IMG/VR virus record: IMGVR_UViG_3300010373_000006 | Span: 5,198 to 69,197 of that record | Reading direction: 5' to 3' (one strand) | DNA: 64,000 nucleotides | DNA from: a virus | Shown here: piece by piece, positions 1 to 64,000 of the stretch | Numbering within the stretch: position 1 is the first letter of the stretch | How the letters are laid out: the number at the start of each line of letters is the position of its first letter | Translations under genes and position numbers: made by a program | Notes under the pieces: generated by a model | Told to the model about the DNA's origin: nothing | What the model saw: only the letters and a program-made list of their open reading frames with translations | The model's database searches: none

Positions 1-2
1 CA

Positions 3-377
3 CTGCGGAATCCGTGGTCCGAGGATGAGTTTCAGCGTCACCTACGCGAACGCCATTGCATCGGCATGGTGGTGGAGTGCGGCGAACGCGTGGTCGGGTT
101 CTTCGTGTACTACCTTCGCAAAGGCCACATGGAGATCGCGAATTTCGCCGTGGCTCCCGAGGCCCGCCGGCGTGGAGTCGGGCGTCAGATGGCGAACCAC
201 CTGAAGGATAAATGCTTTTCGCATCAACGCTCGTACCTGCTGACGCACCTGAAGGACGACAACCTCACCGGGCACCTGTTCCTCAAGGCTATGGGTTGGG
301 TGGCGGAGAGCGTGGTTCGCGGGGATGCGTGCGACTTCTACGAGTTTCGGCTTTGGCAGACAGGGGTGATCGAGTGA
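3..377 (+). CDS. RimI-like GNAT N-acetyltransferase (5' truncated by window edge)
   Basis: Frame open from base 3: PWSEDEFQRHLRERHCIGMVVECGERVVGFFVY...NFAVAPEARRRGVGRQM (acetyl-CoA motif RRRGVG); resembles planctomycete RimI. Confidence 0.75.
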   Translation: MRNPWSEDEFQRHLRERHCIGMVVECGERVVGFFVYYLRKGHMEIANFAVAPEARRRGVGRQMANHLKDKCFSHQRSYLLTHLKDDNLTGHLFLKAMGWVAESVVRGDACDFYEFRLWQTGVIE

Positions 378-580
378 GGGACGACACATTAAAGGGTCTT
401 GGCGTAGTGGCCCTGATATTGATCCTAGTCGGGCTCGCCCTGGCTGGCCCCTGGTTCACGATTCTCGCGCTCAACACGCTGTTCGGGCTGGCCATCCCGG
501 TCAATCTGTCAACGTGGGCGTCGGCGTTCTGGCTGTCGATTCTGGTCTACGGCGCGAGCAAAACGAGTAGCAAATCCTGA
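374..580 (+). CDS. Small membrane protein
   Basis: GTG overlaps the upstream TGA; two hydrophobic segments. Confidence 0.6.
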   Translation: MRDDTLKGLGVVALILILVGLALAGPWFTILALNTLFGLAIPVNLSTWASAFWLSILVYGASKTSSKS

Positions 581-598
581 CCCGGCGGAGATCACGGC

Positions 599-805
599 AT
601 GACCACCCTCAACGCCACTCTCATCTGTCAGCGCAAGCGTCCACACGCCACCCTCGCCGACGCGATGACCGCGCTACGCGGGATGGTGGACGCGACGCAG
701 TTTCGGCTCCCGACGGGGCGGGTGCTGCACCCGTATCGGTGCGAGGTGTGCGGGCGGTGGCACTTGGGGAATCGGGTGGTGGAGAAGGAAGGGGTAAAAA
801 CATGA
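599..805 (+). CDS. Small phage protein with Zn-binding motif
   Basis: YRCEVCGRWHLG motif; GGAG RBS. Confidence 0.6.
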   Translation: MTTLNATLICQRKRPHATLADAMTALRGMVDATQFRLPTGRVLHPYRCEVCGRWHLGNRVVEKEGVKT

Positions 806-1365
806 GCGTGACAACAGATCGAGACGACCCAGCGTTGCAACAAATCCTCGCCAATGGCCAGCAGGCGGCGTACCTCGTGCTCTCTGAAGACGAGCGAGCC
901 AAAGGCTACGTGCTCCCGGTTCGGCGGGAGTATCGACATACGGCCTGCGGCACGAAAACCACGATGCCAACCGCGTGTGCCGAGACCTACGCTCGCGATC
1001 CAAAGTTCTATACCGGAACATTTTGCTGCGCGTGCAACAAGCACTTTCCGCTTTCGACGGAAGATGGCGAACCTGCATTTCTCTGGTGGCCCGATGGGGA
1101 TCCGGTCGGGGCCGACGCCGAAGAAGCTCAAGCGTACCTCGCGAAGCGCCGGGCAGAGCAAGAGAACATGCGCGTCCGCGAACTCGAGCACCGACGGCTC
1201 TGCGCAATCGCGAATCTTGACGTGATCAAGTCGCACGAAAGGGCGGATTCCGCGTATCGCCAACGTCGCGTCGATTTGGGACTGCCGGACAAAGGCATGT
1301 TCGATTGGTCCGCACAACAGATCGCCGACATGGAAGCCATAAAAGCCGGGAGACCGCTGCAATGA
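802..1365 (+). CDS. Conserved phage hypothetical protein (Cys/His motifs)
   Basis: ATGA overlap; HTACG...AETYARDPKFYTGTFCCAC. Confidence 0.65.
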   Translation: MSVTTDRDDPALQQILANGQQAAYLVLSEDERAKGYVLPVRREYRHTACGTKTTMPTACAETYARDPKFYTGTFCCACNKHFPLSTEDGEPAFLWWPDGDPVGADAEEAQAYLAKRRAEQENMRVRELEHRRLCAIANLDVIKSHERADSAYRQRRVDLGLPDKGMFDWSAQQIADMEAIKAGRPLQ

Positions 1366-1571
1366 ACCCCCAAGAGACATTCCTCGATCTGCTCATCGCT
1401 GCGATGAAGGACGCCGCGCTTGAGCGGAAGCTTACCCAGCTTCAAACGCAGTTCGACCCGACCGAAACGGGACGCGGACCGCTGAAGCGGGTTCGGATCG
1501 TCGTGATACCCGATGAACTCGACCACACGTGGCCGGAGTATGTGCCGGCTGGCTATGCGGGGAGAGGCTGA
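1362..1571 (+). CDS. Hypothetical protein
   Basis: ATGA overlap with upstream gene. Confidence 0.5.
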   Translation: MNPQETFLDLLIAAMKDAALERKLTQLQTQFDPTETGRGPLKRVRIVVIPDELDHTWPEYVPAGYAGRG

Positions 1572-1716
1572 AGCACACGCAAACCCACGGCCTGCACTGT
1601 TCGGCAGTCGGGCCGGCTCCTGTCGGGACGAGACCGGCAGGGGCAAAAAAACCACTGGCGGGCGCGACCGTCAAGGCCCTTCAAAGCTGGGCGGTCGCGT
1701 TCGCCGGGGCTACGAG

Positions 1717-1941
1717 TCAAGCCCCTTCCTCAAGACTCTCTTTGGCAATCTTCCCCACACGACGTCTCAGCGGCTCTCGAAGTATCTCGGTCAATAACTC
1801 AGCGACGGTGACGCCATCATGTTTCGCGACAATCTCAGCCCAGCCCAGCACCTTGGTATCAATCCTTGCCGTTCGGTCGGTTCGCTGGGAAGTCTTCGGA
1901 CGCCCGCGTTGCCGCTTCTCAGTCATGACTTCGGACTCCAT
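1717..1941 (-). CDS. Ribbon-helix-helix-like DNA-binding regulator with GRPK motif
   Basis: RGRPK...TARID (beta strand) followed by two amphipathic helices; divergent from the 2.3 kb operon. Confidence 0.6.
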   Translation of the reverse strand: MESEVMTEKRQRGRPKTSQRTDRTARIDTKVLGWAEIVAKHDGVTVAELLTEILREPLRRRVGKIAKESLEEGA

Positions 1942-2014
1942 CACCCCGGGCACAATACCTCCAATCACTAGAACAAAGGGGATCGCGAGAGGAAAGCCCT
2001 TTCGCATTGGTTTC

Positions 2015-2042
2015 ATTATATGTTTCGGTCACCGCAAAGCAA
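2015..2042 (-). promoter_or_regulatory. Sigma70-like promoter for the RHH gene
   Basis: Minus strand TTGCTT (2037-2042), 16 bp, TATAAT (2015-2020). Confidence 0.5.
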
Positions 2043-2070
2043 GATTCTAGCCGACGATTTGAGACACCGC

Positions 2071-2099
2071 TTGATTTCCAGTGATTGGAATCGTACAAT
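2071..2099 (+). promoter_or_regulatory. Sigma70-like promoter
   Basis: TTGATT (2071-2076), 17 bp, TACAAT (2094-2099). Confidence 0.6.
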
Positions 2100-2282
2100 T
2101 TACCCGGTGGCACCCAATGAACGCACCGCAGGCCAACGGGCAGTCAACGTGTCGGGGAGGCGGCTTCTCACCGTCTCTCGCCCAATGGTCGGCAGGATCG
2201 GGCGGTGTGCGGCGCGGCAAATGACGGGGGCCGCGCCGCCAGCCCCAAGAACGAAGCGAAGCGAGGAAGGGAGATAACGACC

Positions 2283-2645
2283 ATGACGACCCTCGAACGC
2301 GCCCTCGCCCGCGAATTCCGCCTACCCGACGGTCCCTGCCCAGAAGCACGGATCGACCGCACAGCACCGACCTACCACGGCGTACCGCTCGGGCTGTGGC
2401 AGGCGCACGGCTCGCCGCGGGAGGGGACGGAGCGATGGGAGCAACTCGTGGTTGCCGCGCGACGAGCCGACATCCGCCGACGGTTCGCGCCGGTCCTGAT
2501 CGACCTGGGGTACGGCCGAGCGCTCGAGGCGATCCTCGCGTGGGTGGCGAAGCGTGGGACGTTCGAGGGGTGCGAGGAGGTCGCGCCGTACCACTGGGCA
2601 GCGATGGACGAGGCGCTAATGAGAGGGGAGGCCGACGAAAACTGA
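2283..2645 (+). CDS. Hypothetical protein
   Basis: GGGAG RBS and ATG; coupled to the next gene. Confidence 0.55.
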   Translation: MTTLERALAREFRLPDGPCPEARIDRTAPTYHGVPLGLWQAHGSPREGTERWEQLVVAARRADIRRRFAPVLIDLGYGRALEAILAWVAKRGTFEGCEEVAPYHWAAMDEALMRGEADEN

Positions 2646-2929
2646 TGGCCGTTTACGCTCGCCGACAACGCCCGACGCAGTTTACACCCTGGCCGTTCTA
2701 CCAGCCAGGAGTGAACCTTGTTGCCGCTGAAACGCCGGACGAAATCGAGCGGGCCGCTAACACCTACATCCGCGACAGGGCGACTTGGCGCGACCTTGAA
2801 ATCGCGCTCGAACTATCACGCAACAAGTACCACCGTGTTGGAGATATGCTTTTCGGCTTGTGGAACCGTAACGGTCGGGAAGAACTCCAGGTAATCCCAG
2901 CGTTTAGCCGACTTCGAGGGAGATCATGA
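2645..2929 (+). CDS. Hypothetical protein
   Basis: TGATG coupling. Confidence 0.55.
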   Translation: MAVYARRQRPTQFTPWPFYQPGVNLVAAETPDEIERAANTYIRDRATWRDLEIALELSRNKYHRVGDMLFGLWNRNGREELQVIPAFSRLRGRS

Positions 2930-4224
2930 GTACGGCATTAGCGCCGCGAGCAAACGGGCATGGCACACTGACGACCTTGCCATCGCTCGGCGCCGACCAC
3001 GTCATTGCAACGATGGAGACGACAAAGGCTGTCCGCACCTTCGTTCAGAACGAGATGAAGGACGGCCTAGACTTCGGGCTCATCCCCGGCGTTGCCAAGA
3101 AGTGTCTCTACAAACCGGGAGCCGAGAAGGTCAACCTTCTTTTCAACTGCTGGCCGCGACACCAGATCGAGCGGATTCCGGTCGAGTTCGGTGGTCCTTC
3201 GGTTGGACACATGGAAGTGGTCGTGAAAACGGAACTGATCAGCCGAGCGACCGACGAAGTGATCGGCGAGGGCTCGGGGTCATGCTCCACAATGGAGGGC
3301 CGCTACCGCTATCGCAAGGCCGGGCTCGTGTGCCCGAGCTGCGGACAGGAGAGCGTGATTCGCGGTAAGACGGAGTACGGCGGCGGCTTCATCTGCTTCG
3401 CGAAAAAGGGCGGCTGCGGTCAAAAGTTCCGAGACAATGACGCGGCCATTACCGGTCAGCCGCAAGGCCAGGCTGAAAACGAAAACGTTTGGGACGTGCG
3501 TAACACGGTCCTCAAGATGGCGGTCAAGCGGGCCGATGTCGCGGCCGCGCTTTCGCTCGGGTGCCTCTCAGAAATCTTCACCCAGGACGTTGAAGACTTC
3601 AAGACATTCGACATCGACGGAGGCAATGGGGACCACGGTACGCATAGCGAACCGGACGACCGCCCGACGCGCCATTCGGTCAACGAGGCATTCCCATCGC
3701 GTGAGCGTGAACGCGAGCGTCCCCAGAACAATAGCGGCCACGCATCAGGGCAATACGCCAGCCCCGAGCAAAGGGAAAAATACCTCGAGGGCCTGCGTGG
3801 TTGGATCGCTACGCAAAATGCCGCCTGGGTTGACTCCTGGCAAAACGCCACCGGCGCATGCACGCTCGACGGCCGCGATCTTCCCAAGGCGTGCGTCGAA
3901 CCGATGAATATTCATCAGGTTGACAGCCATCTCCTCAAGTGGTGCGTCGAAACGGGTCGTCTCGATCAACGCATCGTGCCCGAAGATACCAAGGTTCGGC
4001 AGCTCGGCCAGTACGTCGCAATCGTCTACTTCCGCGACAAGCGTGAACAACAGGCGATCGGACAAGAGATGAAGCGATACGCCAAGGAACAATTCGAGCG
4101 TCGGCGCGAGGACGTGTACCGGAAATGCCCGGACCTGATGGCGCCCGAAGATCGTGACGACGCGACTACCGCCGCTGTACCCGACGCTGGCGGGAACCCC
4201 GACTACGAGAACGGCGGCGACTGA
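2926..4224 (+). CDS. Putative phage recombination / ssDNA-annealing protein with Zn ribbon
   Basis: DFGLIPG...LYKPGAEK and NTVLKMAVKRADVAA motifs of a widespread phage family; CPSCG...C..KKGGCG; function inferred from position. Confidence 0.45.
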   Translation: MSTALAPRANGHGTLTTLPSLGADHVIATMETTKAVRTFVQNEMKDGLDFGLIPGVAKKCLYKPGAEKVNLLFNCWPRHQIERIPVEFGGPSVGHMEVVVKTELISRATDEVIGEGSGSCSTMEGRYRYRKAGLVCPSCGQESVIRGKTEYGGGFICFAKKGGCGQKFRDNDAAITGQPQGQAENENVWDVRNTVLKMAVKRADVAAALSLGCLSEIFTQDVEDFKTFDIDGGNGDHGTHSEPDDRPTRHSVNEAFPSRERERERPQNNSGHASGQYASPEQREKYLEGLRGWIATQNAAWVDSWQNATGACTLDGRDLPKACVEPMNIHQVDSHLLKWCVETGRLDQRIVPEDTKVRQLGQYVAIVYFRDKREQQAIGQEMKRYAKEQFERRREDVYRKCPDLMAPEDRDDATTAAVPDAGGNPDYENGGD

Positions 4225-4271
4225 CCCACGACGGAGCGGGCGGGCACGGACGCCCTTTGGAGGCTGATAGC

Positions 4272-4607
4272 GTGGCACAAATGCTCCTCGATTTCGACGC
4301 GGCAACCACGGTCGCAACGACCTCGGAGCCGCTGACGATCGGGGAGCGGTTCCGGGCTTACGACGCACGGTTCCCGGTCGTGTTCACGCTCTTCAAGCGA
4401 TTCGCCTACGAGGCCAAAGCCGCTGGCCGCACACGCTTCGGCGGCAAGGCAATTTGGGAACGCATCAGATGGTACTGTGATGTTGAGAAAGGAGGTGACG
4501 CGCCACGGCTAAACAACACCTACGTGAGCCGCTACGTGCGGAAGCTCTGCGAGGAGTGCCCGGACCTGGCGGACCTATTCGAGACCCGAGAACTCAAGAG
4601 CGAATGA
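4272..4607 (+). CDS. Conserved phage hypothetical protein
   Basis: GGAGG RBS; KAIWERIRW...LNNTYVSRYVRKL...FETR pattern. Confidence 0.6.
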   Translation: MAQMLLDFDAATTVATTSEPLTIGERFRAYDARFPVVFTLFKRFAYEAKAAGRTRFGGKAIWERIRWYCDVEKGGDAPRLNNTYVSRYVRKLCEECPDLADLFETRELKSE

Positions 4608-4610
4608 AAG

Positions 4611-5411
4611 GTGGTGATCGTGACCGAAGATCGCGACGACATGGCCTTCTGGTGGCCGATTTTGCAACGCTCTAGGGTTTCCGCCCCTAGGACGGTGCTT
4701 CTCACGACCGACGTAGCGCTCTCGGACTTACTTGACGGCAAGACCCCGGAGAACTTCGACGGCTTTCTTTCGGCACTCCGCGCGATCTGCGACGGCATGG
4801 GCTACCCATGCTTTCTCCGGACCGGCCAGACGAGCGGCAAGCACGACTGGCGGCGAACCTGCTACCTCAAGCGCGGCGAGGATCTGGTGAGCCACGTTGC
4901 CGCGCTGGTCGAGTTCTCCGAAATGGCCGACATGCTGGGACTCTCGACCCGGACGTGGGCCGTGAGGGAATTCCTGCAGTTGGAGCACTCATTCACGGCG
5001 TTCGACGGAATGCCGGTTGCTCGGGAGTTCCGGTGCTTTTTTGAGGGAGGGAAGTCCGAGCCGCTGTGCATGCACAGTTATTGGCCCGAAGATGCGATCC
5101 GCAACGCTTCGGTGCCAGACTGGAAAGATCGGCTCGTCCTGATCAACTCGTGCAACCCGGACGATGTGAGTGATATTCAGGAGACGGTTCGCCGGGTGAG
5201 CCCACACTTCGAGGGTAAGTGGTCCCTGGACGTTGTGCGGGCGAAGGACGGGCGGTTTTACGTGACCGACATGGCCGAGATGGAGCGGTCATTCCACTGG
5301 CAGGGTTGCCCCAACGATCCGCACCCTGAGCACCATCGACCCGAACTGACGGACGAGGAGCGGAACGTGATGGCGAGCGCGTGGTTGGTACCCGAAACCG
5401 AAAGGAGGTGA
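4611..5411 (+). CDS. ATP-grasp-fold protein (Cdc123/R2K-like)
   Basis: PCFLRT...SGKH, REFRCFF and WSLDV...FYVTDM motifs. Confidence 0.55.
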   Translation: MVIVTEDRDDMAFWWPILQRSRVSAPRTVLLTTDVALSDLLDGKTPENFDGFLSALRAICDGMGYPCFLRTGQTSGKHDWRRTCYLKRGEDLVSHVAALVEFSEMADMLGLSTRTWAVREFLQLEHSFTAFDGMPVAREFRCFFEGGKSEPLCMHSYWPEDAIRNASVPDWKDRLVLINSCNPDDVSDIQETVRRVSPHFEGKWSLDVVRAKDGRFYVTDMAEMERSFHWQGCPNDPHPEHHRPELTDEERNVMASAWLVPETERR

Positions 5412-5413
5412 TC

Positions 5414-5707
5414 TTGTCTCTCGCCGACATCATCCGCCAATGCAAGGCCGCGACCCGTCGCCTCACGGCGACCAAGCCAGCGCGCAAGCCGCCCATCGGC
5501 CCCCGCCGCGCGGCATGGGGCAAGTCGCGATATCGCGGGGTCTACGTGACGCCCTACGGCCGCTGGCATGTTCAGATTCGCGTCGGGGGCAGGCTGTACG
5601 ACGGTGGGACGTACCGCGACGAGGCCGTGGCGGCGGGAGCGTACAACGTGCTGGCGGCGGAACTGCTGAGGGATAAGGCGCGGCTCAATGTGATCGAGGG
5701 GAGGTGA
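5414..5707 (+). CDS. AP2-domain DNA-binding protein
   Basis: SRYRGV...WHVQIRVGG...GTYRDEAVAAGAYNVLAAELL..ARLN. Confidence 0.8.
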   Translation: MSLADIIRQCKAATRRLTATKPARKPPIGPRRAAWGKSRYRGVYVTPYGRWHVQIRVGGRLYDGGTYRDEAVAAGAYNVLAAELLRDKARLNVIEGR

Positions 5708-5710
5708 TCT

Positions 5711-6019
5711 GTGCCCGACGACCTCAATGACATCTCGAGGGTCGACTATTTCGAGGCCGTCTTGGCGCTTCGCAAATCGCCAAAGGAGATCGCGGTTTTC
5801 GTCTGCCACTTCGGCGGCTCCGCTTCAGACGTTACTGATCTGATCGAGTTTTGGAACGGCCTGACGGACATGGTTCCTTGGCAAGACCACCGTCGGTTTA
5901 CAAGGGCTTGGCTTGCGACGTGCGCGTTTAGCCGGGATGCGGCAAAGGAACGCGACATACTCCGGGCGTTCATCTGGGGCGCGGCGAGAACGCTTAATCT
6001 CACGAAGGAAGAGAGGTGA
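5711..6019 (+). CDS. Hypothetical protein
   Basis: GGAGGTGATCT RBS and GTG. Confidence 0.55.
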   Translation: MPDDLNDISRVDYFEAVLALRKSPKEIAVFVCHFGGSASDVTDLIEFWNGLTDMVPWQDHRRFTRAWLATCAFSRDAAKERDILRAFIWGAARTLNLTKEER

Positions 6020-6022
6020 TCT

Positions 6023-6214
6023 GTGTCCGACGAAGCCGAACTGCAATGCGGCTGGTGCTTCCAACCCATCGCGGGCGGCTTCACGCGCTACTTCACCGAG
6101 GACGAGGAGCCTCTTCACGAGAAGTGCCACGCGGAATACTGCGAATTCCTGGACGACGACGGCACGGATGACGAGTGGGAGGAGGTGGACGAAGAACCGC
6201 AGATCATCTGGTGA
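6023..6214 (+). CDS. Small acidic protein with CxxC...HxxC motif
   Basis: RBS and GTG; D/E-rich tail. Confidence 0.5.
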   Translation: MSDEAELQCGWCFQPIAGGFTRYFTEDEEPLHEKCHAEYCEFLDDDGTDDEWEEVDEEPQIIW

Positions 6215-6270
6215 TCATCCGACCTCGCGGGGAGCGCGCTGCTTGGGGGCGGGCGCTCTCCGCACCTCTT

Positions 6271-6501
6271 TTACTTCTCGCCGAGAATCTTCTTTGCCTC
6301 TGCCTTCAGTTCGCGCTCAACGACGGGCCGGAGCGCTTGCGAAACGTATTTGCCCAGGTCCATTTTCTTCATGCCTGACACCTGGACCGCTTTGTCGTAA
6401 ACGTCTTGCTCGATCCGCACCGTGACCGTGGGTTCCCCTTTGGGACGCCCTGATTTTCTTGGTTGAGCCATTGGTTCCAGTTCCAGAAGCGCCGTCTGCA
6501 T
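6271..6501 (-). CDS. Ribbon-helix-helix-like regulator with GRPK motif
   Basis: SGRPKGEPTVTVRIEQDVYDKA...LGKYVSQALRPVV; GGAGG RBS; resembles the 1717-1941 protein. Confidence 0.65.
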   Translation of the reverse strand: MQTALLELEPMAQPRKSGRPKGEPTVTVRIEQDVYDKAVQVSGMKKMDLGKYVSQALRPVVERELKAEAKKILGEK

Positions 6502-6550
6502 CCAACCTCCTTTCAAAGTCTATCGGGTGATTCGGTCAACCTGCAACAAG

Positions 6551-6578
6551 ATTATAGACAAGAGTTTCCGTGTGTCAA
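6551..6578 (-). promoter_or_regulatory. Consensus sigma70 promoter (leftward)
   Basis: Minus strand TTGACA (6573-6578), 16 bp, TATAAT (6551-6556). Confidence 0.75.
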
Positions 6579-6591
6579 TCGCAAGGTAACG

Positions 6592-6620
6592 TTGACACTG
6601 AATCACAAGAATCGTAGAAT
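6592..6620 (+). promoter_or_regulatory. Consensus sigma70 promoter (rightward; mom/replication operon)
   Basis: TTGACA (6592-6597), 17 bp, TAGAAT (6615-6620). Confidence 0.8.
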
Positions 6621-6652
6621 TAGGCACTATGAAGAAAACCGAGGAGAAAATC

Positions 6653-7366
6653 GTGAATCGCGCGGGAGGTGTTCAAGGTGGCACGGCGTCCAACCAGGAC
6701 GCAGGGGGCGGTTCGATCCCGGCCTCCGCGCTTTCGTTTCGCATTGGGATGAAGTGTGACGCTTTTGAGTTGGTGAAGCGGTTTCATTACTCGCATCGCA
6801 TCCCTTCGAATATCCAACTTATCACAAGTCTTCATTCTCCGTGTGGTCTTTTCGGAGACGCGGGTGAGCCTGTGGCTGCGGCGATTTGGACGTTCCCGCC
6901 GACGCGATGGAGTGAGATCGTTTGGGAACTCGCCCGACTTGTTCGTCGCCCTGGCCCAAGAATTCCCTTAACTCTTCTGATTCGTTTGTCCTGTTCGCAT
7001 CTCAGGACATCCGGCGCGGATTTACTTGTCTCATTCGCCGACGCCACGCACGGGCATCACGGAGGCATCTATCAGGCGTGCGGCTGGCGTTACGGCGGCT
7101 TTCGTTCACCACGAATGGACGGCGTTCTCTACGAAGGCAAATTCATTACCGGAAGACGGGCGAATCATCTTTGGGGAACACAGTCTCCCGATCGTCTTGC
7201 TTCGCAGGGAATCACTGTTGATCCCCACTACGACGAAGGGAAACACCTCTATTGGAGGGCCTTATCGCGAACTGGCGAGGCCAAGGCGAAACGGCTCAGT
7301 TTGAAGGATCTCCCTTATCCGAAGCCGTCAAGAATCGACTCCCTCTCAACCCCTGGACAGCGATGA
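6653..7366 (+). CDS. mom: Mom-family (GNAT-fold) adenine modification protein
   Basis: HYS, WELARL and LVSFADATHGHHGGIYQACGWRYGG motifs; GAGGAG RBS before GTG 6653 (alternative ATG 6629). Confidence 0.75.
   Translation: MNRAGGVQGGTASNQDAGGGSIPASALSFRIGMKCDAFELVKRFHYSHRIPSNIQLITSLHSPCGLFGDAGEPVAAAIWTFPPTRWSEIVWELARLVRRPGPRIPLTLLIRLSCSHLRTSGADLLVSFADATHGHHGGIYQACGWRYGGFRSPRMDGVLYEGKFITGRRANHLWGTQSPDRLASQGITVDPHYDEGKHLYWRALSRTGEAKAKRLSLKDLPYPKPSRIDSLSTPGQR
6661..6731 (+). other. Degenerate tRNA-like cloverleaf inside the 5' end of the mom-like gene
   Basis: Stem GCGTC/GACGC around a 7-nt loop CAACCAG, then GGCGG-TTCGATC-CCGGC T-arm; CGCGGG/TCCGCG acceptor-like pairing. Confidence 0.45.
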
Positions 7367-7375
7367 CGTAGCGAC

Positions 7376-8437
7376 GTGGCTAAACCGCAACCTTCAGCGT
7401 GGGGAAAACTGAGTCAGGGGCAGAAATACATGCCCTGGGCATTGGACATTGCACGCGCCGTGTTCGCGCTCGGATTAGGGGAAAACGTCGGCATGCTCTT
7501 CTGGCACGTGGTCGAACAATCCTGGGCTCTCCCCCGCTTTCGCACTCGCGACAAGTGGTCGGATCCGCTCCCCGTATTGCTCAAGTGCTCCGACCTCGCC
7601 GACGAGTGGGGAACGTCGCGGCAGCGGGTCCACGAGGCCAAGAAGTGGCTGGTCGCGTCACGCTTAATTTTGGAAGATTCGGACGGCGTTTGGGTCAATA
7701 AGAATGCCCATGAATGGATCAATCCGAAGTGCGGCCAACCGCTCTTGAATGCAAAACAACTTGCTTATGCCACCGCTGCAAGGAGTCGCGGTGAGAGTGA
7801 AACCTGTCACGGTACACCGTTACAAGATGACACGCATGGATGTCACGGTACACCGTTACAAGAGGGCGATAAGTGTCACGGTCTACCGTTACAACCCACA
7901 CATGCATGTCACGGTCTACCGTTACAAAATGACGACGTTTGTCACGGTACACCGTTACAAAATCCCTCGCGCGTAGAAGATCGCGTGCGCGAAAATAATA
8001 AAAAATCTGAAAAAGAAAATACTACTACTGAAGCCGAAGTAGACGCGGTTGATTCGTGGGCTCAAGGCGCATTCCGAGATCGCGGCATCTACGAACTCCA
8101 GAACATCGGCCCCAACGTTCGCCTCTGGGTACGATCCCGATTCAAGGCCGCTTGGATCAGGGAGGCTCTTCTGGCCGGCGCAGCAAACGATCCCACGCAC
8201 ATCGTCAGATACGCCAACGGGTGCCTTCGGAAATGGGAAAAGGCCGGAGCTTCGACATCCGAGCAGGAAGCCGCGAAGGCTGCCAAAAAGGCTGAGTCCG
8301 AACCGATCGTCTACCACGTCGCCTCCCCCGACGCCGACGTCCGGCTCGCTCGCATCGAAGCGAACCAACGTGAGAAGAACCGGAAACTTCAAGCCGAACT
8401 CGCGGCGAAGCATGCCGCGAAGGAGATGCCCCAATGA
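7376..8437 (+). CDS. Phage replication initiator (lambda O-like organisation)
   Basis: N-terminal HTH-like segment, internal iteron repeats (CHGxPLQ x5), DnaD-like C-terminal region, coupled to dnaB. Confidence 0.75.
   Translation: MAKPQPSAWGKLSQGQKYMPWALDIARAVFALGLGENVGMLFWHVVEQSWALPRFRTRDKWSDPLPVLLKCSDLADEWGTSRQRVHEAKKWLVASRLILEDSDGVWVNKNAHEWINPKCGQPLLNAKQLAYATAARSRGESETCHGTPLQDDTHGCHGTPLQEGDKCHGLPLQPTHACHGLPLQNDDVCHGTPLQNPSRVEDRVRENNKKSEKENTTTEAEVDAVDSWAQGAFRDRGIYELQNIGPNVRLWVRSRFKAAWIREALLAGAANDPTHIVRYANGCLRKWEKAGASTSEQEAAKAAKKAESEPIVYHVASPDADVRLARIEANQREKNRKLQAELAAKHAAKEMPQ
7805..8030. repeat. Replication origin: five 21-bp quasi-palindromic iterons plus an A-rich tract
   Basis: TGTCACGGT(AC/CT)ACCGTTACAA at 7805, 7841, 7874, 7907 and 7940 (spacing 36, 33, 33, 33); A-rich 7991-8030. 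Confidence 0.8.
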
Positions 8438-9831
8438 CGCTTGCATTCAAGCCTCAGCACGACCGCCCGGCACCGATGCCGCCGCGGCTCCCGCCCCAGA
8501 ACCTCGAAGCTGAGCGAAGCGTTCTCGGCGCGGTGCTGATCGACAATGCCACGATGAACGAAATCGCGACGATTCTTCGGCCCGATGATTTCTACCGCGA
8601 CACACACCAGATCGTCTATCGAGCCATGCTCGACATGCGGAACGGCGGGAAGCCGATCGACACCTTGACGCTCGCCGACACGCTCATTCATCGCGGGCAG
8701 TTCGACGAAGTCGGTGGGGACGAATTTCTGGCCAGTCTGTTCGACTGTACGCCTCACGGTGCCAACGGTAAGCACCACGCGGAAATCGTTCGAGAGAAAG
8801 CGATCAAGCGTGAGTCGATCGCTGTAGCGAACGAGATTTTGCGGGACGGGTACGCCGAAGAGACAACGGCTGACGAATTCCTTACGTCTGCGGAACGCCG
8901 GATTTTTACCATCACGGCATCGCGTATCAAATCCCGCGTGGTGACCGGCGCTCAGGCGGCCGCGGCGGCACTGGAAAACATCTATGCCCGGCTCGAAGGT
9001 TCCGCGCAGGGGATTCAGACTGGGCTTCACGCCATCGACGAAGTGATCGACGGTTTGCGGCCCGGCAACCTGATCATCATCGCGGCTCGTCCGAGCCAGG
9101 GGAAAAGCGCTCTGGCGATGAACCTTGCCGAACGCGCGGCCTACCAGGCTGGGATTTACACCAGCTTCATCAGCCTCGAAATGGACTACGAGGAACTTGG
9201 CAAACGGCTCCTATCGAGCCAGAGCCGTATCGACGCCGGCCGTTTCAAGGCACCGGAAAGGCTGACGCAGAATGACCTCGGGTTGCTCGCGCGGAAGGTT
9301 CACGAATTGACCGGAGGCCAGCTCGATATCGACGACACGCCGGGGCGGACGATCTCTCAAATCGGCGCGATCGCGAGGCACCTGAAGGCCACGAAGGGTC
9401 TTGGCCTGATGATTGTCGACTACCTCGGGAAGATCGACGGTCAGCCCCAAAGAGGCGAGTCCCGACAGGCCGAAGTATCGCGGATCTCCTCGGGACTGAA
9501 GAACATCGCCCGCGAGGTTCAGATCCCGATGGTTGTGCTCCATCAACTCAACCGCCAGAGCGAACTGCGTGAGGACCGACGGCCGCGGCTCGCGGACCTC
9601 CGCGACTCCGGCCAGATCGAGGCTGATGCCGATGTGGTCGTGCTCTTGCACCGGCATGAGTTTTACCATCCCGGCGAGCGCGCGAACGAGGCCGACGCGT
9701 TCATCGCGAAGAACCGGATGGGAGAGACGAAAGCTGTCCGTCTCGCGTTCTTCGGCGGTGTTTCGCGGTTCGAGAACCTGGCGCACTCGAATCAGAATTG
9801 CCAAAGCGACTGGGAAGAAAAGGTCTTCTGA
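8434..9831 (+). CDS. dnaB: Replicative DNA helicase DnaB
   Basis: PPQNLEAERSVLG, Walker A ARPSQGKS, SLEM, IVDYL, QLNR, DLRDSGQIEADAD. Confidence 0.95.
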   Translation: MTLAFKPQHDRPAPMPPRLPPQNLEAERSVLGAVLIDNATMNEIATILRPDDFYRDTHQIVYRAMLDMRNGGKPIDTLTLADTLIHRGQFDEVGGDEFLASLFDCTPHGANGKHHAEIVREKAIKRESIAVANEILRDGYAEETTADEFLTSAERRIFTITASRIKSRVVTGAQAAAAALENIYARLEGSAQGIQTGLHAIDEVIDGLRPGNLIIIAARPSQGKSALAMNLAERAAYQAGIYTSFISLEMDYEELGKRLLSSQSRIDAGRFKAPERLTQNDLGLLARKVHELTGGQLDIDDTPGRTISQIGAIARHLKATKGLGLMIVDYLGKIDGQPQRGESRQAEVSRISSGLKNIAREVQIPMVVLHQLNRQSELREDRRPRLADLRDSGQIEADADVVVLLHRHEFYHPGERANEADAFIAKNRMGETKAVRLAFFGGVSRFENLAHSNQNCQSDWEEKVF

Positions 9832-9841
9832 AAGGGGCGCC

Positions 9842-10159
9842 ATGAGTGTTCATTGCATGCGAATCAGAGGCGACACGCTAGCGGTTCGACTCAATCGAAT
9901 CGCTCGCAATCTGCGGAACATCGGCCCCGGCGAGGACGCCCACGAAGCGGCCGAGCGCATCGCGAGAGACGTGGAGGATCTTTTGTACGAGGCATCGCAA
10001 GACCCTCACGCGGGCTCGATGTCGATGTCCGACGTGATGCGAGAACTCTGCAATCCGCGCTCGTGGCGCGCCTGCCTCGAACAAGAACTGAGGACGAATC
10101 CCGACGCGTTGCTCGATTGGTGGCGGTACGGACTGCCCGAAGAGGCGGCGATTGGTTGA
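9842..10159 (+). CDS. Hypothetical protein
   Basis: ATG after AGGGG; fits the operon. Confidence 0.5.
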   Translation: MSVHCMRIRGDTLAVRLNRIARNLRNIGPGEDAHEAAERIARDVEDLLYEASQDPHAGSMSMSDVMRELCNPRSWRACLEQELRTNPDALLDWWRYGLPEEAAIG

Positions 10160-10206
10160 CACCCACGTTCTGACCTCCAACCCTAACCGAAAGGCCCCGA
10201 CCCATC

Positions 10207-10437
10207 ATGCCCGACTACGACGCCGAGACCTGCCGACTGGTGGCTGATTCTGAATCCTGGGTAGCCCGCTGTGAGGCTGACTGGCTCGCAGCCAAGGAAC
10301 AAACCAGGGCGTGCAAGGAAACGTACGACGAGGCCGTCGCGGGCCTACGGACGCTGATCCGGCAGCGCAAGGCTGGTGTGCAGGAGTTGCCGCTGAGCGA
10401 CCCCGAAGACGAACCGAGCGGGAGGCTGAACCGATGA
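10207..10437 (+). CDS. Hypothetical coiled-coil protein
   Basis: ORF track; ATGA coupling to the next gene. Confidence 0.5.
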   Translation: MPDYDAETCRLVADSESWVARCEADWLAAKEQTRACKETYDEAVAGLRTLIRQRKAGVQELPLSDPEDEPSGRLNR

Positions 10438-10844
10438 ACCACACCATCCTCGAATCCCTTGCCCGCCGCTCGCTTGGCCAACCCGAGACATGGTCGGCCT
10501 TTCGCTGGGAATCGCTCCGCGCTGGCAACGAGGCTATCGGCTGGAAACTCAGAGGCGCGGTCGCTCCGCCCAGGCTTCGCGGCATAGCCAAGGGGCGACC
10601 GAACTGGAAGCGGCGCGACAAATCAACGGAGTGCGAAATCATCATCAGTGTCGCGCAGTACAACGCCTTCGAGACCGAGTGGGTCAAGCAAACCGGGAGA
10701 TGTCCCGATTGCGCGGGGAAGGCTACCGCGTTCGTGGGCTGGTCGCGGGACGAGGGCGTAAAGACGCGGCCTTGTCCGGAGTGCCAGGGAACGGGAAAGG
10801 TCGCGTCTGTCGTCACACCAACACCCCAGGGAGCCAACCCTTGA
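10434..10844 (+). CDS. Protein with DnaJ-type CxxCxGxG Zn-finger motifs
   Basis: CPDCAGK and CPECQGTG; GGAGG RBS. Confidence 0.55.
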   Translation: MNHTILESLARRSLGQPETWSAFRWESLRAGNEAIGWKLRGAVAPPRLRGIAKGRPNWKRRDKSTECEIIISVAQYNAFETEWVKQTGRCPDCAGKATAFVGWSRDEGVKTRPCPECQGTGKVASVVTPTPQGANP

Positions 10845-11185
10845 CCACCCTCGCCGCCCAACTCGCCGCCGTCCGCGATCTGCTCCTCGAAGGCCGCCGC
10901 TGGGTGCGCACCAACGCCACCGAATGCCGGCGGAATCTCGCGGAAGCCGCCCAGCGGCTTGATAGCGTGATCTACAGTGACCTGACCGGGAATTTCCCCG
11001 TCGGAGGCCCCGAAACGCCCTACGCGGCCTTCTGTGCGATTCTGGAGCGAACCCGCGATAACCTGCTCGCGGGGGCTAAGTGCATCCTTGCGTGCCCGGC
11101 GGCGACGATAGGGGCGATCGATCTGGCGGCATGGGAGCTGGCGGTGGAGGTGGGGAGGATGGAGAGGGAGCCCGAGACGGAATGA
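10841..11185 (+). CDS. Hypothetical protein
   Basis: TTGA coupling; GGGAG RBS. Confidence 0.45.
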   Translation: MTTLAAQLAAVRDLLLEGRRWVRTNATECRRNLAEAAQRLDSVIYSDLTGNFPVGGPETPYAAFCAILERTRDNLLAGAKCILACPAATIGAIDLAAWELAVEVGRMEREPETE

Positions 11186-12591
11186 ATTTTGACTATATGC
11201 GGAGATCACGATTGAAGACCATCGTAGCGGCCGATCTGTTTGCGGGTGCCGGCGGAACCTCCACCGGCTTGATCGAAGCGTGCGAATTGCGCGGCTTGAA
11301 ACTGAAATTGACCGCGGTGAACCACTGGCCGGTCGCGATCGAGACTCATGCCGCGAATCACCCCGCGGCTGAGCATCACTGCACCGGATTGGATTCGGTC
11401 GATCCGCGCAGGATATGCCCTGGAAGGCTCGACGTGTTGATGGCGAGCCCCGAATGCACTCATCACAGTAATGCCCGCGGCGGCAAGCCCTGTGACGACC
11501 AGAGCCGGTCCACGGCCTGGCATGTCGTGCGCTGGGCGGAAGCACTGAGACCGCGCGCGATTTTGGTGGAGAACGTGCGGGAGTTCGAGGGGTGGGGACC
11601 ACTGGGCACCAATGGACGCCCGTTGAAATCCAAAAAAGGGGCAATCTTTCACGCCTGGGTCAACGCGCTCGAGGCGATCGGCTACAAGGTCTCGTGGCGA
11701 CTGGTGAACGCGGCAAACTACGGAGGGGCCACGACTCGAACGCGCCTGTTCGTGGAAGCCGTGCGAGGCCGATGCCAGATCCATTGGGCTGAGATCAGCC
11801 ACGAACGAGACCCGCAACCCGGCCTATTCGGTACGCTTCGTCCCTGGCGCGCGGCTCGTGAGGTCATTGACTGGACGTTGCCCGGCAAGTCGATCTTCGG
11901 GCGCAAGACACCGCTGAAGCCGAATACCATTGCACGTATCATGGAAGGAATCCGGCTGTTCTGGGGAGTCGATCCCGAGCCGTTTTTGGTGCGGCTCCGC
12001 GGCACTTCGGCGGCACATATCGGCTCATCAGCACTACCGGTCTCTGAGCCAATCCCGACACTCACAGCCGGTCGGAACATTGGCTTGTGCGAGCCCTTCG
12101 TGATCGGTCAGCACTCCGGCGCGGTCCCACGCTCGGTTCATCAGCCCATGCCGACCGTTGCGGGCGCCGGTGCGATATCAATAGTTCAACCGTTTTTGGT
12201 CCCCACGAACTACGGCGAGCGCGAAGGGCAGCGCCCTCGTACGCATTCTGTTGGCGCTCCTCTGCCGACCGTCGTCGGCTCAGGCACTCACGGCCTGGTT
12301 GAGCCCTTCATGGTCTCGTACTACAGCAATGGCCAGCCTCTCTCGATCCACGATCCGCTCGACACCATAACAGGCAGGGATCGCTTCGGGTTGGTGACGC
12401 CCTCTGGTGCGATCATTGCCGACGTGTTGTTTCGCATGCTCCAGCCTCACGAGCTTGCCGCGGGTATGGGTTTCCCGGCCGGCTACAGGTTCGCCGGGAA
12501 CCGCGGGGACGTGGTGAAGCAGATCGGCAACGCGGTAGAGGTCAACGTTGCCAGGGCGCACCTGAACGAGTTACTGGGAGTCGTGGCATGA
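11182..12591 (+). CDS. DNA (cytosine-5)-methyltransferase
   Basis: DLFAGAGG, SPEC, ENV, RTRLF and KQIGNAV motifs. Confidence 0.92.
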   Translation: MNFDYMRRSRLKTIVAADLFAGAGGTSTGLIEACELRGLKLKLTAVNHWPVAIETHAANHPAAEHHCTGLDSVDPRRICPGRLDVLMASPECTHHSNARGGKPCDDQSRSTAWHVVRWAEALRPRAILVENVREFEGWGPLGTNGRPLKSKKGAIFHAWVNALEAIGYKVSWRLVNAANYGGATTRTRLFVEAVRGRCQIHWAEISHERDPQPGLFGTLRPWRAAREVIDWTLPGKSIFGRKTPLKPNTIARIMEGIRLFWGVDPEPFLVRLRGTSAAHIGSSALPVSEPIPTLTAGRNIGLCEPFVIGQHSGAVPRSVHQPMPTVAGAGAISIVQPFLVPTNYGEREGQRPRTHSVGAPLPTVVGSGTHGLVEPFMVSYYSNGQPLSIHDPLDTITGRDRFGLVTPSGAIIADVLFRMLQPHELAAGMGFPAGYRFAGNRGDVVKQIGNAVEVNVARAHLNELLGVVA

Positions 12592-13025
12592 CCACCCGCA
12601 CCAAACCCCTCCGCCCCGGCCGCACCGAAAAGCAGGTCACGCAGGAGGTGCTCGAAGCGCTTCGCATGTTCGGCCTTGAGCCGGTCCGTCAGAACGTGGG
12701 CGGCGGGGTCAATCCGTCGGGCCGCTACGTCGCGTTCGGCGAACCAGGACAGGCCGACTGGAAGGCTGAGCTCCCCGACGGCCGCACGCTGTTCATCGAA
12801 CTCAAACGCGAGGGGTTTGACCCGGCAAAACTACGCGGAGAGAAGCAAGCCCACTTCGCCCGGCAACTCGAAAAACTGCGCCACGAGAACGAACGCGGAA
12901 ACGTGGCGTTTTGGACGGATAATGCGGTGTTGATTACGAAGGTACTTCCGATCATCCTCGCGGGCGGTCGCGTTACCGAAGACGTGGATGGCCGGCTGGT
13001 GGTTGAACCGAGGGGAGGCGAGTGA
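12588..13025 (+). CDS. VRR-NUC / PD-(D/E)xK nuclease (resolvase-like)
   Basis: TEKQV...PGQAD...DGRTLFIELK. Confidence 0.7.
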   Translation: MTTRTKPLRPGRTEKQVTQEVLEALRMFGLEPVRQNVGGGVNPSGRYVAFGEPGQADWKAELPDGRTLFIELKREGFDPAKLRGEKQAHFARQLEKLRHENERGNVAFWTDNAVLITKVLPIILAGGRVTEDVDGRLVVEPRGGE

Positions 13026-13057
13026 TCGGGATGGGTGAACAGACTGGAATCCAATGC

Positions 13058-13086
13058 TTGACTTTTGACAGTTATTTTGATATGAT
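13058..13086 (+). promoter_or_regulatory. Promoter carried by the HNH insertion
   Basis: TTGACT (13058-13063), 17 bp, TATGAT (13081-13086). Confidence 0.65.
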
Positions 13087-13159
13087 CGTTGGGCCGGCTC
13101 GGGATGGTGGTACATCCCGGCCGACCACTTCACAACGAACCCTTTTGGGAGGGAACGTC

Positions 13160-13789
13160 ATGCCCCAGAAGCCTATTCCTGCGCGCCTCCGAGGTCAAAT
13201 CCAAGTTACGCCGGAATCGCTTTTTCCGGAGATCCTCCGGGTTGGCGGGCTTACCGTCGAACCGGATGGCTCGATTTGGAGGACACTCGTTAATCGTGGC
13301 GGGCATCTGCTTCCGTGCGAAAAACGCAGGGCCGAGCACTGCACTTCCACTCAGGCCGGTGAGCGCTATCTCCAAGTGCGAGCGATGGTTGGAGGCCATC
13401 GCTACTGCGTCTGCGCTCACAGGATCGTTTACTGGAAGTTCTTTGGGACAATGCCGGAAGACAAGGAAGTCAATCACGCCAATGGCCGCAAGACCGACAA
13501 TCGTCCGGTGAACCTCGAACTGGTTAGCTCGTCTGAGAATACCCGCCACGCTCATCGAACCGGACTCAAAGATCAATACGGCCAACGAAATCCTGCCGCC
13601 AAGTTGACTGATCGGCAAGTGGCCGAAATTAGGCTTGCCTATGCCTGTGGCGGGATTTCTCAGCAATCGCTGGCGGAAGAATATGGGGTGAGGTTTCAGC
13701 ACATTTCTCGGCTGATTCGGGGTCAACGTCGTGGCAAACAGGCTGGCCCTGTTTCGAGTTGCGACCACAGACGAAAGGGGAACGGCTAA
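13160..13789 (+). CDS. HNH homing endonuclease with C-terminal HTH
   Basis: AHRIV...VNHANGRKTDNRPVNLELVSSSENTRHA; AKLTDRQVAEIR HTH; GGGAGG RBS. Confidence 0.88.
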   Translation: MPQKPIPARLRGQIQVTPESLFPEILRVGGLTVEPDGSIWRTLVNRGGHLLPCEKRRAEHCTSTQAGERYLQVRAMVGGHRYCVCAHRIVYWKFFGTMPEDKEVNHANGRKTDNRPVNLELVSSSENTRHAHRTGLKDQYGQRNPAAKLTDRQVAEIRLAYACGGISQQSLAEEYGVRFQHISRLIRGQRRGKQAGPVSSCDHRRKGNG

Positions 13790-13793
13790 CGAA

Positions 13794-14696
13794 ATGGGTA
13801 ATTACTCGAACATCCAATGGTGCGACTCTACGGTCAACGGCACCACGGGTTGCGACGGCTGTGAGTTGTGGCCCGGGCCTTGCTACGCCGGCTATCTCCA
13901 CACCACACGGTTGGCCCTGTCGCTTCCCGCGCTCTACGCCCGCGATTTCACGGAAGTGCGGCTTGCCCCCGGCCGGATGGTCAAGGCTGCCGGGTGGGCC
14001 GACATGAGGGGCCGCGCTCGCCCCACGAAGCCCTGGATTCCACCCGAAACACCCCGCCTCATCTTCGTTGGGGACATGGGGGATCTGTTCTCGAAGGCCG
14101 TACCATTCGATTACGTCTACAAGGAAGTCATTGTCAACGCACGTTCGGCCAAGGGTTCCCGACACAATTGGCTCCTGCTGACGAAGTACCCCCGGCGCAT
14201 GGCTGAGTTCGCAGATTTGCTCATCAGCCAGAATGACCCTTGGCCTGAAAACGTCTGGGCCGGAACGTCGGTCACGCGAGCCAAGACCCTGAGCCGTCTT
14301 GATCACCTGAAGCGCGTCCCCGCTCGAATTCGCTACGTCAGCGTCGAGCCGATGCTAGAGAATATCGACCTCACCCCTTACTTGAGGTGGCTCTCTTGGG
14401 CGATTCTGGGTGGCGAGAGCGACCAGTCGCCGCACAAGGCCCGCCCCTTCGATCTCGCATGTGCACGCTCGATCCGCGATCAGTGCAAGACCGCTGGGGT
14501 GCCGTTCTTCCTGAAGCAACTCGGGAGTCGTCCTTACGACTCAAATATCAAGATGCATGCTCGGAACCAGGAGCGCGTCACGAACGAAGTCTCGCTCCGC
14601 GACTCCCACGGCGGCGACATGACCGAGTGGCCCGAGGATCTTCGCGTGCGGGAGATGCCCGAGGTTGGCGCTGTGGTGACAGGAGCATCGTCATGA
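13794..14696 (+). CDS. DUF5131 (phage Gp37/Gp68) family protein
   Basis: SNIQWCDSTVN..TGC..C...CYA, IFVGDMGDLF, LLTK.P, SVEPML, GGES, PFFLKQLG. Confidence 0.88.
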   Translation: MGNYSNIQWCDSTVNGTTGCDGCELWPGPCYAGYLHTTRLALSLPALYARDFTEVRLAPGRMVKAAGWADMRGRARPTKPWIPPETPRLIFVGDMGDLFSKAVPFDYVYKEVIVNARSAKGSRHNWLLLTKYPRRMAEFADLLISQNDPWPENVWAGTSVTRAKTLSRLDHLKRVPARIRYVSVEPMLENIDLTPYLRWLSWAILGGESDQSPHKARPFDLACARSIRDQCKTAGVPFFLKQLGSRPYDSNIKMHARNQERVTNEVSLRDSHGGDMTEWPEDLRVREMPEVGAVVTGASS

Positions 14697-14923
14697 AGAC
14701 CGCAACCGCGACGTGCAAGCCCATCCTGTTTTCCGGGCCGCTACACGATCGGTGTCGGCGCCGGGGAATTGATTGTCTACTGCAAGAGGCTCTCGGACGT
14801 CTCGCAGGCTCCGATCGGGTTCTGCGGCGTGAAGGTGACGGCGAAGTTCACGGGCGCGTTCTTCCGGTCCAGGGAAGCCCGCTCGCCAACGGCCCTACCG
14901 ATCCGGAGAACCCTGAGCCATGA
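14693..14923 (+). pseudogene. Probable truncated remnant of a KERPILFSGPM-type phage protein
   Basis: Starts MKTATATCKPILFSGP, then loses similarity to that family. Confidence 0.3.
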
Positions 14924-15921
14924 GCGACGCGGCCCCCTCTGCCCCCAAAGAAATCCGGTTCTACCGGGCGAGCGAAAAGCCCTACGGTTGCTTTTCCAAC
15001 TTATACCGCAGGCCCTTCGAATTCGAGGGCAAGACCTACTCCACGGCGGAAGCCGCCTACCAGGCCGGGAAACCCCGGGCTGACGCCGTGCGCCGCTGGA
15101 TCCTCGATGCGCCGTCCCCCTCTCTCCTCGCCATGGCGGCCCATGGCCTGGCCTACTGGGACATCGCGCCCGGCTGGAGCAAGAACCGCCGCACTCGCAT
15201 GAAGGCCGTCGTCCAGGCGAAGTTCGCCCAGCACAAGGACCTGGCGGATCTCCTCGTCGGTACGGGCGCGGCCCGGCTCGTGGAAACGGGCACGGTCGAT
15301 AACGACGTGAACCGCCGCTGGGGCGAGGTGAAGGGCGTCGGCGAAAACGGACTGGGGATCATCCTGATGGAAGTCCGGGGCGAACTGGGCGGCACAGGCG
15401 TCATTGCACGCACACCGCCACGCCTCGGGCTCGATCCCAGTCGCCCCTTGCTGTTTCTGGATATTGATGGCGTACTCAATTGTTCGTTCAATAGCCGAGA
15501 GCAAATCGGCATGTTCCATGTCGAACCGGTCCTGGCTTTTCGCAAGTTCCTCCAGGCCGTGACGCCCCAGGTGGTCTTATCGTCCACCTGGAGGAGCATC
15601 ATCCATGCGGGCTACATGACCGTGAAGGGCTTTGAATCGCTCTTGCTCACGCACCGGATTCGCTGTGAGCTCATCGACGTGACCGCGAAGGACCTGGGCG
15701 ACGTCGACCCCTTTCAGCGCCCGACCCGCGCCGCTCAGATTGCCGACTGGCTCAACCAGCATCACATGGAACAGCCCTATGTCGTGATTGACGACGACGA
15801 TGATGGGATCTCGGCGGCGGGGCATCCCTTTGTGCAGACGAATGGGGCCTTCGGGTTCACTGCGGAGGATGGCGAACGGGCGATTCAATTGCTTGAGGAG
15901 CAAAGGAAGGTTTTAACATGA
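14920..15921 (+). CDS. NADAR domain fused to a HAD (Swiss-Army-Knife type) phosphatase domain
   Basis: FY..PYGCFSN...YSTAEAAYQAGK...KFAQH.DL..LL.TG..LVE...WG..GENGLGIILMEVR (NADAR); LFLDIDGVLN, VVLSSTWR, YVVIDDD (HAD). Confidence 0.85.
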   Translation: MSDAAPSAPKEIRFYRASEKPYGCFSNLYRRPFEFEGKTYSTAEAAYQAGKPRADAVRRWILDAPSPSLLAMAAHGLAYWDIAPGWSKNRRTRMKAVVQAKFAQHKDLADLLVGTGAARLVETGTVDNDVNRRWGEVKGVGENGLGIILMEVRGELGGTGVIARTPPRLGLDPSRPLLFLDIDGVLNCSFNSREQIGMFHVEPVLAFRKFLQAVTPQVVLSSTWRSIIHAGYMTVKGFESLLLTHRIRCELIDVTAKDLGDVDPFQRPTRAAQIADWLNQHHMEQPYVVIDDDDDGISAAGHPFVQTNGAFGFTAEDGERAIQLLEEQRKVLT

Positions 15922-16154
15922 AGACGAATTACCTTAAACGGGTGGTCAAAGCCGAGTATCAACTCGCCGCCGCCCAGGAGCGGGAGCGGAGGCTGCGGGA
16001 AGCATGCGCGGACGCGCTAGAAGCCGTAGGCAGTGTCCCGATCAACGACAAAAACAAACGCGATCCCGACACCCTAGCGGCGCTGCATGCCTGCCTGATC
16101 TTGACTACCGCCCTGGCCGACGAACCCGCGAAAGGACCCAGCAATGCCCGATGA
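15918..16154 (+). CDS. Hypothetical protein
   Basis: ATGA coupling. Confidence 0.5.
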   Translation: MKTNYLKRVVKAEYQLAAAQERERRLREACADALEAVGSVPINDKNKRDPDTLAALHACLILTTALADEPAKGPSNAR

Positions 16155-16527
16155 ACCCCTGAAGCTTCTACCGTGCCCGTTCTGCGGTCACGACTCACCG
16201 GATTTCGAGCGGCTGGGCGATCGTCGTCAATCCTGCATCGTCGTGTGCGGGATGTGTGGTTGTCGGCACGAAAGCAGCGACGAAGGACGTTGGAACGGAT
16301 CGTCGTGGAACCGCCGCGTAAAGCCGTTGGAGACAAAAACAACCGTTCATTACGGCGTCCAGGAAAAGCGCAAGCACGACGAATCCGCGACGTGGGCGCG
16401 ATTCGTGGAATACGACACCCATAAAGCCGCCGTAGAAGAGATGACGCATCTCCGAAAACTGAATCCGATTGCGAAGGATTGGGATTTTCGCGTGGTCAAG
16501 ATCACGACGGAGGCATGCAATGAGTGA
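16144..16527 (+). CDS. Lar-family restriction alleviation-like protein
   Basis: LLPCPFCG...VCGMCG...WNRR. Confidence 0.7.
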   Translation: MPDEPLKLLPCPFCGHDSPDFERLGDRRQSCIVVCGMCGCRHESSDEGRWNGSSWNRRVKPLETKTTVHYGVQEKRKHDESATWARFVEYDTHKAAVEEMTHLRKLNPIAKDWDFRVVKITTEACNE

Positions 16528-17092
16528 ACCGCTGAGCCCCTGCCCCTGGTGCCCCAACGGCGGCGAGCCCGAAGTCTACCGCCCCATGCAGGTCGCGGCG
16601 ACGCATCGTTTCCATGTGCGGTGCAAGGCATGCGGTGCGATGGGGCCGTACACGGAAACGGACGGGCGCGAGGCCGCGATTGCGGGGTGGAACCGCCGTG
16701 CGGAGCCGATGCTGAGCGATGCCGTGGTGGATCAACTGATCACCCACGAGCCAGCGATGACACTCACGGCTAAGGCTGGGCGAACCCACACGACGCCCGA
16801 ACAATGGACGGCCATGATCGTGACGAAAACCGAGCGTGGCATGAGGTGGATGACCGATGGGTTTGCATCGCTGGCTGAAGCCCGCGCGGCCGTGCGGAAG
16901 GCGATGTTGGGAGAGACCGATACCACCAGGGCAGACCCGGTGGTCGAGAAAACACCAGGGGAGTCTCCCGCCGAGACGCTTGGGAAATTGCGAGCCGCGG
17001 CCCGAAAGGCCCTTGAGACCCTGGACCGCAGCGGCCTGGGTTTGAGCGCGGCCGCGTTCGACGAGCTTCGCGCGGCGGTGGCGGAAGGCTGA
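16520..17092 (+). CDS. Second Lar-like protein with C-terminal extension
   Basis: LSPCPWC...VRCKACGAMGP...AIAGWNRR. Confidence 0.65.
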   Translation: MSEPLSPCPWCPNGGEPEVYRPMQVAATHRFHVRCKACGAMGPYTETDGREAAIAGWNRRAEPMLSDAVVDQLITHEPAMTLTAKAGRTHTTPEQWTAMIVTKTERGMRWMTDGFASLAEARAAVRKAMLGETDTTRADPVVEKTPGESPAETLGKLRAAARKALETLDRSGLGLSAAAFDELRAAVAEG

Positions 17093-17113
17093 GCCGGGGA
17101 AGGGGGAGACGAC

Positions 17114-17800
17114 GTGAAGGTCTATCTTGCATCGCCGAATACGCAACAGCAGGCAGAGCACGCCGCCGATATGCCGGTGTTGCTCTCGTTTGCGTGCTAT
17201 TCGAGTTGGCAGGATAGATATCAGCAAACCTATTCCCGCATCCTGATCGACTCGGGCGCTTACTCGGAACTCAACAGCGGCAAGATGATCGAACTCCCGG
17301 CCTACATCGACTGGGCGGCGCGATGGACTGGCCACGCCGACGCCGTGGCAGGACTCGACGACATTCGCGGTGACTGGAAGCGGTCGCTTGCGAACTACGA
17401 GCGATTCCCCGGCGGGTTTCCCACCTTTCATGAGACCGACCCGCCCGAACTTCTGGATGAGTTGATCCCTATGGCTCGCGAGCGTGGCGGATGGCTGGGA
17501 ATCGGACTCTTACCGCCGCGCGAGGGAAAAGAGACGTGGGTTCGCGAAACGTGCTCTCGAATCCCCGACGACCTTCACGTTCACGGCTGGGCACTTAGGC
17601 GATACACGCACGTTCGGCGGCTCGATTCCGTCGATTCAACAAATTGGTGGCGCGATGCTATGAAACTGCGAACACTTCCGGACTTATCGCACCTGACGTA
17701 TGGTGAATGCCTTGAAATCGTCGTGAAGCGCTACCAGCGATGGGGGCGAGAGGTTCGCGAGTCCAAGGGAATGCCGCTTTTTGATGAGGTGGTATCATGA
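17114..17800 (+). CDS. TGT-fold DpdA-like 7-deazaguanine DNA transglycosylase candidate
   Basis: LIDSGAYS, LDDI, PTFH, HVHGW, DSVDSTNW motifs; coupled to queE. Confidence 0.65.
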   Translation: MKVYLASPNTQQQAEHAADMPVLLSFACYSSWQDRYQQTYSRILIDSGAYSELNSGKMIELPAYIDWAARWTGHADAVAGLDDIRGDWKRSLANYERFPGGFPTFHETDPPELLDELIPMARERGGWLGIGLLPPREGKETWVRETCSRIPDDLHVHGWALRRYTHVRRLDSVDSTNWWRDAMKLRTLPDLSHLTYGECLEIVVKRYQRWGREVRESKGMPLFDEVVS

Positions 17801-18432
17801 AGACCTACGCCGTGAAGGAAATGATCAAGACCCTCCAGGGCGAGGGCTTCCACGCGGGCCGCGCGGCGATCCTCTGCCGGTTCGCGGGCTGTAACCTCTG
17901 GTCGGGGCGTGAAAAGGATCGCGCCTCGGCCGTCTGTCGGTTCTGCGATACGGATTTCATCGGCGTCAACGGCGAGAACGGAGGGCGGTACACGGCGGCA
18001 ACGCTCGCATCGCGAGCTGCCGAATTATGGGGTAGCGATCGCACGCACCGTTTCATTTTTCTCACCGGCGGGGAACCGATGCTACAGGTCGATTCGGTGT
18101 TGATCGACGCGCTGCATCGCTTCGGATTCTTCGTACAGGTCGAGACCAACGGGACGCTGCCGGTGCCGCCCTGCCTGGATTGGATCACGGTGAGCCCGAA
18201 GGCTGGTGCCGAATTCAGGCAAATGAGCGGGCAGGAGTTGAAGTTGGTCTATCCGCAGGCCGGCGCGGAACCCGAGCGATACGCCGGATTGACAGGCTTC
18301 CGCGACTTCCTTTTGCAGCCGATGGATGGCCCGGCGAAAGAGGCGAACACGCGAGCGGCAATCGAGTATTGCTTGGCTCATCCGCAATGGAGGCTCAGCA
18401 CGCAAGTTCATAAACTGATCGGTGTGCGATAG
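17797..18432 (+). CDS. queE: 7-carboxy-7-deazaguanine synthase QueE (radical SAM)
   Basis: TLQGEG, RFAGCNLW...CRFCDT (CX14CX2C type), TGGEP, ETNGT, VSPK, WRLSTQVHK. Confidence 0.95.
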   Translation: MKTYAVKEMIKTLQGEGFHAGRAAILCRFAGCNLWSGREKDRASAVCRFCDTDFIGVNGENGGRYTAATLASRAAELWGSDRTHRFIFLTGGEPMLQVDSVLIDALHRFGFFVQVETNGTLPVPPCLDWITVSPKAGAEFRQMSGQELKLVYPQAGAEPERYAGLTGFRDFLLQPMDGPAKEANTRAAIEYCLAHPQWRLSTQVHKLIGVR

Positions 18433-18446
18433 AAGGGGGAGACGAC

Positions 18447-18647
18447 GTGAGCGGCGAAACGGTGTCGGTGGAGTATCGGGTGCAGTACCGGCGACGCGGT
18501 TTGGCGTTTGGCTGGGCAACAGAAGGTACGCTTCACTGCGACGAATCGAAAGCGCTCGAGGATGTGGCGGCGTTTCGACGGGCAGACTCGGCGTACGAAT
18601 GGCGGGTGGTGCGGGTGACGAAGGAAGTGGTGGGGGAGGCTGACTAA
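18447..18647 (+). CDS. Hypothetical protein
   Basis: GGGGGAG RBS and GTG. Confidence 0.5.
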   Translation: MSGETVSVEYRVQYRRRGLAFGWATEGTLHCDESKALEDVAAFRRADSAYEWRVVRVTKEVVGEAD

Positions 18648-18670
18648 CCGGCCAGCGAAAGGGAGAGACG

Positions 18671-19099
18671 ATGGGATATTCGACCAGTTTCACAGGCGTG
18701 CTCAAATTCACGAGCGAACCGACCACGCCGCAACTCAAACTTCTGGGCACCATTCTCGGCGAAGATCCCAGCGATCATGCCGAATGGGTGCATCACAGCG
18801 TCGGCAACGTGTCCTACATCCAACTTGAGGTTGCGCGGGACTACTCCGGCCTTCAGTGGGACGGTACGGAGAAGTTTTACGAGGCGGTCAACGCCGTGAA
18901 TCTCGTGCTTGCGGTGATGCGCGAGGAGTTTCCCGACTTCGGTTTGTCAGGCGAACTCACCGCCCAAGGTGAGGATAACGACGACCGCTGGAGGCTGGTT
19001 ATCGGCGACGACGGGCGTGCAAAGAAAGTTGACGTGCCGTTAACCGGGCGAAAGGTGATCTGTCCTCATTGCCGGGAGACGTTTCGGTTAGATGACTGA
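18671..19099 (+). CDS. Conserved phage hypothetical protein
   Basis: MGYSTSFTG...WDGTEKFY...GELTAQGEDNDDRW pattern. Confidence 0.6.
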   Translation: MGYSTSFTGVLKFTSEPTTPQLKLLGTILGEDPSDHAEWVHHSVGNVSYIQLEVARDYSGLQWDGTEKFYEAVNAVNLVLAVMREEFPDFGLSGELTAQGEDNDDRWRLVIGDDGRAKKVDVPLTGRKVICPHCRETFRLDD

Positions 19100-19231
19100 G
19101 GGCCGTCACTGGGACGCATCCGGAAAACACGCGAGGAGACTGATCGGGACTGGGCGAGGGGCGTTAGGCCCGCAACATGGGAGCGGGCGGGATGAGGCAG
19201 GGAGGGGCTGAGGGGGAGGATCGGGGGCGAG

Positions 19232-19561
19232 ATGAGCATCGAGACGATCGTGATTCCGAAAGTGCTGACACCACGCGAAGCGTCTGAGCGATCCGGGATT
19301 TCGGTCGCGTCACTGGTGGCGTTCATTCGCGTGCATCGCTATCCGTTCACCGAACTCGTACCGGGCGGCAAGCCGGGAGACCGCGGGCGAGGCCGCTGGG
19401 GGCTTACTCTCGCGCAACTGGCGCACATCGTCGATAAGCAGGTCCGCAGGTTCGAGCCCCCGGCGACCTCGCCATCCGAGAAGCCGGAGCCATCGCTTGT
19501 ATCCCCGGATGGAAAGTCACGTCTTCGCGGGGGGCACAGGCGCCGATCCGGGACGCTTTGA
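19232..19561 (+). CDS. Putative excisionase / recombination directionality factor (HTH)
   Basis: LTPREASERSGIS HTH start; small, basic, convergent with the integrase. Confidence 0.5.
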   Translation: MSIETIVIPKVLTPREASERSGISVASLVAFIRVHRYPFTELVPGGKPGDRGRGRWGLTLAQLAHIVDKQVRRFEPPATSPSEKPEPSLVSPDGKSRLRGGHRRRSGTL

Positions 19562-20818
19562 CCGTCTAAAAAGTTTCTCAGCCGCAACCTGTAAATGGCT
19601 GTCGAGCAAGTGCCCGTAGTGCTTATAGATCATGTCGGGGGACGTGCCCGTTAGCTGAGCAACGGTCGCCACATCGACGCCGTGCATGAGCAGAGTCGAG
19701 ATTGCCGTGTGTCGCCAGCGGTAGTTCACGAGCCGGTTGTCGCCCTTGTCCTGGATGAGCACTTCCGCCAGTTTTCGTTCTGCGGAACGCACATCTTCTC
19801 CGCCCCGGATTCGCTCCCGAATACTTTCCTGCCGCGCGATCAACTCGGTTCGGATTCTCTTCACGGTAATCGAGAGTGTTGAGCCATCCTCCCACGGCTC
19901 GTTCATTCCGCGCCCGGCAAACCCGCCGTGGTGGACGAACACCCATTCGCTGTTGGGTGGCGTGCGGTCGAACACTCGCCGCAGAGCTCGGGAGAGCAGG
20001 GGGGAGAAGTAGATCGTTCGCGGCTTACCCGTCACCTTGCCGGCCTTCCATCGCCGGTAGGGGATGATCGCCTTGGCTGCCGAGTGTCCGGCCGGCGTCT
20101 GCCAGGCATTCCATTTGATGTCTTCCCATTTGAGCCGACAGAGTTCCTTGGGGCGGCATCCTGTGTTGATCAGGCAACGCTCGAGCAAGATCGTCAGCCG
20201 CTCGTACCGTGAGAGCGTGTAGGTTCGTGGCGTTCGTGTTCGCCAGTACCCGATGAACGCAGCCGCCTCGATGGTCTCGGCATGACGCTCGGGTGAGCGC
20301 GGAATCATCGGAGCTCTGTACCCTCGGATCGGGTTGTCTGCAATCAATCGCTGGGGAGCCTTCGCCGCCCAGTTGAATGCGGCCCGCGCTGACGCGCAGA
20401 CATTCCGGGCATATACCGGCGAGTAATCCGAGAGCAGGTCTTCGCCGAACGCGGTGACTTCCTCGGGGGAGACGGACGGCACCGGGCGCGTCCCGAACAC
20501 GTCGCAAAACATCCCCAGGTGCCGCTGTTTGTTTCGTTGTTCGGTGATCGAGTGTTTCCCTTCCTTGACCCGATCCTCGTACCACTTCAGGTAACGTTCA
20601 AACACCCAATCGACCGAGTTCTCGATCACGACGGGAACCACGTTATCGCGTCGGGCGCGTTCGGTCTTCAGCCATTCCCAGGCTGCTCCTTCATCCTTTT
20701 CGCCGATCGTTTCGGGGGCATAAACCTCGGTCGCGCGGCCCTTGGAATCGACCTCTCCAATGTTGGCGTACCAGCGTTTTTTTCCCTTGTGCCAACGCGC
20801 TCCAGCCTTGCGAGGCAT
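19517..20818 (-). CDS. int: Tyrosine recombinase (phage integrase)
   Basis: TGCRPKEL, K, YRWRH, LTGTS, HYGH catalytic motifs; N-terminal arm-binding region; GGAGG RBS. Confidence 0.92.
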   Translation of the reverse strand: MPRKAGARWHKGKKRWYANIGEVDSKGRATEVYAPETIGEKDEGAAWEWLKTERARRDNVVPVVIENSVDWVFERYLKWYEDRVKEGKHSITEQRNKQRHLGMFCDVFGTRPVPSVSPEEVTAFGEDLLSDYSPVYARNVCASARAAFNWAAKAPQRLIADNPIRGYRAPMIPRSPERHAETIEAAAFIGYWRTRTPRTYTLSRYERLTILLERCLINTGCRPKELCRLKWEDIKWNAWQTPAGHSAAKAIIPYRRWKAGKVTGKPRTIYFSPLLSRALRRVFDRTPPNSEWVFVHHGGFAGRGMNEPWEDGSTLSITVKRIRTELIARQESIRERIRGGEDVRSAERKLAEVLIQDKGDNRLVNYRWRHTAISTLLMHGVDVATVAQLTGTSPDMIYKHYGHLLDSHLQVAAEKLFRRSKRPGSAPVPPAKT

Positions 20819-20966
20819 CGGTTTTCCTCCGTTGAGGCCAGTCGTGCAACCCACCTAACTGTGTCGCCTATTAGCCATTTGGTCAAGCCGGAACGTCCGA
20901 TGGAACGTCTCGTAAGAACGTCTGATGGCAAACGAAGGGATTCGGTTTCGGCATTTGCGGCGCATT

Positions 20967-20990
20967 AAAAAACCCTGGTTTCCCAGGGTC
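20967..20990 (-). terminator. Intrinsic terminator downstream of the tRNA 3' fragment
   Basis: Minus strand ACCCTGG-GAAA-CCAGGGT followed by a T tract. Confidence 0.75.
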
Positions 20991-21002
20991 TTTCTACTAC
21001 AA

Positions 21003-21047
21003 TACACCCGAAGGGACTCGAACCCCTAACCGTCGGTTCCGAAGACC
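21003..21047 (-). other. att core: 3' half of tRNA-Arg(TCG)
   Basis: Minus strand GGTCTTCGGAACCGACGGTTAGGGGTTCGAGTCCCTTCGGGTGTA: anticodon loop CT-TCG-GA, T arm, acceptor 3' strand; no D arm or 5' strand. Confidence 0.8.
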
Positions 21048-21338
21048 AACAATCCTGGCTGAACAGCCGGATATCGGTTTTCATAAACTCGTTACGGCGT
21101 ACCGACTTACGGCGGGTGGCATTTACTTCAAACGTCCTATAATACCACGAAAATAGGGCGATGCAAGGGGTAGAACGTCTGATGGAACGTCTTAATTCGA
21201 CGTTCGTTTATGATCGGGGTATGCGAATGGCGTGTTGGTTTGGGCCGAACTATTCGGAATCGCCGAAGGGTTGGACGGGCCGCGCGGCAAAAACCCCGCG
21301 TCGGAGGGCACGCGGGGAGAGGAGATGCGGTTGCGAGG

Positions 21339-21365
21339 CCCGGCGGTCAGGCCGGAGCGCGACGG
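21339..21365. repeat. 27-bp intergenic repeat A, copy 1 (copy 2 at 23090-23116)
   Basis: CCCGGCGGTCAGGCCGGAGCGCGACGG identical in both copies; each lies just downstream of a minus-strand stop codon. Confidence 0.8.
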
Positions 21366-21375
21366 GAAGGTGTGG

Positions 21376-21879
21376 TCAAACAGCGTAAAGGCCACGGCCA
21401 ACCCTTCGAAGGTGGCCCAAGGCCACGCAAGCGCTCAAAAACGTGTAGGCCGCCGATCGCGAACAGTTGAGCCGGTCACACGCCTGCCGGATCGTAACCG
21501 GGTAGGGGCACAAGAGTGCTCGCCGTTCGGCGGTCCTGTCGACGCTGGCCGCCGCTAACACCCCAGTCTTCGCGAGCTGACGGTACTCTCCCTGTCGTCT
21601 TCGCCGCACTGATTCGCGTTGCGTATATCCGGCCTGCGGTCCGCGCGCCGTCAACGTCTGACTGGAGTCTCGGTTGGCATTGTGTTGCCGCTGGTTCTCG
21701 CTCCACTCCCCGCAAACCAGAGGCGAACCAACCGGTATCCCGAATTTGAGGCGGTAAGCCTCGTCGTTCATCTTATGACGCCGAAGGAGGTGGGTCGGTA
21801 GCGCTCGATACCACCGCCCACATTCGAGGCAAAGGATGCGATCTTCGTGGCGAGGCTGGTCCACGGCGTCGACTCCCAC
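21376..21879 (-). CDS. Ros/MucR-family Zn-finger regulator with C-terminal HTH
   Basis: ILCLECGRWYRALPTHLLRRHKMNDEAYRLKFGIP...PLV. Confidence 0.8.
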   Translation of the reverse strand: MGVDAVDQPRHEDRILCLECGRWYRALPTHLLRRHKMNDEAYRLKFGIPVGSPLVCGEWSENQRQHNANRDSSQTLTARGPQAGYTQRESVRRRRQGEYRQLAKTGVLAAASVDRTAERRALLCPYPVTIRQACDRLNCSRSAAYTFLSACVALGHLRRVGRGLYAV

Positions 21880-22131
21880 TCAGGCGGTCGGTAAAACCGT
21901 GAACCACGGTTGCCCGTTTTCGTCGCACAAGCCGTCCCACCGCATCGGGTATATGTGGATTCGTCCATCCTCGGTCTCTCGGGCCGCAAACGTCGGCTCC
22001 GGCTCGTCGTCAATCGCGTTAATCAGGTCTCCGATCGCCCAGTCCCGCGATCCGTCCTTGACGGTTGCGTACGGGCGATTCTTTGAGATTTCGGTCAAGA
22101 CGTTGATCAGGGTCGCTGCCATCGGGGTCAT
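21880..22131 (-). CDS. Hypothetical protein
   Basis: GAGGAG RBS within repeat B. Confidence 0.55.
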   Translation of the reverse strand: MTPMAATLINVLTEISKNRPYATVKDGSRDWAIGDLINAIDDEPEPTFAARETEDGRIHIYPMRWDGLCDENGQPWFTVLPTA

Positions 22132-22210
22132 CTCCTCATCTCGTGTCTCGATCTCAGAAAAACGGCACGGGCCATTCCCCTCTCGGGAGAGAGGGGGTAG
22201 GTTCGGGCCG
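22131..22210. repeat. ~80-bp intergenic repeat B, copy 1 (copy 2 at 23371-23452): hairpin, T-tract and RBS on the minus strand
   Basis: Shared GGGCCATTCCCCTCTCGGGAGAGAGGGGGTAGGTTCGGGCCG and TCTCCTCATCTCG. Confidence 0.85.
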
Positions 22211-22214
22211 CTGT

Positions 22215-22964
22215 TCACAATTCGCAATGGTGCTCATCACTTCTCCGCGCCTCCATCTCAGCCAGCCGCTTCATGTCCTCCATCGCCGCTTCGTTGTCCT
22301 CGAAAAATCGCACCGGCGAGACACGCTCCGGTGAACTCGCGTCGTAAATCATCATTGCGGCGAGTGGCGTATCGAAAAATCGCTCCAGGGCACTCCCGGC
22401 CTCGCCTGCGAGATGGACGACCCAGCCGGCGCGACAGTGGGTCTTGTCGCACTCGTGCCAAGTGTCCATTTTGAGCGCATCGCAGTTCGACGCCGATGCA
22501 TAAACGGCCTGATGGATGTGCGCGATCGTCGGCGTTGGCGGAGGGCCGAATTGACCGGAGGCGACCGCGTCAGGATCACCTTGGCAGCGCGAGCAGCCCG
22601 AGCAGTCCGAGCAGCGCGAGCAGTCCGAGCAGCGCGAGCAGTCCGAGCAGTCCAAGCAGAGCGAGCAGCGCGAGCAGCGCGAGCAGCGCGAGCAGCCCGA
22701 GCAGCCCGAGCAGCCCGAGCAGCCCGAGCAGCCCCAGCAGTCCGAGCAGTCCGAGCAGTCCGAGCAGTCCAAGCAGAGCGAGCAGCGCGAGCAGCCCGAG
22801 CAGCGCGAGCAGTCCGAGCAGTCCGAGCAGCCCGAGCAGCCCGAGCAGTCCGAGCAGCCCGAGCAGCCTTTTAGGCTGTCCAGGGCCTCCCTTGCGGCCT
22901 CAATGCTGCCGAAATATTTGGCCGAGCATTTGTTGCCGTTGCTGTCTTCTACCCACGTTTCCAT
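22215..22964 (-). CDS. Cys-rich (CSx)n tripeptide-repeat protein
   Basis: 32 Cxx units; C-terminal WHECDKTHCRAGW domain; AAGGA upstream. Confidence 0.75.
   Translation of the reverse strand: METWVEDSNGNKCSAKYFGSIEAAREALDSLKGCSGCSDCSGCSGCSDCSDCSRCSGCSRCSLCLDCSDCSDCSDCWGCSGCSGCSGCSGCSRCSRCSRCSLCLDCSDCSRCSDCSRCSDCSGCSRCQGDPDAVASGQFGPPPTPTIAHIHQAVYASASNCDALKMDTWHECDKTHCRAGWVVHLAGEAGSALERFFDTPLAAMMIYDASSPERVSPVRFFEDNEAAMEDMKRLAEMEARRSDEHHCEL
22578..22865. repeat. 9-bp tandem repeat (32 units) encoding C-S-G/D/R
   Basis: GAGCAGCCC / GAGCAGTCC / GAGCAGCGC variants. Confidence 0.95.
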
Positions 22965-23131
22965 GCTTTCTGTCCTTCAAAAAAATGCCTTGCGCCTCCG
23001 CCTCGGCCAGACAAAGGCCGTCGATCTCCGCCCGGCCGGAAGCGCTCCGACCGGGCAATCTCGCACCCTCCGCAGAGGGTAAGCCGCGCCCCGGCGGTCA
23101 GGCCGGAGCGCGACGGTCGGAGAGGCCATAC

Positions 23132-23362
23132 TCAGACCTCTCTCCACAGCCCGGCGGACTTCATGGTGGCCAGTTCGCCTCGCCCCACTCTGGTTCCAGC
23201 GGCTTGGCGGCAACCACTGAGGATCTGGCATCCCCCTGATTTCGCATATAACCGCGCTTTGGCGAGGTCGGTGAATGTCGCGTAGATGGGGCACTCATCG
23301 CCATAGCGTCCCTCGGCGGCCAGCACAGCGAAAACTCCGGTCATGTTTAGTGTCGCATTCAT
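23132..23362 (-). CDS. Hypothetical protein
   Basis: Preceded by the repeat B RBS. Confidence 0.55.
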   Translation of the reverse strand: MNATLNMTGVFAVLAAEGRYGDECPIYATFTDLAKARLYAKSGGCQILSGCRQAAGTRVGRGELATMKSAGLWREV

Positions 23363-23454
23363 CGGTCAAATCTCCTCATCTCGGGTCTCAAGGTCTCAGA
23401 AAAACGACGCGGGCCATTCCCCTCTCGGGAGAGAGGGGGTAGGTTCGGGCCGTT

Positions 23455-23679
23455 TCAGGGCACCAGCGGTCGAAAGCCGACGCGTCCGGGCACTTGGCAC
23501 CACCAGCCCTCTGTAATTGTGCCGTCTGCGTTGACCCGGATCGCACAGACGCCGTGCGGGTCGACGATGTTGCGAGGCCGAACGATTCGCGTCTGCGGGT
23601 CGACGACGAGCAGTTCCCCTCCTGTGTAATAACGTCGGCGGGCAATGGATTCGAGTTGTTCGGCGTTCATCGGGGTCAT
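23455..23679 (-). CDS. Hypothetical protein
   Basis: Preceded by the repeat C RBS (GAGAGG). Confidence 0.5.
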   Translation of the reverse strand: MTPMNAEQLESIARRRYYTGGELLVVDPQTRIVRPRNIVDPHGVCAIRVNADGTITEGWWCQVPGRVGFRPLVP

Positions 23680-23703
23680 CCTCTCGCGTTCGGGGTTGGG
23701 TTC
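23678..23703. repeat. 26-bp leader repeat C, copy 1 (copy 2 at 24019-24044)
   Basis: ATCCTCTCGCGTTCGGGGTTGGGTTC identical in both; start-associated on the minus strand. Confidence 0.85.
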
Positions 23704-23814
23704 GCAATGGGGCCGTGGCCTTGCGACCACGGAACGGGTGCGGCCTTTCGTCCGCAGGAGGTCTCCGCTTCAGCTTCAATGGGGCCTCGCCGTGTGGCGA
23801 GGAAGCGGACGGAA

Positions 23815-24012
23815 TCACTCGGCGGCGATCGTGTGGTTGCCCTCCCAATCCTGCACCTCGACGCGGCAACCGCCCTTGGCCAGCGTCCGGAGGTAGTCGT
23901 ACGGGACATCCCGGTCCATCTCGGCGTGGCCCACATAGGTCACGGTGTAGGTGTTGCCGCTGGTCCGGGTCGCGTTTGCAATTTCCGGGCTCGTCTTGGT
24001 CTTGGTCGTCAT
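23815..24012 (-). CDS. Hypothetical protein
   Basis: First gene after the leftward promoter; repeat C RBS. Confidence 0.55.
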   Translation of the reverse strand: MTTKTKTSPEIANATRTSGNTYTVTYVGHAEMDRDVPYDYLRTLAKGGCRVEVQDWEGNHTIAAE

Positions 24013-24074
24013 CTTTCGATCCTCTCGCGTTCGGGGTTGGGTTCTCGTCTTCGTTTCCTCGTCTCCACACTTAC

Positions 24075-24103
24075 AATATACACCCTGTTCCATCATCCGT
24101 CAA
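24075..24103 (-). promoter_or_regulatory. Leftward sigma70 promoter with overlapping dyad
   Basis: Minus strand TTGACG (24098-24103), 17 bp, TATATT (24075-24080); CCGTC-N9-GACGG at 24097-24115. Confidence 0.7.
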
Positions 24104-24123
24104 CAGCGTAGACGGATAAAATA

Positions 24124-24375
24124 TCACTCGGCTGCGATTTCGGGGCGCAAGTCGATATCCTGCCCGAAGATAAAACTTCGGAAATTCTCTGGGTCGTCGC
24201 CCTTTTTCCGCTTCGGCGCACGCGAAATCAGGTCACGCACGGCCTGCCGGGCGACATGCGCCATGGGCATTCCGGCCCGTCGTGCGATATCGGCCAATGC
24301 GGCGTGCTCATCGTTGGTCAGGTCGAGGCGGACGGCCTTTGCGGCCGGCGCGCGTGCTGGGGTGCCCTTGGCCAT
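24124..24375 (-). CDS. CopG/RHH-family regulator
   Basis: AVRLDLTNDEHAALADIARRAGMPMAHVARQAVRDLI; AGGAG RBS. Confidence 0.75.
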   Translation of the reverse strand: MAKGTPARAPAAKAVRLDLTNDEHAALADIARRAGMPMAHVARQAVRDLISRAPKRKKGDDPENFRSFIFGQDIDLRPEIAAE

Positions 24376-24548
24376 TGAGTGTCGCTCCTGTGTGCGGGTG
24401 AGTGTGGACAGATGCCTATAGTGTATACGCTGTAGACGGAATCCGCAAGGCAACCCTCCGGAATCTCCGGATAGTTCCCTCCGTCCATCCCATTCTCGCA
24501 ATTATCACATCCCGTATCGGAAGAAATCTCTTGAATTGTCTCCCAAAT

Positions 24549-25283
24549 ATGGCGTACACTCTCCCGCCAGCGGAAGCAACCAGGCGAGTTGCCTCCGTCC
24601 AACCCAATGGCGGGCGACCCTTGGGCGACATCCTATCCTCAGACGCGGGCGACCTACTCCGCGTGCTCCAATCCGAGAGCGCGCAGGCCGGTGTCGCATC
24701 GCTCGCGTGGGCCGACGAGCGGTATGCCGCGGCACTGGCCGAACTCCTCGGCGGCGGACAGGCGGTTCTCTCCGAAGGTGCCGTAGTCGTCGCCGTGGAC
24801 GCATCCGGTGAGCCCCTACCCTGGGTCGCCGAATGGCAGGCCCCCGTCGATCCTCCAGAGCGATACCAGCCTCAGAGCGTCGATCCCGACCGGCTCGATC
24901 GGCACACCGCGACCCGGCCTGATCGGCGACGCAACGGCGAGCGGTACGACCCGGCGATTGCGTGGCAGGGCGAGGACTGCCTGACGCGCGGGGTCAGCCT
25001 CCAGTGGACTGAGGCCCTCCGGACGCATGCCCGCGACTGTCCCGCATGCGGGGGAGCGATGCTCTCGCGCACGGAGGTGTGCCTGTGCTGCGACTCGCGC
25101 CCGGAGTATGAGGCCGCGCAGAAGGCGCTGGCCGGCCGCCACGATCGTCCACGGTACAAGCCCGACCCGAAGCGGGCGGGAGGCCGGGGCAAGGCGACGG
25201 GGCACGACCTGCCGGCGGTGGACCCCAAAGCGAAGCGACCGAACGCGTGGAAGAAACCGAGACGGAAAGGGGGAACGCGGTGA
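24549..25283 (+). CDS. Hypothetical protein with CxxC motifs
   Basis: CPACG...CLCC; start uncertain. Confidence 0.5.
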   Translation: MAYTLPPAEATRRVASVQPNGGRPLGDILSSDAGDLLRVLQSESAQAGVASLAWADERYAAALAELLGGGQAVLSEGAVVVAVDASGEPLPWVAEWQAPVDPPERYQPQSVDPDRLDRHTATRPDRRRNGERYDPAIAWQGEDCLTRGVSLQWTEALRTHARDCPACGGAMLSRTEVCLCCDSRPEYEAAQKALAGRHDRPRYKPDPKRAGGRGKATGHDLPAVDPKAKRPNAWKKPRRKGGTR

Positions 25284-25819
25284 AAGCGTGCTCAGAGTGC
25301 GGTAGTGAGTTTGGACATCTCGATACGTGCTCGCGGTCCCGGCGGCATGCAGGTTCGAACGCGGAGACGCCGAGCGTTCGAAGTTCCGACGGGCTTATGG
25401 CGGTAGTTGAGCCGGAGAGGCGCCCTTTGTGCGCGGAGTGCGGGTCGGCGTGGGGCAAGCCGCATGAGGGAACCTGCCCGAAGTCGCCGTTTTTCAAGCC
25501 GCCAGCGAAGTCGAAGGGGCAAGTTCCAACGGCGGAAATGGAGAGGGTCGTGAGTGCCAAGGCGAAAACAGAACAGGCCGAAGCGCCGCCCAAGGCGGAG
25601 GCCAACGACGACCGGCCGCGCGTTCAGGCCCGCCCGTATGTGGAGCACGACGGCTTCTTGGTGCCGAAACCCGAGCCGCTTTCGTCTATCCGCCGTGAGC
25701 TCGCGGCGATGGCAGCCGTGAGTGAGGCGCTCGAGGGGCTGGAGGCGGAATCGGCGCGGCGCGTGCTCGACTGGGTGGTGGATGTGATGGAGCTAGGGGG
25801 AGAGGGGGTGGAAAACTGA
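25280..25819 (+). CDS. Hypothetical protein with two CxxC..H motifs
   Basis: GTGA coupling. Confidence 0.5.
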   Translation: MKACSECGSEFGHLDTCSRSRRHAGSNAETPSVRSSDGLMAVVEPERRPLCAECGSAWGKPHEGTCPKSPFFKPPAKSKGQVPTAEMERVVSAKAKTEQAEAPPKAEANDDRPRVQARPYVEHDGFLVPKPEPLSSIRRELAAMAAVSEALEGLEAESARRVLDWVVDVMELGGEGVEN

Positions 25820-25830
25820 GCCGACGACCT

Positions 25831-26082
25831 GTGCTGACGCTGGCAATGGACTACGAGCCGCCCTGGGTTGACGGCCACGCCATGCGGATGGTTTGGCGCC
25901 GCGATTTCATCATCGCCGTCGCCGGAACGATGGGCGCGTCGTCGGGGTTCATCGCCGATGGGCTCGCGCACGGCGCCACGCTCAGCGAACGGCAGATCCG
26001 GCGCATCCTTCACTCGGAAGTGATGTCCGAGCCGACGATCAAGAAACTGCATGAATTGCTGTGTCAATCGCGTGGGGCGTGA
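25831..26082 (+). CDS. Small putative DNA-binding protein
   Basis: LSERQIRRIL HTH-like segment. Confidence 0.4.
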   Translation: MLTLAMDYEPPWVDGHAMRMVWRRDFIIAVAGTMGASSGFIADGLAHGATLSERQIRRILHSEVMSEPTIKKLHELLCQSRGA

Positions 26083-26118
26083 CCGAGCGACCGGATCTAA
26101 TAGGGATAGGAGACCATC

Positions 26119-26391
26119 TTGACCAACGCTTCCATCGTCGCTCGCCTCGCCACGATCCGCCAGCACTCAGCCGAGACGTACGTGATGCACGAACTCGACC
26201 GGCTGACGAACGACCTGCAAGCCGAGCCCGACGCCGCCGCGACGCCGCCTGCGTTCGACCTGGTGGCGGAAGGCAGGCCGACGGTCCTCGAACGGCTGAG
26301 CGCTCTGGAGGGCACGGTGGCAAAACTGAGAACCGAACGGCAGGCGGAGACAAAGCGAATCCTTGCGGCAATCGCTGGGGACGCACCGTGA
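26119..26391 (+). CDS. Hypothetical protein
   Basis: AGGAG RBS and TTG. Confidence 0.5.
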   Translation: MTNASIVARLATIRQHSAETYVMHELDRLTNDLQAEPDAAATPPAFDLVAEGRPTVLERLSALEGTVAKLRTERQAETKRILAAIAGDAP

Positions 26392-26658
26392 ACGACCTTC
26401 CTCCCGAACGTGCCGAACTCGTGACGTTCCCGGATCGGAGACCCTTGAGGTGATCCTGTCCGACCCAACGCTGCTCACGCCGATTGCGGACCCGGCTCCG
26501 GTCTACTGCGATCGTTGCAGCCAACGCTCTGGCTTTCGCGTCTATCATGCTGGCGACTGCCCGCAGGCCCGCGAAGACGCCGTGATCCGCGACGCTCGCG
26601 AACTCCTCGAATCCCGCGGCTACACGGTGATGCCGCCCAGTAGAGACGAGTCTATCTG

Positions 26659-26871
26659 ATGATTGATCCCAGCCTTATCGCTGAACGCACCGCGGCCTAC
26701 GAGATGCGCGACACCGCCGACAAGCGTATCGTCGCCGCCGATGCCGCGATCCTCGCCGTGATGAACGACGGTGACATGGTAACGACCCACCCGACGGACG
26801 TGCCGGTCATCATGCGCGTCGGTAACGAAATCAAGGACGGCCTGCTCAAATCGGTGCACGCCCTCCAATGA
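26659..26871 (+). CDS. Hypothetical protein
   Basis: TGATG coupling. Confidence 0.45.
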   Translation: MIDPSLIAERTAAYEMRDTADKRIVAADAAILAVMNDGDMVTTHPTDVPVIMRVGNEIKDGLLKSVHALQ

Positions 26872-27410
26872 GCGACGCCACAAAACTCCCGCATGGGATC
26901 GAACCACTGCCGCCAAGGGGGAGGGGATCGCGCACCTCCGTAGACCCCGCGCGGCCGTGTGGTAAGCGCCCGGTTGCCCTCTGGGTTGGCGGTGGCTGCC
27001 TTGGCGCTTTCGTGCTGTCGCTCGTGCTGGGGCTGGTTGGAGTCGTCACATACGATCACTGGCCGGTGCATGTCGACCCGCCGAACCCGACGCCCTCGCC
27101 GATCGAGGGGACGCTCTGGGTAACGCTGGTGTACGACCCCGACGCTCCCGGCGTGGACTTCGCGCGAATGGAGGCCGACCCCGCGCTCGAGGAGGGAATC
27201 GTCAAGCTTGGCGGTCATCTTCGCAAATTCACCGAAGAGTCGAAGGTGCTCGACGACAAGGGCCTGCGGCGCTTCGTCGCGGCTAGCGGCGTGCCGACCC
27301 TCATCATCCAGGCAGAAGGCGAGAAACGGGTCTACGCCAAGCGCTGTCCCACGTCCGCCTCAGAAGTCGTCGCCGCCGCGCGGCTGTACAAAGAGGGTAA
27401 GTTCAAGTGA
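26868..27410 (+). CDS. Membrane-anchored protein (TM, Pro-rich linker, thioredoxin-like C-terminal domain)
   Basis: Hydrophobic helix, DPPNPTPSP linker, GVPTLII. Confidence 0.55.
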   Translation: MSDATKLPHGIEPLPPRGRGSRTSVDPARPCGKRPVALWVGGGCLGAFVLSLVLGLVGVVTYDHWPVHVDPPNPTPSPIEGTLWVTLVYDPDAPGVDFARMEADPALEEGIVKLGGHLRKFTEESKVLDDKGLRRFVAASGVPTLIIQAEGEKRVYAKRCPTSASEVVAAARLYKEGKFK

Positions 27411-28210
27411 CCTCGACTGATCCCCTCGTTACTGACGCCTCGGGCAAGCCGATTTATGGCATGGGACTCGTCTCGTCGGCTTCCGAACGTCATCTCATGG
27501 CCGCGTTCGGCGACCATTACCCGGTTGTGCCGCGCGACCAGTGGAAGCCGATCAGTTTCAAGGATGTCTACCCGTTCAAGATTCTCAATCAAGGTGGGCA
27601 CGGCTCATGCGTCGGGCATGGAACCGGAACCGCTGCGAACAAGGTGTGGCAGCGTAACGGAGGTGCCCCGCACACGTTCTCCTCGTGCTTTGTCTACGGA
27701 ATGATCAACGGCGGACGGGACGCCGGCGCGTCGATCGTCGCGGCCCTACACAGCCTTGAACGCGATGGGGTTTGTTTTCAGGAGCAGGTTCCCGAGGGCA
27801 TGGTTTACGCTAGCCAATTCCCGCCCGAGGCCCAGCAAATCGCTAATCGCTTCAAGGGGTGGAAAGGCTTTGTTTGCTCGTCCGTCGATGAAATGGTTTC
27901 CGGTTTGCTTCACGGCGGCATGCCGGTCTACGGGGTGGCGGTCGGTGGTGCCTTTCAGGGCTATCGCTCCGGCTGGATTCAGGTGTCTGGCGGTTGGGCA
28001 AACCACTGTGTCACGGCCGACGGACTGATCAACGAAGGCGGCGTCTGGGGCTTGGACGGAATTAACTCCTGGGGTGAAGCGTGGGGCGACAAGGGGCGAT
28101 TCAAGATCCGCCTGGAGTCGATCGCGCGTGATGAACTGTTTGTGCTCATGGCGCCTCCTGACGATCCGCAGGAAACCTCGTTGCCTCCGAAGGTGGAAAC
28201 TCTCGCATGA
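27407..28210 (+). CDS. Papain-like C1 cysteine peptidase
   Basis: NQGGHGSCVGHG (Q, C), NHCV (H), NSWGEAWGDKG (N). Confidence 0.88.
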   Translation: MTSTDPLVTDASGKPIYGMGLVSSASERHLMAAFGDHYPVVPRDQWKPISFKDVYPFKILNQGGHGSCVGHGTGTAANKVWQRNGGAPHTFSSCFVYGMINGGRDAGASIVAALHSLERDGVCFQEQVPEGMVYASQFPPEAQQIANRFKGWKGFVCSSVDEMVSGLLHGGMPVYGVAVGGAFQGYRSGWIQVSGGWANHCVTADGLINEGGVWGLDGINSWGEAWGDKGRFKIRLESIARDELFVLMAPPDDPQETSLPPKVETLA

Positions 28211-28923
28211 TCACGCTCACATTGATCGCCTTGCTTACAACAACCCCGGACGGTCTTCCCCCGAAAGTCGATCCGGCTCCCGCGCAATCCGCTTCGCTAC
28301 CGCGGACCCCGGCTGGGGTGGCAACGATCGCTCCCGTTGCCGCCTCGCCGGTTAAATCCACCACCGAACCGCTCGTCAGTCCCGCCCCCCTTCCGCCGGC
28401 TGGGGAGGCGGTCGTGTCGGTCCGCACGCCGCCGGCCGCCTCCCTCCCGTCCGCGACGAGACCGGGCGAATGCCTGTGCGTGCGATGCGATTGCGACCCA
28501 TGCAGCTGTAATTACGCGAGAAACGGACGCGGAGAGAAGGTCGCGATTGTCGACGATAATCCTTCGCCATCCAAAGAGGATCTGTACGCCTCCGGCATGC
28601 CTTGCCGATTTTGCGGCTACCGCTACACAGTTTCGGCATTAGGCGGCAACCCATGTCCGAAATGTCACTGGGTTCCACCGGATAAGGTTGCGCCTCGATC
28701 GCTCCATCGCCTCGCCGACTCATCTAGGCAGGTCTGGACCTCGCCTGACCCGGCATGGATTCGCATCTGGGTGGCGCAGGAAAACACCCGGCTCGCCGCG
28801 CAGAGACGACCCGCCCCGGTGACGTACGCCGCGCCGGCCTATGCGGGGTCGTGTGCGACGGGGCAATGTCCGAACGCGGCCTACACGTATCAACGGGGCT
28901 TTTTCGGGTTCCGCGGCCGATGA
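28207..28923 (+). CDS. Secreted Pro/Cys-rich protein
   Basis: N-terminal signal-like segment; Cys clusters; C-terminal CATGQCP...RGFFGFR. Confidence 0.55.
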   Translation: MITLTLIALLTTTPDGLPPKVDPAPAQSASLPRTPAGVATIAPVAASPVKSTTEPLVSPAPLPPAGEAVVSVRTPPAASLPSATRPGECLCVRCDCDPCSCNYARNGRGEKVAIVDDNPSPSKEDLYASGMPCRFCGYRYTVSALGGNPCPKCHWVPPDKVAPRSLHRLADSSRQVWTSPDPAWIRIWVAQENTRLAAQRRPAPVTYAAPAYAGSCATGQCPNAAYTYQRGFFGFRGR

Positions 28924-29393
28924 CCTATGCCCACGCCTTCGCGGCCCTCGTCATGATCTACCTACAGCGGACGTGGCTCCCAATCCTGGCCGGCGTGATC
29001 CTGGGTAGCCTCTTGACCCTCGCCGCATTCACGCTGGCCGACCCGCCAGCGCCGGCGCTCACCGACCTGCGATTCGCCGCTCCCGCCGGCCCGGCGCTCT
29101 CGACGGAGCACCTGACGGCCAAGGTCGCACCGATCGTCCAAAAGCACCTGATCGACGCCAAGGCGGATATCGTGGCGCACGCGGGCGGGCTGGTTGAGCG
29201 TACGGCAGTGCGGGTCGGGTTTCCGATTGCGGTGCGCGAAGTGCCTCCGGTTGTGGAGCACGGCATAGATGCGGTGGTCGACGAGTTCGGACAGTTCAGC
29301 ATTCGCGACCTCGTGAAATTCCTCGATGGGCACGCCAAGGCTAAGGGCTACGCCTCGCCGCGACTTCTTACGGAACTCAAGGCCGCCCAGTGA
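28920..29393 (+). CDS. Membrane protein
   Basis: N-terminal hydrophobic helices. Confidence 0.5.
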   Translation: MTYAHAFAALVMIYLQRTWLPILAGVILGSLLTLAAFTLADPPAPALTDLRFAAPAGPALSTEHLTAKVAPIVQKHLIDAKADIVAHAGGLVERTAVRVGFPIAVREVPPVVEHGIDAVVDEFGQFSIRDLVKFLDGHAKAKGYASPRLLTELKAAQ

Positions 29394-29597
29394 ATGACGA
29401 CGACCTCGAAACGCTCACGTCCCGGCTACTCGTGGCCCTGTACGTGATCGTCTTCACGGCGCTGATTGCACTGGTCTTGCTGGCCAACCACGATCCACCC
29501 GCGAAGCCGCGGCCCGCGCGGTCCCCGTTTGTGAAAGCCCACCGATGAACGACGACGACCGGGATCGGCTGTCGGCGGGTGTGATCTGTGTCATTGT

Positions 29598-30017
29598 ATG
29601 CGTGGCGGTGGCATGCGTTTCATTGGTCGCGGTGTGTACATGACCTTCCGCGAATGGGCCGCTTACTGCGGCAAAGGTGCTCTCTGGCTGATACGGCATA
29701 CGGGCGAAATGTTGCGAGACGGCATCGCGTCGTTCCTCCGTTGGCTCGGTCCGGTCGCCGGCGCCGTCAAGGGTGAACTCTCGAAGGAAGAGGCTCGCAA
29801 GGTGCTGGCCGCCGCGGGAATTACCGCGATGAGCGCGGCATCAACCGAGGCCGCGCGAGCCGCATTTATTCACAACGTTGAACTCTGGTCGGTCGTGGGT
29901 ATTCCGTGCCTCCTGGCTATCGCTATCGCCGTACTCGAATCCGGCCGCCGCGCTGCACACGGCGAGCCTCCAACCAACCCGGAGCCATCGAAAGATGACC
30001 ACCCTACCGCGACTTGA
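29598..30017 (+). CDS. Putative membrane protein
   Basis: Hydrophobic C-terminal helices; start uncertain. Confidence 0.45.
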   Translation: MRGGGMRFIGRGVYMTFREWAAYCGKGALWLIRHTGEMLRDGIASFLRWLGPVAGAVKGELSKEEARKVLAAAGITAMSAASTEAARAAFIHNVELWSVVGIPCLLAIAIAVLESGRRAAHGEPPTNPEPSKDDHPTAT

Positions 30018-30330
30018 AGCGATTTTCCCGATCGAACGGGATGGCGGGAAGTATGACCGCTTGTTGCTGCTCGCCGCGCTTTGCATCGCCCTTCCGATGG
30101 CCATCGCGCAGGTCATGAACGGCGACGGCCCCTGGTGGGTTCCGGTAATCGTCATCGTGATCGGAGCCGGTCCGAGCGTGTGGGAGAAGGTCGCCGAGTA
30201 TCGCAAGCGCAAGCGAACCCACGAAGAGTCGGCCGAGAATGCACGGCTACGGCATCAAATCATCGAACTGCAAGCGACCATTAACGAGTTGCACGAGCGA
30301 ATTCTCGCATTGGAGATTCGGCCCAAATGA
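29995..30330 (+). CDS. Holin-like membrane protein (2 TM plus coiled coil)
   Basis: Two TM helices, basic stretch and coiled-coil tail. Confidence 0.45.
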   Translation: MTTLPRLEAIFPIERDGGKYDRLLLLAALCIALPMAIAQVMNGDGPWWVPVIVIVIGAGPSVWEKVAEYRKRKRTHEESAENARLRHQIIELQATINELHERILALEIRPK

Positions 30331-30773
30331 GCGAACCCGAGACGATCGAGAAAACCGTCCCCACGACCTTAGCCGCAACCTCGCCGCCCAGCCCCCCGCA
30401 CAAGCCGTGGTATGAAACCGTCGGCGACACGATCCAGGACGGTGCAGCCGCCGTCGGCCACGTCGTCGCGACCAGCCTGCACGCCGCTGGTGGCGCGATC
30501 GAGAGCATTCTACCGGCGGTTGAGGCGGAGGGCGAAAAGATCATCTCCGCCGAGCTGCCCGCGGCGGCTGCGTTCGCGCTCGATTACCTCGATCGGAACA
30601 AAAAAGAGTACGGCGACAAGGTCGCCGCGATGGTGCTGACTGCCGTGCTGGCCAAGGTGCCGGGCCTGGACCTGGCGGCATCGACGCTTTCGCCGCTGAT
30701 CGTCGAGGAGTTCGACGCGCTGGTGGGGGTGCTGGAGACGGAATTGAAGACGTTGGGAGGGACGAGCAAGTGA
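30327..30773 (+). CDS. Hypothetical protein
   Basis: ATGA coupling. Confidence 0.5.
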   Translation: MSEPETIEKTVPTTLAATSPPSPPHKPWYETVGDTIQDGAAAVGHVVATSLHAAGGAIESILPAVEAEGEKIISAELPAAAAFALDYLDRNKKEYGDKVAAMVLTAVLAKVPGLDLAASTLSPLIVEEFDALVGVLETELKTLGGTSK

Positions 30774-31114
30774 CATCGTTTTTTGGGATCATCGGCGCCC
30801 TTACGCTTCTCAGTATCGCTAACGGCTTGGCGGCTATCGGAATTGGCTATGCCGTCGAGCGGTTTGAGGATCGCAGCAATCGGCGGAACCGGGAATGCAG
30901 GGCTCAGGCCATCCGCGAGTTCGGAGATCGCCTTGAACAAGATGCGTGGTGGTTCAGCGAAGACGTTCCGACGATGAACCTGATCGCTGTGATCGCAAGA
31001 CACCTATCGCGCTCTGGCGGTTTCCCGCTCGATGACGTGCACGCAAAGTGGCGAAAAGACCGCGAAGCGCACAAGCCGATTCCAGTACCAGAAACAACGG
31101 AGGTAACGTCGTGA
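30770..31114 (+). CDS. Membrane-anchored hypothetical protein
   Basis: N-terminal TM; GGGAGG RBS. Confidence 0.5.
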   Translation: MTSFFGIIGALTLLSIANGLAAIGIGYAVERFEDRSNRRNRECRAQAIREFGDRLEQDAWWFSEDVPTMNLIAVIARHLSRSGGFPLDDVHAKWRKDREAHKPIPVPETTEVTS

Positions 31115-31338
31115 TCATCTTCGGCGCATTCACGATTATGCATCTGTTGGCGATTTTGTTCTTTCACTTCCTGCCCGGCCTATGCGGGGCGGCGGTGTTC
31201 ATCTTCAAGGGCTACGGGCAAGCGAGGCCGACGAGCGGGAGCCTGGTCCGGGGCATCATCGCGGTGATGTGCCTGGTGTGCGGCGGGGTCGGGGGGCTGT
31301 TCGTGGCGCTGTGCTTGCCGGAGTGGCCGGAGCAGTGA
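31111..31338 (+). CDS. Small membrane protein
   Basis: GGAGG RBS; two hydrophobic helices. Confidence 0.5.
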   Translation: MIIFGAFTIMHLLAILFFHFLPGLCGAAVFIFKGYGQARPTSGSLVRGIIAVMCLVCGGVGGLFVALCLPEWPEQ

Positions 31339-31649
31339 CCGACCCAACCGGTTTCCTCCCCCTCCTGAACGCCGCGCGCGAGGCCGAGGGCCTACCGCCG
31401 CTCACGTTCGACGACGACCTCTCCGCCTATGCGGCACGCAACAACGCTCAGCAGCACCGGTTCAACCGCATCGGACACTTCACGAAGCCGCCCAGAGCCT
31501 CGCAGTGTGCGGGGATGGCGGAGAGCGCGGCGGACCTCCTGCACGCGCTGCTGAACGACCCGCCGCATCGGGTGATCCTGATGCGCGATACGGCGACGCG
31601 ATGCGGGGTGGGGCGTGCGTCGGAATACTGGACGGTGAATGTGGTATGA
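31335..31649 (+). CDS. CAP/SCP-domain protein
   Basis: LNAAREAEGLPPL..DDDL..YA...GHF...PPHRVILM...GVG...YWT. Confidence 0.75.
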   Translation: MTDPTGFLPLLNAAREAEGLPPLTFDDDLSAYAARNNAQQHRFNRIGHFTKPPRASQCAGMAESAADLLHALLNDPPHRVILMRDTATRCGVGRASEYWTVNVV

Positions 31650-31839
31650 GGTTGTGAACGTATCAAACTATCGGTACACCGTGATAGATTTGTGCGATAA
31701 TATGGGTAATATGATACGACTAGGAAGGGCGAAAATCGGGGTGACGAAACCTCGTCATTCGCGTCATTTCAGCACACGATCATATCAACGAATGCGTATC
31801 AAATTGATAAAAAAACTCCGATTTCATGCGATTTTTTAT

Positions 31840-31888
31840 GGGTCCTTCCGCTTATGCGTTGCGAAGGACGTCGCACCGGGAACAGCCC
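31840..31888 (+). other. Candidate cos region (cosQ-like GGGTCCT plus dyad)
   Basis: GGGTCCT at 31840-31846 in an AT-rich gap just before the packaging genes; TGCGA-N6-TCGCA at 31860-31875. Confidence 0.35.
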
Positions 31889-31927
31889 ATTTATGCAATA
31901 CACTTTCTTTTTTTGAGCGTTTCGCCC

Positions 31928-33373
31928 TTGAGCCAAGCCAGCAAAGCCCGTCGTTCTGACGCCCGAAAACCCGCGCAAGATGAGCCCGTAAAGGCGCTTG
32001 CGCCCGTCTCGCGAGTCACGATCGACGCCCTGACGCCCGACCCCGCGAACCTCCGCAAGCACACCGATCGCAACGTCGCGGCGGTGGACGCCAGCGTGAA
32101 GCGTTTCGGTCCCGCACGCTCGATCGTGATCGACGAAAACGGCGTCGTTTGCGCCGGAAATCGCACGCTCGAAAGCGCCAAAGCGGCGGGTTTCACCGAT
32201 GTTTTGATCGTTGACCCCGAGCCGGGGCAGTTGGTCGCGGTGCGGCGCAAGGACTGGAGCCCCACCGAGGCGGTCGCGTACGGCATCGCGGACAACCGCT
32301 CGTCGGACCTCGGGGCGAACTCGTGGGAAGACGTGGCGCTGGCCGAGACGCTTCGGGCGATGCAGAGCGAGGCGTTCGATCTGGGAGCGGTCGGGTTTAC
32401 GGGGGACGAGGTTGACGAGCTGGTGAAGGGGCTGGGGAATGCGTTGGTGGGTGGTGAAGGGGGATCGAGCGGCGAAGACCAAGGCGCTCAGCACGACAAG
32501 GCCGACGAATTGCAGGCGAAGTGGGACGTGAAGACGGGCGACCTGTGGGTGATCCCGAGCAAGACCGGGAAGGGCGAACATCGACTGCTGTGCGGGGACT
32601 CGACGAAGGCGGAGGACGTGGCGAGGGTGATGGCGGGGGAGAAGGCGGACCTGTGCTTCACGAGCCCGCCCTACGGCCAGCAGCGCGATTACGAGAGTGG
32701 TGGTATCGGCGACTGGGATGCGCTCATGTGTGGCGTGTTCGGCAATCTGCCGATGGCGGACGCAGGGCAGGTGCTCGTCAACCTCGGGCTCATTCATCGG
32801 GACGGCGAGTGGATTCCGTACTGGGATGGGTGGATTCAATGGATGAGAGAGCAAGGATGGAGGCGGTTTGGGTGGTACGTGTGGGATCAAGGAAGCGGGT
32901 TGCCAGGCGACTGGAATGGCCGGCTTGCGCCATCGCATGAGTTCGTGTTTCACTTCAATCGGGAGCCAGTCAAACCCGAAAAAACTGTGGCCAAGAAACC
33001 GGAAAGCGTGCGAGATAGAACCGGCGACACCACCATGAGAGGCGACGATCCTGTCGGTCGAACATGGTCGTCCGGCGAAGCCTCGCTTCAGACTCATAAG
33101 GTTTCCGACAGCGTTATACGGGTTCAGCGGCAATGCGGCCCTGTGATGAAAGACACCCATCATCCGGCGGTTTACCCGGTAGGTTTCCCTGAATTCGCAA
33201 TGAAATCTTGGCCTGGTATTGCCTACGAGCCCTTCTCCGGTTCCGGAACTACCATCGTCGCCGCCGAGCAAACCGGTCGCCTCGCGAGAGGCATTGAGAT
33301 ATCGCCCAAGTACGTCGCCGTCGCCCTTGAACGGCTCGCCGGTCTCGGTCTCGAACCCCGCCGCGCATCATGA
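31928..33373 (+). CDS. ParB-like domain fused to an N6/N4 DNA methyltransferase
   Basis: PDPANLRKH...DENG...AGN (ParB); HRLLCGDST, FTSPPY, HPAVYP, EPFSGSGTT; start uncertain (ORF open from 31826). Confidence 0.85.
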   Translation: MSQASKARRSDARKPAQDEPVKALAPVSRVTIDALTPDPANLRKHTDRNVAAVDASVKRFGPARSIVIDENGVVCAGNRTLESAKAAGFTDVLIVDPEPGQLVAVRRKDWSPTEAVAYGIADNRSSDLGANSWEDVALAETLRAMQSEAFDLGAVGFTGDEVDELVKGLGNALVGGEGGSSGEDQGAQHDKADELQAKWDVKTGDLWVIPSKTGKGEHRLLCGDSTKAEDVARVMAGEKADLCFTSPPYGQQRDYESGGIGDWDALMCGVFGNLPMADAGQVLVNLGLIHRDGEWIPYWDGWIQWMREQGWRRFGWYVWDQGSGLPGDWNGRLAPSHEFVFHFNREPVKPEKTVAKKPESVRDRTGDTTMRGDDPVGRTWSSGEASLQTHKVSDSVIRVQRQCGPVMKDTHHPAVYPVGFPEFAMKSWPGIAYEPFSGSGTTIVAAEQTGRLARGIEISPKYVAVALERLAGLGLEPRRAS

Positions 33374-33558
33374 CCCCCACCGGCCTGACCCCTCGCCGCC
33401 TCGCCGAAGTCCTCTCGAAAGTCTCTGGCTCCCCCGTCACCGCTGAGTCCATCGAATCCGACATCGCAAGCGGTGCCCCGATCAATCCCGATGGCACGCT
33501 GAATCTCATCCGCTACGCCGCCTGGCTCCTCAAGAATGAGCGACCCGACCGCAACTGA
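33370..33558 (+). CDS. Small DNA-binding packaging protein (terminase small subunit-like)
   Basis: HTH-like; directly upstream of the large terminase. Confidence 0.5.
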   Translation: MTPTGLTPRRLAEVLSKVSGSPVTAESIESDIASGAPINPDGTLNLIRYAAWLLKNERPDRN

Positions 33559-33570
33559 TCTATCCGATCC

Positions 33571-35868
33571 ATGAGCGACACGCCCTCCCCTGACCTGCGG
33601 AAGCTCGGTCCCGCCGAGCTCTGCCGGTTACTCAATTCCACCGAACTCGGAACCGTCTTGACCGAACGGCGCTTGACCCTCCAGCGCAACCGTGCCGGCC
33701 TGCGCGTCGGCTCCGGGCGGCATATCGACCTGATCAAATACGTCGCGTGGCTCGTTGGCGAACGGCACGCGCCTCGGCCTGCCACGATCCCGATGGCGCA
33801 GGGGTACGAGCGCGTCAAGGAAGCCGCACGGCAACGGGCCAGCGAGATCGCCAAGAGCGGTCGAGACATCGGGGAACTGCCCACGGTTGCCGATGCTGAA
33901 CGCAGGGCGGCCTGCCAGTTCAATTACCGGCTGTTCTGCGAATCGTACTTCCCGCAAACCTTCAGCCTCGCATGGAGCGAGGATCATTTGAAGGTTATCG
34001 GCCAGATCGAAACCTCCGTCCTTCAAGGCGGTCTGTTCGCCACCGCGATGCCGCGAGCATCCGGCAAGACCGCCCTCGCCGAAGCGGCCTGCATCTGGGC
34101 ATCCCTCTACGGGCACCGTGACTTCATGGCGCTCATCGGCTCAGACGAGGGCCACGCCGGCCAGATGCTTAACTCCATCAAAGCCGAACTGGAGGGCAAC
34201 GACGAACTCATCGCCGACTTCCCCGAGGTTTGCGTCCCGATCGAAAAACTCGAGGGGATCGCCAACCGATGCGCCGGCCAGCTCTACCAGGGCGAGCGAA
34301 CCCGGATCGGCTGGACTGCCAGCGAAGTCATCCTCCCGACCGTCAAGGGCTCGGCCGCATCGGGTGCGATCATCAAGGTCGCGGGCATCACCGGCGGCCT
34401 GCGCGGCATGAAGTTCAAGCGTCCGGATGGCAAGACTGTTCGCCCCTCGCTGGTGGTCGTCGACGACCCGCAAACCGACGGATCGGCGCACTCCCCAAGC
34501 CAATGCCAGACGCGCGAACGCATCCTCGCGGGTGCGATCCTCGGCCTCGCCGGACCCGGCAAGAAAATCTCCGGCATCATGCCCTGCACGGTAATCGCCA
34601 CCGGCGACATGGCCGACAACATCCTCGACCGCGACAAGCATCCCGAATGGAACGGGACGCGCACGAAGATGATTTACAGCTTCCCGACGAACGAAAAGCT
34701 CTGGGAAGAGTACGCGCGCATCCGCTCCGATGGACTGAAGGCCGAGCAAGGGATCACCGAAGCGACCGAATTCTATCGCGAGAACCGCGAAGCGATGGAT
34801 GAGGGTGCAAAAGTCGCGTGGGAAGAGCGATTCGAGCATGACGAGATATCCGCAATCCAGCATGCGATGAACTTGAAGTTGCGGGATGAGCGCGCGTTCT
34901 TCGCCGAGTACCAGAACGAGCCCATGAAGGACGCGGACGCTCGCCCCGACGACCTCACGCCCGACCAGATCACCGCCAAGCTAAACCGCCACGCAAAGGG
35001 CACTGTCCCTCTTGGCAGCGACAAGATCACCGCATTCATCGACGTGCAAAAGTCGCTCCTGTACTACGCGGTTGTGGGCTGGGAAGACGGCTTCACCGGC
35101 AATCTTCTGGCCTACGGTGCCTTCCCCGAGCAGAACCGCCATTACTTCACGCTCCGCGACGCCAAGCAATCCATCGCCGACGTGATCAAAGCCCCCGACC
35201 TGGAAGGCCAGATTTACGGGGCGCTCGAAATGCTGACCGGAGCGCTCTTGGGTCGCGGATGGCCGAGAGACGACGGCGTTGATCTGAAGATTGAGCGCCT
35301 GTTGATTGACGCCAACTGGGGCGACTCCACGGACATCATTTACAAGTTTTGCAGGCAGTCGCAGCACTCGGCCATCCTCACCCCGGCGCACGGAAAATAC
35401 ATCGGCGCGTCATCCTCCCCGATGCGTGAATGGCCGAAACGCGAGGGCGAACGCCGCGGACAGAACTGGATTCTCCGGTCAGGCGCGAAGCGAAGCGTTC
35501 GGCACGTCATCGTTGATACGAACTTCTGGAAGTCCTTCCTACACAATCGCCTCTCCGTGCCGATGGGCTCGAAGTCCACGTTCACGCTGTACGGCGAGAA
35601 GTCGGCCACACACGAAATGCTGGCCGATCATCTGTGCTCCGAGTACCGCGTTCGCGTGGAGGCGAAGGGCGCGGGCAGGTCGATCGACGAATGGAAGTTG
35701 AAACCCGAACGCCCTGACAACCACCTGTTCGACTGCCTCGTGGGCTGTTGTGTTGGCGCGTCGATGCAAGGCGTTTCGTTGGACGAATCGACCGTTGCGG
35801 CGGCTCCGAAAAAGACGCGCGTCTCATTCAAGGATCTTCAGGCCCAACGACGACAGGCGCGAGCCTGA
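33571..35868 (+). CDS. Terminase large subunit (GpA-like)
   Basis: Walker A MPRASGKT, Walker B VVVDD, nuclease FIDVQ, LIDANWG, DNHLFDC. Confidence 0.9.
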   Translation: MSDTPSPDLRKLGPAELCRLLNSTELGTVLTERRLTLQRNRAGLRVGSGRHIDLIKYVAWLVGERHAPRPATIPMAQGYERVKEAARQRASEIAKSGRDIGELPTVADAERRAACQFNYRLFCESYFPQTFSLAWSEDHLKVIGQIETSVLQGGLFATAMPRASGKTALAEAACIWASLYGHRDFMALIGSDEGHAGQMLNSIKAELEGNDELIADFPEVCVPIEKLEGIANRCAGQLYQGERTRIGWTASEVILPTVKGSAASGAIIKVAGITGGLRGMKFKRPDGKTVRPSLVVVDDPQTDGSAHSPSQCQTRERILAGAILGLAGPGKKISGIMPCTVIATGDMADNILDRDKHPEWNGTRTKMIYSFPTNEKLWEEYARIRSDGLKAEQGITEATEFYRENREAMDEGAKVAWEERFEHDEISAIQHAMNLKLRDERAFFAEYQNEPMKDADARPDDLTPDQITAKLNRHAKGTVPLGSDKITAFIDVQKSLLYYAVVGWEDGFTGNLLAYGAFPEQNRHYFTLRDAKQSIADVIKAPDLEGQIYGALEMLTGALLGRGWPRDDGVDLKIERLLIDANWGDSTDIIYKFCRQSQHSAILTPAHGKYIGASSSPMREWPKREGERRGQNWILRSGAKRSVRHVIVDTNFWKSFLHNRLSVPMGSKSTFTLYGEKSATHEMLADHLCSEYRVRVEAKGAGRSIDEWKLKPERPDNHLFDCLVGCCVGASMQGVSLDESTVAAAPKKTRVSFKDLQAQRRQARA

Positions 35869-35883
35869 GAAGGGAAGCCGCCG

Positions 35884-36153
35884 ATGTCCGCAATTGACGA
35901 TGCCGCCGCAGCCGACGCCGCCCTTGTCTCCGCCTTGGGTGGCCCGCAGCGCGTTACCGGCGACGCGGGCTCGGTGGAGCAATTCAAACTTGCCGACCTG
36001 ATCGCCGCTCATAAGTACCTCGCCTCCATCGCAGCGTCGACGACGCGCAACCGCGGGCTCCGCTTCAACAAACTCACGCCCGATGGCACCGCAGGTCGTC
36101 GCCGATGCGGCGGCTTGACGGACGATCGCTGGCCCTACGGTTTCGGCGGCTAA
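35884..36153 (+). CDS. gpW-like head-tail joining protein
   Basis: Position between terminase and portal; GDAGSVEQFKLADLIAA. Confidence 0.55.
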   Translation: MSAIDDAAAADAALVSALGGPQRVTGDAGSVEQFKLADLIAAHKYLASIAASTTRNRGLRFNKLTPDGTAGRRRCGGLTDDRWPYGFGG

Positions 36154-36162
36154 TACGCAACC

Positions 36163-37653
36163 ATGATCCTCGGTCCTAACGGCCAACCCTTAACGCGACC
36201 ACAAGCCGCGGCGCCGAAGGTGCGCGCACGCTATGACGCCGCGGTCACCGACCACGAGAACAAGAACCACTGGGCGAACGTTGATCACTTCTCCGCGCGT
36301 GCCGCGAACAACATCCAGGTTCGCCGCATCCTCCGCGACCGAGCACGGTACGAACGAGCGAACAACTCCTACTGTGCCGGCATCATCCTCACTCTCGCCA
36401 ACGACACCATCGGCACCGGGCCACGTCTTCAGGTCAACACCGAAGACGAATCGCTGAACGAAACCATCGCGAAGGCATGGGAAGAATGGTCGCGCTGTGC
36501 GGGTCTCGCCCAGAAGCTCCACACGATGCGTCAGAGCCGCGCCGTCGACGGTGAGGCGTTCGCGCTCCTGGTGACGAACCCCCGACTCGGCACGGACGTA
36601 CAACTCGACCTCAAACTACTCGACGCCGAGCAGGTCTCCACGCCATTCCCCTACCCGCTCAACCCGCACGTCGATGACGGGATGGTTATCGACGATCAGG
36701 GTAACGTCGTGGAATGGCACGTACTGAAATATCACCCGGGCGATATGTTCTATTACGGGTTCCCGTTCCAGTTTGACCGCCTATCGCCGTCCCATGTCAT
36801 CCAGTGGTTCCGTGCTGATCGTCCCTGGCAATTCCGCGGCGTACCCGAGATCACACCCGCCCTTCCGCTGTTCGCGCAACTGCGCCGCTACACGCTCGCC
36901 GTGCTCGCCGCTGCCGAAACCGCCGCGGACTTCGCCGCCGTCATTCAGACCGACATGCCGCCGGACTCGGATGACTTCGAGGTTGGCACGCCGTTCGAGA
37001 CGATGCCGATCGACAAACGGATGATGACCACGCTTCCCGCCGGCTACAAACTCGGCCAGTTCAAGGCTGAACAGCCCGCGCAAAACTACGAGATGTTCAA
37101 AGACGCGATCCTCAATGAGATCGCACGATGCATGAACATGCCGTTCAATGTGGCGGCTGGAAATAGCAAGAACTACAACTATTCCAGTGGCCGTCTGGAT
37201 CACCAGACGTACCACAAGGCCATCGGCGTCGATCGCAATCATCTCGAACGAAACGTTCTCGAACCTGTCTTCACAGCCTGGGTAGCCGAAGCACGGCTTG
37301 CGACGAGCATCATTCCGGCCGACCTCCAGACGATTCCCTACCAGTGGTACTGGGACGGTTTCGGCCACGTCGACCCTGCCAAGGAAGCCAACGCGCAGGA
37401 AACCCGGCTCGCGTCATGCACGACCACGCTTGCTCACGAGTGTGCGCGAGAAGGCCGCGACTGGAGACAGGTCATCCGGCAGCGCGCACGCGAAATCGCC
37501 GAGATGCGATCCCTTGGTCTGCCTATCGCCGAGCCGAGCGGAACCGTGCTCGCGCCCGAAGTGGACGAGTCCGACGACACCATCGCGCCGCCCGCATCTG
37601 CCGCGCATCGCGGTCGCAACGGGTTCCTGTCGCATTACCGGAATGGAGATTGA
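36163..37653 (+). CDS. Portal protein, lambda family
   Basis: ARYDAA, LRDRARY, DGEAF, QFRGVP, NYSSGRLD, VDPAKEANA. Confidence 0.92.
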   Translation: MILGPNGQPLTRPQAAAPKVRARYDAAVTDHENKNHWANVDHFSARAANNIQVRRILRDRARYERANNSYCAGIILTLANDTIGTGPRLQVNTEDESLNETIAKAWEEWSRCAGLAQKLHTMRQSRAVDGEAFALLVTNPRLGTDVQLDLKLLDAEQVSTPFPYPLNPHVDDGMVIDDQGNVVEWHVLKYHPGDMFYYGFPFQFDRLSPSHVIQWFRADRPWQFRGVPEITPALPLFAQLRRYTLAVLAAAETAADFAAVIQTDMPPDSDDFEVGTPFETMPIDKRMMTTLPAGYKLGQFKAEQPAQNYEMFKDAILNEIARCMNMPFNVAAGNSKNYNYSSGRLDHQTYHKAIGVDRNHLERNVLEPVFTAWVAEARLATSIIPADLQTIPYQWYWDGFGHVDPAKEANAQETRLASCTTTLAHECAREGRDWRQVIRQRAREIAEMRSLGLPIAEPSGTVLAPEVDESDDTIAPPASAAHRGRNGFLSHYRNGD

Positions 37654-37656
37654 TCA

Positions 37657-40152
37657 ATGGCAGAAACCTTGAATAGCGCAGGCGATTCGCACGCACATTC
37701 CTTGATTGGAAGCGGCGCCGTAGACAAGACAAGTTCATGGTCCTTCAGTGCCGCCGATGGCAACGCACTGCTTGGCCCAAACGGCGACGACTGGGGGCGT
37801 TTTGGCGCCTGCCATCTTGGTATCAATAGTGACTCGCCCGACCAGACGCGCGGGCATTGGTCCTATCCGTTCGCGAAACTCAAGGATGGCAAGACGACAC
37901 TCTTTCGCTCTGCCATCACAGCGATTCGCCAGCGCGCCGGCCAGCAAGGAAGCACCGCGATTTTCGATGCAGCCGGGCGGCTCCTCGAACAGATCGACGG
38001 CAAGAAGAATGCTCAGTCATCGGCTCCGGTCACGCTTCGCGCTGTGGCCACGTTCGACGCAGAGGCCGCGGCGACAAACGACGCAGATCCCGCCGCGCCA
38101 CGCAAGCCGCCCACGTTCACGATGGTCGCCAACACCGGCTCCGTCCCGATGCGACTGGAAGGCTGGCGTTACCCGGTCGTGCTCGACTTCGCCGGCGCCA
38201 ACATCCCGAGCCAATCCCTGCCGATCCGCCTTCACCATGACTCGGCGCAAGGCGTAGGCCACACCACGTCAATCGGCTTCGACAACGGCAACATGGTTGC
38301 AAAAGGTGTTGTCTCGCGTGATACGCCATCATCTCGTGATGTGACCAGTTCTGCGAAGAACGGCTTCCCCTGGCAGGCAAGTGTCGGCGCCTCGCCGGAT
38401 CAAGTCGAGTTCGTCAAAGAGGGCCAGAGCGCGACCGCTAACGGCCGCATGTTCTCCGGCCCAGTGAATATCGTCCGCTCGTGGACGCTCGGCGAAATCA
38501 GTTTCGTCGACCGCGGCGCGGATGGTCAGACGTCGGCAACCGTTGCCGCGTCGCTTCCCGTTGGCTCCCAGAAAGGGAAACCATCAATGTTTGAGCAATG
38601 GTTACAGGCCAAGGGGATCGACCCGACGGCCATCAGCGATGAGATCAAGACAGCGCTCCGTGCGGCGTACGACGCCGAGCAGGAACTGAAGGCCAATGCG
38701 GCAATGACTGCTCAGACCGTACAGGTCAACGCAGCCAACGGTGCCGCGCAAAACGGAGTCCAGGCCAACCCGTCCATCGCCGCGACCCTTGAGCAGATCG
38801 TGCAGGCTCAGCGCGATGAGGATACTCGCGTCCGGCGGATCACGGAGATCGCAGCCGAGCACATCGCAAAGCAGCCTTGGCGGCTTGACCAGTTCGAGAA
38901 GTTGGCCAAGACGGCAATCGCCGCCAAGTCCACCGTGGCCGAATTCGAGCTCAACGCGCTTCGCCTCCGTGCCGAGAGCGGCGCGGGACCGGCCGTGCAT
39001 GTCGGTGCGAGCCCCGACAGCGAAAAGAGCCAGAGCGTCCTTGAGGCTGCGATCTGCAAGACCGGACGTCTCACCAACATCGAGAAGCACTTCGACGCGC
39101 GTACCCTCGAAGCGGCCGACAAGCACTTTCGGTACGGCATCGGCCTTCAGGAAGTGCTGATGTGCGGTGCCGCAGCCAACGGCTATCGCGGTCAGGTCAG
39201 CGACGTCCGCGGCTTGCTCCGCGCGGCGTTCCAGACGGAGATTCGCGCGGAAGGATTCTCGCTTGTCAACATCCCCGGTATCTTGTCCAACGTCATGAAC
39301 AAGTACCTCGTTGACTACTTCAACTCCGTCGAGTCTGCTTGGCGAATCATCGCCGCGATCCGCAACGCTCGCGACTTCAAGCAGATCTCGTCCTACAGCC
39401 TGACCGGCGATCTTCAGTACGACCTGATCGGGCCGACCGGCGAGATCAAGAGCGGTTCGGTCGGGCAGACGTCGTACAACAACCAGGTCGCGACCTACGG
39501 CAAGATCCTTGCTATTACGCGGCAGGACATCATCAACGATGACCTCGGCGCCCTGATGCGTATTCCGCAACGCCTCGGTCGCGGTGCGGCACTGAAGATC
39601 AACGACGTCTTTTATACGACGCTCCTCGCTGGCGTCGGCTCGTTCTGGGTCAGCGGCAACAACAATCTGATCACCGGCGCCACGACGACCTTGACCGCTG
39701 TTGGCTTGACCGCGGCATTGCTCAAGTTCCGCCAGCAGACCGATCCCGACGGCAAGCCGCTGGGCATCACGCCAAAGATTCTGCTCGTGCCTCCCGAACT
39801 GGAGGTTACGGGCAAGCAGTTGATGAACTCCGCATTCTTCAATACCGGCGGTTCCGCCACGACCGCGCAGGTTCCTAACATGAACACATGGCAGGGTGCG
39901 TATAACCTTGCCGCGTCGACCTACCTCTCAAACGCGAACTACACCGGCTACTCGACAACCGCGTGGTTCTTGCTCGCCGATCCGATGGACATGCCTACCA
40001 TCGAGGTTGCGTTCCTCAATGGTCGTGAAGTGCCGATGATCGAATCGGCCGAGGCCGAGTTCGACACGCTTGGCATCCAGGTCCGCGGCGTCCATGACTT
40101 CGGCGTCGCCCTTCAGGAGCAACGCGGCTCCGTTCGCTCCGCAGGCGCGTAA
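37657..40152 (+). CDS. Prohead protease-major capsid protein fusion
   Basis: Protease HD...VGHT, WQASVG, LGEISFV..GAD; Mu-gpT-like capsid TYGKILAITRQDIINDDLGA, LLVPPELE, IEVAFLNG, HDFGV. Confidence 0.88.
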   Translation: MAETLNSAGDSHAHSLIGSGAVDKTSSWSFSAADGNALLGPNGDDWGRFGACHLGINSDSPDQTRGHWSYPFAKLKDGKTTLFRSAITAIRQRAGQQGSTAIFDAAGRLLEQIDGKKNAQSSAPVTLRAVATFDAEAAATNDADPAAPRKPPTFTMVANTGSVPMRLEGWRYPVVLDFAGANIPSQSLPIRLHHDSAQGVGHTTSIGFDNGNMVAKGVVSRDTPSSRDVTSSAKNGFPWQASVGASPDQVEFVKEGQSATANGRMFSGPVNIVRSWTLGEISFVDRGADGQTSATVAASLPVGSQKGKPSMFEQWLQAKGIDPTAISDEIKTALRAAYDAEQELKANAAMTAQTVQVNAANGAAQNGVQANPSIAATLEQIVQAQRDEDTRVRRITEIAAEHIAKQPWRLDQFEKLAKTAIAAKSTVAEFELNALRLRAESGAGPAVHVGASPDSEKSQSVLEAAICKTGRLTNIEKHFDARTLEAADKHFRYGIGLQEVLMCGAAANGYRGQVSDVRGLLRAAFQTEIRAEGFSLVNIPGILSNVMNKYLVDYFNSVESAWRIIAAIRNARDFKQISSYSLTGDLQYDLIGPTGEIKSGSVGQTSYNNQVATYGKILAITRQDIINDDLGALMRIPQRLGRGAALKINDVFYTTLLAGVGSFWVSGNNNLITGATTTLTAVGLTAALLKFRQQTDPDGKPLGITPKILLVPPELEVTGKQLMNSAFFNTGGSATTAQVPNMNTWQGAYNLAASTYLSNANYTGYSTTAWFLLADPMDMPTIEVAFLNGREVPMIESAEAEFDTLGIQVRGVHDFGVALQEQRGSVRSAGA

Positions 40153-40169
40153 TCGGTAACGGCATCTCA

Positions 40170-40202
40170 GCCGGCCGAGGCGTTCTCGGCCGGCATCGTT
40201 TC
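40170..40202 (+). terminator. Hairpin after the capsid gene
   Basis: GCCGGCCGAG-N5-CTCGGCCGGC followed by a short T run. Confidence 0.5.
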
Positions 40203-40210
40203 ATACCGCA

Positions 40211-40471
40211 ATGGAGTCATTCATGAAGGTCACATTGACTACGAATCTCGGTCTCATCGACGCCAAACGGCTCGGAATCGGCGCCGCAATGGAGGGCGAC
40301 ACGATCGACGCTGACGACCCCTCTGCGGGCGAACTGATCAAGCGCGGCTGGGCCATTCCCGCCACCGCGAAGACCACCCCGGCAACCGCCGACATCAAGG
40401 CCGTCCCTCCGACCGGCGATCTGAAAAGCGCACCCAAGGGCGCGCCCACATCGGACAAGGGCCAGGCGTAA
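40211..40471 (+). CDS. Small head-module protein
   Basis: ELIKRGWAIP motif typical of small post-capsid proteins. Confidence 0.55.
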   Translation: MESFMKVTLTTNLGLIDAKRLGIGAAMEGDTIDADDPSAGELIKRGWAIPATAKTTPATADIKAVPPTGDLKSAPKGAPTSDKGQA

Positions 40472-41781
40472 TGCAAACACCCGAGTCCTCAGACCGCCGC
40501 CTGTTTCTCGCGATGCCCGGCTACGGAGAGATGACTGCCGGCGCCGCGCGCGGCTTCTGGCGATCGACCCGACTCCCGGACACTCACGTCTATTACGAGT
40601 ATCGCGAAGGATCGCTCCTCGCCGCGAACTTCAATAGCCTGTGGGTCTCCGCGCTGAATCGCGTCCATCGAGGCCAGCGCGTCGATTACTTCGCGATGCA
40701 ACACGCGGACGTTGAGCCACAGGACTGGTGGCTCGATACGCTCATCGACGAACTCGAATCCAGGGATCTTGATATCCTCGGATGCGTCGTGCCGATCAAG
40801 GACACTCGCGGCACGACGTCGCTCGCCTTGGCACGCGATGACGGCGATGACTGGCGGCCACTGTGCCGGTTGACGATGGAGGAGGTATACCGTCTGCCGC
40901 CGACGTTCACGAGCGACGATACCGGCCATCCGCTCCTACTCAACACCGGCCTTTGGGTCTGTCGGTTCGATCCGTCGTGGGTCACGAAGGTTCACTTCAC
41001 GATCAACGATCGCATTGTCCAGGAGCGTTCGACGGGCGAATATCGCGCGCAGACCGAGCCCGAGGACTGGTACTTCTCCCGGCTCTGCCACGAGCTCAAG
41101 CTCCGCGTTGGCGCCACGCGGAAAATCATATTGACGCACCGCGGGGCTGCATCGTTCACGAATGTTCGCCCCTGGGGTGAGTCCTACGATTCGGCCTGGG
41201 TGGATGAGAGTCCTATCCCGGACGATCTTCCCGGCTTCGCGTTTCCCTTCGATGTGGCCGGCTGGCTCCATCCCGAGGAGGGTCGACAACTCGCGCGGCT
41301 CGCGTCCGGTAAGCGAGTGCTTGAGATCGGCTCATACTGCGGCGCCTCGACGATCTGCCTCGCGCAGACCGCTGCCAGCGTCGTCACGGTTGATCCGCAC
41401 GACGGACGAGCGACTCCGGTCCCGCAACCGACGCTGGAAAACTTGACCAACAATCTCGCGCGCTTTGGTGTGGCGGATCGGGTCGAAATCTGCGTCGGCA
41501 CGTTTGCCGAATGGTCAGTATCGCTGAAGGAAGCATGTTTCGATTTGATATTCATCGACGGCGCGCACGACGCCGATTCGGTCGCCGCCGATATCGCGTG
41601 CTCCCTCGATTTGCTTGCACCGGGCGGCACCCTCGTGTTTCACGACTACCGCTCGAACGAGCCCGCAGTTACAGCCGCCGTCGATGATCTGATCGCATCG
41701 GGCGGTGAACTGGTCTCCGCCTGTTCGTCTCTGGCCGTGGTTCGACCCCCGGCCTCGGTTTCTTTACCCCTGGAGGTCTGA
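40471..41781 (+). CDS. Glycosyltransferase-like domain fused to a class I SAM methyltransferase (Methyltransf_24-like)
   Basis: HAD, EDWYFS (GT-A-like); VLEIGSYCGAST, DLIFIDGAHD, GGTLVFHDY. Confidence 0.75.
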   Translation: MQTPESSDRRLFLAMPGYGEMTAGAARGFWRSTRLPDTHVYYEYREGSLLAANFNSLWVSALNRVHRGQRVDYFAMQHADVEPQDWWLDTLIDELESRDLDILGCVVPIKDTRGTTSLALARDDGDDWRPLCRLTMEEVYRLPPTFTSDDTGHPLLLNTGLWVCRFDPSWVTKVHFTINDRIVQERSTGEYRAQTEPEDWYFSRLCHELKLRVGATRKIILTHRGAASFTNVRPWGESYDSAWVDESPIPDDLPGFAFPFDVAGWLHPEEGRQLARLASGKRVLEIGSYCGASTICLAQTAASVVTVDPHDGRATPVPQPTLENLTNNLARFGVADRVEICVGTFAEWSVSLKEACFDLIFIDGAHDADSVAADIACSLDLLAPGGTLVFHDYRSNEPAVTAAVDDLIASGGELVSACSSLAVVRPPASVSLPLEV

Positions 41782-41784
41782 TCC

Positions 41785-42138
41785 ATGACTCAGGCAATCT
41801 TTCGCCACGGCGAGCCGACGATGATCGACTACACGCCGTCGGCAGGCAACGTGAATGCGGGCGATGTTGTGCTACTCGGCAACACAACCGGGCTCACGCT
41901 CGGCATCGCACATCACGACATCACAAACAACGCGCTAGGCGCCCTCGCTGCCGGCGGCGGCATCTACGATGTGGTCAATCTCAACAACGCAGCGAACTAC
42001 GCAAAGGTGTGGTGGGATACTACCAACACAAAAATCACGACCGTGAGCACGAACAATGCTCTCTTCGGATTCGTGGTCGAGAACGGCGGCGGCGGTGCCA
42101 ATACGACCTGCCGCGCGAAGCACTTCCCCAACGTCTAA
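41785..42138 (+). CDS. DUF2190-like capsid cement protein
   Basis: IDYTPSAGNVNAGDVV...GIAHHDI...GALA..G...VWWD. Confidence 0.75.
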   Translation: MTQAIFRHGEPTMIDYTPSAGNVNAGDVVLLGNTTGLTLGIAHHDITNNALGALAAGGGIYDVVNLNNAANYAKVWWDTTNTKITTVSTNNALFGFVVENGGGGANTTCRAKHFPNV

Positions 42139-42155
42139 GTCTGACGTTGGGTTCA

Positions 42156-42183
42156 GGCTGAGTCGGTCGCCCCGGCTCAGCCT
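42156..42183. terminator. Intergenic hairpin
   Basis: AGGCTGAG(T)CGG...CCGGCTCAGCCT. Confidence 0.4.
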
Positions 42184-42249
42184 CATTCGTATAAACATGG
42201 TGGCTCGGATGGCTCGCGCGTTCTGACCGACGGCGGAGAACCTGGCGAA

Positions 42250-42711
42250 ATGAATTACACCGCGCTACATACCTACATCGCTACCGATCCCGATTCCCTC
42301 GGGCTCACGTCGGCTACGCGCTCCGAGAAAACCGCCATTCTCAACACGCCCGGCAACCGGCTCTCCACAGCGAAGACATGGACGAAAACGGTTGCTCAGG
42401 TGCCCGTCGCAAACGTCCTCGCGTGGGCAGCGGCAGGCCCACTCGCAAAGATCACGGACGCGAGCAATGACACGAATAACGCCGCGCGGTCGATAGCTCT
42501 GGCGGCCCTCAAAATCTTCAGCGGGGCGTTCACGATCTACGACGCAAGCGACCCAACGAACCAGGCTCTACTTGCCGCGCTCGTTAGTGCTGGCCTCTGC
42601 ACGCAGGACCAGGCCAACGCGCTTCCGGTGCTGCCTGCCAGTGCCGCCGAAAACCTATTGGGGTCCGGCACCGTGCTCACCGATCAAGACATCGAAAGGG
42701 CCGGGTTTTAA
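42250..42711 (+). CDS. Virion-associated hypothetical protein
   Basis: GGAG RBS; structural module. Confidence 0.55.
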   Translation: MNYTALHTYIATDPDSLGLTSATRSEKTAILNTPGNRLSTAKTWTKTVAQVPVANVLAWAAAGPLAKITDASNDTNNAARSIALAALKIFSGAFTIYDASDPTNQALLAALVSAGLCTQDQANALPVLPASAAENLLGSGTVLTDQDIERAGF

Positions 42712-42713
42712 GC

Positions 42714-43337
42714 ATGGCCACCAACACTACACCGGTCTTCAGCGAAGTCGCCGTTCTCGCGGCCCAGAGCCTCGCCAAAGGCTCCATCGTGCGCGGCACG
42801 ATCGACCTCACCGCATACCCCGGCGCGTATATCCTGCCCCGCATCGGTCGCGGTGGCACCACGGCCCTCGGGACGGCAATCTCCGTGTTGATTCGGCGCG
42901 TCTACGGAGGGTCGTCGGGGACGCGCATTCACCCGGCGTCAGGACAGAATCGCCTCGGAGGCACGACGGCTGCGGCAAGCACGACCTGCGCAACAAGCGA
43001 TAGCAACTCGGGGCAGAGCGTGCTCACGGTCTCCAGCGGGACCGGCTTTGCGGCGGGCGACCTGCTCTGCATCGCCGATGCCGGTCTCACGCGGACAGAG
43101 TTCGGCCGCATCGCCAAGATTTCGGCGGCGGTCATCACGCTGGATGCGCCGCTTCAGTACACGCACACGTCCGCAGCCGCCGACACGGTGCGAAACCAGT
43201 CGGACGTGTTCACGCCGATCTGGTGTCCGGGCGGGGCCTTGTGGGAAGTGATCTTCGATTACGGGGCATCGGCGTCAGGCGAGACGGTGGTGGTCGAGGC
43301 GCTGGCCCAGAAGTACACGAGCGATATCACCCAATGA
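42714..43337 (+). CDS. Virion structural protein (Thr/Gly/Ala-rich)
   Basis: Composition and position. Confidence 0.55.
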   Translation: MATNTTPVFSEVAVLAAQSLAKGSIVRGTIDLTAYPGAYILPRIGRGGTTALGTAISVLIRRVYGGSSGTRIHPASGQNRLGGTTAAASTTCATSDSNSGQSVLTVSSGTGFAAGDLLCIADAGLTRTEFGRIAKISAAVITLDAPLQYTHTSAAADTVRNQSDVFTPIWCPGGALWEVIFDYGASASGETVVVEALAQKYTSDITQ

Positions 43338-43425
43338 ACACGGAACCAAAGACGCTGTCCGCTGAAGAGGTCGCACGACTCTATGCGACACCTTGGATTC
43401 GATTGCGCGGCGAGAAGCCAAGTAA

Positions 43426-44253
43426 GTGAACTTCAACCGCGCCTCACACCTCTGGCACGGCTTCGACGGCACCCAACAGCCGCCTCCGGGGTGGGAGTTG
43501 GACCCGGATGATGAGTTCGGGGATGCGGCGCTGTCGCTTCTTCCGAGCGATAATAAATTCTATGATTATGGATACAAGAATCTTTCGGCGGGAAACGTCG
43601 GGACAATCACAGGATACGCAGGGTCCAGCGGGCCGCTACTCAGTTTCGGCGGCTCGCAGACGATTCCGATCACGTTTTATCCGCCGCCGTTAGGATTCAT
43701 GGCGATGGCGGTCACTTTCCAGACCACGGTTTCGGGTGCTCAAAACTCGATCCTCGGGTTCAACTCCAACTCGAATGGTATCTCTATTGGATTACATGAT
43801 CGCGATATGTATCTAGATTCAAGTGGCTTTCTGAAGTTTTATGTGTTTAATGGTAGTTCTCAGACTGTGACGTCGAATGCAGCACTCAATGACGGCAAAC
43901 CGCACAGTGTAGTTGGGGTCATCAACGGCAAGCTTTGCATGTATGTTGATGGAGTGCTACAAACCTCAACTGTTTCCAGCGTCAATAATGGATACAACGG
44001 CTATAGTGCTGGTTCGTGCTACCTCGTGATAGGGGCGTGCGCTCAGGGGACGCCAGGGTATTTCACCGGCCAACTGGGTTCGGTCTCAGTTTTCAACCGC
44101 GCCCTCATCCCCTCCCAGATCGCCGACCTCTACTACACGCCGTTCCGTGGGTTCCGACCGCCGGCGGGGCGGAGGGTGGTTGTGGCGCAACCGTCGTCCT
44201 CATGGCCCTGGTGGATCTCCCAGGGATCACCGCTCGGCGCAGGGGTACTCTGA
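43426..44253 (+). CDS. LamG / concanavalin-A-like domain protein
   Basis: LNDGKPHSVVG, MYVDGV, IGA...FTGQLGSVSVFNRALIPSQI. Confidence 0.8.
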   Translation: MNFNRASHLWHGFDGTQQPPPGWELDPDDEFGDAALSLLPSDNKFYDYGYKNLSAGNVGTITGYAGSSGPLLSFGGSQTIPITFYPPPLGFMAMAVTFQTTVSGAQNSILGFNSNSNGISIGLHDRDMYLDSSGFLKFYVFNGSSQTVTSNAALNDGKPHSVVGVINGKLCMYVDGVLQTSTVSSVNNGYNGYSAGSCYLVIGACAQGTPGYFTGQLGSVSVFNRALIPSQIADLYYTPFRGFRPPAGRRVVVAQPSSSWPWWISQGSPLGAGVL

Positions 44254-44254
44254 T

Positions 44255-45415
44255 ATGTTTCTCCAGCGCAATACTGCCGGGCAGGTCTTCACGCTTCCGG
44301 GCACACTGCGCCTTGTCGCAGACGGTTCGGCCGTTACGAGCGGCGCGTCTCTGACGTGGATCAAGGACGGCACCGGCTCCGCATCGGCAGGCACGCTGAC
44401 GCATGTCTCGGATGGGTGCTATACCTACGCTCCCTCCCAGGGAGAGACGGACGCGAAAATCTGCGGGTGGGTTCTGAGCAAGACGGGCGCGGCGGGCCTG
44501 GCGGGGAGCATCCGGACGACGAACGCGGACCCGAACGACGGGGTGAGGCTCGCGCTCACGGCACTCCCCAACGCGAACGCCAATGCCAACGGCGGCCTGC
44601 CGATCCTGAGCGTCTCGGGCACCACGCTCGCCTACACGGTCAGCACCCTCACCACCTACACCGGAAACACACCGCAGACCGGCGACCCGTACGCCGTCCT
44701 CACCGATGGCACGCACGGCAACGCCGCGCTGCACACGCAGATCGGCGCGCCCTGGCAGGTCGGTACGAAGTATGGGGTGACGCTCGCGGCAACAGACGTG
44801 ACGGGGAACCTCGCGGCGGATCTCCAGACGATCAAGACGCAAAGCGTTACTTGCGCGGCTGGAGTCACATTCCTACCGAACGTTGGCACCGCAACTCACG
44901 CGCTGGTCGTCGACACGTCCGGCAACGTGATCCTCGCGGCCTCGCAGCCGACCTATGCACCGGCCCTCGCTGGGTCCGCTCCGTCCTGGTATACAGCCCC
45001 AGATAATACCGACATCGCTACGATCCTGACGGATGTTGGCAATCTCATAACGACCGTCGGCGTAGCGGGCGCTGGCCTGACGGGTATTCCGGGACTCACC
45101 GATCCCTGGGATGTCTCCCTGCCGGGAAGCTATGCACAGGGCAAGGCCGGCTACATCATCGGCCATCAACTCGGCGGCACGTTCACCACCGCGACGAGCT
45201 CTGTATTCACGACGGCCTCCCTGGCAAACGTCGGCTCCGCTCTGACCGATCCCTATCTCGCGGCTCGCCAGTACGGCAAGGTCGACCCGCCCGCGACCGA
45301 TGGCAGTCAAATCTTCTACTCGCCGCCCAACGCATCGGACGGCGGCAACGTGGCCAAGGTCAAGTTCACCCCGACCTATCCGCAAGGTGGCCGTAGCGTG
45401 GTGCTCGATCCGTAA
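44255..45415 (+). CDS. Virion structural protein (T/G/A-rich, fibre or decoration-like)
   Basis: ATG after the LamG stop; composition. Confidence 0.6.
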   Translation: MFLQRNTAGQVFTLPGTLRLVADGSAVTSGASLTWIKDGTGSASAGTLTHVSDGCYTYAPSQGETDAKICGWVLSKTGAAGLAGSIRTTNADPNDGVRLALTALPNANANANGGLPILSVSGTTLAYTVSTLTTYTGNTPQTGDPYAVLTDGTHGNAALHTQIGAPWQVGTKYGVTLAATDVTGNLAADLQTIKTQSVTCAAGVTFLPNVGTATHALVVDTSGNVILAASQPTYAPALAGSAPSWYTAPDNTDIATILTDVGNLITTVGVAGAGLTGIPGLTDPWDVSLPGSYAQGKAGYIIGHQLGGTFTTATSSVFTTASLANVGSALTDPYLAARQYGKVDPPATDGSQIFYSPPNASDGGNVAKVKFTPTYPQGGRSVVLDP

Positions 45416-45870
45416 TGAGCCGCGGCTTTCCCGACTTCGATCTACCTTCGCTGCCCAGGGTTCCCGCCAGCGGCCGGAACGTGCTGCGCACCGGGTTGGC
45501 GTGGTTGACACAGCAGATGCAAACGAACGTTAGCGAAGCGATCAGCTACGCACGCCAGTATGCGTATGTCGACACGCGTGCAACGCTTGGCAAGAAACTC
45601 CTGAAACTGGACGACGGCAACGGCGGGTTTCAAATCCAGTGGACGGACATGGATTTCCTGATCGCGTCTGCCGGATTCACGTTTGACGATATCAATCTCA
45701 TCGTTCCGCAGCCCGGCGACCAGATTTTCCTGACCCTGGCGGGTGACATCGTGGTCCAGGAGTTCGAGGTCTGCCAGTACGGCAATGATCCGTGTTATCG
45801 CTGGGCTGATCCCTTTCAGTCGATGTACCGCATTCACGCAAAGTACATCGGCCAAGAGGCGTATAGCTGA
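45415..45870 (+). CDS. Head-tail adaptor / head closure protein
   Basis: DFLI...PQPGDQI...YRIHAK; position. Confidence 0.6.
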   Translation: MSRGFPDFDLPSLPRVPASGRNVLRTGLAWLTQQMQTNVSEAISYARQYAYVDTRATLGKKLLKLDDGNGGFQIQWTDMDFLIASAGFTFDDINLIVPQPGDQIFLTLAGDIVVQEFEVCQYGNDPCYRWADPFQSMYRIHAKYIGQEAYS

Positions 45871-46331
45871 TGCCTGATGCCGAAGCGGTCGCGATTGCGA
45901 AAGCCGTGGTCACAGCGCTGAACGGCGCAACGCTTTCGGAGACGTTCACGGCGGTTCGCTCGTACGCACCGTATACCGATATCAAGGATCTCACGGATCT
46001 CACGGTCAAGGTCTTCAGCGGCGACTGGGTGCCGACTCCGATCGCGCGCAAGATGACCGACAACGAGTTTTTGGTTGATATCGGAATACAACAGAAACTT
46101 ACCGCAGGTTTGAACACAGACGCCGAGATTTGCGCGTTCTGCGATCCACTCGTATACCTCGTTCAACAGATCGTTGATTTGTTTCAGATGGAGCCATTGC
46201 AAGGCTACTCGACCGCGGCCTGCATGGTGACGCAGCCCGCCCCGGTCTACGACCCCGAAGAAATCCGCACGCAGCGGGTCTTTACCAGCGTGATCCGTAT
46301 CACGTTCAGGGAAACGCGAACGCTCGCGTGA
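45870..46331 (+). CDS. Tail terminator-like protein
   Basis: VDIGIQQK...PVYDPE...FTSVIRITF; position. Confidence 0.55.
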   Translation: MPDAEAVAIAKAVVTALNGATLSETFTAVRSYAPYTDIKDLTDLTVKVFSGDWVPTPIARKMTDNEFLVDIGIQQKLTAGLNTDAEICAFCDPLVYLVQQIVDLFQMEPLQGYSTAACMVTQPAPVYDPEEIRTQRVFTSVIRITFRETRTLA

Positions 46332-46807
46332 ACCTCCTCACGATCAACGCGGCGAAGAGTAACTTCTTCGACCGCCTCACCGTCATTACCGCTGCGGGAC
46401 AGGCGCGAGTGCGCGTCTTCTCCCGGTTCGGGAGCCATGTTCGCCGGCGCGCCAAGTCTTCGATCCGAAAGCGAAAAAAGTCAAGCAAGCCAGGGCAGGC
46501 GCCTTCGTCTCACGTCGGCACGCTCAGACGACTGATTTTCTTCTCATATGATCGCAATCGCAACTCGGTTGTGATGGGCCCCACGCTCATCAACCACCCA
46601 ACGGGCGCTCCGGAAATCCTCGAATACGGCGGCAACACGGTTGTCGACGACGTGCGATGGGTGAGCGGCCCCAAGTACGGCAACCGGCGGCAACGCATCG
46701 CCACAACGAAACGCGTGAAGATCGCGGCGCGGCCCTACATGGGGCCTGCGTTCAAGGCAGAACTGCCGGGACTTCCGGCCATGTGGAAAGACTCAATTCG
46801 CAAGTGA
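46328..46807 (+). CDS. Neck / tail completion protein (HK97 gp10-like)
   Basis: SKPGQAP...GTLRR...LEYGG...ARPYMGPA. Confidence 0.65.
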   Translation: MNLLTINAAKSNFFDRLTVITAAGQARVRVFSRFGSHVRRRAKSSIRKRKKSSKPGQAPSSHVGTLRRLIFFSYDRNRNSVVMGPTLINHPTGAPEILEYGGNTVVDDVRWVSGPKYGNRRQRIATTKRVKIAARPYMGPAFKAELPGLPAMWKDSIRK

Positions 46808-46833
46808 CCTTTCATATCGGGAGACTTTGAATC

Positions 46834-47322
46834 ATGGCCGGCGCAACACGTGGAAAAGACTTCAAGATTTACATCAACACCGATGCGTCGCCGTACGGCT
46901 ACTCCGGTTCGCCGACGTGGACCGAGTGGAACATCGTCCGCGATGTCACGCGGAACCTCGGCAATATTATGGCCGATTCGAGCATTCGCGCGACCGAGTT
47001 CTACCTCGAAGTGCCGACGCTCACGCAGTTGACGATTGACGCACAATCGGTCTACGTCCCGAGTGACGTGTGCCTCCAGGAGCTCGAAGCGGCGTTCTAC
47101 GACAAGGAAGCCGTTGAGATCGTCGTGCTCGATGGGCCGATTGGAACGATCGGCTCGCGTGGCGTGTACTTCGTCGCGAACGTCACGAAGTTCAACGACA
47201 CGGAAGCGCTCGAAGGCGTCGGCATGGTGGACGTCACGCTGTCGCCATCCGGACTCGACACGGCTCATCTTCCCGCGCGTGTCCAAGTCCTTGCTCCCAA
47301 CGTGCTCACCCCAATGAGTTGA
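46834..47322 (+). CDS. Major tail (tube) protein
   Basis: Position before chaperone and TMP; beta-rich, VRDVT...EALEG...VDVTL. Confidence 0.7.
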   Translation: MAGATRGKDFKIYINTDASPYGYSGSPTWTEWNIVRDVTRNLGNIMADSSIRATEFYLEVPTLTQLTIDAQSVYVPSDVCLQELEAAFYDKEAVEIVVLDGPIGTIGSRGVYFVANVTKFNDTEALEGVGMVDVTLSPSGLDTAHLPARVQVLAPNVLTPMS

Positions 47323-47333
47323 GGTGACTTCAC

Positions 47334-47831
47334 GTGCATACGTTCAAGGATAACTCCGATCGGGTCTGGACGCTCTCCATCAACGTCAACGCCGTCAAGC
47401 GGTGCCGCGCGCTCGTCAGCGTCGACCTCTACGGCCTCATCACGGATGGGTTCAAAGGGCTCGGCGAACTGCTCGGCGACCCGCCGAAGTTCGTCGATGT
47501 CCTCTATGTGCTCTGTATGGACGAGGCTAACAAGCGCGACGTGTCCGATGACGTGTTCGGACAGTCGATGGGCGGCGACACATTGGAACTCGCTGCCGAT
47601 GCGTTCACGGATGAACTCATAAATTTTTCCCCGCCGCGCCTGAGACCGGGCCTGAAAAAAGTGGTGGCGGCGAGCAAGGCCCTGACGGAGAGGATGACGG
47701 CGATTCTGGAGGAGAGGATCGACCAACTGGATCTCGCCTCGATAGCGGACAGATTGACCGGCTCATCTGGAAACTCGCCGGCATCGTCGGAATCGACCCA
47801 GGACCGTTCACCCTCCGAGAACTCGACCTGA
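47334..47831 (+). CDS. Tail assembly chaperone (gpG-like)
   Basis: Position; contains slippery A AAT TTT at 47621-47627. Confidence 0.65.
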   Translation: MHTFKDNSDRVWTLSINVNAVKRCRALVSVDLYGLITDGFKGLGELLGDPPKFVDVLYVLCMDEANKRDVSDDVFGQSMGGDTLELAADAFTDELINFSPPRLRPGLKKVVAASKALTERMTAILEERIDQLDLASIADRLTGSSGNSPASSESTQDRSPSENST

Positions 47832-48088
47832 TGGCGGACGGTCGCAGTTTCGCGATGTGGGGGCACACGTCAAACATCATGGCTCTGCTGGCAAACATCC
47901 ATCGCGACCCGAAGAAATCCCGCCCGTTCGGTCCTTCCCAGTTCAACCCGCACGCCGCGCGTCAGTCTCAGTCGCGTAAGCGGCGAACGACCGTCGAGCA
48001 ACTGGCAAACGACATCATGCGCGTCGTGGGTGGCGAGAAGCGGAAACGGCGACCGCTCACAGGTCTCAATCCGCCGAGAGATTCATAA
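47615..48088 (+). CDS. Tail assembly chaperone -1 frameshift extension (gpT-like)
   Basis: The -1 frame is open from 47615 to 48088, encoding LIWKLAGIVGIDPGPFTLREL...NIHRDPKK. Confidence 0.55.
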   Translation, partial: THKFFPAAPETGPEKSGGGEQGPDGEDDGDSGGEDRPTGSRLDSGQIDRLIWKLAGIVGIDPGPFTLRELDLMADGRSFAMWGHTSNIMALLANIHRDPKKSRPFGPSQFNPHAARQSQSRKRRTTVEQLANDIMRVVGGEKRKRRPLTGLNPPRDS

Positions 48089-48091
48089 GAG

Positions 48092-50356
48092 ATGGCAAGC
48101 GCAAGCAATATTCGCGCAGGCCGCGCGTTCGTCGAACTCGGCAGCACCGACGTCAATTTCAACAAGGGGCTCGACAAGGCCCTGCGCCGGATTCAGACGT
48201 TCGGGCGCAGCGTTGCCACGATCGGCCAACGTGTTGTGCAAGGCGGCATCTTCGCCGCTACGCCGTTCGCGCTGGCCGGGAAGTCCTTTGCGTCGTACGA
48301 GCAGGCGATGGCGCGTGTCAAGGCCATCACCAACGCTACCGGCGACCAGTTCTCCGCGCTGGGCAACCTCGCGAAGAAACTCGGTCGCGATACGCAGTTC
48401 TCGGCCGCTGACGCTGCGAAAGCGATGGGTAACTTCGCGCAGGCTGGATTCTCGGTCAACGAGATTCTGAAAGCCACCGGGCCGACACTCGACCTCGCCG
48501 CAACCGCTCAGATCGGCATCGCCGAGGCGGGTGACATCGCAGCGAAGATCCTCCGCGGGATGGGACTCGATGTGAGCCAACTGTCGGGCGTGATCGACGT
48601 TCTCGCGAAGGCCGCGACGACCAGTAATACCGATATCGTCATGCTTGGCGATGCGTTCAAATTCGTTGGCCCCGTTGCGAAGTCCGCGGGCGTTTCGCTG
48701 GAGGAAATCACCGCCGCGATCCAACTGCTGTCGAACGCCGGCATTCAGGGCGAACTCGCGGGAACAAGCCTCCGCGGCATCCTTCTAAGCCTGACATCGC
48801 CGTCCGAAAAGGCGGAAAAGGAACTCGCCAAGCTCGGCATCCGAATCAAGGACGGCAAGGGCGATTTCGTCGGGCTCATCAGTGTAGTCGGGCAACTGCA
48901 AAAAGCGCTTGCCGGCATGGGCAACGCACAGCGGCTCGAAATCCTCGGCCACATCTTCCCCGACCGTCAAGCCGCCGGCGCTATGGAACTCGTGGCGCAG
49001 GGAGCCGATCATCTCGCCTCCGCGACCAAGGCTCTGGGCGGCGCGGCCGGGACTGCGGCACGTGTGGCTGCCGTGCAGCTCGACACAATGTCAGGCGCTG
49101 CTGAAATGGTCATGTCCTCTCTCGAAGGGCTTGGCCTGGAAGTCGGCGAGGCGCTGAACCCCGTTCTCCGCAAGGCCGCGACATTCCTGGTTGACCTGCT
49201 CAACGCGCTCGCAGCGACCGCCAAGGCTAGCCCCGATTTGATTATCGGGATGGCGAAGACAGTAGCCGTGAGCATCGCGGCCGGCGCAGCGATCGCGGGC
49301 CTCGGCGTCGCATTGAGCACAGCAGGTGCCGCTCTCGCCGTGATCCTTTCGCCGCTCGGCATAATCGCAACTGCGCTCGGCGCGGGAGTGGCCGCGTGGG
49401 CGAAATGGACCGAGGGAGGACAACTCGCGATCGCTGGGTTCCTTCCGCTCTTGGACAGCATGAAAGAAACCGCGACCACGACGTTCAAGGCGATCAGCGA
49501 CGCGCTCAAGGGCGGTGATCTGGCGCTCGCGGGCAAGGTTCTCTGGGCGGGTCTCAGAGTCGAATTCCTCAAAGGCAAAAACTATGTGATGGATGTATTT
49601 TCAGAAATCGCGATGTTTGCAAAGAACACATGGAGCGATATCAGTCCCGAGTTCGACAAGACGCTCGTGAATGCGTTTTTCGGAATTCTGCATACATGGG
49701 TTGATGTCAGCGACGCGATGGTCACGACATTTAATCAGGCACTTGAAGAGATGGCCAAGAACGTTGTTGCGATGTTCGTTGGGCCGATCGGCGAGGCTCT
49801 TGGCGCTGCGCTAGGAGTCGATCTCGTAACTCCGCTGAAGAACGTCGGAGTTCTCGAATCTGACGAAAAGAAGGCGTTCCGCGAGGACAGACGGCAGACG
49901 CGGCATGAGCAGTTGAATCAAGACAATCAGGGCATTCTTAATGATATCGACGCCGAGGAACAGGACAACGCCCGGCGTCACGCGGAAGAGCGCGCGTTCG
50001 ACCCAGGCATTGAGCAGCGCCGGACCGATCTCCAGAAGGCTCAGGACGAACTCAACGCACTCACTCAGGAGGCCGCCAAAGAGGCGTCGCGCGTCACGTC
50101 AAGCACTGGCCCCACGACCACATTCCCGTCGCAACCCAGGAGTCCAGGCGAACTCCCCGACGTCGAGGAGAACGTGAGGGCCGCGGTTCGCAAGGGCGAA
50201 TCCATCGGCACGTTCAACGCCTCTGCGGTCAGCCGGCTGGGCGCTGGCAAGTCTCTCACATCGCTGATGGAAAACCAGATCAAGGCAACCGAGTCCGTGG
50301 AAAAACAACTCGCCAAACTCAATGAGAAGGCCCGCCGCGGCCTGGCATTCGGCTAA
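48092..50356 (+). CDS. Tail tape measure protein (TP901-type core)
   Basis: AGRAFVE, FSAADAAKAM, AGIQGELAGTSLR; Ala-rich helical. Confidence 0.92.
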   Translation: MASASNIRAGRAFVELGSTDVNFNKGLDKALRRIQTFGRSVATIGQRVVQGGIFAATPFALAGKSFASYEQAMARVKAITNATGDQFSALGNLAKKLGRDTQFSAADAAKAMGNFAQAGFSVNEILKATGPTLDLAATAQIGIAEAGDIAAKILRGMGLDVSQLSGVIDVLAKAATTSNTDIVMLGDAFKFVGPVAKSAGVSLEEITAAIQLLSNAGIQGELAGTSLRGILLSLTSPSEKAEKELAKLGIRIKDGKGDFVGLISVVGQLQKALAGMGNAQRLEILGHIFPDRQAAGAMELVAQGADHLASATKALGGAAGTAARVAAVQLDTMSGAAEMVMSSLEGLGLEVGEALNPVLRKAATFLVDLLNALAATAKASPDLIIGMAKTVAVSIAAGAAIAGLGVALSTAGAALAVILSPLGIIATALGAGVAAWAKWTEGGQLAIAGFLPLLDSMKETATTTFKAISDALKGGDLALAGKVLWAGLRVEFLKGKNYVMDVFSEIAMFAKNTWSDISPEFDKTLVNAFFGILHTWVDVSDAMVTTFNQALEEMAKNVVAMFVGPIGEALGAALGVDLVTPLKNVGVLESDEKKAFREDRRQTRHEQLNQDNQGILNDIDAEEQDNARRHAEERAFDPGIEQRRTDLQKAQDELNALTQEAAKEASRVTSSTGPTTTFPSQPRSPGELPDVEENVRAAVRKGESIGTFNASAVSRLGAGKSLTSLMENQIKATESVEKQLAKLNEKARRGLAFG

Positions 50357-50359
50357 TCC

Positions 50360-51169
50360 ATGTCCGCAACGATCAGCGAAGTCACCAAGTCTCGGCCCTT
50401 CACCTATGGAGGGACTACCGAGCAGACGGTTATTTATATTATCGTCGGGACTACCGATGACGCCGAAGTCTATAGCCTGCTCGGCTCGACTGCGCCCACC
50501 GTTTTCAATGGGCTCATCCGCGAGAACTACGAGGGTGAACCGCTCGGCAATGGCGTGTGGATCGGCCGCGTCACGTATCAGAAAATCAATAATAATAATG
50601 AATACACGTTCAAGACAGGCGGCGGTACACAGAAGATTACGCAGGCGCTTCATACGACGATCTATGACTTTGTGACCGGCTATGATTACTACGGCGATGA
50701 CGTCGGCACTGGCCCCGACTTCGGCGGCGCGATTGGCGTCGATGGTGACAAGGTTGAAGGCGTGGACATCACGGTCCCGGCGTACGAGTTCAGCGAAACC
50801 CACTACATCGCCGAGGCGTCGGTCACAGACACGTACAAGCAAACGCTTGCGGAACTCACGGGCAAGGTCTGCAATAGCGCCTTCAAGGGATTCCAGGGCG
50901 GCGAGGTGATCTTCAACGGTGCCACCGGGGCACTGCGCGGGGATGGCCAGTGGGGAATCACATTCGACTTCGCGGTATCGCGCAACGCCAGCGGCCTCGA
51001 AGTGGGTGGCATCACCGGAATTGACAAGGATGGATGGGATTACCTGTGGGTCTACTACGAGGACTTCGAGGATGAGGCCGCGTACGCAATCGTCAAGCGA
51101 CCCGTCGCGGTCTACGTCTCGCAGGTCTACTATCGTGCCGACTTCTCGGCGCTCGGTATCGGGACGTAA
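50360..51169 (+). CDS. Tail tip / distal tail protein
   Basis: Directly after TMP; FKGFQGGEVIF, KDGWDYLWVYY. Confidence 0.65.
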   Translation: MSATISEVTKSRPFTYGGTTEQTVIYIIVGTTDDAEVYSLLGSTAPTVFNGLIRENYEGEPLGNGVWIGRVTYQKINNNNEYTFKTGGGTQKITQALHTTIYDFVTGYDYYGDDVGTGPDFGGAIGVDGDKVEGVDITVPAYEFSETHYIAEASVTDTYKQTLAELTGKVCNSAFKGFQGGEVIFNGATGALRGDGQWGITFDFAVSRNASGLEVGGITGIDKDGWDYLWVYYEDFEDEAAYAIVKRPVAVYVSQVYYRADFSALGIGT

Positions 51170-51187
51170 CGGGAGGCCAGTTCTCGC

Positions 51188-52231
51188 ATGCCGCCTCCCG
51201 AATCCCTGAAGCACGTCCGGCCCGGTCAACTTTGGGCACCACCGGACGCAACGACCTGGAACGCATTGGTTGACGCCGGGCGCGCCAATCAGCTCCAGCA
51301 ATACGACCAGACGCGGGACGGAAACCCCGTCTTTCGGCAGGGCGACATCATCCGCGTCAAGAACGTCGCGGGGCTCGATCTGCTGCGCAATTCAATTGTG
51401 GGCCTGCAAGAGCCGATCTTCCTGCCGACGACCGACAAGAGCCGTGCAACGAATGCGTTTGTCCGCGAGGTGACGTTCCGCGGTACGATCCCTTCGAGCA
51501 CGTTCCAAGGCAAGTTTGCCGTGCTGCTCGATCCCATCGGCATCGGCAAAATTGGACGCGCCTACGTCGCGGGCGTGTGCCCGGTCAAGGTCAACATCCG
51601 AAGCGCAGGCGATACGTGCTGTGATGTCGAGAACGACGACACGACACAACTCTACTCGATGAGCCAGGGAGGCTCAGCCCAGATCCTATGGGCGCAGAAG
51701 CAAGAGATGGACGATCCGACCGGCCCACAGTGGGCTTACGTTCGGTTGGGAACGAACTGTCGAATCTGCTGCCATTCGTCGAGTTCATCGTCAACGTCGA
51801 CCTCACAAGGCTGCCCAAACGATTGTGGCAACTGCGGCACAACCCAGGCTCCATGCGAATTCCCGGCGCTGGTAAGCCGTATTCAGGAGATCATGCCACC
51901 GCACGTCCCTAACGGCCAGTGCATGAATGCACAATACAACATGGTGTACCAGGGAAATTGCACCTGGCATGCGCCAACCGGGGATACCGGCGACGAGTCA
52001 TGTCCGCCGGGTCAACTCCCGCACTACCCGCAAAACACAACAGCCGCAACGCTCTTTCATAGCGGCGACCACTGGGTATTTTTCCTGTCTGATGGCTTTC
52101 ATTATGCGGAATGGGACGGACCCGCGCTAGGGTGTTTTGTGGCCCAGGACTATCATCCCGCCACCACATTGAGCGCCTTGAGTCAGGAACCCGATCCCGG
52201 CGCGTCCGTATTCTTCAATACCGGCGCATGA
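51188..52231 (+). CDS. Tail protein with Cys-rich C-terminal region
   Basis: Conserved-looking N-terminus to WAYVRLG, poly-Ser linker, Cys-rich tail. Confidence 0.6.
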   Translation: MPPPESLKHVRPGQLWAPPDATTWNALVDAGRANQLQQYDQTRDGNPVFRQGDIIRVKNVAGLDLLRNSIVGLQEPIFLPTTDKSRATNAFVREVTFRGTIPSSTFQGKFAVLLDPIGIGKIGRAYVAGVCPVKVNIRSAGDTCCDVENDDTTQLYSMSQGGSAQILWAQKQEMDDPTGPQWAYVRLGTNCRICCHSSSSSSTSTSQGCPNDCGNCGTTQAPCEFPALVSRIQEIMPPHVPNGQCMNAQYNMVYQGNCTWHAPTGDTGDESCPPGQLPHYPQNTTAATLFHSGDHWVFFLSDGFHYAEWDGPALGCFVAQDYHPATTLSALSQEPDPGASVFFNTGA

Positions 52232-52235
52232 GACC

Positions 52236-53438
52236 ATGAGCGAACACAAGTGCACTTGCATGTCTCCTGGCTGGTGTCCGGTCTTCAACCGCCCTGTCAT
52301 GGGTCGCGTTTTCGACCTGTGCCGAGGCGAGGCCGGCGTTGATATGCAGATGAGGGAAAAGGTTATCGAGCACTGGCGGACGTTCAAGGACCGTCAAGAC
52401 CGCAGTATCGTCGACGCGCCCGGCGGCTGCGATGATTCACACAATGCCGATGATCACTACGCGCTCTCATTCTCGAAGCACGGCCGGATGTCCCTGCACG
52501 ACGCGCGCGGCGAGGCCGACGATTCGCTGCGCGATCAGTATCCCGGCGTGTGGTACTTCCTCGGAGGCGGCCCAAGTCTCGCCGATGTCGACCTGTCTAC
52601 ACTCACTGGGCGGCAAGTGCTGGCGGTTAACTCGTGCTGCGAACTCTTCCCGCAACCTACCGTGTGGCTCGGCGTCGACCAGCCCGACGATCCGCCCGAT
52701 CGATTCCGTGGCGTGCCGTGGGAAGATGCGAGCGTGATCAAGTTCCTGCCTCGCGCATGGGCGGGATGCGACGCGGGTGGCGAGTTTACCTATGAGCGGC
52801 TGAACACGCATTTCTTCCTGCGCAACCATCGGTTCGACGCTGGGCAGTTCCTGAGCGAGCGTAGCGTGAACTGGGGAGCCGACGCACCCTACGGCTCGGG
52901 GCGTAGCGTGATGCTCGCGGCCTTGAAACTGCTCTGGTATCTGGGGGCATCGCGTATCGTTTTGCTAGGCGTCGACTGGCACATGGACCCCGCGAGACCC
53001 TATGCACACTCCGCACCGAAGGATGAAGTAGGCTGCGCGTCGAACAACGACAAGTTCCGCATCCTCGAAGCCCGCTTCCGCATCCTCGGTCCGATCCTCG
53101 AACGAGCCGGGATGACCGTCGTGAACGCGACGGAACGAAGCCGCCTTGAGGCGTTCCCGCGAACCACGCTGGATTACGAGCTCCGTAGCGAAGCGATGTT
53201 CACCGAGCGGAAGGTCGCGAGCCTGACGCCGGAGGAGACCGCGACCCGAAGCGCTCAAGCGGTCGCGTCGATGAAATACAGCCGCGAGCAGACTGCGAGG
53301 GCGAAAGCGTGCCCGTTCCGCGATTGCAAGACGTGCAACGGCGAGGCGGCGTGCAGCTCAGGGAAGGGCAATCTCGCGGGCGGTTCGCGATCCACACTCG
53401 ACCACTGCCGGGAGTGCATCATGGATCTGGTCATCTAA
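52236..53438 (+). CDS. Transferase-like protein (DUF115/MptE- or GT-like core) with Cys-rich termini
   Basis: LGGGPSL, LAVN, LGASRIVLLGVD, VVNAT..S.LEAFP. Confidence 0.6.
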   Translation: MSEHKCTCMSPGWCPVFNRPVMGRVFDLCRGEAGVDMQMREKVIEHWRTFKDRQDRSIVDAPGGCDDSHNADDHYALSFSKHGRMSLHDARGEADDSLRDQYPGVWYFLGGGPSLADVDLSTLTGRQVLAVNSCCELFPQPTVWLGVDQPDDPPDRFRGVPWEDASVIKFLPRAWAGCDAGGEFTYERLNTHFFLRNHRFDAGQFLSERSVNWGADAPYGSGRSVMLAALKLLWYLGASRIVLLGVDWHMDPARPYAHSAPKDEVGCASNNDKFRILEARFRILGPILERAGMTVVNATERSRLEAFPRTTLDYELRSEAMFTERKVASLTPEETATRSAQAVASMKYSREQTARAKACPFRDCKTCNGEAACSSGKGNLAGGSRSTLDHCRECIMDLVI

Positions 53439-53441
53439 ACG

Positions 53442-54116
53442 ATGCTGTACATCCTCACCCCAACCGATCAACGTCCGGTCGCGTTCGCACTCCTCGAAAA
53501 GTGGCTCGGCGCGCAGGACTGGTCCGGACCGTTTCGGTGGATCGTCGGCACTCGCGACGCATCGCCGTATGCCTTTAGGATGAATCAAATTGTCGTGGAG
53601 CGCGAAGACACGAAGGCGCTTCATCCGCTGTGCTCAAACCTGCTCGCATGCTTCGACGCCCTGGACATCGAGCCGGGCGATTTGGCGCTGATCTGCGAAG
53701 ACGACGATTACTACGCGCAGGAGTATCTGCGCCGGCTCGTTTCGCTGGCCGATGGCGTATCGCTCGCAGGGCAGTCCCTTGCGCGGTATTACCATGTCGG
53801 CTCGCGTCGATATCAACAGAACCACAACACGGCGCATGCGTCGCTCTGCCAGACGGCTTTCCGGGCGGACGTGCTGCCGCTGCTGAGAGAGATTTGCCTG
53901 CGCGGGAATCCGTCGATCGACAGGCGACTATGGGACGAATGGCGCGGAACGAAGCGGTTGGAGCCGTCGCAACACCATATCGGATGCAAGGGCCTGCCGG
54001 GCATCAAGGGCGTTGGCCTGGGGCACCGGGCGCACTTTGGGCGGTCGGATGCTGATGGACGCATGGCGGTGGAGTGGGGGTTGCCGAGGGAGTATGATCG
54101 GTTCAGGTGGAAATGA
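53442..54116 (+). CDS. GT-A (family 2-like) glycosyltransferase
   Basis: ILTPT..RP, ICEDDDYY. Confidence 0.7.
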   Translation: MLYILTPTDQRPVAFALLEKWLGAQDWSGPFRWIVGTRDASPYAFRMNQIVVEREDTKALHPLCSNLLACFDALDIEPGDLALICEDDDYYAQEYLRRLVSLADGVSLAGQSLARYYHVGSRRYQQNHNTAHASLCQTAFRADVLPLLREICLRGNPSIDRRLWDEWRGTKRLEPSQHHIGCKGLPGIKGVGLGHRAHFGRSDADGRMAVEWGLPREYDRFRWK

Positions 54117-54123
54117 GAGACCA

Positions 54124-55098
54124 ATGATGCATTCGATTCCGTCAACAATGGTTCCTCCCAGCAAGGCGCGTCCCGGAATCTGGCGGGGCGGTATCTTGCA
54201 GATCATGGTCACGCGCGCATGTGATCTCGCTTGCCACCACTGTACGCAGGGAAGCAATCTGGGCGGCAAGCCCGTTATCATGACACCCGACGAGTTCGAG
54301 CAAGCCGTAGTCAGTATGGCAGGCTACTTCGGGGTCGTCGGCGTGTTTGGCGGCAACCCCACGATTTCGCCCCACTTCAGCGAGTATTGCCGAATCCTTC
54401 GCAAGCACGTTCCGTTCGGCCAGCGAGGATTGTGGTGCAACAACCTGAGAGGAAAAGGCGCGGACGCTCGGGTGACCTTCAACCCGAGGCACTCGAACAT
54501 CAACGTACATCTGAACTCTGACGCACACGCCGAGTTTGTCCGAGACTGGCCGGAATCGGTTCCGTACCTCAAGGGGAATGACCGGGATAGTGTGCATAGT
54601 TCACCCTGGGTGGCCATGAAGGACGTCGAGTCCGACGAGTCGAAGCGATGGGCGATGATCGGCGCTTGCGACGTAAATCAGCACTGGTCAGCCCTCATCG
54701 GCCTGGTTCCGGGGCGTGGCCTGAGAGCGTTCTTTTGCGAAATCGCATACGCGCAGGCCGCGTTGCACGCGGATAACCCCGATTGGGACGGGACCGGGCG
54801 GCCCATGCCTGATACGGGGCTCGAAGTCGTACCAGGATGGTGGCGCAGGCCGATGGCGGATTACGAGCACCAGGTCCGCACGCACTGCCACAACTGCGGA
54901 ATTCCCCTGCGTCGGAAAGGGCAACTTGCGATCGGTGGAGAAAAGGAAGAGTTCAGCGAGACCCACCGGCACATTGCAAGACCGAAAATCAAGAGCCGGC
55001 CCGTCGAGTTTGTGCAACTCGGTGGTATCGTCTCACGCCCGACGAGACCGGCGACGCAATACCTTCCAAATGTCACACCGGGGTACAGGGGCCAATGA
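54124..55098 (+). CDS. Radical SAM protein
   Basis: TRACDLACHHC (CX3CX2C), GGNPT, C-terminal CHNC. Confidence 0.8.
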   Translation: MMHSIPSTMVPPSKARPGIWRGGILQIMVTRACDLACHHCTQGSNLGGKPVIMTPDEFEQAVVSMAGYFGVVGVFGGNPTISPHFSEYCRILRKHVPFGQRGLWCNNLRGKGADARVTFNPRHSNINVHLNSDAHAEFVRDWPESVPYLKGNDRDSVHSSPWVAMKDVESDESKRWAMIGACDVNQHWSALIGLVPGRGLRAFFCEIAYAQAALHADNPDWDGTGRPMPDTGLEVVPGWWRRPMADYEHQVRTHCHNCGIPLRRKGQLAIGGEKEEFSETHRHIARPKIKSRPVEFVQLGGIVSRPTRPATQYLPNVTPGYRGQ

Positions 55099-55817
55099 TG
55101 ACCGCTCGATACCCCTGCGGCTGCGTCAACGTGCGCCACGCACCCACCGGCGCCTTCCGCTGTCTCTCGAAGTGCGCTCATCATCGCGCCATGCAGATGA
55201 GCCCGGTCATGCTGGACGAAGCGTACTACACGAAACTCGGCGTCCTGAAGGATGGGAAACTGGCCGAGACGAACCACGTCGCAGAACTGAGGGAGGCGCT
55301 GGGAGAATGGCCGTCCCCAAAGAATTATCGAGCGACCGCGAGCAATCCATATCCTGTTGCCATCGAGTTGGGCTGTGGCGCAAGCCCCTATGTCGGCAGC
55401 CTGATCGGCGCTGGATTCTGGTACTTGGGAATCGACCAATCCCGATGGGCTGTTGATTGGGTCGAAACCATTGACCCGCGATCGAAAACTGTCGCGCGCG
55501 ATGTCGACGAGTTCCTGATCGCGACCGAAGCCAAATCGTCCGTTCCTCTAATACTCGCCGCCCACGTCTTCGAGCACCTTCCGGACGCGCCTTCTTCCAT
55601 CCGTAAGGCTGCGCAAGCGCTCATGCCCGGCGGCGAGTTCTGGATCGTCGTTCCCGACGACAGCGACCCAGTGAATCCCGATCACTTGTGGTTCTTCAAC
55701 GAAGCGTCATTACGCCGAACCGTCGAACTCGCGGGCCTGACGGTCCTTCGCCTCGAGACCCGCCGCTACATCGCACGCGAAAACTTCCTCTACCTTCGGG
55801 CTATCAAACCACAGTGA
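55095..55817 (+). CDS. Class I SAM-dependent methyltransferase
   Basis: IELGCG, GID, HVFEHLPD, LMPGG. Confidence 0.85.
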   Translation: MMTARYPCGCVNVRHAPTGAFRCLSKCAHHRAMQMSPVMLDEAYYTKLGVLKDGKLAETNHVAELREALGEWPSPKNYRATASNPYPVAIELGCGASPYVGSLIGAGFWYLGIDQSRWAVDWVETIDPRSKTVARDVDEFLIATEAKSSVPLILAAHVFEHLPDAPSSIRKAAQALMPGGEFWIVVPDDSDPVNPDHLWFFNEASLRRTVELAGLTVLRLETRRYIARENFLYLRAIKPQ

Positions 55818-56341
55818 TCGTCTTCGGCATCGGCATGCCCAAAACCGGGACATGCTCGCTCACCGCCGCGCTAAACCGTCTCGGCGTCCCATGTCTTCAC
55901 GACCCAAGCCCGCACCAAGCCCGGCTCATCCTGCGCGGTGAGCGCGTCGAGCCCTACCAGGCGGCATGCGGGCATACGCTGTATCGCCAGTGGTATCGGC
56001 TCTACGAGCGGTATCCTGCGGCGAAATTCGTGCTCACGAGCCGCCCAAAAGAGGAGTGGCTGACCTCGCGCGTCGCTCATGTCTACCGCGAACGCGTGGC
56101 CGGCGGCCCCTGGCAGCACATCGACACGAGACGGGACGCGAGCGACTACGACGCACACTACAGGGCGGTTCGGCGGTTCTTCGGCCGCCGGCCTGGCTTC
56201 GTCGAGTTGCCGCTAGGGAGCGGCTGGGCACCGCTGTGCGGTGTGCTTGGAATGCCCGAACCCGACGAGCCCTACCCGCACGAGAACACCGCAATCGGCG
56301 GCCTGAGACGACTGCTTTCCGCAATGGAAAACGCGCGTTGA
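55814..56341 (+). CDS. Sulfotransferase (Sulfotransfer_4-like)
   Basis: GIGMPKTGTCSLTAALNRLG (PAPS loop), YPAAKFVLTSR...W..S, GWAPLCGVLG...PYPHEN. Confidence 0.85.
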   Translation: MIVFGIGMPKTGTCSLTAALNRLGVPCLHDPSPHQARLILRGERVEPYQAACGHTLYRQWYRLYERYPAAKFVLTSRPKEEWLTSRVAHVYRERVAGGPWQHIDTRRDASDYDAHYRAVRRFFGRRPGFVELPLGSGWAPLCGVLGMPEPDEPYPHENTAIGGLRRLLSAMENAR

Positions 56342-56946
56342 TCGAACTATCAACCGAGATCTCTCATCGCGTGGATTTCGCGCTGCTTTGCAATGCGCGC
56401 GGATTCAAGGATGCGGTCGAGATCGGTACGGACCTCGGGCGGTTCGCGAAAGACTTCCTCGATAGGTTCAAAGGTAATTGGTTATTCTGCGTTGATCCTT
56501 ACGAGCCGCATCCGGACTTTTCGTATGACCGGAGCGGAGACCTGATCGTTGCCGCACAGGCGCTTGCGCCGCATCACGGCCGGTTCCGATTCGTCCGCGC
56601 GCGGTCAACCGATGCCGTTGCGTGGGTGGCACGAGTGATCAGCCCTGAGTTTATTTATATCGACGGATCACACGAGGAGCCCGACGTTACGGCCGATTTG
56701 CTGGCGTGGTGGGACATCCTGCCGACGCGCGGCATGCTCGCGGGCCATGACTTCGACGACGATCACCCCGGCGTGATCGAGGCCGTCACCGCATTCGCCG
56801 GTGCGCGAAACCTGACCGTGAGGCTGACGCACGAAAAGGACGCGCCGCCATCCTGGTATATCTACAAGAAAGAACCGGAGATTCTGTTTCACCGATTCTT
56901 CAGGTTTGATGAGTCGGCGAACGCTGCGTACACGAGGGCCACGTGA
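56338..56946 (+). CDS. Class I SAM methyltransferase (Methyltransf_24-like)
   Basis: VEIGT..G, VDPY, FIYIDGSH, GMLAGHDF. Confidence 0.8.
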   Translation: MIELSTEISHRVDFALLCNARGFKDAVEIGTDLGRFAKDFLDRFKGNWLFCVDPYEPHPDFSYDRSGDLIVAAQALAPHHGRFRFVRARSTDAVAWVARVISPEFIYIDGSHEEPDVTADLLAWWDILPTRGMLAGHDFDDDHPGVIEAVTAFAGARNLTVRLTHEKDAPPSWYIYKKEPEILFHRFFRFDESANAAYTRAT

Positions 56947-57773
56947 TGCCAGAAATTCGCGGAATCACCATCGCCGTAGGCGCGCCCTACGCGTTCACGC
57001 TCGGGATCTGCCTGCCGCGCAACATGCGGCACTTCTCGGAGTGCACTGTGGTCACGACGCCCGACGACCACGCGGTGAAGGCCGTTGCGTCGAAGGTGCC
57101 CGGCGTGCGTGTCGTTGAGACGGATGAGTTTTTCGCGCATGGCGCGAAGTTCAACAAGGGGCTCGCGATGGAGCGCGGGTTTTCCGAAATGGGTCGACAT
57201 GGATGGATCTGGATATGGGACGCCGACTGTCTGTTTCCGGACTTCGTCCCATTCGAGCGTCTCCAGTTCGGCAAGCTTCACGGCTGCCGCCGCCGCATCC
57301 TTCAAGACCCGCGACGCTGGCATACTGGGCTTCCGTGGTCCGCGTGTCCGCCGTGCCGCAACGAAGGGCCGATCGGGTTCACGCAAATCTTTCATGCCGA
57401 CGACCCGGTCGTCAAGGATCGGCAGCCCTGGTACGACGTGAGTTTCGGCCACGCAGGCGGAGGGGACGCGGCGTTTTTGCGGCACTGGACGGGCGATAAA
57501 CATGTCGCGTTGCCGATGGACGTACTGCATCTCGGTCCGCGCGACACGAATTGGTTCGGGACCGACGAAGCGTCACGTCAACTTATGTCGGAATTTGTCG
57601 TGCGTAATCGCTGGACGAAGCGACGACCAGAACTGAACGGCAAGCACCCTGACGAATCCGTGTCGATCCCGCATCGTGTTCACGTTCCCGGCTACGGGAT
57701 CAGCGATTTCGAGTTGCCATTCGTCCGTCACCGACAGCAAGCGGAACAGACGTCGATTACCACTGCACCCTGA
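56943..57773 (+). CDS. GT-A-like glycosyltransferase
   Basis: FNKG, WDAD (DxD), GFTQIFH, VLHLG. Confidence 0.65.
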   Translation: MMPEIRGITIAVGAPYAFTLGICLPRNMRHFSECTVVTTPDDHAVKAVASKVPGVRVVETDEFFAHGAKFNKGLAMERGFSEMGRHGWIWIWDADCLFPDFVPFERLQFGKLHGCRRRILQDPRRWHTGLPWSACPPCRNEGPIGFTQIFHADDPVVKDRQPWYDVSFGHAGGGDAAFLRHWTGDKHVALPMDVLHLGPRDTNWFGTDEASRQLMSEFVVRNRWTKRRPELNGKHPDESVSIPHRVHVPGYGISDFELPFVRHRQQAEQTSITTAP

Positions 57774-58014
57774 TTCGGCCCTGGCCTTTTCGCAGCGGCT
57801 CGTCTTGTGGGCCATGCACAGGAGTCCCGAGCTTGTGACTGCGCTCCCAGGTAAGACACATGCCGAAATTCATGAGCGGCCCTGCGTCGAGCAAGTAGAG
57901 CGCGCCAACCGTGAGCCAAAAGGCGAATCCACTGATCACGACGACAACGTGAAGAAACCGGCGTATCGACGACCATGTCTGCTTGTGCATGGGTTTGGGC
58001 TCCATAGAGAGCAT
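57757..58014 (-). CDS. Small membrane protein
   Basis: Central hydrophobic helix. Confidence 0.35.
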   Translation of the reverse strand: MLSMEPKPMHKQTWSSIRRFLHVVVVISGFAFWLTVGALYLLDAGPLMNFGMCLTWERSHKLGTPVHGPQDEPLRKGQGRIRVQW

Positions 58015-58092
58015 TCGGCCGGCTCGGGGTAATCTTTACGTCGCGATCTTTCGATTTCCGACTAACGCGATTTTATGGCAAGTGTAGCGCGC

Positions 58093-58121
58093 AAAAAAGC
58101 CCCTATCAAGGCGATAGGGGC
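58093..58121 (-). terminator. Intrinsic terminator for the leftward genes
   Basis: GCCCCTATC-N5-GATAGGGGC with T6 on the minus strand. Confidence 0.7.
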
Positions 58122-58371
58122 AAATTTGTGCGCGCACAAACCCGCCCCGGTCCCTCCCGAGACCGAGGCGTGATCGCGTCGATACCTCGTTCTCCTCCGT
58201 TCCGTTCAGTGCCCAACCCGCCGCGCTGCCCAGCGGAATGCGTAGCAGCCGACGACGAGCCAGGCGAAGATTTCCATTGCAAGGGTCAGGGAAAGGGCCT
58301 CCAAAAAGGGGAAGGGTCATCCGCAAGGCCCGGTCGGGGACGACCCGAGGGGCGCGGATGGGGTGGGCGGG

Positions 58372-58950
58372 TTAGGGGATGGTGGCTTTCGTGATGGCGG
58401 TGCGAAGTGTCGCGACTGCCATGTTGATATCGGCAGGAAACGTTGCGTTTTGGGTCAAAGCGGTAACAGCAGCTTGGCACGCCGCAAGCAGGTCAGGCGC
58501 GGCGACGATGAGCCTCGCTCTGCGGGTCCGCTCCTCATGCGGAACGCCGATATTCTTGGGCGGCGGACACTCTCGGCCTGTTGTCTTGGCAATTGCTGCT
58601 CTTGCGCTGTTCCAGAGCGTCACGCACTCTTCGGACATGTCCTCCGGGTCGTAGAATGCGTCCTCGCACTGGGAGACATATTCTTTGGCGATCGCAAGCA
58701 GATCGGGACTCGCCGCGATGAGCCGGGCGTTTGCTTCGCATTCCTCAGTTGAGCGTGCGAACATGTCGCCATCGGTCTGGCAGATGCTCCAGTCGTCGTG
58801 GCAGTTGTCGCCGAATTCCTCCAGGTCTTCCGGCGTTGCAATGCGTGCCTCGAGTGGGTGAAGGAAAGAGTTGATTTTGACGTTCACGCGGCATGGTGCT
58901 TTGCCGCTAACTTCCCACGGTCCCGGCGTATGCTCTGCCATCGTCATCAC
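58372..58950 (-). CDS. Phage protein of the HTPGPW...ANARLIAAAPDLL type
   Basis: HTPGPW start; ARLIAASPDLL and ARLIVAAPDLL repeated. Confidence 0.7.
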   Translation of the reverse strand: MMTMAEHTPGPWEVSGKAPCRVNVKINSFLHPLEARIATPEDLEEFGDNCHDDWSICQTDGDMFARSTEECEANARLIAASPDLLAIAKEYVSQCEDAFYDPEDMSEECVTLWNSARAAIAKTTGRECPPPKNIGVPHEERTRRARLIVAAPDLLAACQAAVTALTQNATFPADINMAVATLRTAITKATIP

Positions 58951-59019
58951 TCCCCCTCATCAAAAGGTTGCGGGCTCGTCCGTGAGCCCTGGCTTGCGTC
59001 TGTCTACGGGTGCCGTTGG

Positions 59020-59382
59020 TCAGACCAAAAACAACAGTGTGCCACACTTTGAGCAGAAACGCGGACCGTGTCCCTTGTGGCGGCCCGACTGAATCACCTG
59101 GGATTCGTTGATCGGCGCCTCACAGCAATGGGAAAGCCCCCGCTTGAGCAGATCGTATTTCCGGGACTCTTCGGCTTTCGAGGCGGCGAGTTGCTCAGCC
59201 GTAGGGTACTCGCACTTGGCGCACGTCGCGCCAGAGATGTTGTACTTGCGCAGGCATGGAAAGGACTTGCCCATGCCAGGAGGCTCGTTCGGCACAAGGA
59301 TCGTCTCGTATACCACTCCGGCGTCACAGGTCTTGTTGCTCAGCCCATTGAAGTGGTTGCATCGGCCTTCTCTTGCGATCAT
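59020..59382 (-). CDS. Cys-rich hypothetical protein
   Basis: Multiple Cys motifs, CSKCG. Confidence 0.55.
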   Translation of the reverse strand: MIAREGRCNHFNGLSNKTCDAGVVYETILVPNEPPGMGKSFPCLRKYNISGATCAKCEYPTAEQLAASKAEESRKYDLLKRGLSHCCEAPINESQVIQSGRHKGHGPRFCSKCGTLLFLV

Positions 59383-59602
59383 CGGTCCCCCGCGATTCGA
59401 GTTCTTTCCGGACGGATTCTGTGATGAATCGCGCTGAGTCTTCCTGTAGGCTCAGAGCCAGCGCTTCGCATGCTCTGTCAACCGTCACGCCATTGTGCCC
59501 GCGAACCTCCAGCCATACGGCCAGAAGTTCGTTCAAAGCACCGTGTAGATGCTCTTTGACCCGAACGCTTTCCGGGTCGTGAATTGCTTCCAGTTTCATC
59601 AT
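59324..59602 (-). CDS. Hypothetical protein
   Basis: GGGAGAGG RBS. Confidence 0.45.
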   Translation of the reverse strand: MMKLEAIHDPESVRVKEHLHGALNELLAVWLEVRGHNGVTVDRACEALALSLQEDSARFITESVRKELESRGTDDRKRRPMQPLQWAEQQDL

Positions 59603-59672
59603 CCTCTCCCATTCTCCCCGCGGCCAGCCGTGTCATGCTCACGACGGGCCGCGGGGTGTGTTGGTAGTATGG

Positions 59673-60119
59673 TCAATTCCGTGTCGGCGTCGTCTCGCCA
59701 TCGGCTTGGAGCACCCAAGACGAATCCATGTAACTCATATAGACTCGCGTCTGTCCGAGAAATCGCCCGAGATGGGAAGCCATTGCGTTGAGCGCGTCGA
59801 TCACTTCGCTGTCGGTCAAATGGGCAGCGTACAGAACCGACACTTCGCCGCTGTAAGCGATGGCCGGCTCAAAGCACCCATGAGCAACACTATCGCCATC
59901 GCGATAGGCGTAGACCACATCGCCAACCGCCGACACGACGCCAGGCAAAAACGGCTCGCCGCTCTGGGCTCTCGCCCGGAGGTAAGATGCGACCTCCAAG
60001 CAGACATCCTCACGCTTGCAAGGCTCAGCGGAACCGCCGTAGCCTTGCACCAACCCCAAGGTGATCGCGAACGACCGCTTGACGAGAGTCGGTGCCGAAA
60101 CTTGCGAATAACTCATCAT
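59673..60119 (-). CDS. Hypothetical protein
   Basis: GGGGAGAG RBS; globular composition. Confidence 0.6.
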   Translation of the reverse strand: MMSYSQVSAPTLVKRSFAITLGLVQGYGGSAEPCKREDVCLEVASYLRARAQSGEPFLPGVVSAVGDVVYAYRDGDSVAHGCFEPAIAYSGEVSVLYAAHLTDSEVIDALNAMASHLGRFLGQTRVYMSYMDSSWVLQADGETTPTRN

Positions 60120-60215
60120 TCTCTCCCCAGTGTAAGCGGGGCCTCCAAGCCCCTGGCATGGTTCAGTACGGTTGCAGTCCCTTCGGGAATCCGGTCATCA
60201 GGGCGACGGGCGTGA

Positions 60216-60464
60216 TCAGACGCTCGCCGCCCCGCTTCGTTTCTCGGGGGCCGGATCGACCGGCACGAATACCGAACAGCTATCCTTACTCGGCTCGCCG
60301 AGGCGGACGTTCCACCGGTCGGTAATCTCGCCGAGCGATGCGTAGCGATAACCGAAGGATGCCCATCCTTTCTCCGGCGTATTCATCAGCCACCAAGAGC
60401 CTTGGCTGTCGAGCCGGGCAACCGTGGCCTGAAACAGAGTGCGGCGAACGGTCGTCGTTGCCAT
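60216..60464 (-). CDS. Hypothetical protein
   Basis: AAGGGG RBS. Confidence 0.55.
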   Translation of the reverse strand: MATTTVRRTLFQATVARLDSQGSWWLMNTPEKGWASFGYRYASLGEITDRWNVRLGEPSKDSCSVFVPVDPAPEKRSGAASV

Positions 60465-60809
60465 CGTCGTCTTTCCCCTTGCGTCTCGTGTCGTGATCCC
60501 GGCTCACTCGCCTCGTAGCAGCCTCACCACCTGCTCCAGCACCCACTCGTCCTCGCACGCATCGCACAGCTCGCTGGCCGTGCGCTGGAGATCCGCGAGG
60601 TAGTCTTCGCGAACCGCTTCGGCGGTCCCGAGGTCGAGTTCGGCCTGCAACCGGGTCGCCACACCGAGGGCCTGTCGTTCGGTCCGGCAGGACTCGTGAT
60701 AGTGGCCGTCGGAGTCGACGACGTGCCAGGAGTAGCCGTCGAGGCAGGCTTCGTAGCGGACGCGGAATTCGCGGAGGGGTTGCGGGCCGTCCTTGGCCCT
60801 GGGTGAAGG

Positions 60810-60974
60810 TCAGGCATTTTTCCCGATCAGCATCCGAGCAATTGCGTTGACGTGCTCTCTCGCCCACTCCTCGTTGCTCGGTAGTAGTTTGACGCCATTG
60901 ACCTCTTCGCCTCGCAGGGCAGCCTGAAGGGATTCCATTTCTTTCGTCAGTTGCTTGCGGGTCGTCACGGTCAT
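60810..60974 (-). CDS. Small hypothetical protein (54 aa; not in ORF track)
   Basis: GGAG RBS; MTVTTRKQLTKEMESLQAAL...; first gene after the leftward promoter. Confidence 0.5.
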   Translation of the reverse strand: MTVTTRKQLTKEMESLQAALRGEEVNGVKLLPSNEEWAREHVNAIARMLIGKNA

Positions 60975-61020
60975 CGTCTCGGCTCCGGTCGGGGTGGTTT
61001 GCGTCTGCCTTACACTATGG

Positions 61021-61049
61021 ATTATAGCACTCGTCTATGTACGGGTCAA
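61021..61049 (-). promoter_or_regulatory. Leftward sigma70 promoter
   Basis: Minus strand TTGACC (61044-61049), 17 bp, TATAAT (61021-61026). Confidence 0.75.
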
Positions 61050-61119
61050 GAGCACAAGATCGAAAATCTTTGCTATCTGAAAAGTTTTCGCTCGGGCACT
61101 CTCCTTATTGACCAGTCTC

Positions 61120-61148
61120 TTGACGTCGTGGACGGCGTTGTCTACACT
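61120..61148 (+). promoter_or_regulatory. Rightward promoter of the HTH-cas12 operon
   Basis: TTGACG (61120-61125), 17 bp, TACACT (61143-61148). Confidence 0.7.
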
Positions 61149-61204
61149 ATAGGAAGTCGATAACCTGGCAAGAGAGATTCCCTCCCGTTGCCAGGAGTCA
61201 GACG

Positions 61205-61462
61205 ATGCCGGAATCGAGGAAACGCCGCGTGCCGATGGGTGAAACGCTCGAAAAGAATCTGGTTCGCCTCGGATGGGCGAGCACGAAAGTTCGTGTGTCC
61301 GAAATCGCGAAGGCGGTGGAAGACCGAACAGGGAAGTCAGTTACCAAACAGCGGATTTCCGGCCTTTTGAACGCGATCTTTATCGAGTCCAAAACCATCA
61401 AGTGGTTGGCCGAAGGGCTCGGGGTGAAGCCAGAGGAATTGACCAAAGAGGAACCAAAGTAA
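61205..61462 (+). CDS. XRE/Cro-like HTH regulator coupled to the Cas12 gene
   Basis: VSEIAKAV...VTKQRISGLLN...TIKWLAEGLGVKPEEL; AGGAG RBS; TAATG overlap with the next ATG. Confidence 0.75.
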   Translation: MPESRKRRVPMGETLEKNLVRLGWASTKVRVSEIAKAVEDRTGKSVTKQRISGLLNAIFIESKTIKWLAEGLGVKPEELTKEEPK

Positions 61463-63474
61463 TGGCCTTCGGCAACGTCGCGAAACCTAGCCGGATCTAC
61501 ACGCACAAGAGCCGCCCCCCGCACGAGGGTGCGCAGCTCGCGAGCGACCAACTCTACCGTGCACACCAGTACGCCAACGCGCTGATCGAGACCGAGCGCC
61601 AACGCTGGAACGCGACCCAGGATCTCATGCGGTCGATGTTCCCGCGCATCGCGGAACTCGAAGCCCGGATCGACGCAATCAACGCGGCGATCGAGGCCAA
61701 AAACGCAGCCGTCAAGCACCAGAATCAGGCCGCTCGATCACGCACTGCGACAGCTGAGGACCGCGCTGAGGTCAAGCAACTCCAGAGCGAACGGCGCGAT
61801 GCAGCCAAGGAGCTCACCGCCGAACGCCACCGCCAAACCGGAGTCCCCAAGCCTCGCAAGGAAGCCTGGGAGCGAATTCACGCGGTCATCAACGCCACGA
61901 CGCGCGACGAGAAGGAACGCAAGGCACTGCGCAAGGCTGCGCAGGCGGCCATCGACGCGGGCGAATCGCCGGCCCCGCTGACCGCCGAAGAGGACCGCGA
62001 GGCGTTCGGTGATCCTGAATACCGCCGACGACGCGCGGCGATTGACGAGACCGCCAACGCGGATCGGCGGGCCAAGCGCGCGGTGTGCGAGGTTTACTGG
62101 GGAACGTACCTTTGCGTCGAGGGGGCGGTCGACAAGTCGGTGGAGGATTGCGCCAAAGGGCAACCGGTACGCAATGGCAAGCCTCCGGTTCCACCGGGAC
62201 CGCCCCGATTCCGGCGCTGGTCGCCCGAGGGGAAACTCGGCGTGCAACTTCAGGGCGGTCTGTCCTGGCTCGATGCGCTGGCGGGAACCGATTCACGGCT
62301 CCGGATCGAACTCCAACCACTTGCGGCGCGGCCGACCGTGAGCAAGTCGGGCAAGCCCTTGCCTCTGGCTGATCCGAATTCGCGGCGGTCGCGCGAGAAT
62401 AGCCAGGTCGTCGTCTGGGCGCGGATCGGCACTGAGGAGGATGGGCGTTCGCCAATCTGGATGAAGACCGTGGCGCACCTTCATCGCCACCCACCGGCTG
62501 ACGCCGTGATCAAATGGGTCTACCTCCAGCGCAACCTCAAGGGTGTGCAAACGTGGTGGGAGGCTCAGTTTGTCTTCGAGCGCGAAGAGGGCTGGGCCAA
62601 GGATCGCGAGACCCTGCGCGGGGAGGCCGCGATTGACCTGGGGTGGCGCAAGGTCGCTGACGGCTTGCGCGTCGCTGTGCTGATTGACGACGACGGCGAG
62701 CGGATGGAATGCGTACTGCCGGATTCCTGGCTTGAATCGTGGGCCAAGGCGCAATCAATCCAGGGGTTCCGCGACACGGAGTTCGACGCGATTCGCCCGG
62801 CGCTGGTGCACTGGCTCAAGGCGCGGCGGGAGGCCGGTACGCTCCCGGAATGGCTCGGGGAGGCAACCGGGAGCCTACATCAGTGGAAGTCCTGCGAACG
62901 GCTCGGGAAGGTCGTCTGGCAATGGAAGGACCAGCGATTTGACGGCGACGAGGCGATGTTCGAGCGTCTGGTCGAGTGGCGGAATCGCGACCGGCACCTG
63001 CACAATTACGCGCGTGGGATGGAAGAAACCGCCGTACGGCGTCGCGACGAGCATTACCACCGCTGGGCGGCCCTGGTGCGGCGGCGGTATGCGTTGGTGA
63101 AGGTGGAGGATACCAACTGGCGTGAGATGCAGCACCGACCCGAGGCGACGGACGACGGCAAGAATGCGACGATCGGCGCGTTCCGCTGTGCGGCGGTCGG
63201 ACGGTTGCTCGAAACGATACAAGAGCACGTATGGAACGTGGTCGCCGTTGAACCGGCCTGGACGACGAAGACCTGCCACGCTTGCGGGCATGTTGATGAT
63301 TTCGACTCCGCGAAGGAACTCGTCCACACATGCTCGGCGTGCGGGGAAATCTGGGATCAAGACGACAACGCGGCGCGCGGCCTGCTGAAAGGCCGCGTGC
63401 TCAAGTGGCTGACGCGGGAGGGACGGAAACTACCCAAGGCGGAGCGTGTACGGGATGTTGAGGCGGCGGTGTAA
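61462..63474 (+). CDS. cas12m: Type V CRISPR effector, Cas12m (V-U1)-like, ~670 aa, RuvC D-E-D intact
   Basis: N-terminal coiled coil; YWGTY, RFRRW..EGKLGVQLQ, HRHPPADA, IDLGWR (RuvC-I), VEDT (RuvC-II), CHACG/CSACG Zn ribbon, DQDDNAA (RuvC-III); adjacent CRISPR array. Confidence 0.8.
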   Translation: MAFGNVAKPSRIYTHKSRPPHEGAQLASDQLYRAHQYANALIETERQRWNATQDLMRSMFPRIAELEARIDAINAAIEAKNAAVKHQNQAARSRTATAEDRAEVKQLQSERRDAAKELTAERHRQTGVPKPRKEAWERIHAVINATTRDEKERKALRKAAQAAIDAGESPAPLTAEEDREAFGDPEYRRRRAAIDETANADRRAKRAVCEVYWGTYLCVEGAVDKSVEDCAKGQPVRNGKPPVPPGPPRFRRWSPEGKLGVQLQGGLSWLDALAGTDSRLRIELQPLAARPTVSKSGKPLPLADPNSRRSRENSQVVVWARIGTEEDGRSPIWMKTVAHLHRHPPADAVIKWVYLQRNLKGVQTWWEAQFVFEREEGWAKDRETLRGEAAIDLGWRKVADGLRVAVLIDDDGERMECVLPDSWLESWAKAQSIQGFRDTEFDAIRPALVHWLKARREAGTLPEWLGEATGSLHQWKSCERLGKVVWQWKDQRFDGDEAMFERLVEWRNRDRHLHNYARGMEETAVRRRDEHYHRWAALVRRRYALVKVEDTNWREMQHRPEATDDGKNATIGAFRCAAVGRLLETIQEHVWNVVAVEPAWTTKTCHACGHVDDFDSAKELVHTCSACGEIWDQDDNAARGLLKGRVLKWLTREGRKLPKAERVRDVEAAV

Positions 63475-63659
63475 GGTGTCACGCGAGCGGCGACGTGGCG
63501 CGAAAATCCCGGGCGCCGCTCGCGTGGTGTAAATTGGTGGATGGCAATGGGGTTACGGAATGTGGCTTGGAAGGAAAGGAGGATCGGGAGGATGGAACGT
63601 GCGGCCTCTCGCAAACCGGCGTATAATCGGGTGCGGGGAAAGGGGTTATGAGGGGTGCT
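63475..63659 (+). promoter_or_regulatory. CRISPR leader
   Basis: 185-bp non-coding gap; TATAAT at 63622-63627, 32 bp upstream of repeat 1; no clear -35. Confidence 0.6.
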
Positions 63660-64000
63660 GTGTAATGCCCGGCAGAAGGCTTTGGATTCTGCGACGGTGG
63701 GGCCTTGCGTGTTGCCGCAGTCTCCAAGACGAGTGTAATGCCCGGCAGAAGGCTTTGGATTCTGCGACATCGTGTCGGAGGTCAGGGCCGAGTCGAGGAC
63801 TGGGTGTGTAATGCCCGGCAGAAGGCTTTGGATTCTGCGACGTGTCCTGGTGGGGTGTGGCTCTTCCGGGTTGCAACGTGTAATGCCCGGCAGAAGGCTT
63901 TGGATTCTGCGACTGTGATGTGGGTCTAAGATGCATGGAGCCCTTCTCTGTGTAATGCCCGGCAGAAGGCTTTGGATTCTGCGACCCGGAGTAGAGGTCG
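63660..64000 (+). CRISPR. CRISPR array: at least 5 identical 36-bp repeats, truncated by window end
   Basis: GTGTAATGCCCGGCAGAAGGCTTTGGATTCTGCGAC at 63660, 63733, 63806, 63878 and 63950; unique spacers of 37, 37, 36 and 36 nt plus a partial fifth; internal GCAGAA/TTCTGC stem. Confidence 0.98.

Follow-up and report, generated by a model that had tools for sequence, protein, structure and literature searches.

A temperate siphophage from soil may carry, as cargo, a self-contained type V-M CRISPR cassette that includes its own transcription regulator. In the circular phage genome of ~69 kb, most of which is covered by the 64-kb stretch of DNA analyzed here (the window), a gene for an 85-aa HTH protein is followed by cas12m and an adjacent CRISPR array. 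A single transcript from a sigma-70-type promoter, P_cas (61120-61148), most likely covers all three, and the HTH protein is most likely the cassette's own regulator, which would bind at or close to P_cas, perhaps also at the leftward promoter P_L, and would determine how much Cas12m is made, or when, similarly to an R-M controller (C) protein that governs the nuclease gene behind it. For this explanation taken as a whole, we consider the chances to be about even; its core, an HTH-cas12m operon behind its own sigma-70-like promoter, is well supported.

The cas12m locus

The relevant features, in window coordinates, are these:

24415-24448, minus strand: promoter-like site TTGCGG-17-TACACTATAGG of a leftward block that extends from a ribbon-helix-helix (RHH) gene to the integrase; 11-mer shared with P_cas
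60504-60974, minus strand: first leftward coding region, with a 54-aa ORF (60810-60974), an in-frame TGA and about 100 GC3-rich codons without a start
61011-61018, plus strand: copy of TACACTAT over the predicted P_L start site, as placed from the position of the -10 element
61021-61049, minus strand: P_L, promoter-like site TTGACC-17-TATAAT with TG before the -10; 11/12 in the consensus scan; by direct reading, TTGACC at 61049-61044 and TATAAT at 61026-61021
61061-61090, no strand: AT-rich imperfect dyad CGAAAATCTTT ... AAAGTTTTCG between the -35 elements; candidate UP element or operator
61120-61148, plus strand: P_cas, promoter-like site TTGACG-17-TACACT; 9/12 in the consensus scan; by direct reading, TTGACG at 61120-61125 and TACACT at 61143-61148
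61123-61138, no strand: dyad ACGTCGT-gg-ACGGCGT in the P_cas spacer, from the dyad search; candidate autorepression operator by predicted function
61143-61153, plus strand: TACACTATAGG, which forms the -10 element and start region of P_cas; the same 11-mer recurs at 24425-24415 on the minus strand
61156-61203, plus strand: 5'UTR stem-loop with arms 61164-61172 and 61187-61195, pairing the GGAG Shine-Dalgarno of the HTH gene
61205-61462, plus strand: gene for the 85-aa Cro/C1 (XRE)-type HTH protein, assigned by relatives and fold
61462-63474, plus strand: cas12m, 670 aa, assigned by PDB, PADLOC and Pfam matches
63475-63659, plus strand: leader that separates cas12m from the array; the scan shows neither promoter-like sites nor plus-strand terminator-like ones
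63660-64000, plus strand: CRISPR array with a 36-nt repeat, five repeats within the window; begins 186 nt after the cas12m stop

The only sequencing run in which this stretch was found is a DNA soil-metagenome run that is probably its source. The effector is confirmed as a member of the Cas12m (V-U1) family of type V-M by its matches to PDB 23vw_A (E = 9e-58, over residues 227-642), to PADLOC Cas12u1 (5.6e-68) and to Pfam Cas12f1-like_TNB (3.9e-10), which narrows down the 'Cas12' operon of the first-pass annotation. The protein retains a Cys4 zinc ribbon as well as D392, E549 and D634, the last of which would be, judging by the motif, the RuvC-III residue. The array crosses the record junction and consists, in total, of 10 repeats, the last two of which are degenerate, and 9 spacers. 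None of the spacers matches the phage genome itself at up to 11 mismatches, the array halves show no match at E<=1 among 50,697 phage records, and spacers 1 and 2, scanned with their first 24 nt, have no exact match in IMG/VR. The adaptation genes cas1 and cas2 are not detected in the complete record by a six-frame search with PF01867 and PF09827 that found matches in 7 and 6, respectively, of 14 control genomes; the search was confined to these two genes.

The HTH gene and cas12m are tightly joined. The TAA stop of the former overlaps the ATG of the latter at 61462 (TAATG, 61460-61464), as had been pointed out in the first-pass annotation, and both genes are preceded by Shine-Dalgarno sequences, that of cas12m being GAGGAA, 9-14 nt upstream of its ATG. 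On the plus strand, the consensus scan shows no promoter-like or terminator-like site from the HTH start to the array. Together with the dip in GC content of the gap upstream of the HTH gene (0.44-0.48, compared with about 0.61 across the window), these features support a single HTH-cas12m unit; the gene order and the motifs suggest that the unit is co-transcribed and that the HTH protein would bind DNA, autoregulation being plausible.

The intergenic region

The two back-to-back promoter motifs that the earlier annotation reported, TTGACC-17-TATAAT and TTGACG-17-TACACT, are indeed present, the leftward one being the stronger, and in both P_L and P_cas, CTC precedes the -35 element (CTCTTGAC; inverted repeat I4). 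The consensus scan of 57000-64000 yields 3 promoter-like sites compared with 1.4 +/- 1.2 in shuffled sequences, so that the number of sites is not significant by itself. Two of the three fall into the single 230-bp gap at 60975-61204, and the third is at 58109. The short motif TACACTAT, noticed previously at 61011 and 61143, occupies 61011-61018 and 61143-61150 in the gap, and is strongly overrepresented, with three copies in 64 kb against 0.12 expected and none of 100 shuffles reaching three. The remaining copy, on the minus strand at 24425-24418, coincides with the -10 element of another promoter-like site, the one that heads the integrase block; this site is under the scan threshold (3/6 matches in the -35), and its RHH gene was identified by eye. 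GAGATTCC-N6-TTGCC, likewise, is present in both the P_cas region and the promoter region of the integrase block. TACACTAT is non-palindromic and common to a promoter 37 kb away, which counts against the dedicated cassette regulator; the sharing fits either a wider regulon or merely a promoter type. The copy at 61011 is ruled out as a second rightward promoter given that no -35 element is located upstream. The longer sequence TACACTATAGG is similar to promoter cores of the T7/SP6 type; this reading was discarded as well, with no ORF of RNA polymerase size or annotation among the 46 large ORFs scanned.

No clear palindromic operator pair was detected in the gap. The search for a C-box-type pair yielded one mismatched dyad in the P_cas spacer, which, with its 7-2-7 layout and one mismatch in GC-rich DNA, is the best in the region, and one AT-rich dyad upstream; repeat and dyad searches detected no set of repeated palindromic operators. 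The spacer dyad is unique in the genome as an exact sequence, with two more copies at <=3 mismatches (9044 and 49484), and the half-site of the AT-rich dyad is not repeated exactly anywhere in the genome and recurs once with 1 mismatch (57382). The exact uniqueness of these candidate operators argues for a regulator dedicated to the cassette. The predicted 5'UTR stem-loop, with the transcription start being assumed, has a folding energy of -21.4 kcal/mol (z -3.05; 1/200 shuffles equally stable). On the other side of the gap, the first leftward ORF has no detected family and no detected DNA-binding domain.

The HTH protein and its relatives

The description of the 85-aa protein as XRE-like is borne out by its relatives and predicted fold but not by its own Pfam scan, in which the best match (E 0.021) is under the cut-off and none reaches E<=0.01. 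Among 1.84 billion representatives, there are about 60 relatives (clusters) at E<=1e-3, with E values down to 4.8e-26, and a Pfam scan of 57 of these identifies HTH_3 in 32, HTH_26 in 23 and HTH_31 in 12 (best 1.6e-9). In 15 of the 57, the protein is fused to MUG113/T5orf172 domains, and one JGI member is named a VapI-type antidote protein. The neighbors of the protein in the ESM Atlas are HTH_26 and HTH_3 clusters. The AF2 model (pLDDT 83.6) contains helices at residues 11-21, 31-42, 48-55, 62-72 and 76-80, which corresponds to the five-helix lambda-repressor-like fold. Nearly all of the Foldseek PDB matches listed for this model are of the XRE type (TM 0.5-0.58, probability about 1.0, E>=0.011), including TP901-1 CI, lambda cI, C.AhdI, C.BclI, 434 and P22 c2. 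The model and the relatives thus support the assignment of the protein as a probable Cro/C1-type HTH.

Close relatives of this protein are detected neither in IMG/VR nor in JGI metagenome contigs, and scans of IMG/VR with a 7-sequence alignment and with two JGI-derived relatives yielded no match either. The only relative retrieved by the word-indexed search (P0002) is encoded on a 1196-bp contig, in which a short N-terminal fragment of Cas12m was searched for and not found, so that the contig is uninformative about linkage. The HTH profile, which recovers the phage itself with an E value of 6.5e-37 as a positive control, does not match, at E<=1e-5, any of 301 genomes from the phylum of Schlesneria (G002, from locus L052) or any of 5 genomes that carry cas12m.

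Other cas12m loci

The comparison of gene neighborhoods that the first-pass annotation called for covered 47 other cas12m loci, namely 38 viral (IMG/VR), 2 metagenome and 7 genome loci, and did not reveal a conserved HTH-cas12m pair: among ORFs of >=40 aa, phmmer finds no match to the HTH family at E<=10. The family, therefore, is not a conserved partner of Cas12m, which counts against its role as the cassette controller. The same applies to the upstream ORFs of 27 viral loci, only 1 of 73 of which matches an HTH family of any kind at E<=1e-3, and to the plasmid loci, with an annotated regulator directly upstream of cas12m in none of the three inspected. Furthermore, cas12m abuts a same-strand upstream ORF, of varied and mostly unknown kind, in 15 of 30 loci, and accordingly, the overlap of the upstream stop with the cas12m start represents common, ordinary packing.

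What does recur is the design, with non-homologous DNA-binding proteins in place of the HTH. In an unrelated phage contig (L014), two promoter-like sites stand back to back, TTGACA-17-TATATT (plus strand) and TTGACA-17-TACATT (minus strand), with no others within 3.7 kb; behind them come, in order, a gene that matches HTH_3 (E 4.1e-5), a 94-aa ORF with a 4-nt overlap, cas12m and finally an array with at least 4 repeats. In a genome locus (L050), an RHH gene (DUF6290, 1.3e-6) that is divergent from the upstream gene overlaps cas12m by 4 nt.

The lysis-lysogeny switch and alternative explanations

The first-pass annotation went further and assigned the divergent promoters to an immunity or Cro-type switch. 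Under this explanation, the P_L/P_cas gap is a developmental switch with the HTH as the Cro-like regulator of the phage, and the output of Cas12m and crRNA follows the lysis-lysogeny decision. The divergent promoters, the position of the HTH gene as the first rightward gene and the TACACTAT copy over the predicted P_L start are compatible with such a switch, as are TACACTATAGG and GAGATTCC-N6-TTGCC, which P_cas shares with the promoter region of the integrase-ward leftward block. Moreover, the rightward direction leads to the replication module (DnaB and a DnaD-like loader, 7376-9831), with the array and some 5 kb of small genes in between, and the cassette converges on a CI-like gene 1.9 kb away. 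The latter gene, however, belongs to a better CI/'Cro' pair. It is located outside the window, encodes a 143-aa XRE repressor (HTH_31, 5.7e-6) that accounts for one of just two HTH_3 matches found in the phage genome, and is divergent from a TTGATT-17-TATAGT promoter-like site and a small RHH-like ORF (genome 1870-2641). TGTCCAA is present twice at this site, a palindrome, CCAACAGGTTGG, is found in its spacer, and the motifs of this region are absent from 60975-61204. Judging by this arrangement, the region at 1870-2641 is the better candidate for a canonical CI/'Cro'-type switch. The gap itself lacks repeated palindromic operators and a leftward ORF with a detectable DNA-binding domain, terminator-like hairpins (genome 1865-1990, plus strand) part the cassette from the downstream genes, and the integrase is 40 kb from the cassette. 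A developmental switch at the gap thus appears decidedly unlikely, and, because the divergent CI-like XRE/RHH pair is located just beyond the array, the P_L/P_cas/HTH cassette is probably not the lysis-lysogeny switch of the phage. The cassette would, rather, adjoin the immunity region, where cargo genes that are expressed in lysogens are often located. A broader variant, drawn from the shared TACACTATAGG and GAGATTCC-N6-TTGCC and from TACACTAT on the P_L start, is that Cas12m serves as a programmable repressor wired into the phage's own development, such that the HTH protein or a factor that reads these shared sequences runs the CRISPR genes and the lysogeny-establishment genes as one regulon, in which case the independent HTH- or RHH-led cassettes of other phages would be the same solution reached several times; we regard this as very unlikely.

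The HTH might also have nothing to do with CRISPR specifically. It could be a general phage regulator, or act on other targets such as the TACACTATAGG promoters, with cas12m merely inserted behind it. The tight packing of cas12m after unrelated ORFs, the absence of the family from all other cas12m loci examined, the motif common to a distant promoter, the VapI-type antidote name of one member and the MUG113/T5orf172 fusions, which point to general phage roles of the family, are all in line with this possibility. Nevertheless, we consider it unlikely given that cas12m operons led by an HTH or RHH gene and provided with their own divergent gap recur independently in L014 and L050, and that the candidate operator dyads are, as exact sequences, unique to P_cas. 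That the HTH is an accessory subunit of Cas12m, for example, one that aids target DNA binding or silencing, and is kept at a fixed ratio via translational coupling, seems highly improbable. The stop/start overlap is the only feature of the locus in its favor, along with the action of Cas12m by DNA binding and transcriptional silencing that is described in the text of PMC10442227 and PMC11013384, and the same texts present the characterized Cas12m effectors as acting alone; in addition, the protein has a plain Cro/C1 domain fold and is not found together with Cas12m at any of the other loci surveyed. A regulator that belongs to the cassette is the explanation that we favor.

Comparison with known systems

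The closest known systems are those of type V-M (Cas12m), reportedly described by Wu et al. in Molecular Cell in 2022. The phage locus shares with these the compact Cas12m effector, the adjacent array, the lack of cas1 and cas2 and the carriage by a mobile element. The phage protein is, however, longer (670 aa, compared with about 540-610 aa in most relatives), has no BLASTP match above 41% identity among the other proteins searched, and is encoded behind an HTH gene that is translationally coupled to it. In addition, its RuvC residues are D/E/D, in contrast to H-D-D in the studied Cas12m2, and therefore, action by binding only is not assured. The studied V-M clades, as described in the text of PMC10442227 and PMC11013384, have a degenerate RuvC triad and silence by DNA binding without cleavage; the former text includes clades 3 and 4, of the DED type, for which the mechanism 'could' be different. 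Another close case is MvCas12m of myxophage MV-1, claimed as the first phage Cas12m (bioRxiv 10.64898/2026.09.14.751636). Going by the text of that preprint, both are phage-borne, adjoin a small array (8 spacers in MV-1, 9 here) whose protospacers were not found, lack adaptation genes and keep the D/E/D residues of RuvC, whereas no regulator gene is described for MV-1 in the portions of text considered. The review PMC11656645, in the portion considered, mentions V-M in prophages, and the legend of its Fig. 2A includes a 'transcription regulator' among the genes of type IV and V-M plasmid loci. An HTH-led V-M operon is not described in the text portions of the Cas12m literature that were covered; supplements may bear on this.

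With regard to regulation, the R-M controller proteins C.AhdI (1y7y) and C.BclI (2b5a), both of which are among the Foldseek matches of the phage HTH, offer a similar layout, with a small Cro/C1 HTH gene that comes first and is co-oriented and overlapping with the effector gene in a mobile element. The phage locus differs in having an RNA-guided effector and in lacking a recognized C-box pair and sequence-level membership in the controller family. R-M controller proteins are autoregulated, and expression of the effector is delayed. The lambda CI/Cro switch shares with the phage locus the back-to-back divergent promoters, the small Cro/C1 HTH as the first rightward gene and the temperate lifestyle, but the phage gap has no opposing repressor gene, tripartite palindromic operators or adjacent integrase. 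The lambda-type pattern of two opposed regulators flanking repeated operators over both promoters is not found here, and the gap is neither the only nor the best immunity region of the phage, given the one at genome 1870-2641. Small DNA-binding repressors next to a Cas12/TnpB-family gene in mobile elements are reported in two other cases, namely CvkR, a MerR-type repressor of the type V-K CAST (PMC9938897), and the Arc RHH repressors of IS605/TnpB elements (bioRxiv 10.64898/2026.09.24.754181). The phage HTH, with its putative repressor role, resembles these, and the RHH-cas12m pair of L050 resembles the Arc arrangement in particular; the differences are in the folds (MerR and RHH versus Cro/C1) and in the elements (transposons versus a phage).

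Implications

Phage-borne Cas12m is only now being reported, and the studied Cas12m variants silence rather than cut. With 38 loci in IMG/VR, Cas12m is no rarity among viral contigs; these loci, and the mention of prophages in the text of PMC11656645, are at odds with, and correct, the claim that the MV-1 protein is the first in a phage. The link between the HTH and CRISPR regulation is suggested by gene order and motifs. Should small Cro/C1 or RHH proteins indeed control mobile V-M cassettes, this would explain how the element itself and the host are protected, on entry, from an RNA-guided DNA binder, and such proteins would provide compact, self-regulating parts for gene circuits based on Cas12m.

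HTH-Led cas12m Operon

The region analyzed here is a type V-M cassette that is carried by a phage and includes a Cro/C1-type gene of its own. The first-pass annotation described divergent promoters, a repeated motif and an XRE-like HTH gene overlapping the cas gene, and all these features are present where it placed them (promoter elements as read from the sequence):

61011-61018 and 61143-61150, two copies of TACACTAT
61021-61049 (-), leftward promoter-like site P_L: TTGACC 61049-61044, 17-nt spacer, TATAAT 61026-61021
61120-61148 (+), rightward promoter-like site P_cas: TTGACG 61120-61125, 17-nt spacer, TACACT 61143-61148
61205-61462 (+), 85-aa HTH ORF, its TAA stop overlapping the ATG at 61462
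61462 onward (+), cas12m

The HTH gene has a Shine-Dalgarno GGAG 8 nt ahead of its ATG, by inspection. The protein itself shows no significant match in Pfam, PHROGs, NCBIfam or PADLOC; a word-indexed search recovered one relative and an exhaustive profile search 60 (E<=1e-3). Among 57 aligned relatives, Pfam matches are to HTH_3 (32/57), HTH_26 (Cro/C1; 23/57) and HTH_31 (12/57), and 15/57 (e.g., P0087 and P0097-P0105) carry a fused N-terminal MUG113/T5orf172 (GIY-YIG-like) domain. The AF2 model derived from the relatives' alignment (pLDDT 83.6) contains five helices. Among the Foldseek matches listed, nearly all are Cro/C1-type domains (E no better than 0.011), including TP901-1 CI, lambda cI, the controller proteins C.AhdI and C.BclI, 434 and P22 c2; ESM Atlas neighbors are consistent with such a domain. 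Thus, the Pfam matches of the relatives and the predicted fold justify the label XRE-like HTH. Both the HTH-cas12m operon and the identity of the HTH are well supported.

The 670-aa product of the second gene is, judging by sequence comparison, Cas12m, with matches to PDB chain 23vw_A, named Cas12m (E 9e-58), and PADLOC Cas12u1 (5.6e-68). A search of 5.8 billion sequences yielded 73 proteins at E<=1e-3, the window's own among them; the closest other one is 41% identical by BLASTP. The start at 61462 agrees with the family N-terminal consensus, and a Shine-Dalgarno GAGGAA lies 9-14 nt ahead of the ATG, again read from the sequence. The protein retains the four zinc-ribbon cysteines as well as D392, E549 and D634, which places it in the D/E/D type of Cas12m and outside the H-D-D type, for which a binding-only mechanism has been solved (PMC10442227). 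Cas12m effectors are described as acting by binding, with transcription or replication blocked (PMC10442227, PMC11013384).

The CRISPR array begins 186 nt past the cas12m stop and contains 10 repeats of 36 nt, the last two degenerate, and 9 spacers. The window covers bases 5198-69197 of the 69,197-bp IMG/VR record, and the 66-bp terminal repeat that had been the basis for calling the record complete (window 63935-64000, record 1-66) falls within the array. It comprises one repeat and, at either end of it, a 15-nt stretch of unique spacer, and so indicates a circular genome of ~69.1 kb; the overlap fits true circularity, and assembly could have lost spacers. Cas1 and Cas2 are absent from the complete record. 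PHROG matches to DnaB, methyltransferases, large terminase, portal, a capsid-protease fusion, tape measure and an integrase (19517-20854, -) identify a temperate siphophage. The phage is also rich in genes for DNA modification and anti-restriction (window 6629-7366, 11080-12591, 16144-18432, 31826-33373 and 40471-41781), including Mom-like and Lar-like genes, several DNA methyltransferases, one fused to a ParB-like domain, and tgt-like and QueE-like genes of the 7-deazaguanine pathway.

Promoter-Like Sites and Shared Motifs

In a consensus scan, P_L matches 11/12 consensus positions, with TG ahead of the -10, and P_cas 9/12. The number of promoter-like sites in 7 kb is not significant (3 vs 1.4 +/- 1.2 in shuffles); two of the three sit in one 230-bp non-coding gap, where GC falls to 0.44-0.48 (genome, 0.61). 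TACACTAT has three copies in the 64 kb vs 0.12 expected, a count reached in 0/100 shuffles; the copy at 61011-61018 overlies the predicted P_L start site. The 11-mer TACACTATAGG of P_cas recurs in the promoter-like site of a block that runs leftward toward the integrase and whose first gene (24127-24375) is RHH-like. GAGATTCC has four genomic copies, all non-coding (window 61174, 24467 (-) and 10939 (-); record 437): in the HTH 5'UTR, just upstream of the -35 of the other TACACTATAGG promoter, in another gap and 25 nt past the last CRISPR repeat. Three of the four are followed after 4-6 nt by TTGC[CG]. The HTH 5'UTR is predicted to fold into a hairpin that pairs the Shine-Dalgarno (-21.4 kcal/mol, z -3.05). 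These shared motifs and the hairpin fit a wider regulon and a shared promoter type equally well, and they are what still speaks for the proposed switch.

A separate motif, CCGTC[A/T]ACAGCGTA, has two genomic copies only, at window 24097-24110 (+), overlapping the -35 of TTGACG-17-TATATT, and 24439-24426 (-), where it falls within the spacer of a TACACT promoter. Both flank the RHH-like gene and are thus candidate operators of its product.

Lysis-Lysogeny Switch or Cargo Gene

The first-pass annotation tied CRISPR expression to the lysis-lysogeny decision, a reading that does not hold up well and that we consider improbable. Family and profile searches revealed no recognizable domain in the first leftward ORF, a repeat and dyad search of the gap found no repeated palindromic operators, and the integrase is 40 kb away. 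A better candidate lies past the array:

L049:1870-2641 (numbered by the whole record): likely immunity switch with an XRE repressor-like gene (-), 1.5-2.2 kb beyond the array and not part of the window

Between them are a cpYpsA/SLOG gene (L049:481-948; Pfam 6e-32), directly past the array and possibly in the same transcript, two small ORFs and terminator-like hairpins. The convergent 143-aa XRE gene (HTH_31 5.7e-6; the genome has just two HTH_3 matches, this gene and one other) is divergent from TTGATT-17-TATAGT, with two TGTCCAA and the palindrome CCAACAGGTTGG in the spacer; the small ORF after this promoter is RHH-like by eye. Neither TGTCCAA nor CCAACAGGTTGG occurs in 60975-61204. The XRE region is the likely immunity switch, and the Cas12m cassette accordingly appears to adjoin it as an independently promoted cargo gene. 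A CsrA homolog is encoded farther on (L049:4892-5113; 1.4e-12).

In window 60504-60974 (-), the first leftward ORF stops at a TGA after 54 aa, followed in the same frame by ~100 GC3-rich codons with no ATG, GTG or TTG start. Possible explanations are stop-codon read-through, a nonsense mutation that arose recently, and misassembly; translated through the stop as X, the product matches no family.

Neighborhoods of cas12m

We gathered cas12m loci from IMG/VR (38, 31 distinct), JGI metagenomes (2) and GTDB genomes (8). The pairing of cas12m with this HTH family did not recur: across 47 loci (all 38 from IMG/VR, both from JGI and 7 of the 8 from GTDB, all but L057), ORFs of >=40 aa gave no phmmer match to the 85-aa family at E<=10, and the family was not found in five cas12m-bearing genomes. 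In 27 viral loci, the 800 nt upstream of cas12m hold 73 same-strand ORFs, of which only one has an HTH-family match at E<=1e-3 (L014, HTH_3 4.1e-5); those in viral locus L009 are weak (E 0.01-0.04). Three plasmid loci have no annotated regulator directly upstream of cas12m. The gene abuts an upstream same-strand ORF in 15 of the 30 loci with a placeable start (4-nt overlap in 9), so the stop/start overlap is ordinary; the abutting ORFs are of varied kinds, mostly unknown. In locus L047, a fragment of a terminase gene is immediately followed by a 678-aa Cas12m relative (L047:1229-3265), in which the zinc-ribbon cysteines at the C-terminus appear to be replaced (translation read by eye).

The design itself recurs with other putative DNA binders. 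L014, a 43.5-kb viral contig with a 30% identical Cas12m, has back-to-back promoters, TTGACA-17-TACATT (-) and TTGACA-17-TATATT (+), the sole promoter-like sites in 3.7 kb, followed by the HTH_3 gene, a 94-aa ORF (4-nt overlap), cas12m 1 nt on and an array with 4 or more repeats. In L050, from a Gemmatimonadales MAG, a ribbon-helix-helix gene (DUF6290, 1.3e-6), divergent from its upstream neighbor, overlaps cas12m by 4 nt. Three non-homologous small predicted DNA binders thus lead cas12m operons, each with its own upstream gap, which is the best support here for a cassette-level regulator. Autoregulation of the cassette by the HTH, also proposed in the first-pass annotation, is a reasonable reading to which we give even chances.

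Element-internal repressors are described for V-K CAST (CvkR; PMC9938897) and IS605/TnpB elements (Arc; bioRxiv 10.64898/2026.09.24.754181). In the main texts of the papers found on Cas12m with HTH or transcriptional regulators, no V-M operon headed by an HTH gene is described; the Fig. 2A legend of a 2024 review (PMC11656645) names a 'transcription regulator' among genes of type IV and V-M plasmid loci. The Cas12m of myxophage MV-1 is called the first in phage in a September 2026 preprint (bioRxiv 10.64898/2026.09.14.751636), and V-M in prophages is already mentioned in the 2024 review. With 38 viral loci (31 distinct) encoding Cas12m relatives, phage-borne Cas12m is much more common than a 'first report' implies.

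Follow-up and report, generated by a model that had tools for sequence, protein, structure and literature searches.

A Cas12m-like effector encoded by a phage beside a CRISPR array raises the question of whether its RuvC site, which carries a canonical D-E-D triad, cuts the DNA to which it is guided, or whether the protein acts by binding and silencing. The locus lies in a stretch of 64,000 nucleotides, called the window here, which covers positions 5,198 to 69,197 of the IMG/VR record IMGVR_UViG_3300010373_000006. A sequence-only reading had described a 670-aa protein with D392, E549, D634 and a zinc ribbon, and had proposed either a cleavage-competent Cas12m-lineage nuclease standing between TnpB and Cas12m or a phage-borne programmable repressor. 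This interpretation is partly supported. The reading frame, the three residues and the motifs YWGTY (residues 212–216), VQLQ (261–264), HRHPPADA (341–348), CHACG and CSACG were all found in place, and the phage, a temperate one, does carry a divergent type V-M system.

The phage genome and the cas12m locus

The whole record (69,197 bp) is a complete phage genome with terminal repeats and a CheckV completeness of 100. Its termini overlap by 66 bp, and the CRISPR array runs across this overlap. PHROGs matches to DnaB, the terminase large subunit, the portal, the head-protease and the tape measure bear out the phage context already recognised in the first reading. The record also encodes a tyrosine integrase, judging from which the phage is temperate. 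The stretch is present in one DNA sequencing run, from a soil metagenome from which it may originate and in which the contigs break inside the array; no RNA sequencing run containing it is listed, which is not evidence on expression. The host can be guessed to belong to the phylum of Schlesneria, based on four of the eight named portal relatives and on Cas12m relatives in genomes of that phylum.

The reported lack of cas1, cas2 and cas4 holds for the entire record, in which the corresponding profiles (PF01867, PF09827 and PF01930) found no match; as a positive control, the Cas1, Cas2 and Cas4 profiles each matched in 6–9 of 14 control genomes. An adjacent array of 36-nt repeats, the lack of an adaptation module and the location on a mobile element give the locus the features of type V-M (formerly V-U1). 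Such loci are normally without adaptation genes (bioRxiv 10.64898/2026.09.14.751636), and V-M systems are enriched on plasmids and found in some prophages (PMC11656645). The features of the locus are collected in Table 1.

Table 1. Features of the cas12m locus, in window coordinates
Feature	Position	Strand	Basis or description
Putative divergent promoter	61049–61021	-	Consensus scan, pattern match only; stronger than the site at 61120–61148
Putative sigma-70-like promoter upstream of the 85-aa ORF and cas12m	61120–61148	+	TTGACG-17-TACACT; consensus scan, pattern match only
85-aa ORF	61205–61462	+	ORF list; stop overlaps the cas12m start
cas12m	61462–63474	+	ORF; 670 aa plus stop
REC2 coiled-coil extension, lineage-specific, ~56 residues (about residues 115–182)	61804–62007	+	Alignment with 7 closest homologs
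D392 (in IDLGWR), RuvC residue	62635–62637	+	Codon
E549 (in VEDT), RuvC residue	63106–63108	+	Codon
TNB zinc ribbon, C605–C627	63274–63342	+	CHACG 605–609 and CSACG 624–628
D634 (in DQDDNAA), RuvC residue	63361–63363	+	Codon
Leader, cas12m to array	63475–63659	+	TATAAT hexamer at 63622–63627, 32 nt 5′ of repeat 1
GC-rich hairpin immediately 3′ of the cas12m stop	63479–63527	+	RNA fold; 14 bp, without U tract
CRISPR array, part in the window	63660–64000	+	Five identical 36-nt repeats
Repeats in the window	63660–63695, 63733–63768, 63806–63841, 63878–63913, 63950–63985	+	36 nt each

An alternative, longer cas12m frame opens at 61273; the N-termini of homologs align instead to the methionine at 61462. 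The ATG at this position overlaps the stop of the upstream 85-aa ORF (TAATG) and is preceded by AGAGGA. The promoter consensus scan gave two sites, against 0.4 expected in shuffles, and no full promoter match in the leader. Over its full length, the leader shows no greater folding stability than shuffled sequences (z 0.49), and an Rfam search returned nothing relevant. The 85-aa ORF matched no Pfam family at E ≤ 0.01, and tblastn found no counterpart of it beside the cas12m relatives at other loci (best E 0.54). By eye, it resembles a helix-turn-helix protein.

Membership of the Cas12m family

Sequence searches and structure comparison agree on the Cas12m lineage that the first reading had named. 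As a single sequence (phmmer against the PDB), the protein matched the Cas12m entry 23vw at E 9e-58 and GoCas12m (8pm4) at E 2.8e-4, with no match to MmCas12m2 (8hhl) at E ≤ 1. A family profile of 51 sequences reached 6.5e-164 for 23vw, 1.9e-81 for 8hhl, 6.3e-76 for 8pm4 and 2.2e-62 for UnCas12m4a; its best match outside Cas12m was a TnpB-like/Fanzor chain at 7.1e-15, and Cas12f and TnpB scored about 1e-9 or weaker. The AlphaFold model (pLDDT 88.2, pTM 0.84) had only Cas12m among its top four Foldseek matches (TM to target 0.68–0.76), led by 8hhl (TM 0.67/0.75) and 8pm4 (0.69/0.76); no Cas12f or TnpB structure exceeded 0.55. Judged by this homology, the 670-aa protein is a member of the Cas12m family and a type V-M effector. 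Its identity is at most 47% to every cluster representative among 1.84 billion, and about 30–40% to the nearest solved Cas12m.

The model, with long helices over residues 24–231, agrees with the bilobed fold of Cas12m, in which WED, REC1 and a REC2 coiled coil are combined with RuvC and its zinc-finger insert (TNB). The zinc-ribbon cysteines stand at 605, 608, 624 and 627 in a CxxC...CxxC pattern; among 51 aligned sequences, the first three never vary and C627 is retained in 90% or more. Homology to the solved Cas12m proteins (MmCas12m2 8hhl/8hhm/8hio, GoCas12m 8pm4, 23vw and UnCas12m4a 23vu) extends over the full length, with the same fold and with the LGWR, DQDxNAA and zinc-ribbon motifs in common. 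In addition, the phage protein has the ~56 extra REC2 coiled-coil residues, helical in the model at pLDDT 70–89, and a second additional segment of ~16 residues at 227–247 in the alignment with the seven closest homologs. At 670 aa it exceeds the solved Cas12m chains (577–614 aa), and the compactness attributed to it earlier does not hold. The Mm and Go proteins, both distant from it, carry H-D-D where it carries D-E-D, whereas in the nearest solved relative, 23vw (577 aa), the residues aligned with the triad are likewise D, E and D. No paper on the PDB entries 23vw and 23vu was found in the literature searched.

Viral Cas12m proteins have been described before. In 2024, the CHOOSER study (Nat Commun, PMC11576732) reported 21 Cas12m of viral origin, which form clusters separate from prokaryotic ones, are longer (623–999 aa against 519–608 aa) and carry D-E-D in 9 of 21 cases; none of the viral proteins is reported to have been assayed there. 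Compared by description only, the phage protein matches this viral type. MvCas12m of the myxophage MV-1 is also a phage-borne, D-E-D Cas12m with an array and without cas1/2/4 or tracrRNA (bioRxiv 10.64898/2026.09.14.751636). Among the loci collected here, L068 (GenBank JADZFZ010000476.1; 610-aa protein with D305, E463 and D555; nine repeats) is very probably the MvCas12m locus, as its figures and contig label agree with those given in the preprint. The two loci share a repeat type, but the L068 protein is only ~30% identical to the phage protein and falls outside the nearest clade of the latter in the tree, and its phage and habitat differ.

The viral status of the other relatives should be read with care. 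The records of L005, L008, L011, L012 and L015 had no match to PF04860, phrog_21, PF03354 or PF05065, and phrog_21 matched the phage record here and that of L003, with none in the records of L004, L007 and L010. Because viral-marker matches are few, the viral label of most relatives is taken from IMG/VR, and some of them could be plasmids rather than viruses.

Repeats, guide RNA and spacers

The array begins 185 nt downstream of cas12m, in agreement with the adjacency noticed earlier, and extends outside the window into the first 412 bases of the record. In total it comprises eight identical and two variant repeats, that is 10, plus a degenerate 11th, with 9–10 spacers of 36–37 nt. The two distal variant repeats preserve a stem by compensatory change (GCAGAA/UUCUGC to GCAGAG/CUCUGC). 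The exact repeat is absent from IMG/VR and from metagenome contigs, and a degenerate repeat pattern gave two single matches, of which the one at locus L086 looks like a solo repeat and the other like chance.

The repeats were compared with a pseudoknot template consisting of a 5–6 bp stem II, ending 1–3 nt before the 3′ end of the repeat, and a 3-bp stem I to the loop, a geometry that agrees with the crRNA pairs of PmCas12m (bioRxiv 10.64898/2026.03.26.714355). Stem II fitted in 27 of 27 repeats and both stems in 26 of 27, compared with 10% and 3% of shuffled repeats; two of the 27 belong to this phage and 25 to relatives, with 26 different stem II arm pairs. The 36-nt two-stem repeat is one that solved Cas12m systems share. 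No anti-repeat occurs anywhere in the phage genome, the longest minus-strand match being 11 nt. In silico there is no sign of a tracrRNA, which points to a crRNA-only guide, as in V-M systems generally, and fits the tracrRNA independence that had been considered possible.

A search of the 10 spacers against the phage itself and all relatives' loci returned the phage's own array only, apart from one 16-nt match. This match, of spacer 5 to record positions 49316–49331, is exact, with an estimated ~0.007 expected by chance, and no other self match of at least 16 nt was found. As it spans spacer positions 5–20, the first four, PAM-proximal bases would be left unpaired. GenBank phages contained no match to either array half. 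Among PLSDB plasmids, the first half had no match and the second only a chance-level one over a repeat-spacer border (E 0.4). In IMG/VR, no exact match was found to the first 24 nt of spacers 1–3, a search covering 3 of the 10 spacers in which mismatched targets would be missed. None of these searches found a protospacer from which a PAM could be read.

The RuvC site and the proposed function

In a profile alignment, D392, E549 and D634 correspond to H317, D485 and D579 of MmCas12m2 (numbering from PMC10442227). D-E-D is the commonest triad state, occurring in 91 of 113 relatives (MAFFT alignment, faster mode), and D634 is kept in 50 of 51 aligned sequences, although conservation of this third Asp is inflated by the gathering of the relatives' loci via the WDQDxNAA motif; the related-locus search used an 8-sequence alignment. 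These counts contradict the earlier idea that D-E-D is an exception in Cas12m, and D-E-D clades had already been published: the states described by clade are HEK/HQK, HDD, DED/NED and DND, with clades 3 and 4 classed as D-E-D (PMC10442227). By alignment, the triad here is within the states described for the family. The sequence-only reading had further held that characterised members carry H-D-D and do not cut. This is right for MmCas12m2 and GoCas12m (PMC10442227, PMC11013384), but four D-E-D orthologs have also been assayed (Bigelyte 2024), and dsDNA cleavage is reported there for none (PMC11013384).

According to the same source, purified D-E-D MsCas12m cut no target or collateral DNA or RNA, and orthologs with D-E-D, H-D-D or N-D-D bound dsDNA, left it uncut and gave protection against plasmids and phages (PMC11013384). 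Conversion of MmCas12m2 from H-D-D to D-E-D is described as not regaining cleavage (PMC10442227). Because tested D-E-D orthologs do not cut, the canonical triad is weak evidence for cleavage. Its prevalence among relatives, together with the retention of D634, nevertheless indicates that a role of the RuvC site which depends on metal is probably under selection, a point against a binding-only effector.

We infer that the best reading is a phage-borne programmable repressor. By analogy with the tested orthologs, the phage Cas12m and its array would probably, if expressed, perform crRNA-guided DNA binding without cleavage and so silence competing elements. The array would most likely be transcribed from the plus strand, and each crRNA would have the guide at its 3′ end and, at its 5′ end, a repeat-derived handle in the form of a two-stem pseudoknot. 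The crRNA-loaded Cas12m would locate PAM-flanked dsDNA, open an R-loop and remain bound, blocking transcription or replication of the target without a cut, as in the tested orthologs, those with D-E-D included. In a phage or prophage setting, the likely targets would be competing phages or plasmids. At the identities given above, the behaviour of the tested orthologs may not transfer.

It is unlikely that the intact D-E-D site cuts or nicks target DNA and thereby destroys competitors instead of silencing them. The presence and strong conservation of the triad argue for such activity, as do the distance of the phage protein from every tested ortholog and the view of Omura et al. that D-E-D clades 3 and 4 'may facilitate' two-metal DNA hydrolysis (PMC10442227). 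Moreover, no assay of a viral D-E-D Cas12m was found in the literature surveyed, PMC11576732 having validated a Cas-lambda homolog only. Against it stand the lack of cutting by both the native D-E-D orthologs and the converted MmCas12m2, and the inflated conservation of the third Asp. Unlikely, too, is the bolder proposal that a viral D-E-D branch, including the 670-aa protein with its enlarged REC2, keeps a RuvC cleavage or nicking activity that is absent from the tested bacterial orthologs. If this were true, binding without cutting would not describe all of Cas12m, and phages would maintain a variant that cuts for inter-element warfare. A very doubtful alternative is a domesticated regulator, in which the crRNAs steer Cas12m to host or phage promoters and tune lysogeny or host physiology. 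Binding-only effectors can repress (PMC11013384, PMC10442227), and the temperate nature of the phage and the spacer 5 match inside it are in keeping with such a role; however, that match leaves the PAM-proximal bases unpaired and has no companion, no match to either array half was found at E ≤ 0.001 in 401 genomes from the guessed host phylum, and an array with ten spacers, all different, and with degenerate repeats at its distal end looks like one of the immune type.

That gene and array are an inactive remnant, carried without function, is highly improbable. The absence of adaptation genes and of identified spacer targets would agree with decay, as would the absence of RNA runs if these bore on expression, but adaptation genes are normally missing from V-M loci in any case. 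The reading frame is open over all 670 codons and encodes every residue that is invariant in the family, eight repeats are identical, the variant repeats retain their stem, and the AlphaFold model is confident. Almost certainly wrong is the view that the protein is a TnpB of the IS200/IS605 type, or an intermediate between TnpB and Cas12, and only happens to lie near an array. Its sole Pfam match is indeed PF07282 (the Cas12f1-like TNB domain, residues 591–639), part of the RuvC and TNB core shared with TnpB and Cas12f, and NCBIfam TnpB models gave weak scores (27 bits, cut-off 100; 19.5 bits, cut-off 425). TnpB has about 400 aa, lacks a REC2 coiled coil and uses an omega-RNA at the transposon end, not associated with an array, and Cas12f is guided with a tracrRNA. 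The phage protein, in contrast, has 670 aa, a complete and even enlarged REC lobe in the model, an adjoining crRNA-only array and profile E-values of 1e-62 to 1e-164 for Cas12m against 2e-7 for TnpB; in 47 of 59 relatives' loci in IMG/VR, the array likewise begins 10–440 nt downstream of the gene. TnpB identity was rejected, and the intermediate proposed in the first reading fails because of the full REC lobe and the much stronger Cas12m scores. Cas12j (Cas-phi) and Cas-lambda are known phage-specific, compact type V nucleases that cut DNA. Like the system here, they are phage single effectors with small arrays and no adaptation genes, but they are related only in the RuvC core (TM ~0.25–0.32), and identity with Cas12j, a family of huge phages, was rejected as well (phmmer 7odf, E 0.67; TM 0.23–0.29).

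The repressor reading concerns a known kind of system: viral Cas12m have already been published, with their larger size and D-E-D sites (2024, with a phage Cas12m in a 2026 preprint), and no new category is created. What is new is a divergent Cas12m, which shares no more than 47% identity with the cluster representatives compared. The locus adds a complete and well-delimited V-M example on a temperate phage, from a lineage far from every assayed Cas12m, in a literature in which our survey found no tested viral Cas12m. Since D-E-D is conserved in most of the clade though the tested D-E-D orthologs do not cut, the phage protein is a reasonable test case for the purpose of the conserved site.

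Family membership and the RuvC residues

The cas12m frame is open already from 61273, and the seven closest homologs begin, by alignment, at the Met encoded at 61462. This ATG overlaps the stop codon of an 85-aa ORF (TAATG) and is preceded by AGAGGA. All the Cas12m-like motifs listed in the sequence-only reading lie at the residues named there. The Pfam match of the protein is the Cas12f1-like TNB domain alone, and among NCBIfam models those for TnpB and Cas12f stay well under their cut-offs. In a single-sequence search of solved structures, residues 227-642 match a 577-aa chain named Cas12m (23vw; E 9e-58); further matches are UnCas12m4a (2e-7) and GoCas12m (8pm4; 2.8e-4). A family profile, combining the query with 50 of its 72 non-self matches, selected for covering at least 90% of it, reaches E 6.5e-164 for 23vw, 1.9e-81 for MmCas12m2 (8hhl), 6.3e-76 for GoCas12m and 2.2e-62 for UnCas12m4a (23vu), whereas the next best chain, TnpB-like/Fanzor, stands at 7.1e-15 and Cas12f and TnpB at 1e-9 or weaker. 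Moreover, the AlphaFold2 model resting on these 51 aligned sequences has high confidence (mean pLDDT 88.2, pTM 0.84), and Foldseek ranks four Cas12m entries on top with TM to target of 0.68-0.76, against at most 0.55 for Cas12f and TnpB. The sequence-only observation is borne out and its assignment to Cas12m is correct, the profile comparison being one of the checks proposed earlier; the emphasis on a TnpB-to-Cas12m intermediate is not correct.

In the profile alignment, D392, E549 and D634 correspond to H317, D485 and D579 of MmCas12m2, described as its RuvC site by Omura et al. (PMC10442227). The D-E-D triad had been considered exceptional, but it occurs in 91 of 113 aligned relatives (39/51 metagenome, 38/47 viral-contig and 14/15 genome-contig proteins), counts biased toward the third Asp as the loci were retrieved via the motif WDQDxNAA. 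The set joins 51 metagenome proteins to 62 of 78 locus-derived ones; the 16 left out were shorter than 500 aa, exact duplicates, or from loci L048 and L082, with a local match only. A FastTree phylogeny of the 113 proteins (555 columns, midpoint root) gives the metagenome protein P0004 as sister of the query (support 0.997), both within a five-member clade with P0003, P0005 and P0006 (0.98). Compared with its closest homologs, the query carries two extra segments, one of ~56 residues within the REC2 coiled coil, the other of ~16 at residues 227-247.

The array and its predicted guide RNA

The 66 bases common to both record ends fall within the CRISPR array, which is therefore continuous over the record junction; this "direct terminal repeat" spans the end of spacer 4, repeat 5 and the start of spacer 5. 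Software given the linear record would report a small array at each end instead. In the full array, eight identical 36-nt repeats precede two variants and an 11th, degenerate copy; the 9-10 spacers are 36-37 nt long. Because the degenerate copies are gene-distal, the leader is assigned to the 185-nt stretch separating cas12m from repeat 1. Profiles of Cas1, Cas2 and Cas4 have no match in the whole 69,197-bp record, extending the absence first noted for the window. In the one public sequencing run that covers the stretch, G replaces A at window 62687, within cas12m, and the 40-kb contig of that run terminates inside the first repeat-spacer unit of the array.

No complement of the repeat longer than 11 nt exists in the phage genome, so nothing suggests a tracrRNA. 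Repeat folding was assessed with a fixed template on 27 sequences: the two repeat types of the phage, and a single repeat per locus for 25 related loci with a 35-37-nt consensus. Stem II has 5-6 bp, ends 1-3 nt from the 3' end and encloses a loop of 7-11 nt; stem I is formed by three bases 0-3 nt upstream of stem II and the three bases at the start of the loop. All 27 repeats accommodate stem II and 26 accommodate both stems, and 26 different arm pairs occur; for shuffled repeats the rates are 10% and 3%, respectively. Furthermore, compensatory change retains stem II in the variant repeats of the phage. Both the crRNA pairs reported for PmCas12m (bioRxiv 10.64898/2026.03.26.714355) and the 'stem I / stem II' in a figure legend by Bigelyte et al. 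(PMC11013384) agree with this arrangement. Additionally, a 2,363-base metagenome contig carries a single repeat-like unit of the Cas12m type with both stems intact (L086:1023-1053) and no second copy of the searched repeat pattern, possibly a solo repeat.

The phage genome and the spread of relatives

The 69,197-bp IMG/VR record, of which the window covers bases 5198-69197, is flanked by terminal repeats, and CheckV puts its completeness at 100. Since it also carries an integrase and structural and replication profile matches, including a DnaB-like helicase and several DNA methyltransferases by PHROG, it represents the complete genome of a tailed phage that is probably temperate. The terminase shares <30% identity with anything among GenBank phages. 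One of at least four methyltransferase-like genes carries a fused ParB-like N-terminal domain.

Positions of features in the phage record (L002 denotes the record start, outside the window)
Feature	Position	Strand	Remark
Tyrosine integrase	window 19517-20854	minus	
Terminase large subunit	33571-35868		PHROG profile
Portal	36163-37653		PHROG profile
Head-protease fusion	37657-40152		PHROG profile
Tape measure protein	48092-50356		PHROG profile
DNA methyltransferase-like genes	window 11080-12591, 31826-33373, 40471-41781, 55966-56946		
Promoter-like pair	window 61021-61148	both	back to back
Minus-strand promoter-like site		minus	TTGACC-17-TATAAT with TG; near-consensus, 11/12 (pattern scan)
Plus-strand promoter-like site	61120-61148	plus	precedes 85-aa ORF and cas12m (pattern match only)
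cas12m ORF	61462-63474	plus	670 residues on translation
CRISPR array	from 63660		extends past window end
Shared 66 bases	window 63935-64000; L002:1-66		
Circularly permuted YpsA SLOG-family gene	L002:481-948		first gene past array; PF12694, E 6e-32
Coding stretch of many near-identical short GC-rich units	record ~3,700-4,300 (L002)		GCC TGG TCC GCC and similar
Match to spacer 5, positions 5-20	window 44119-44134 (record 49316-49331)	opposite	16 nt, exact

In an exhaustive search, 1,495 cluster representatives reach E <= 1e-30 and 3,350 reach E <= 0.001; the best non-self identity is 47%. A motif-seeded scan of IMG/VR gave 59 loci encoding relatives, and in 47 of these a CRISPR-like periodic repeat begins 10-440 nt past the gene; in several of the remaining 12, hardly any sequence follows the gene. 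The scan of GenBank genomes yielded 23 loci, in Planctomycetota, Pseudomonadota, Chloroflexota, 'Deltaproteobacteria' and others. In the 197-kb GenBank phage record Virus Rctr197k (KX853510.1; 3890-7306 of locus L085), a relative whose sole annotation is 'similar to transposase' directly adjoins an annotated 1.5-kb CRISPR region. Hallmark phage genes were confirmed in this phage and the L003 record and not in eight other IMG/VR records probed; plasmids, where V-M is described as enriched (PMC11656645), may account for some of the 'viral' relatives.

Viral Cas12m have been described previously. The CHOOSER paper reports 21 of viral origin (623-999 aa), nine with D-E-D (PMC11576732). According to a September 2026 preprint, the first Cas12m from a phage is MvCas12m of myxophage MV-1, with 610 aa, D305, E463 and D555, and eight spacers (10.64898/2026.09.14.751636). 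These figures equal those of locus L068 (GenBank JADZFZ010000476.1, ~5788-8500), where a 610-aa protein with D305/E463/D555, ~30% identical to the protein here, accompanies nine repeats. GenBank labels L068 as a Deltaproteobacteria MAG contig.

Expected activity

The 85-aa ORF and cas12m would probably be transcribed from the plus-strand promoter-like site, a pattern match, and the array on the same strand as cas12m. Each crRNA would keep its repeat handle, folded as a pseudoknot, with a guide at the 3' end, and the resulting RNP would bind PAM-flanked DNA and prevent that DNA from being transcribed or replicated. Of these steps, the first two derive from locus anatomy and the last from tested orthologs, by analogy with which we hold such crRNA-guided blocking to be reasonably probable. 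The D-E-D triad brings up the alternative of a true nuclease, which we consider improbable. By triad, Omura et al. 2023 distinguish four clades (1, HEK/HQK; 2, HDD; 3, DED/NED; 4, DED/DND/NED) and report that an HDD-to-DED mutation failed to restore cleavage (PMC10442227). Furthermore, among eight orthologs chosen by Bigelyte et al. 2024, four of them D-E-D, PAM-dependent binding was found for six and dsDNA cleavage for none, and purified D-E-D MsCas12m gave neither target nor collateral cleavage (PMC11013384).

A host or self regulator appears less likely still. Spacer 5 has an exact match on the phage itself, where an estimated ~0.007 such matches are expected by chance; it is probably a chance match because the four PAM-proximal bases are unpaired. 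As no protospacer was found for the array spacers in the phage itself, GenBank phages, PLSDB plasmids, IMG/VR (exact matches to the first 24 nt of three spacers) or 401 genomes of one presumed host phylum, the target class of the favoured DNA-binding effector is left to a guess from review literature, namely competing phages or plasmids. The protein is a new, divergent Cas12m in a kind of system already known. Its main value is as a viral D-E-D Cas12m with an enlarged REC2, of modest interest, whose activity is predicted from orthologs.

Follow-up and report, generated by a model that had tools for sequence, protein, structure and literature searches.

The window that we analyzed is a 64,000-nt stretch of viral DNA, comprising bases 5198-69197 of a 69,197-bp IMG/VR viral record; the record is rated as 100% complete, with direct terminal repeats. 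Near the right end of the window, all on the plus strand, are cas12m, which is predicted to encode a type V-M effector (61462..63474); a leader of 185 nt, read from the stop codon of cas12m to the first repeat (63475..63659); and the leader-proximal part of a CRISPR array, as laid out from its repeats and spacers (63660..64000). The array thus begins 185 nt 3' of the stop codon, on the same strand as the gene.

The longest open reading frame over cas12m begins at 61273 and would encode 733 amino acids; the database's own gene call has 670 amino acids. This shorter form begins at M64 of the longer frame, and its ATG (at 61462) has a Shine-Dalgarno sequence (AGAGGA) upstream. We use the 670-residue form, based on the gene call and the Shine-Dalgarno sequence. 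The product matches a Cas12m structure in the PDB (23vw_A; E = 9.9e-58, residues 290-705) and contains the Cas12f1-like TNB domain, a zinc ribbon (Pfam PF07282; E = 4.4e-10). When the phage Cas12m is aligned with 26 relatives, the CxxC...CxxC and RuvC motifs align throughout. The RuvC triad of the phage protein is D392, E549, and D634 (D-E-D), and the same residues are found in 21, 21, and 26 of the 27 aligned sequences. With the protein itself counted, a search for relatives gave 45 proteins at a cutoff of E = 1e-5; leaving the self-match aside, the best is 41% identical (BLASTP). In a metagenome scan, the relatives are mainly about 30% identical, and there were also two short fragment matches. 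No Cas12m was found in 401 sampled planctomycete genomes at E up to 1e-10. Since the gene directly upstream of the array encodes a homolog of Cas12m, we assign the array to type V-M, and judging from these homologies the locus as a whole is a CRISPR-Cas system of type V-M. An earlier note on this DNA, which was prepared from the sequence alone, had pointed to a likeness between this array's repeats and those of Cas12m systems. This was right: a Cas12m homolog adjoins the array, and the repeat fits a Cas12m-type scaffold.

Within the window, five identical copies of a 36-nt repeat, GTGTAATGCCCGGCAGAAGGCTTTGGATTCTGCGAC, lie at 63660-63695, 63733-63768, 63806-63841, 63878-63913, and 63950-63985, with a spacing of 73, 73, 72, and 72 nt between starts. 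Spacers 1-4 are at 63696-63732, 63769-63805, 63842-63877, and 63914-63949, and the window ends with the first 15 nt of spacer 5 (63986-64000). The same 36-mer is present at all five starts, as the earlier note had claimed, and the four spacers are exactly as it wrote them. The remainder of the array is outside the window, at bases 52-486 of the record, where repeats 6-8 are identical to the first five, repeats 9 and 10 are variants, and the 11th repeat is decayed. The variants have 5 and 6 substitutions, including a compensatory change from A-T to G-C in the stem of the repeat. The 11th repeat keeps 14 of its first 17 nt and overlaps the ATG of the next gene. In total, the array has 10 unique spacers of 36-38 nt and 11 repeats, of which 8 are identical, 2 are variants, and the last is decayed. 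Eight identical 36-mers at a regular period rule out chance. The array had been called homogeneous and undegenerated; this is true inside the window but not beyond it, where the variant and decayed repeats form the far end. The repeats in the window make up the half nearest the leader, in an ordinary polar array that decays at its leader-distal end as usual. With identical repeats near the leader and decay at the far end, this polarity fits a leader on the cas12m side. Elsewhere, the exact repeat was not found in IMG/VR (searched with a degenerate pattern) or in metagenome contigs.

The two ends of the record share an identical 66 nt, which comprise 15 nt of spacer 4, one repeat, and 15 nt of spacer 5. 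Because unique spacer sequence is present on both sides of the repeat in this overlap, we read the join as truly circular or circularly permuted. A circular reading of the record gives 69,131 bp, and the array crosses the junction. Extending the contig, as had been suggested, therefore leads across the circular junction into repeats 6-11; no cas1 or cas2 lies there. We also considered an assembly artefact, in which a bacterial CRISPR locus was joined to a phage, or in which the repeats caused a false circularization. Both ends of the contig are inside the array, misjoins are commonly caused by repeats, and the overlap is just 66 nt and comes from one assembly. (Logan contigs, which were assembled with k = 31, break inside the repeats, so they are uninformative about the junction or about spacer variants.) However, either side of the repeat in the overlap has 15 nt of unique spacer, and phage DNA is linked via cas12m to repeat 1 on an independent Logan contig (40,265 nt), which extends into that repeat. 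Also, the far side of the array leads straight into phage-type genes, and relatives of Cas12m are found on 27 other viral contigs, of which 9 are at least 90% complete. We consider an artefact to be very improbable. As to the origin of the DNA, one sequencing run holds this stretch; it is a DNA run from a soil metagenome and is possibly the source sample (no RNA run was listed).

Among the 91 open reading frames of the phage, PHROGs and Pfam identified a large terminase, a portal protein, a capsid-protease fusion, and head-tail joining, cement, and tape measure proteins. The phage also encodes an integrase, an HTH repressor-like protein, DnaB, and three DNA methyltransferases. Just beyond the array are a gene from the cpYpsA SLOG family and small genes without an assigned function. 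By these annotations, the carrier is a temperate siphovirus-type phage. The array had been described as phage-borne, and the complete phage record with its structural genes bears this out. Eight relatives of the terminase were found in bacterial genomes, and seven of these are from Planctomycetota; the eighth is from a 5-kb contig of an Anaerolineales MAG. The relatives include proteins from an Isosphaeraceae MAG (65% identity), from the complete chromosome of an Anatilimnocola (59% identity), and from Phycisphaerae and others. These relatives point to a host from the Planctomycetota and support the earlier guess of a planctomycete.

The 3' part of the repeat contains the potential stem GCAGAA/TTCTGC (repeat positions 13-18 with 28-33; 63672..63692 in repeat 1, plus strand), followed by GAC, as had been described from the sequence. 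A second helix, GCC/GGC (positions 8-10 with 19-21), would combine with this stem to give a pseudoknot-type crRNA handle in every copy. The 6-bp stem alone is no more stable than shuffled sequences, so our evidence for it is comparative. First, the variant repeats preserve the stem by a double change from A-T to G-C. Second, across 11 related viral loci, 92.9% of cells are paired in the pseudoknot helix (9-11 with 20-22) and the stem (14-19 with 29-34), as compared to 68% for shuffles and 32-44% for slid controls; the structure string was derived from the same sequences, which favors it relative to the slid controls. Double-sided changes were seen in 9 of 9 pairs. (This set omits locus L033, which did not fit, and loci L028, L034, and L037, whose boundaries are unclear.) Third, an independent prediction by RNAalifold recovers the stem, and 6 of 6 pairs have compensatory changes. 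Covariation supports a pseudoknot-plus-stem fold for the repeat, and this support may be new. The crRNA of Cas12m2 is described as having a 36-nt scaffold, with a 6-bp helix that ends about 3 nt before the guide (PMC10442227), and by that description the phage repeat has the same length and the same position of the helix. The stem of the phage repeat is 1 nt further from the end of the repeat than in known Cas12m systems (the tail is GAC instead of AC).

We found no anti-repeat by computation. The longest stretch of the phage outside the array that is complementary to the repeat is 11 nt, and the repeat has no matches on the reverse strand with up to 3 mismatches. So the locus is predicted to have no tracrRNA. 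Rfam's CRISPR-DR models had no match in 60800-64000 at E up to 1; the single match was to a miRNA, by chance (E = 0.17).

Directly after the stop codon of cas12m is a strong predicted hairpin, without a run of T (63479..63527, plus strand). The fold of 63475-63540 has an energy of -33.4 kcal/mol (z = -2.2), and 4 of 200 shuffles were equally stable. Upstream of cas12m, a consensus scan identified a candidate sigma-70-like promoter (TTGACG-17-TACACT, 61120..61148, plus strand). This site faces a stronger candidate for a divergent promoter, on the minus strand at 61049-61021. The scan gave 2 sites, as compared to 0.6 expected in shuffles, which reflects a match to the consensus and is not evidence of function. 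The scan identified no convincing promoter in the leader of the array. A TATAAT hexamer at 63622..63627 (plus strand) might be a weak -10 box for the array; it lacks a -35 box, was not called by the scan, and is not conserved in relatives.

Relatives of Cas12m are encoded on at least 27 further viral contigs in IMG/VR, and 14 of these have an array that begins 117-206 nt downstream of the gene. The order of cas12m, leader, and array is common to these relatives. Aligning the leaders of nine loci revealed a 9-nt core, CC(G/T)CTCGCA, as the sole strongly conserved block; no -10 box is conserved. The phage's version of this motif, CCTCTCGCA, is at 63605..63613 (plus strand), 52 nt upstream of repeat 1. 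In 13 of 15 V-M loci, comprising 12 of 14 relatives and this phage, CTCG(A/C)A is found at a distance of 51-53 nt upstream of repeat 1; its background frequency is 1 per 1,395 nt. (The two relatives without the motif are L026 and L034; another two, L027 and L028, are near-duplicates of each other.) Since the leaders range from 117 to 206 nt, it is the array, and not the gene, to which the motif is anchored. Variants of the motif also occur in loci from metagenomes, and we found no conserved RNA structure around it. Two explanations of the motif were rejected: pairing with the 3' end of the repeat, as there was no co-variation, and a decayed "repeat 0", as just 14 of 36 positions match (counted by eye). 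A limited survey of the literature on Cas12m and on leaders turned up no earlier description of this motif. The leader passages of a preprint on type IV-A3 systems (10.1101/2023.06.23.546257) concern type IV-A3 and type I-E leaders. The 9-nt motif in the leaders of V-M loci may be new.

In one of the related loci (L014, from record G003), two of the spacers match perfectly (41/41 and 37/37) to the virus's own gene for a Uma2-family nuclease (PF05685). This gene ends about 630 nt upstream of that locus's cas12m, and its two protospacers, one on each strand, overlap by 5 nt. These were the only self-matches among the 92 spacers of 11 virus-borne V-M arrays, which were compared to 725 kb of their own records. 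Self-targeting as a general trait of virus-borne V-M arrays was rejected, as it was seen in 1 of the 11 arrays.

Six-frame searches of the whole phage for Cas1 and Cas2 gave no matches (the controls responded). A Pfam scan of 82 of the 91 phage open reading frames found no Cas families; of the other nine, eight are named by PHROGs and cas12m was scanned separately. The earlier note saw no cas1 or cas2, and indeed there are none beyond the array or anywhere in the complete phage, so its own ground for rejecting acquisition in trans, the presence of these genes just past the array, does not hold. Cas1 was also absent from all 27 of the other viral records with Cas12m, including 9 that are at least 90% complete. 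So the lack of an adaptation module is the rule for the subtype, and is not peculiar to this phage.

The earlier note went on to suggest that spacers are acquired in trans by adaptation proteins of the host. Absence of cas1 and cas2 was the whole of that argument, and absence is normal for these viruses (0 of 27 have Cas1). For type IV-A3 systems, acquisition in trans was argued from co-occurrence with type I-E systems in the host and from common repeats and leaders, and then by experiment (10.1101/2023.06.23.546257). Among genomes of the candidate host family, Isosphaeraceae, 73 of 121 contain Cas1. Of the five genomes with related prophages, one has Cas1; the complete chromosome of the Anatilimnocola lacks it. 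When we examined 20 Cas1 regions from the candidate host family, 18 yielded a total of 19 arrays, with repeats of 32 nt and 37 nt that mostly end in ATTGAAAC. The phage repeat matches the repeats of these 19 host-type arrays at 17 or fewer of 36 positions, the arrays have no fixed leader motif, and the leader motif of the V-M loci was not seen at a fixed place beside them. Thus the comparison of repeats and leaders with host arrays that had been proposed found them to be unrelated in the candidate host family. Similarly, the two arrays of genome G032 match the phage repeat at 19 or fewer of 36 positions, and no repeat-like matches were found in the 121 genomes from the family. Two repeat-like matches from the 401-genome sample of the phylum (in G286 and G278) are near the level expected by chance, with no arrays there, and were set aside. 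Across the candidate hosts that this comparison covers, there is no positive sign of acquisition in trans.

Alternatively, the locus might be an inactive remnant, which was captured along with spacers from another element, is no longer updated, is perhaps unused, and is carried passively. The phage has no adaptation genes, no cognate source of adaptation was found, and the targets of the spacers were not found in the collections that we searched (see below). The repeat was found on no other contig, which leaves no sign of a turnover of spacers. Also, the arrays of some relatives are strongly decayed, with identical copies making up 5 of 20 repeats in L012 and 1 of 30 in L022. In this phage, however, identical copies make up 8 of 10 repeats. 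The cas12m gene is intact, and the catalytic and zinc-binding residues of its product are conserved. The leader still has the conserved motif, and the variant repeats keep the stem by compensatory change. The intact cas12m, the identical repeats, the leader motif, and the compensated stem suggest that there is selection on the locus, and we view a remnant as unlikely.

The earlier note described the targets of the spacers as unknown, and this stands: we found no full protospacer in the phage itself, in INPHARED, in PLSDB, in 557 kb of viral loci, in 46 viral records, or in 522 planctomycete genomes. (These searches used both halves of the array, or 10 spacers, unless stated otherwise.) In the phage's own genome, the best matches were 16/16 (spacer 5) and 14/14 (spacer 7), with no full self-match. 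There were no matches to the phages in INPHARED. The one match in PLSDB (28/31, to the fhuF gene of a Paracoccus) has E = 0.4, and we took it to be due to chance. The best match in the 557 kb of viral loci was 16/17 (E = 0.17), and the 46 whole viral records gave one match of 20/21, which is not a full protospacer. The five genomes with related prophages were compared to the first half of the array only, which gave matches with E = 0.08-0.68. In 401 genomes from Planctomycetota, spacers 1-4 had 7 matches at E up to 0.01, as compared to about 4 expected (the best was 40 bits), and spacers 5-10 had no matches at E up to 0.001. The 121 Isosphaeraceae genomes had no matches to either half of the array. 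The search of planctomycete genomes scores 2-5 candidates per genome, and it did not include a positive control with a single 36-nt match.

We did identify two partial matches, which should be viewed as leads and not as findings. The phage's own genome has a match to nucleotides 5-20 of spacer 5, at 44119-44134 of the window; 1 of 300 shuffled sets of spacers had a match of 16 nt. In a type V guide, nucleotides 1-16 of spacer 2 would be at the PAM-proximal end; these match a prepilin-type gene (PF07963), at its 3' end, in G433, which is the viral contig with the closest terminase (66% identity). This match has E = 3.2e-4 for that record, or about 0.03 over the 46 records. The contigs G433 and G029:C79 are 97.7% identical, so the match of spacer 2 is a single observation. 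The phage does not contain a homolog of this prepilin-type gene. Because the heteroduplex of Cas12m2 is reported to be only 17 bp (PMC10442227), such partial matches could in principle be bound.

These leads raise another reading, in which a non-cutting Cas12m is a programmable repressor of genes of the phage, of its host, or of related elements, and acts via full or partial PAM-proximal matches. The perfect self-matches of L014 to its nuclease gene (41/41 and 37/37) would be tolerable only if the effector does not cut. The match of nucleotides 1-16 of spacer 2 to the prepilin-type gene of G433, the match of nucleotides 5-20 of spacer 5 to the phage's own genome (a length reached by 1 of 300 shuffled sets), and the 17-bp heteroduplex of Cas12m2 (PMC10442227) are also consistent with regulation, and type V-M systems are said to act with partial complementarity (10.1101/2023.03.03.530964). 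However, among the virus-borne V-M arrays, just 1 of 11 is self-targeting (with 2 of 92 spacers), and the two protospacers of L014 have no common 5' flank. As for this phage, it has no full self-match, the match of spacer 5 misses the 4 PAM-proximal nucleotides, and the match of spacer 2 is one observation that is near the chance level once corrected. A regulatory role for this array seems doubtful.

Instead, we think it likely that this is a complete type V-M locus, without adaptation genes, that serves as an accessory module of a temperate siphovirus-type phage of a soil planctomycete. By analogy to published work on Cas12m, rightward transcription of the array would begin in the leader or come from cas12m by read-through. 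The transcript would be cut into crRNAs, each with a 5' handle derived from the repeat and about 17-20 nt of spacer. The crRNAs would guide Cas12m to double-stranded DNA that is flanked by a PAM, which it would bind tightly without cutting, and the bound Cas12m would block transcription or replication of the target. In a lysogen, the system would most likely be used to keep out competing phages and plasmids, or to silence them.

As described by Bigelyte 2024 (PMC11013384), Cas12m orthologs, including D-E-D ones, silence their targets by PAM-dependent binding without cutting, act without a tracrRNA, and protect against phages and plasmids. Omura 2023 (PMC10442227) raised cutting as a possibility for the D-E-D clades. 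The triad of the phage's Cas12m is canonical, and this protein may be able to cut DNA. As far as these two papers describe them, the known type V-M systems (MmCas12m and GoCas12m; PMC11013384, PMC10442227) have in common with the phage locus a homologous effector, the order of effector then array, no adaptation genes, a 36-nt repeat with a pseudoknot-plus-stem handle, and a single crRNA without a tracrRNA. The known systems are from a bacterial chromosome or plasmid instead of a phage, and for the phage protein, PAM-dependent binding without cutting is a prediction. The phage protein is also larger (670 amino acids, as compared to about 600) and is at most 41% identical to any relative that we found. 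Another paper on type V-M systems, that of Wu (2022, in Mol Cell), is cited in these two papers.

A phage-encoded Cas12m with an array has already been described, in a preprint of September 2026 on the myxophage MV-1 (10.64898/2026.09.14.751636), which calls it the first Cas12m from a phage. As reported there, the MV-1 locus also has an array beside the phage's Cas12m, no cas1, cas2, or cas4, no tracrRNA, and a D-E-D RuvC triad. Its repeats are likewise unlike those of the host, and no protospacers were found. MV-1 has a host from Myxococcota, a Cas12m of 610 amino acids, and 8 spacers, while our phage has a putative planctomycete host, a Cas12m of 670 amino acids, and 10 spacers. The locus described here is a second and independent case, from another phylum of hosts. 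Given that at least 27 IMG/VR contigs encode relatives, carriage by viruses recurs beyond that single first case. IMG/VR was also searched by Bigelyte et al. (PMC11013384), and some viral loci may already be in their supplementary list.

The type IV-A3 systems of plasmids, as described in the preprint mentioned above (10.1101/2023.06.23.546257), are similar to the phage locus in that they lack adaptation genes, are carried by a mobile element, act by repression instead of cutting, and are involved in conflicts between elements. They differ in having a multi-subunit class 1 effector with DinG. Also, their repeats and leaders resemble those of the host's type I-E systems, while we found no host repeat or leader that matches the phage array.

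Two other kinds of viral arrays lack adaptation genes and are thought to be used in conflicts between viruses: virus-borne mini-CRISPR arrays and the arrays of Cas12j (CasPhi). Mini-arrays have no effector and have repeats of the host's type, and CasPhi cuts DNA and is from huge phages. In contrast, the locus described here is from a 69-kb temperate phage, and it has an effector of its own, which probably does not cut.

A more speculative idea is that virus-borne V-M loci are widespread, self-contained programmable repressors, that the leader element is the site of a dedicated factor, and that either rival phages or genes of the host or its prophages are silenced. The element, at 51-53 nt (about five helical turns) from repeat 1, would be a recognition site. 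The factor could be a spacer-integration activity that is unrelated to the host's arrays, or it could be a regulator that turns on the array in lysogens. Silencing by a non-cutting Cas12m, for instance of the prepilin-type gene matched by spacer 2, would not endanger the lysogen's chromosome. We consider this combination of ideas to be a long shot.

This locus adds a complete and circularly assembled example of a phage-encoded Cas12m from Planctomycetota, whose phages are little known. Its effector, a divergent and compact protein that is predicted to bind DNA, is a possible candidate for a tool. The leader motif and the covarying fold of the repeat provide experimental handles on how V-M arrays are transcribed and how they are extended without a Cas1-Cas2 of their own, and the latter question is common to all of the type V systems that lack adaptation genes.

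The leader upstream of the phage's CRISPR array contains a 9-nt core, CC(G/T)CTCGCA (window 63605–63613), whose position relative to the array is fixed: it lies 51–53 nt upstream of the first repeat in 13 of 15 type V-M loci, with counterparts in the leaders of L012–L037 (viral contigs that encode relatives of Cas12m). The Cas12m proteins of the loci that we compared are only 25–33% identical to the phage's Cas12m, and the motif is kept nonetheless. Comparing the leaders of related loci, we found no conserved RNA structure around the core. It may serve as part of a promoter, as a site for a regulator, or as a signal for integration.

Directly 3' of the stop codon of cas12m is a GC-rich hairpin of 13–14 base pairs, without a T-run (window 63479–63527). 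A possible role is to stop or tune read-through into the array. We also noticed a strong GC skew (+0.18) across cas12m and the array (window 62001–64000); in the rest of the phage, the skew is far lower, within about 0.1 either way.

Two spacers of the phage array have partial matches. The PAM-proximal part of spacer 2 (nucleotides 1–16, window 63769–63784) exactly matches the 3' end of a prepilin-type (N_methyl) gene that encodes 485 amino acids; the corresponding stretches are L082 1501–1521 and L067 1480–1516. This gene belongs to the viral contig whose terminase is closest, and the element that contains it is also present in an Isosphaeraceae MAG. The significance of the match is borderline. 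Spacer 5 has a self-match in the phage genome: its nucleotides 5–20 agree at 16 of 16 positions (window 44119–44134, minus strand), or 22 of 36 over the full spacer, and only 1 of 300 shuffled spacer sets equalled this.

Self-targeting was found in L014, another viral contig with a Cas12m relative. Two spacers of its array (8158–8198 and 8308–8344) perfectly match its own gene for a Uma2-family nuclease (41/41 and 37/37 nucleotides). The protospacers (L014 5094–5166) are on opposite strands with a 5-nt overlap, and they have different 5' flanks. Among 11 arrays with 92 spacers, this was the sole self-targeting case.

The "direct terminal repeat" behind the record's rating as complete (record bases 1–66 and 69132–69197; the second copy is window 63935–64000) consists of CRISPR array sequence. 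Because unique spacer sequence lies on both sides of the repeat, the overlap nevertheless appears to be genuine.

The gene for a circularly permuted YpsA (SLOG) has its start within the array's decayed last repeat, and a CsrA-like regulator and a GNAT acetyltransferase are encoded further downstream (L011 481–948 and 4892–5113, record coordinates that precede the window). Elsewhere, several genes that probably act in anti-restriction or in the modification of nucleic acids are clustered in window 14920–18432. They comprise a NADAR-HAD fusion, genes for two Lar-like proteins, and two genes that may point to 7-deazaguanine modification of DNA, one queuine tRNA-ribosyltransferase-like and the other for a QueE-like radical SAM protein. 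Three DNA methyltransferases, one of them a ParB fusion, lie outside this cluster. ARAGORN called a single tRNA gene, tRNA-Gly with anticodon ACC (window 6659–6731).

In several of the V-M arrays carried by viruses, the repeats differ widely from copy to copy: by seed-based counts, 5 of 20 copies are identical in L012, 1 of 30 in L022, and 1 of 7 in L026, versus 8 of 10 in the phage array. Many of the Cas12m-relative genes are at the ends of viral contigs, as expected if arrays break assemblies. In all, 27 IMG/VR viral contigs (L012–L038) encode Cas12m relatives, and 9 of these have a completeness of 90% or more. These contigs do not fit with a 2026 preprint (bioRxiv 10.64898/2026.09.14.751636), which describes its myxophage Cas12m as the first in a phage.
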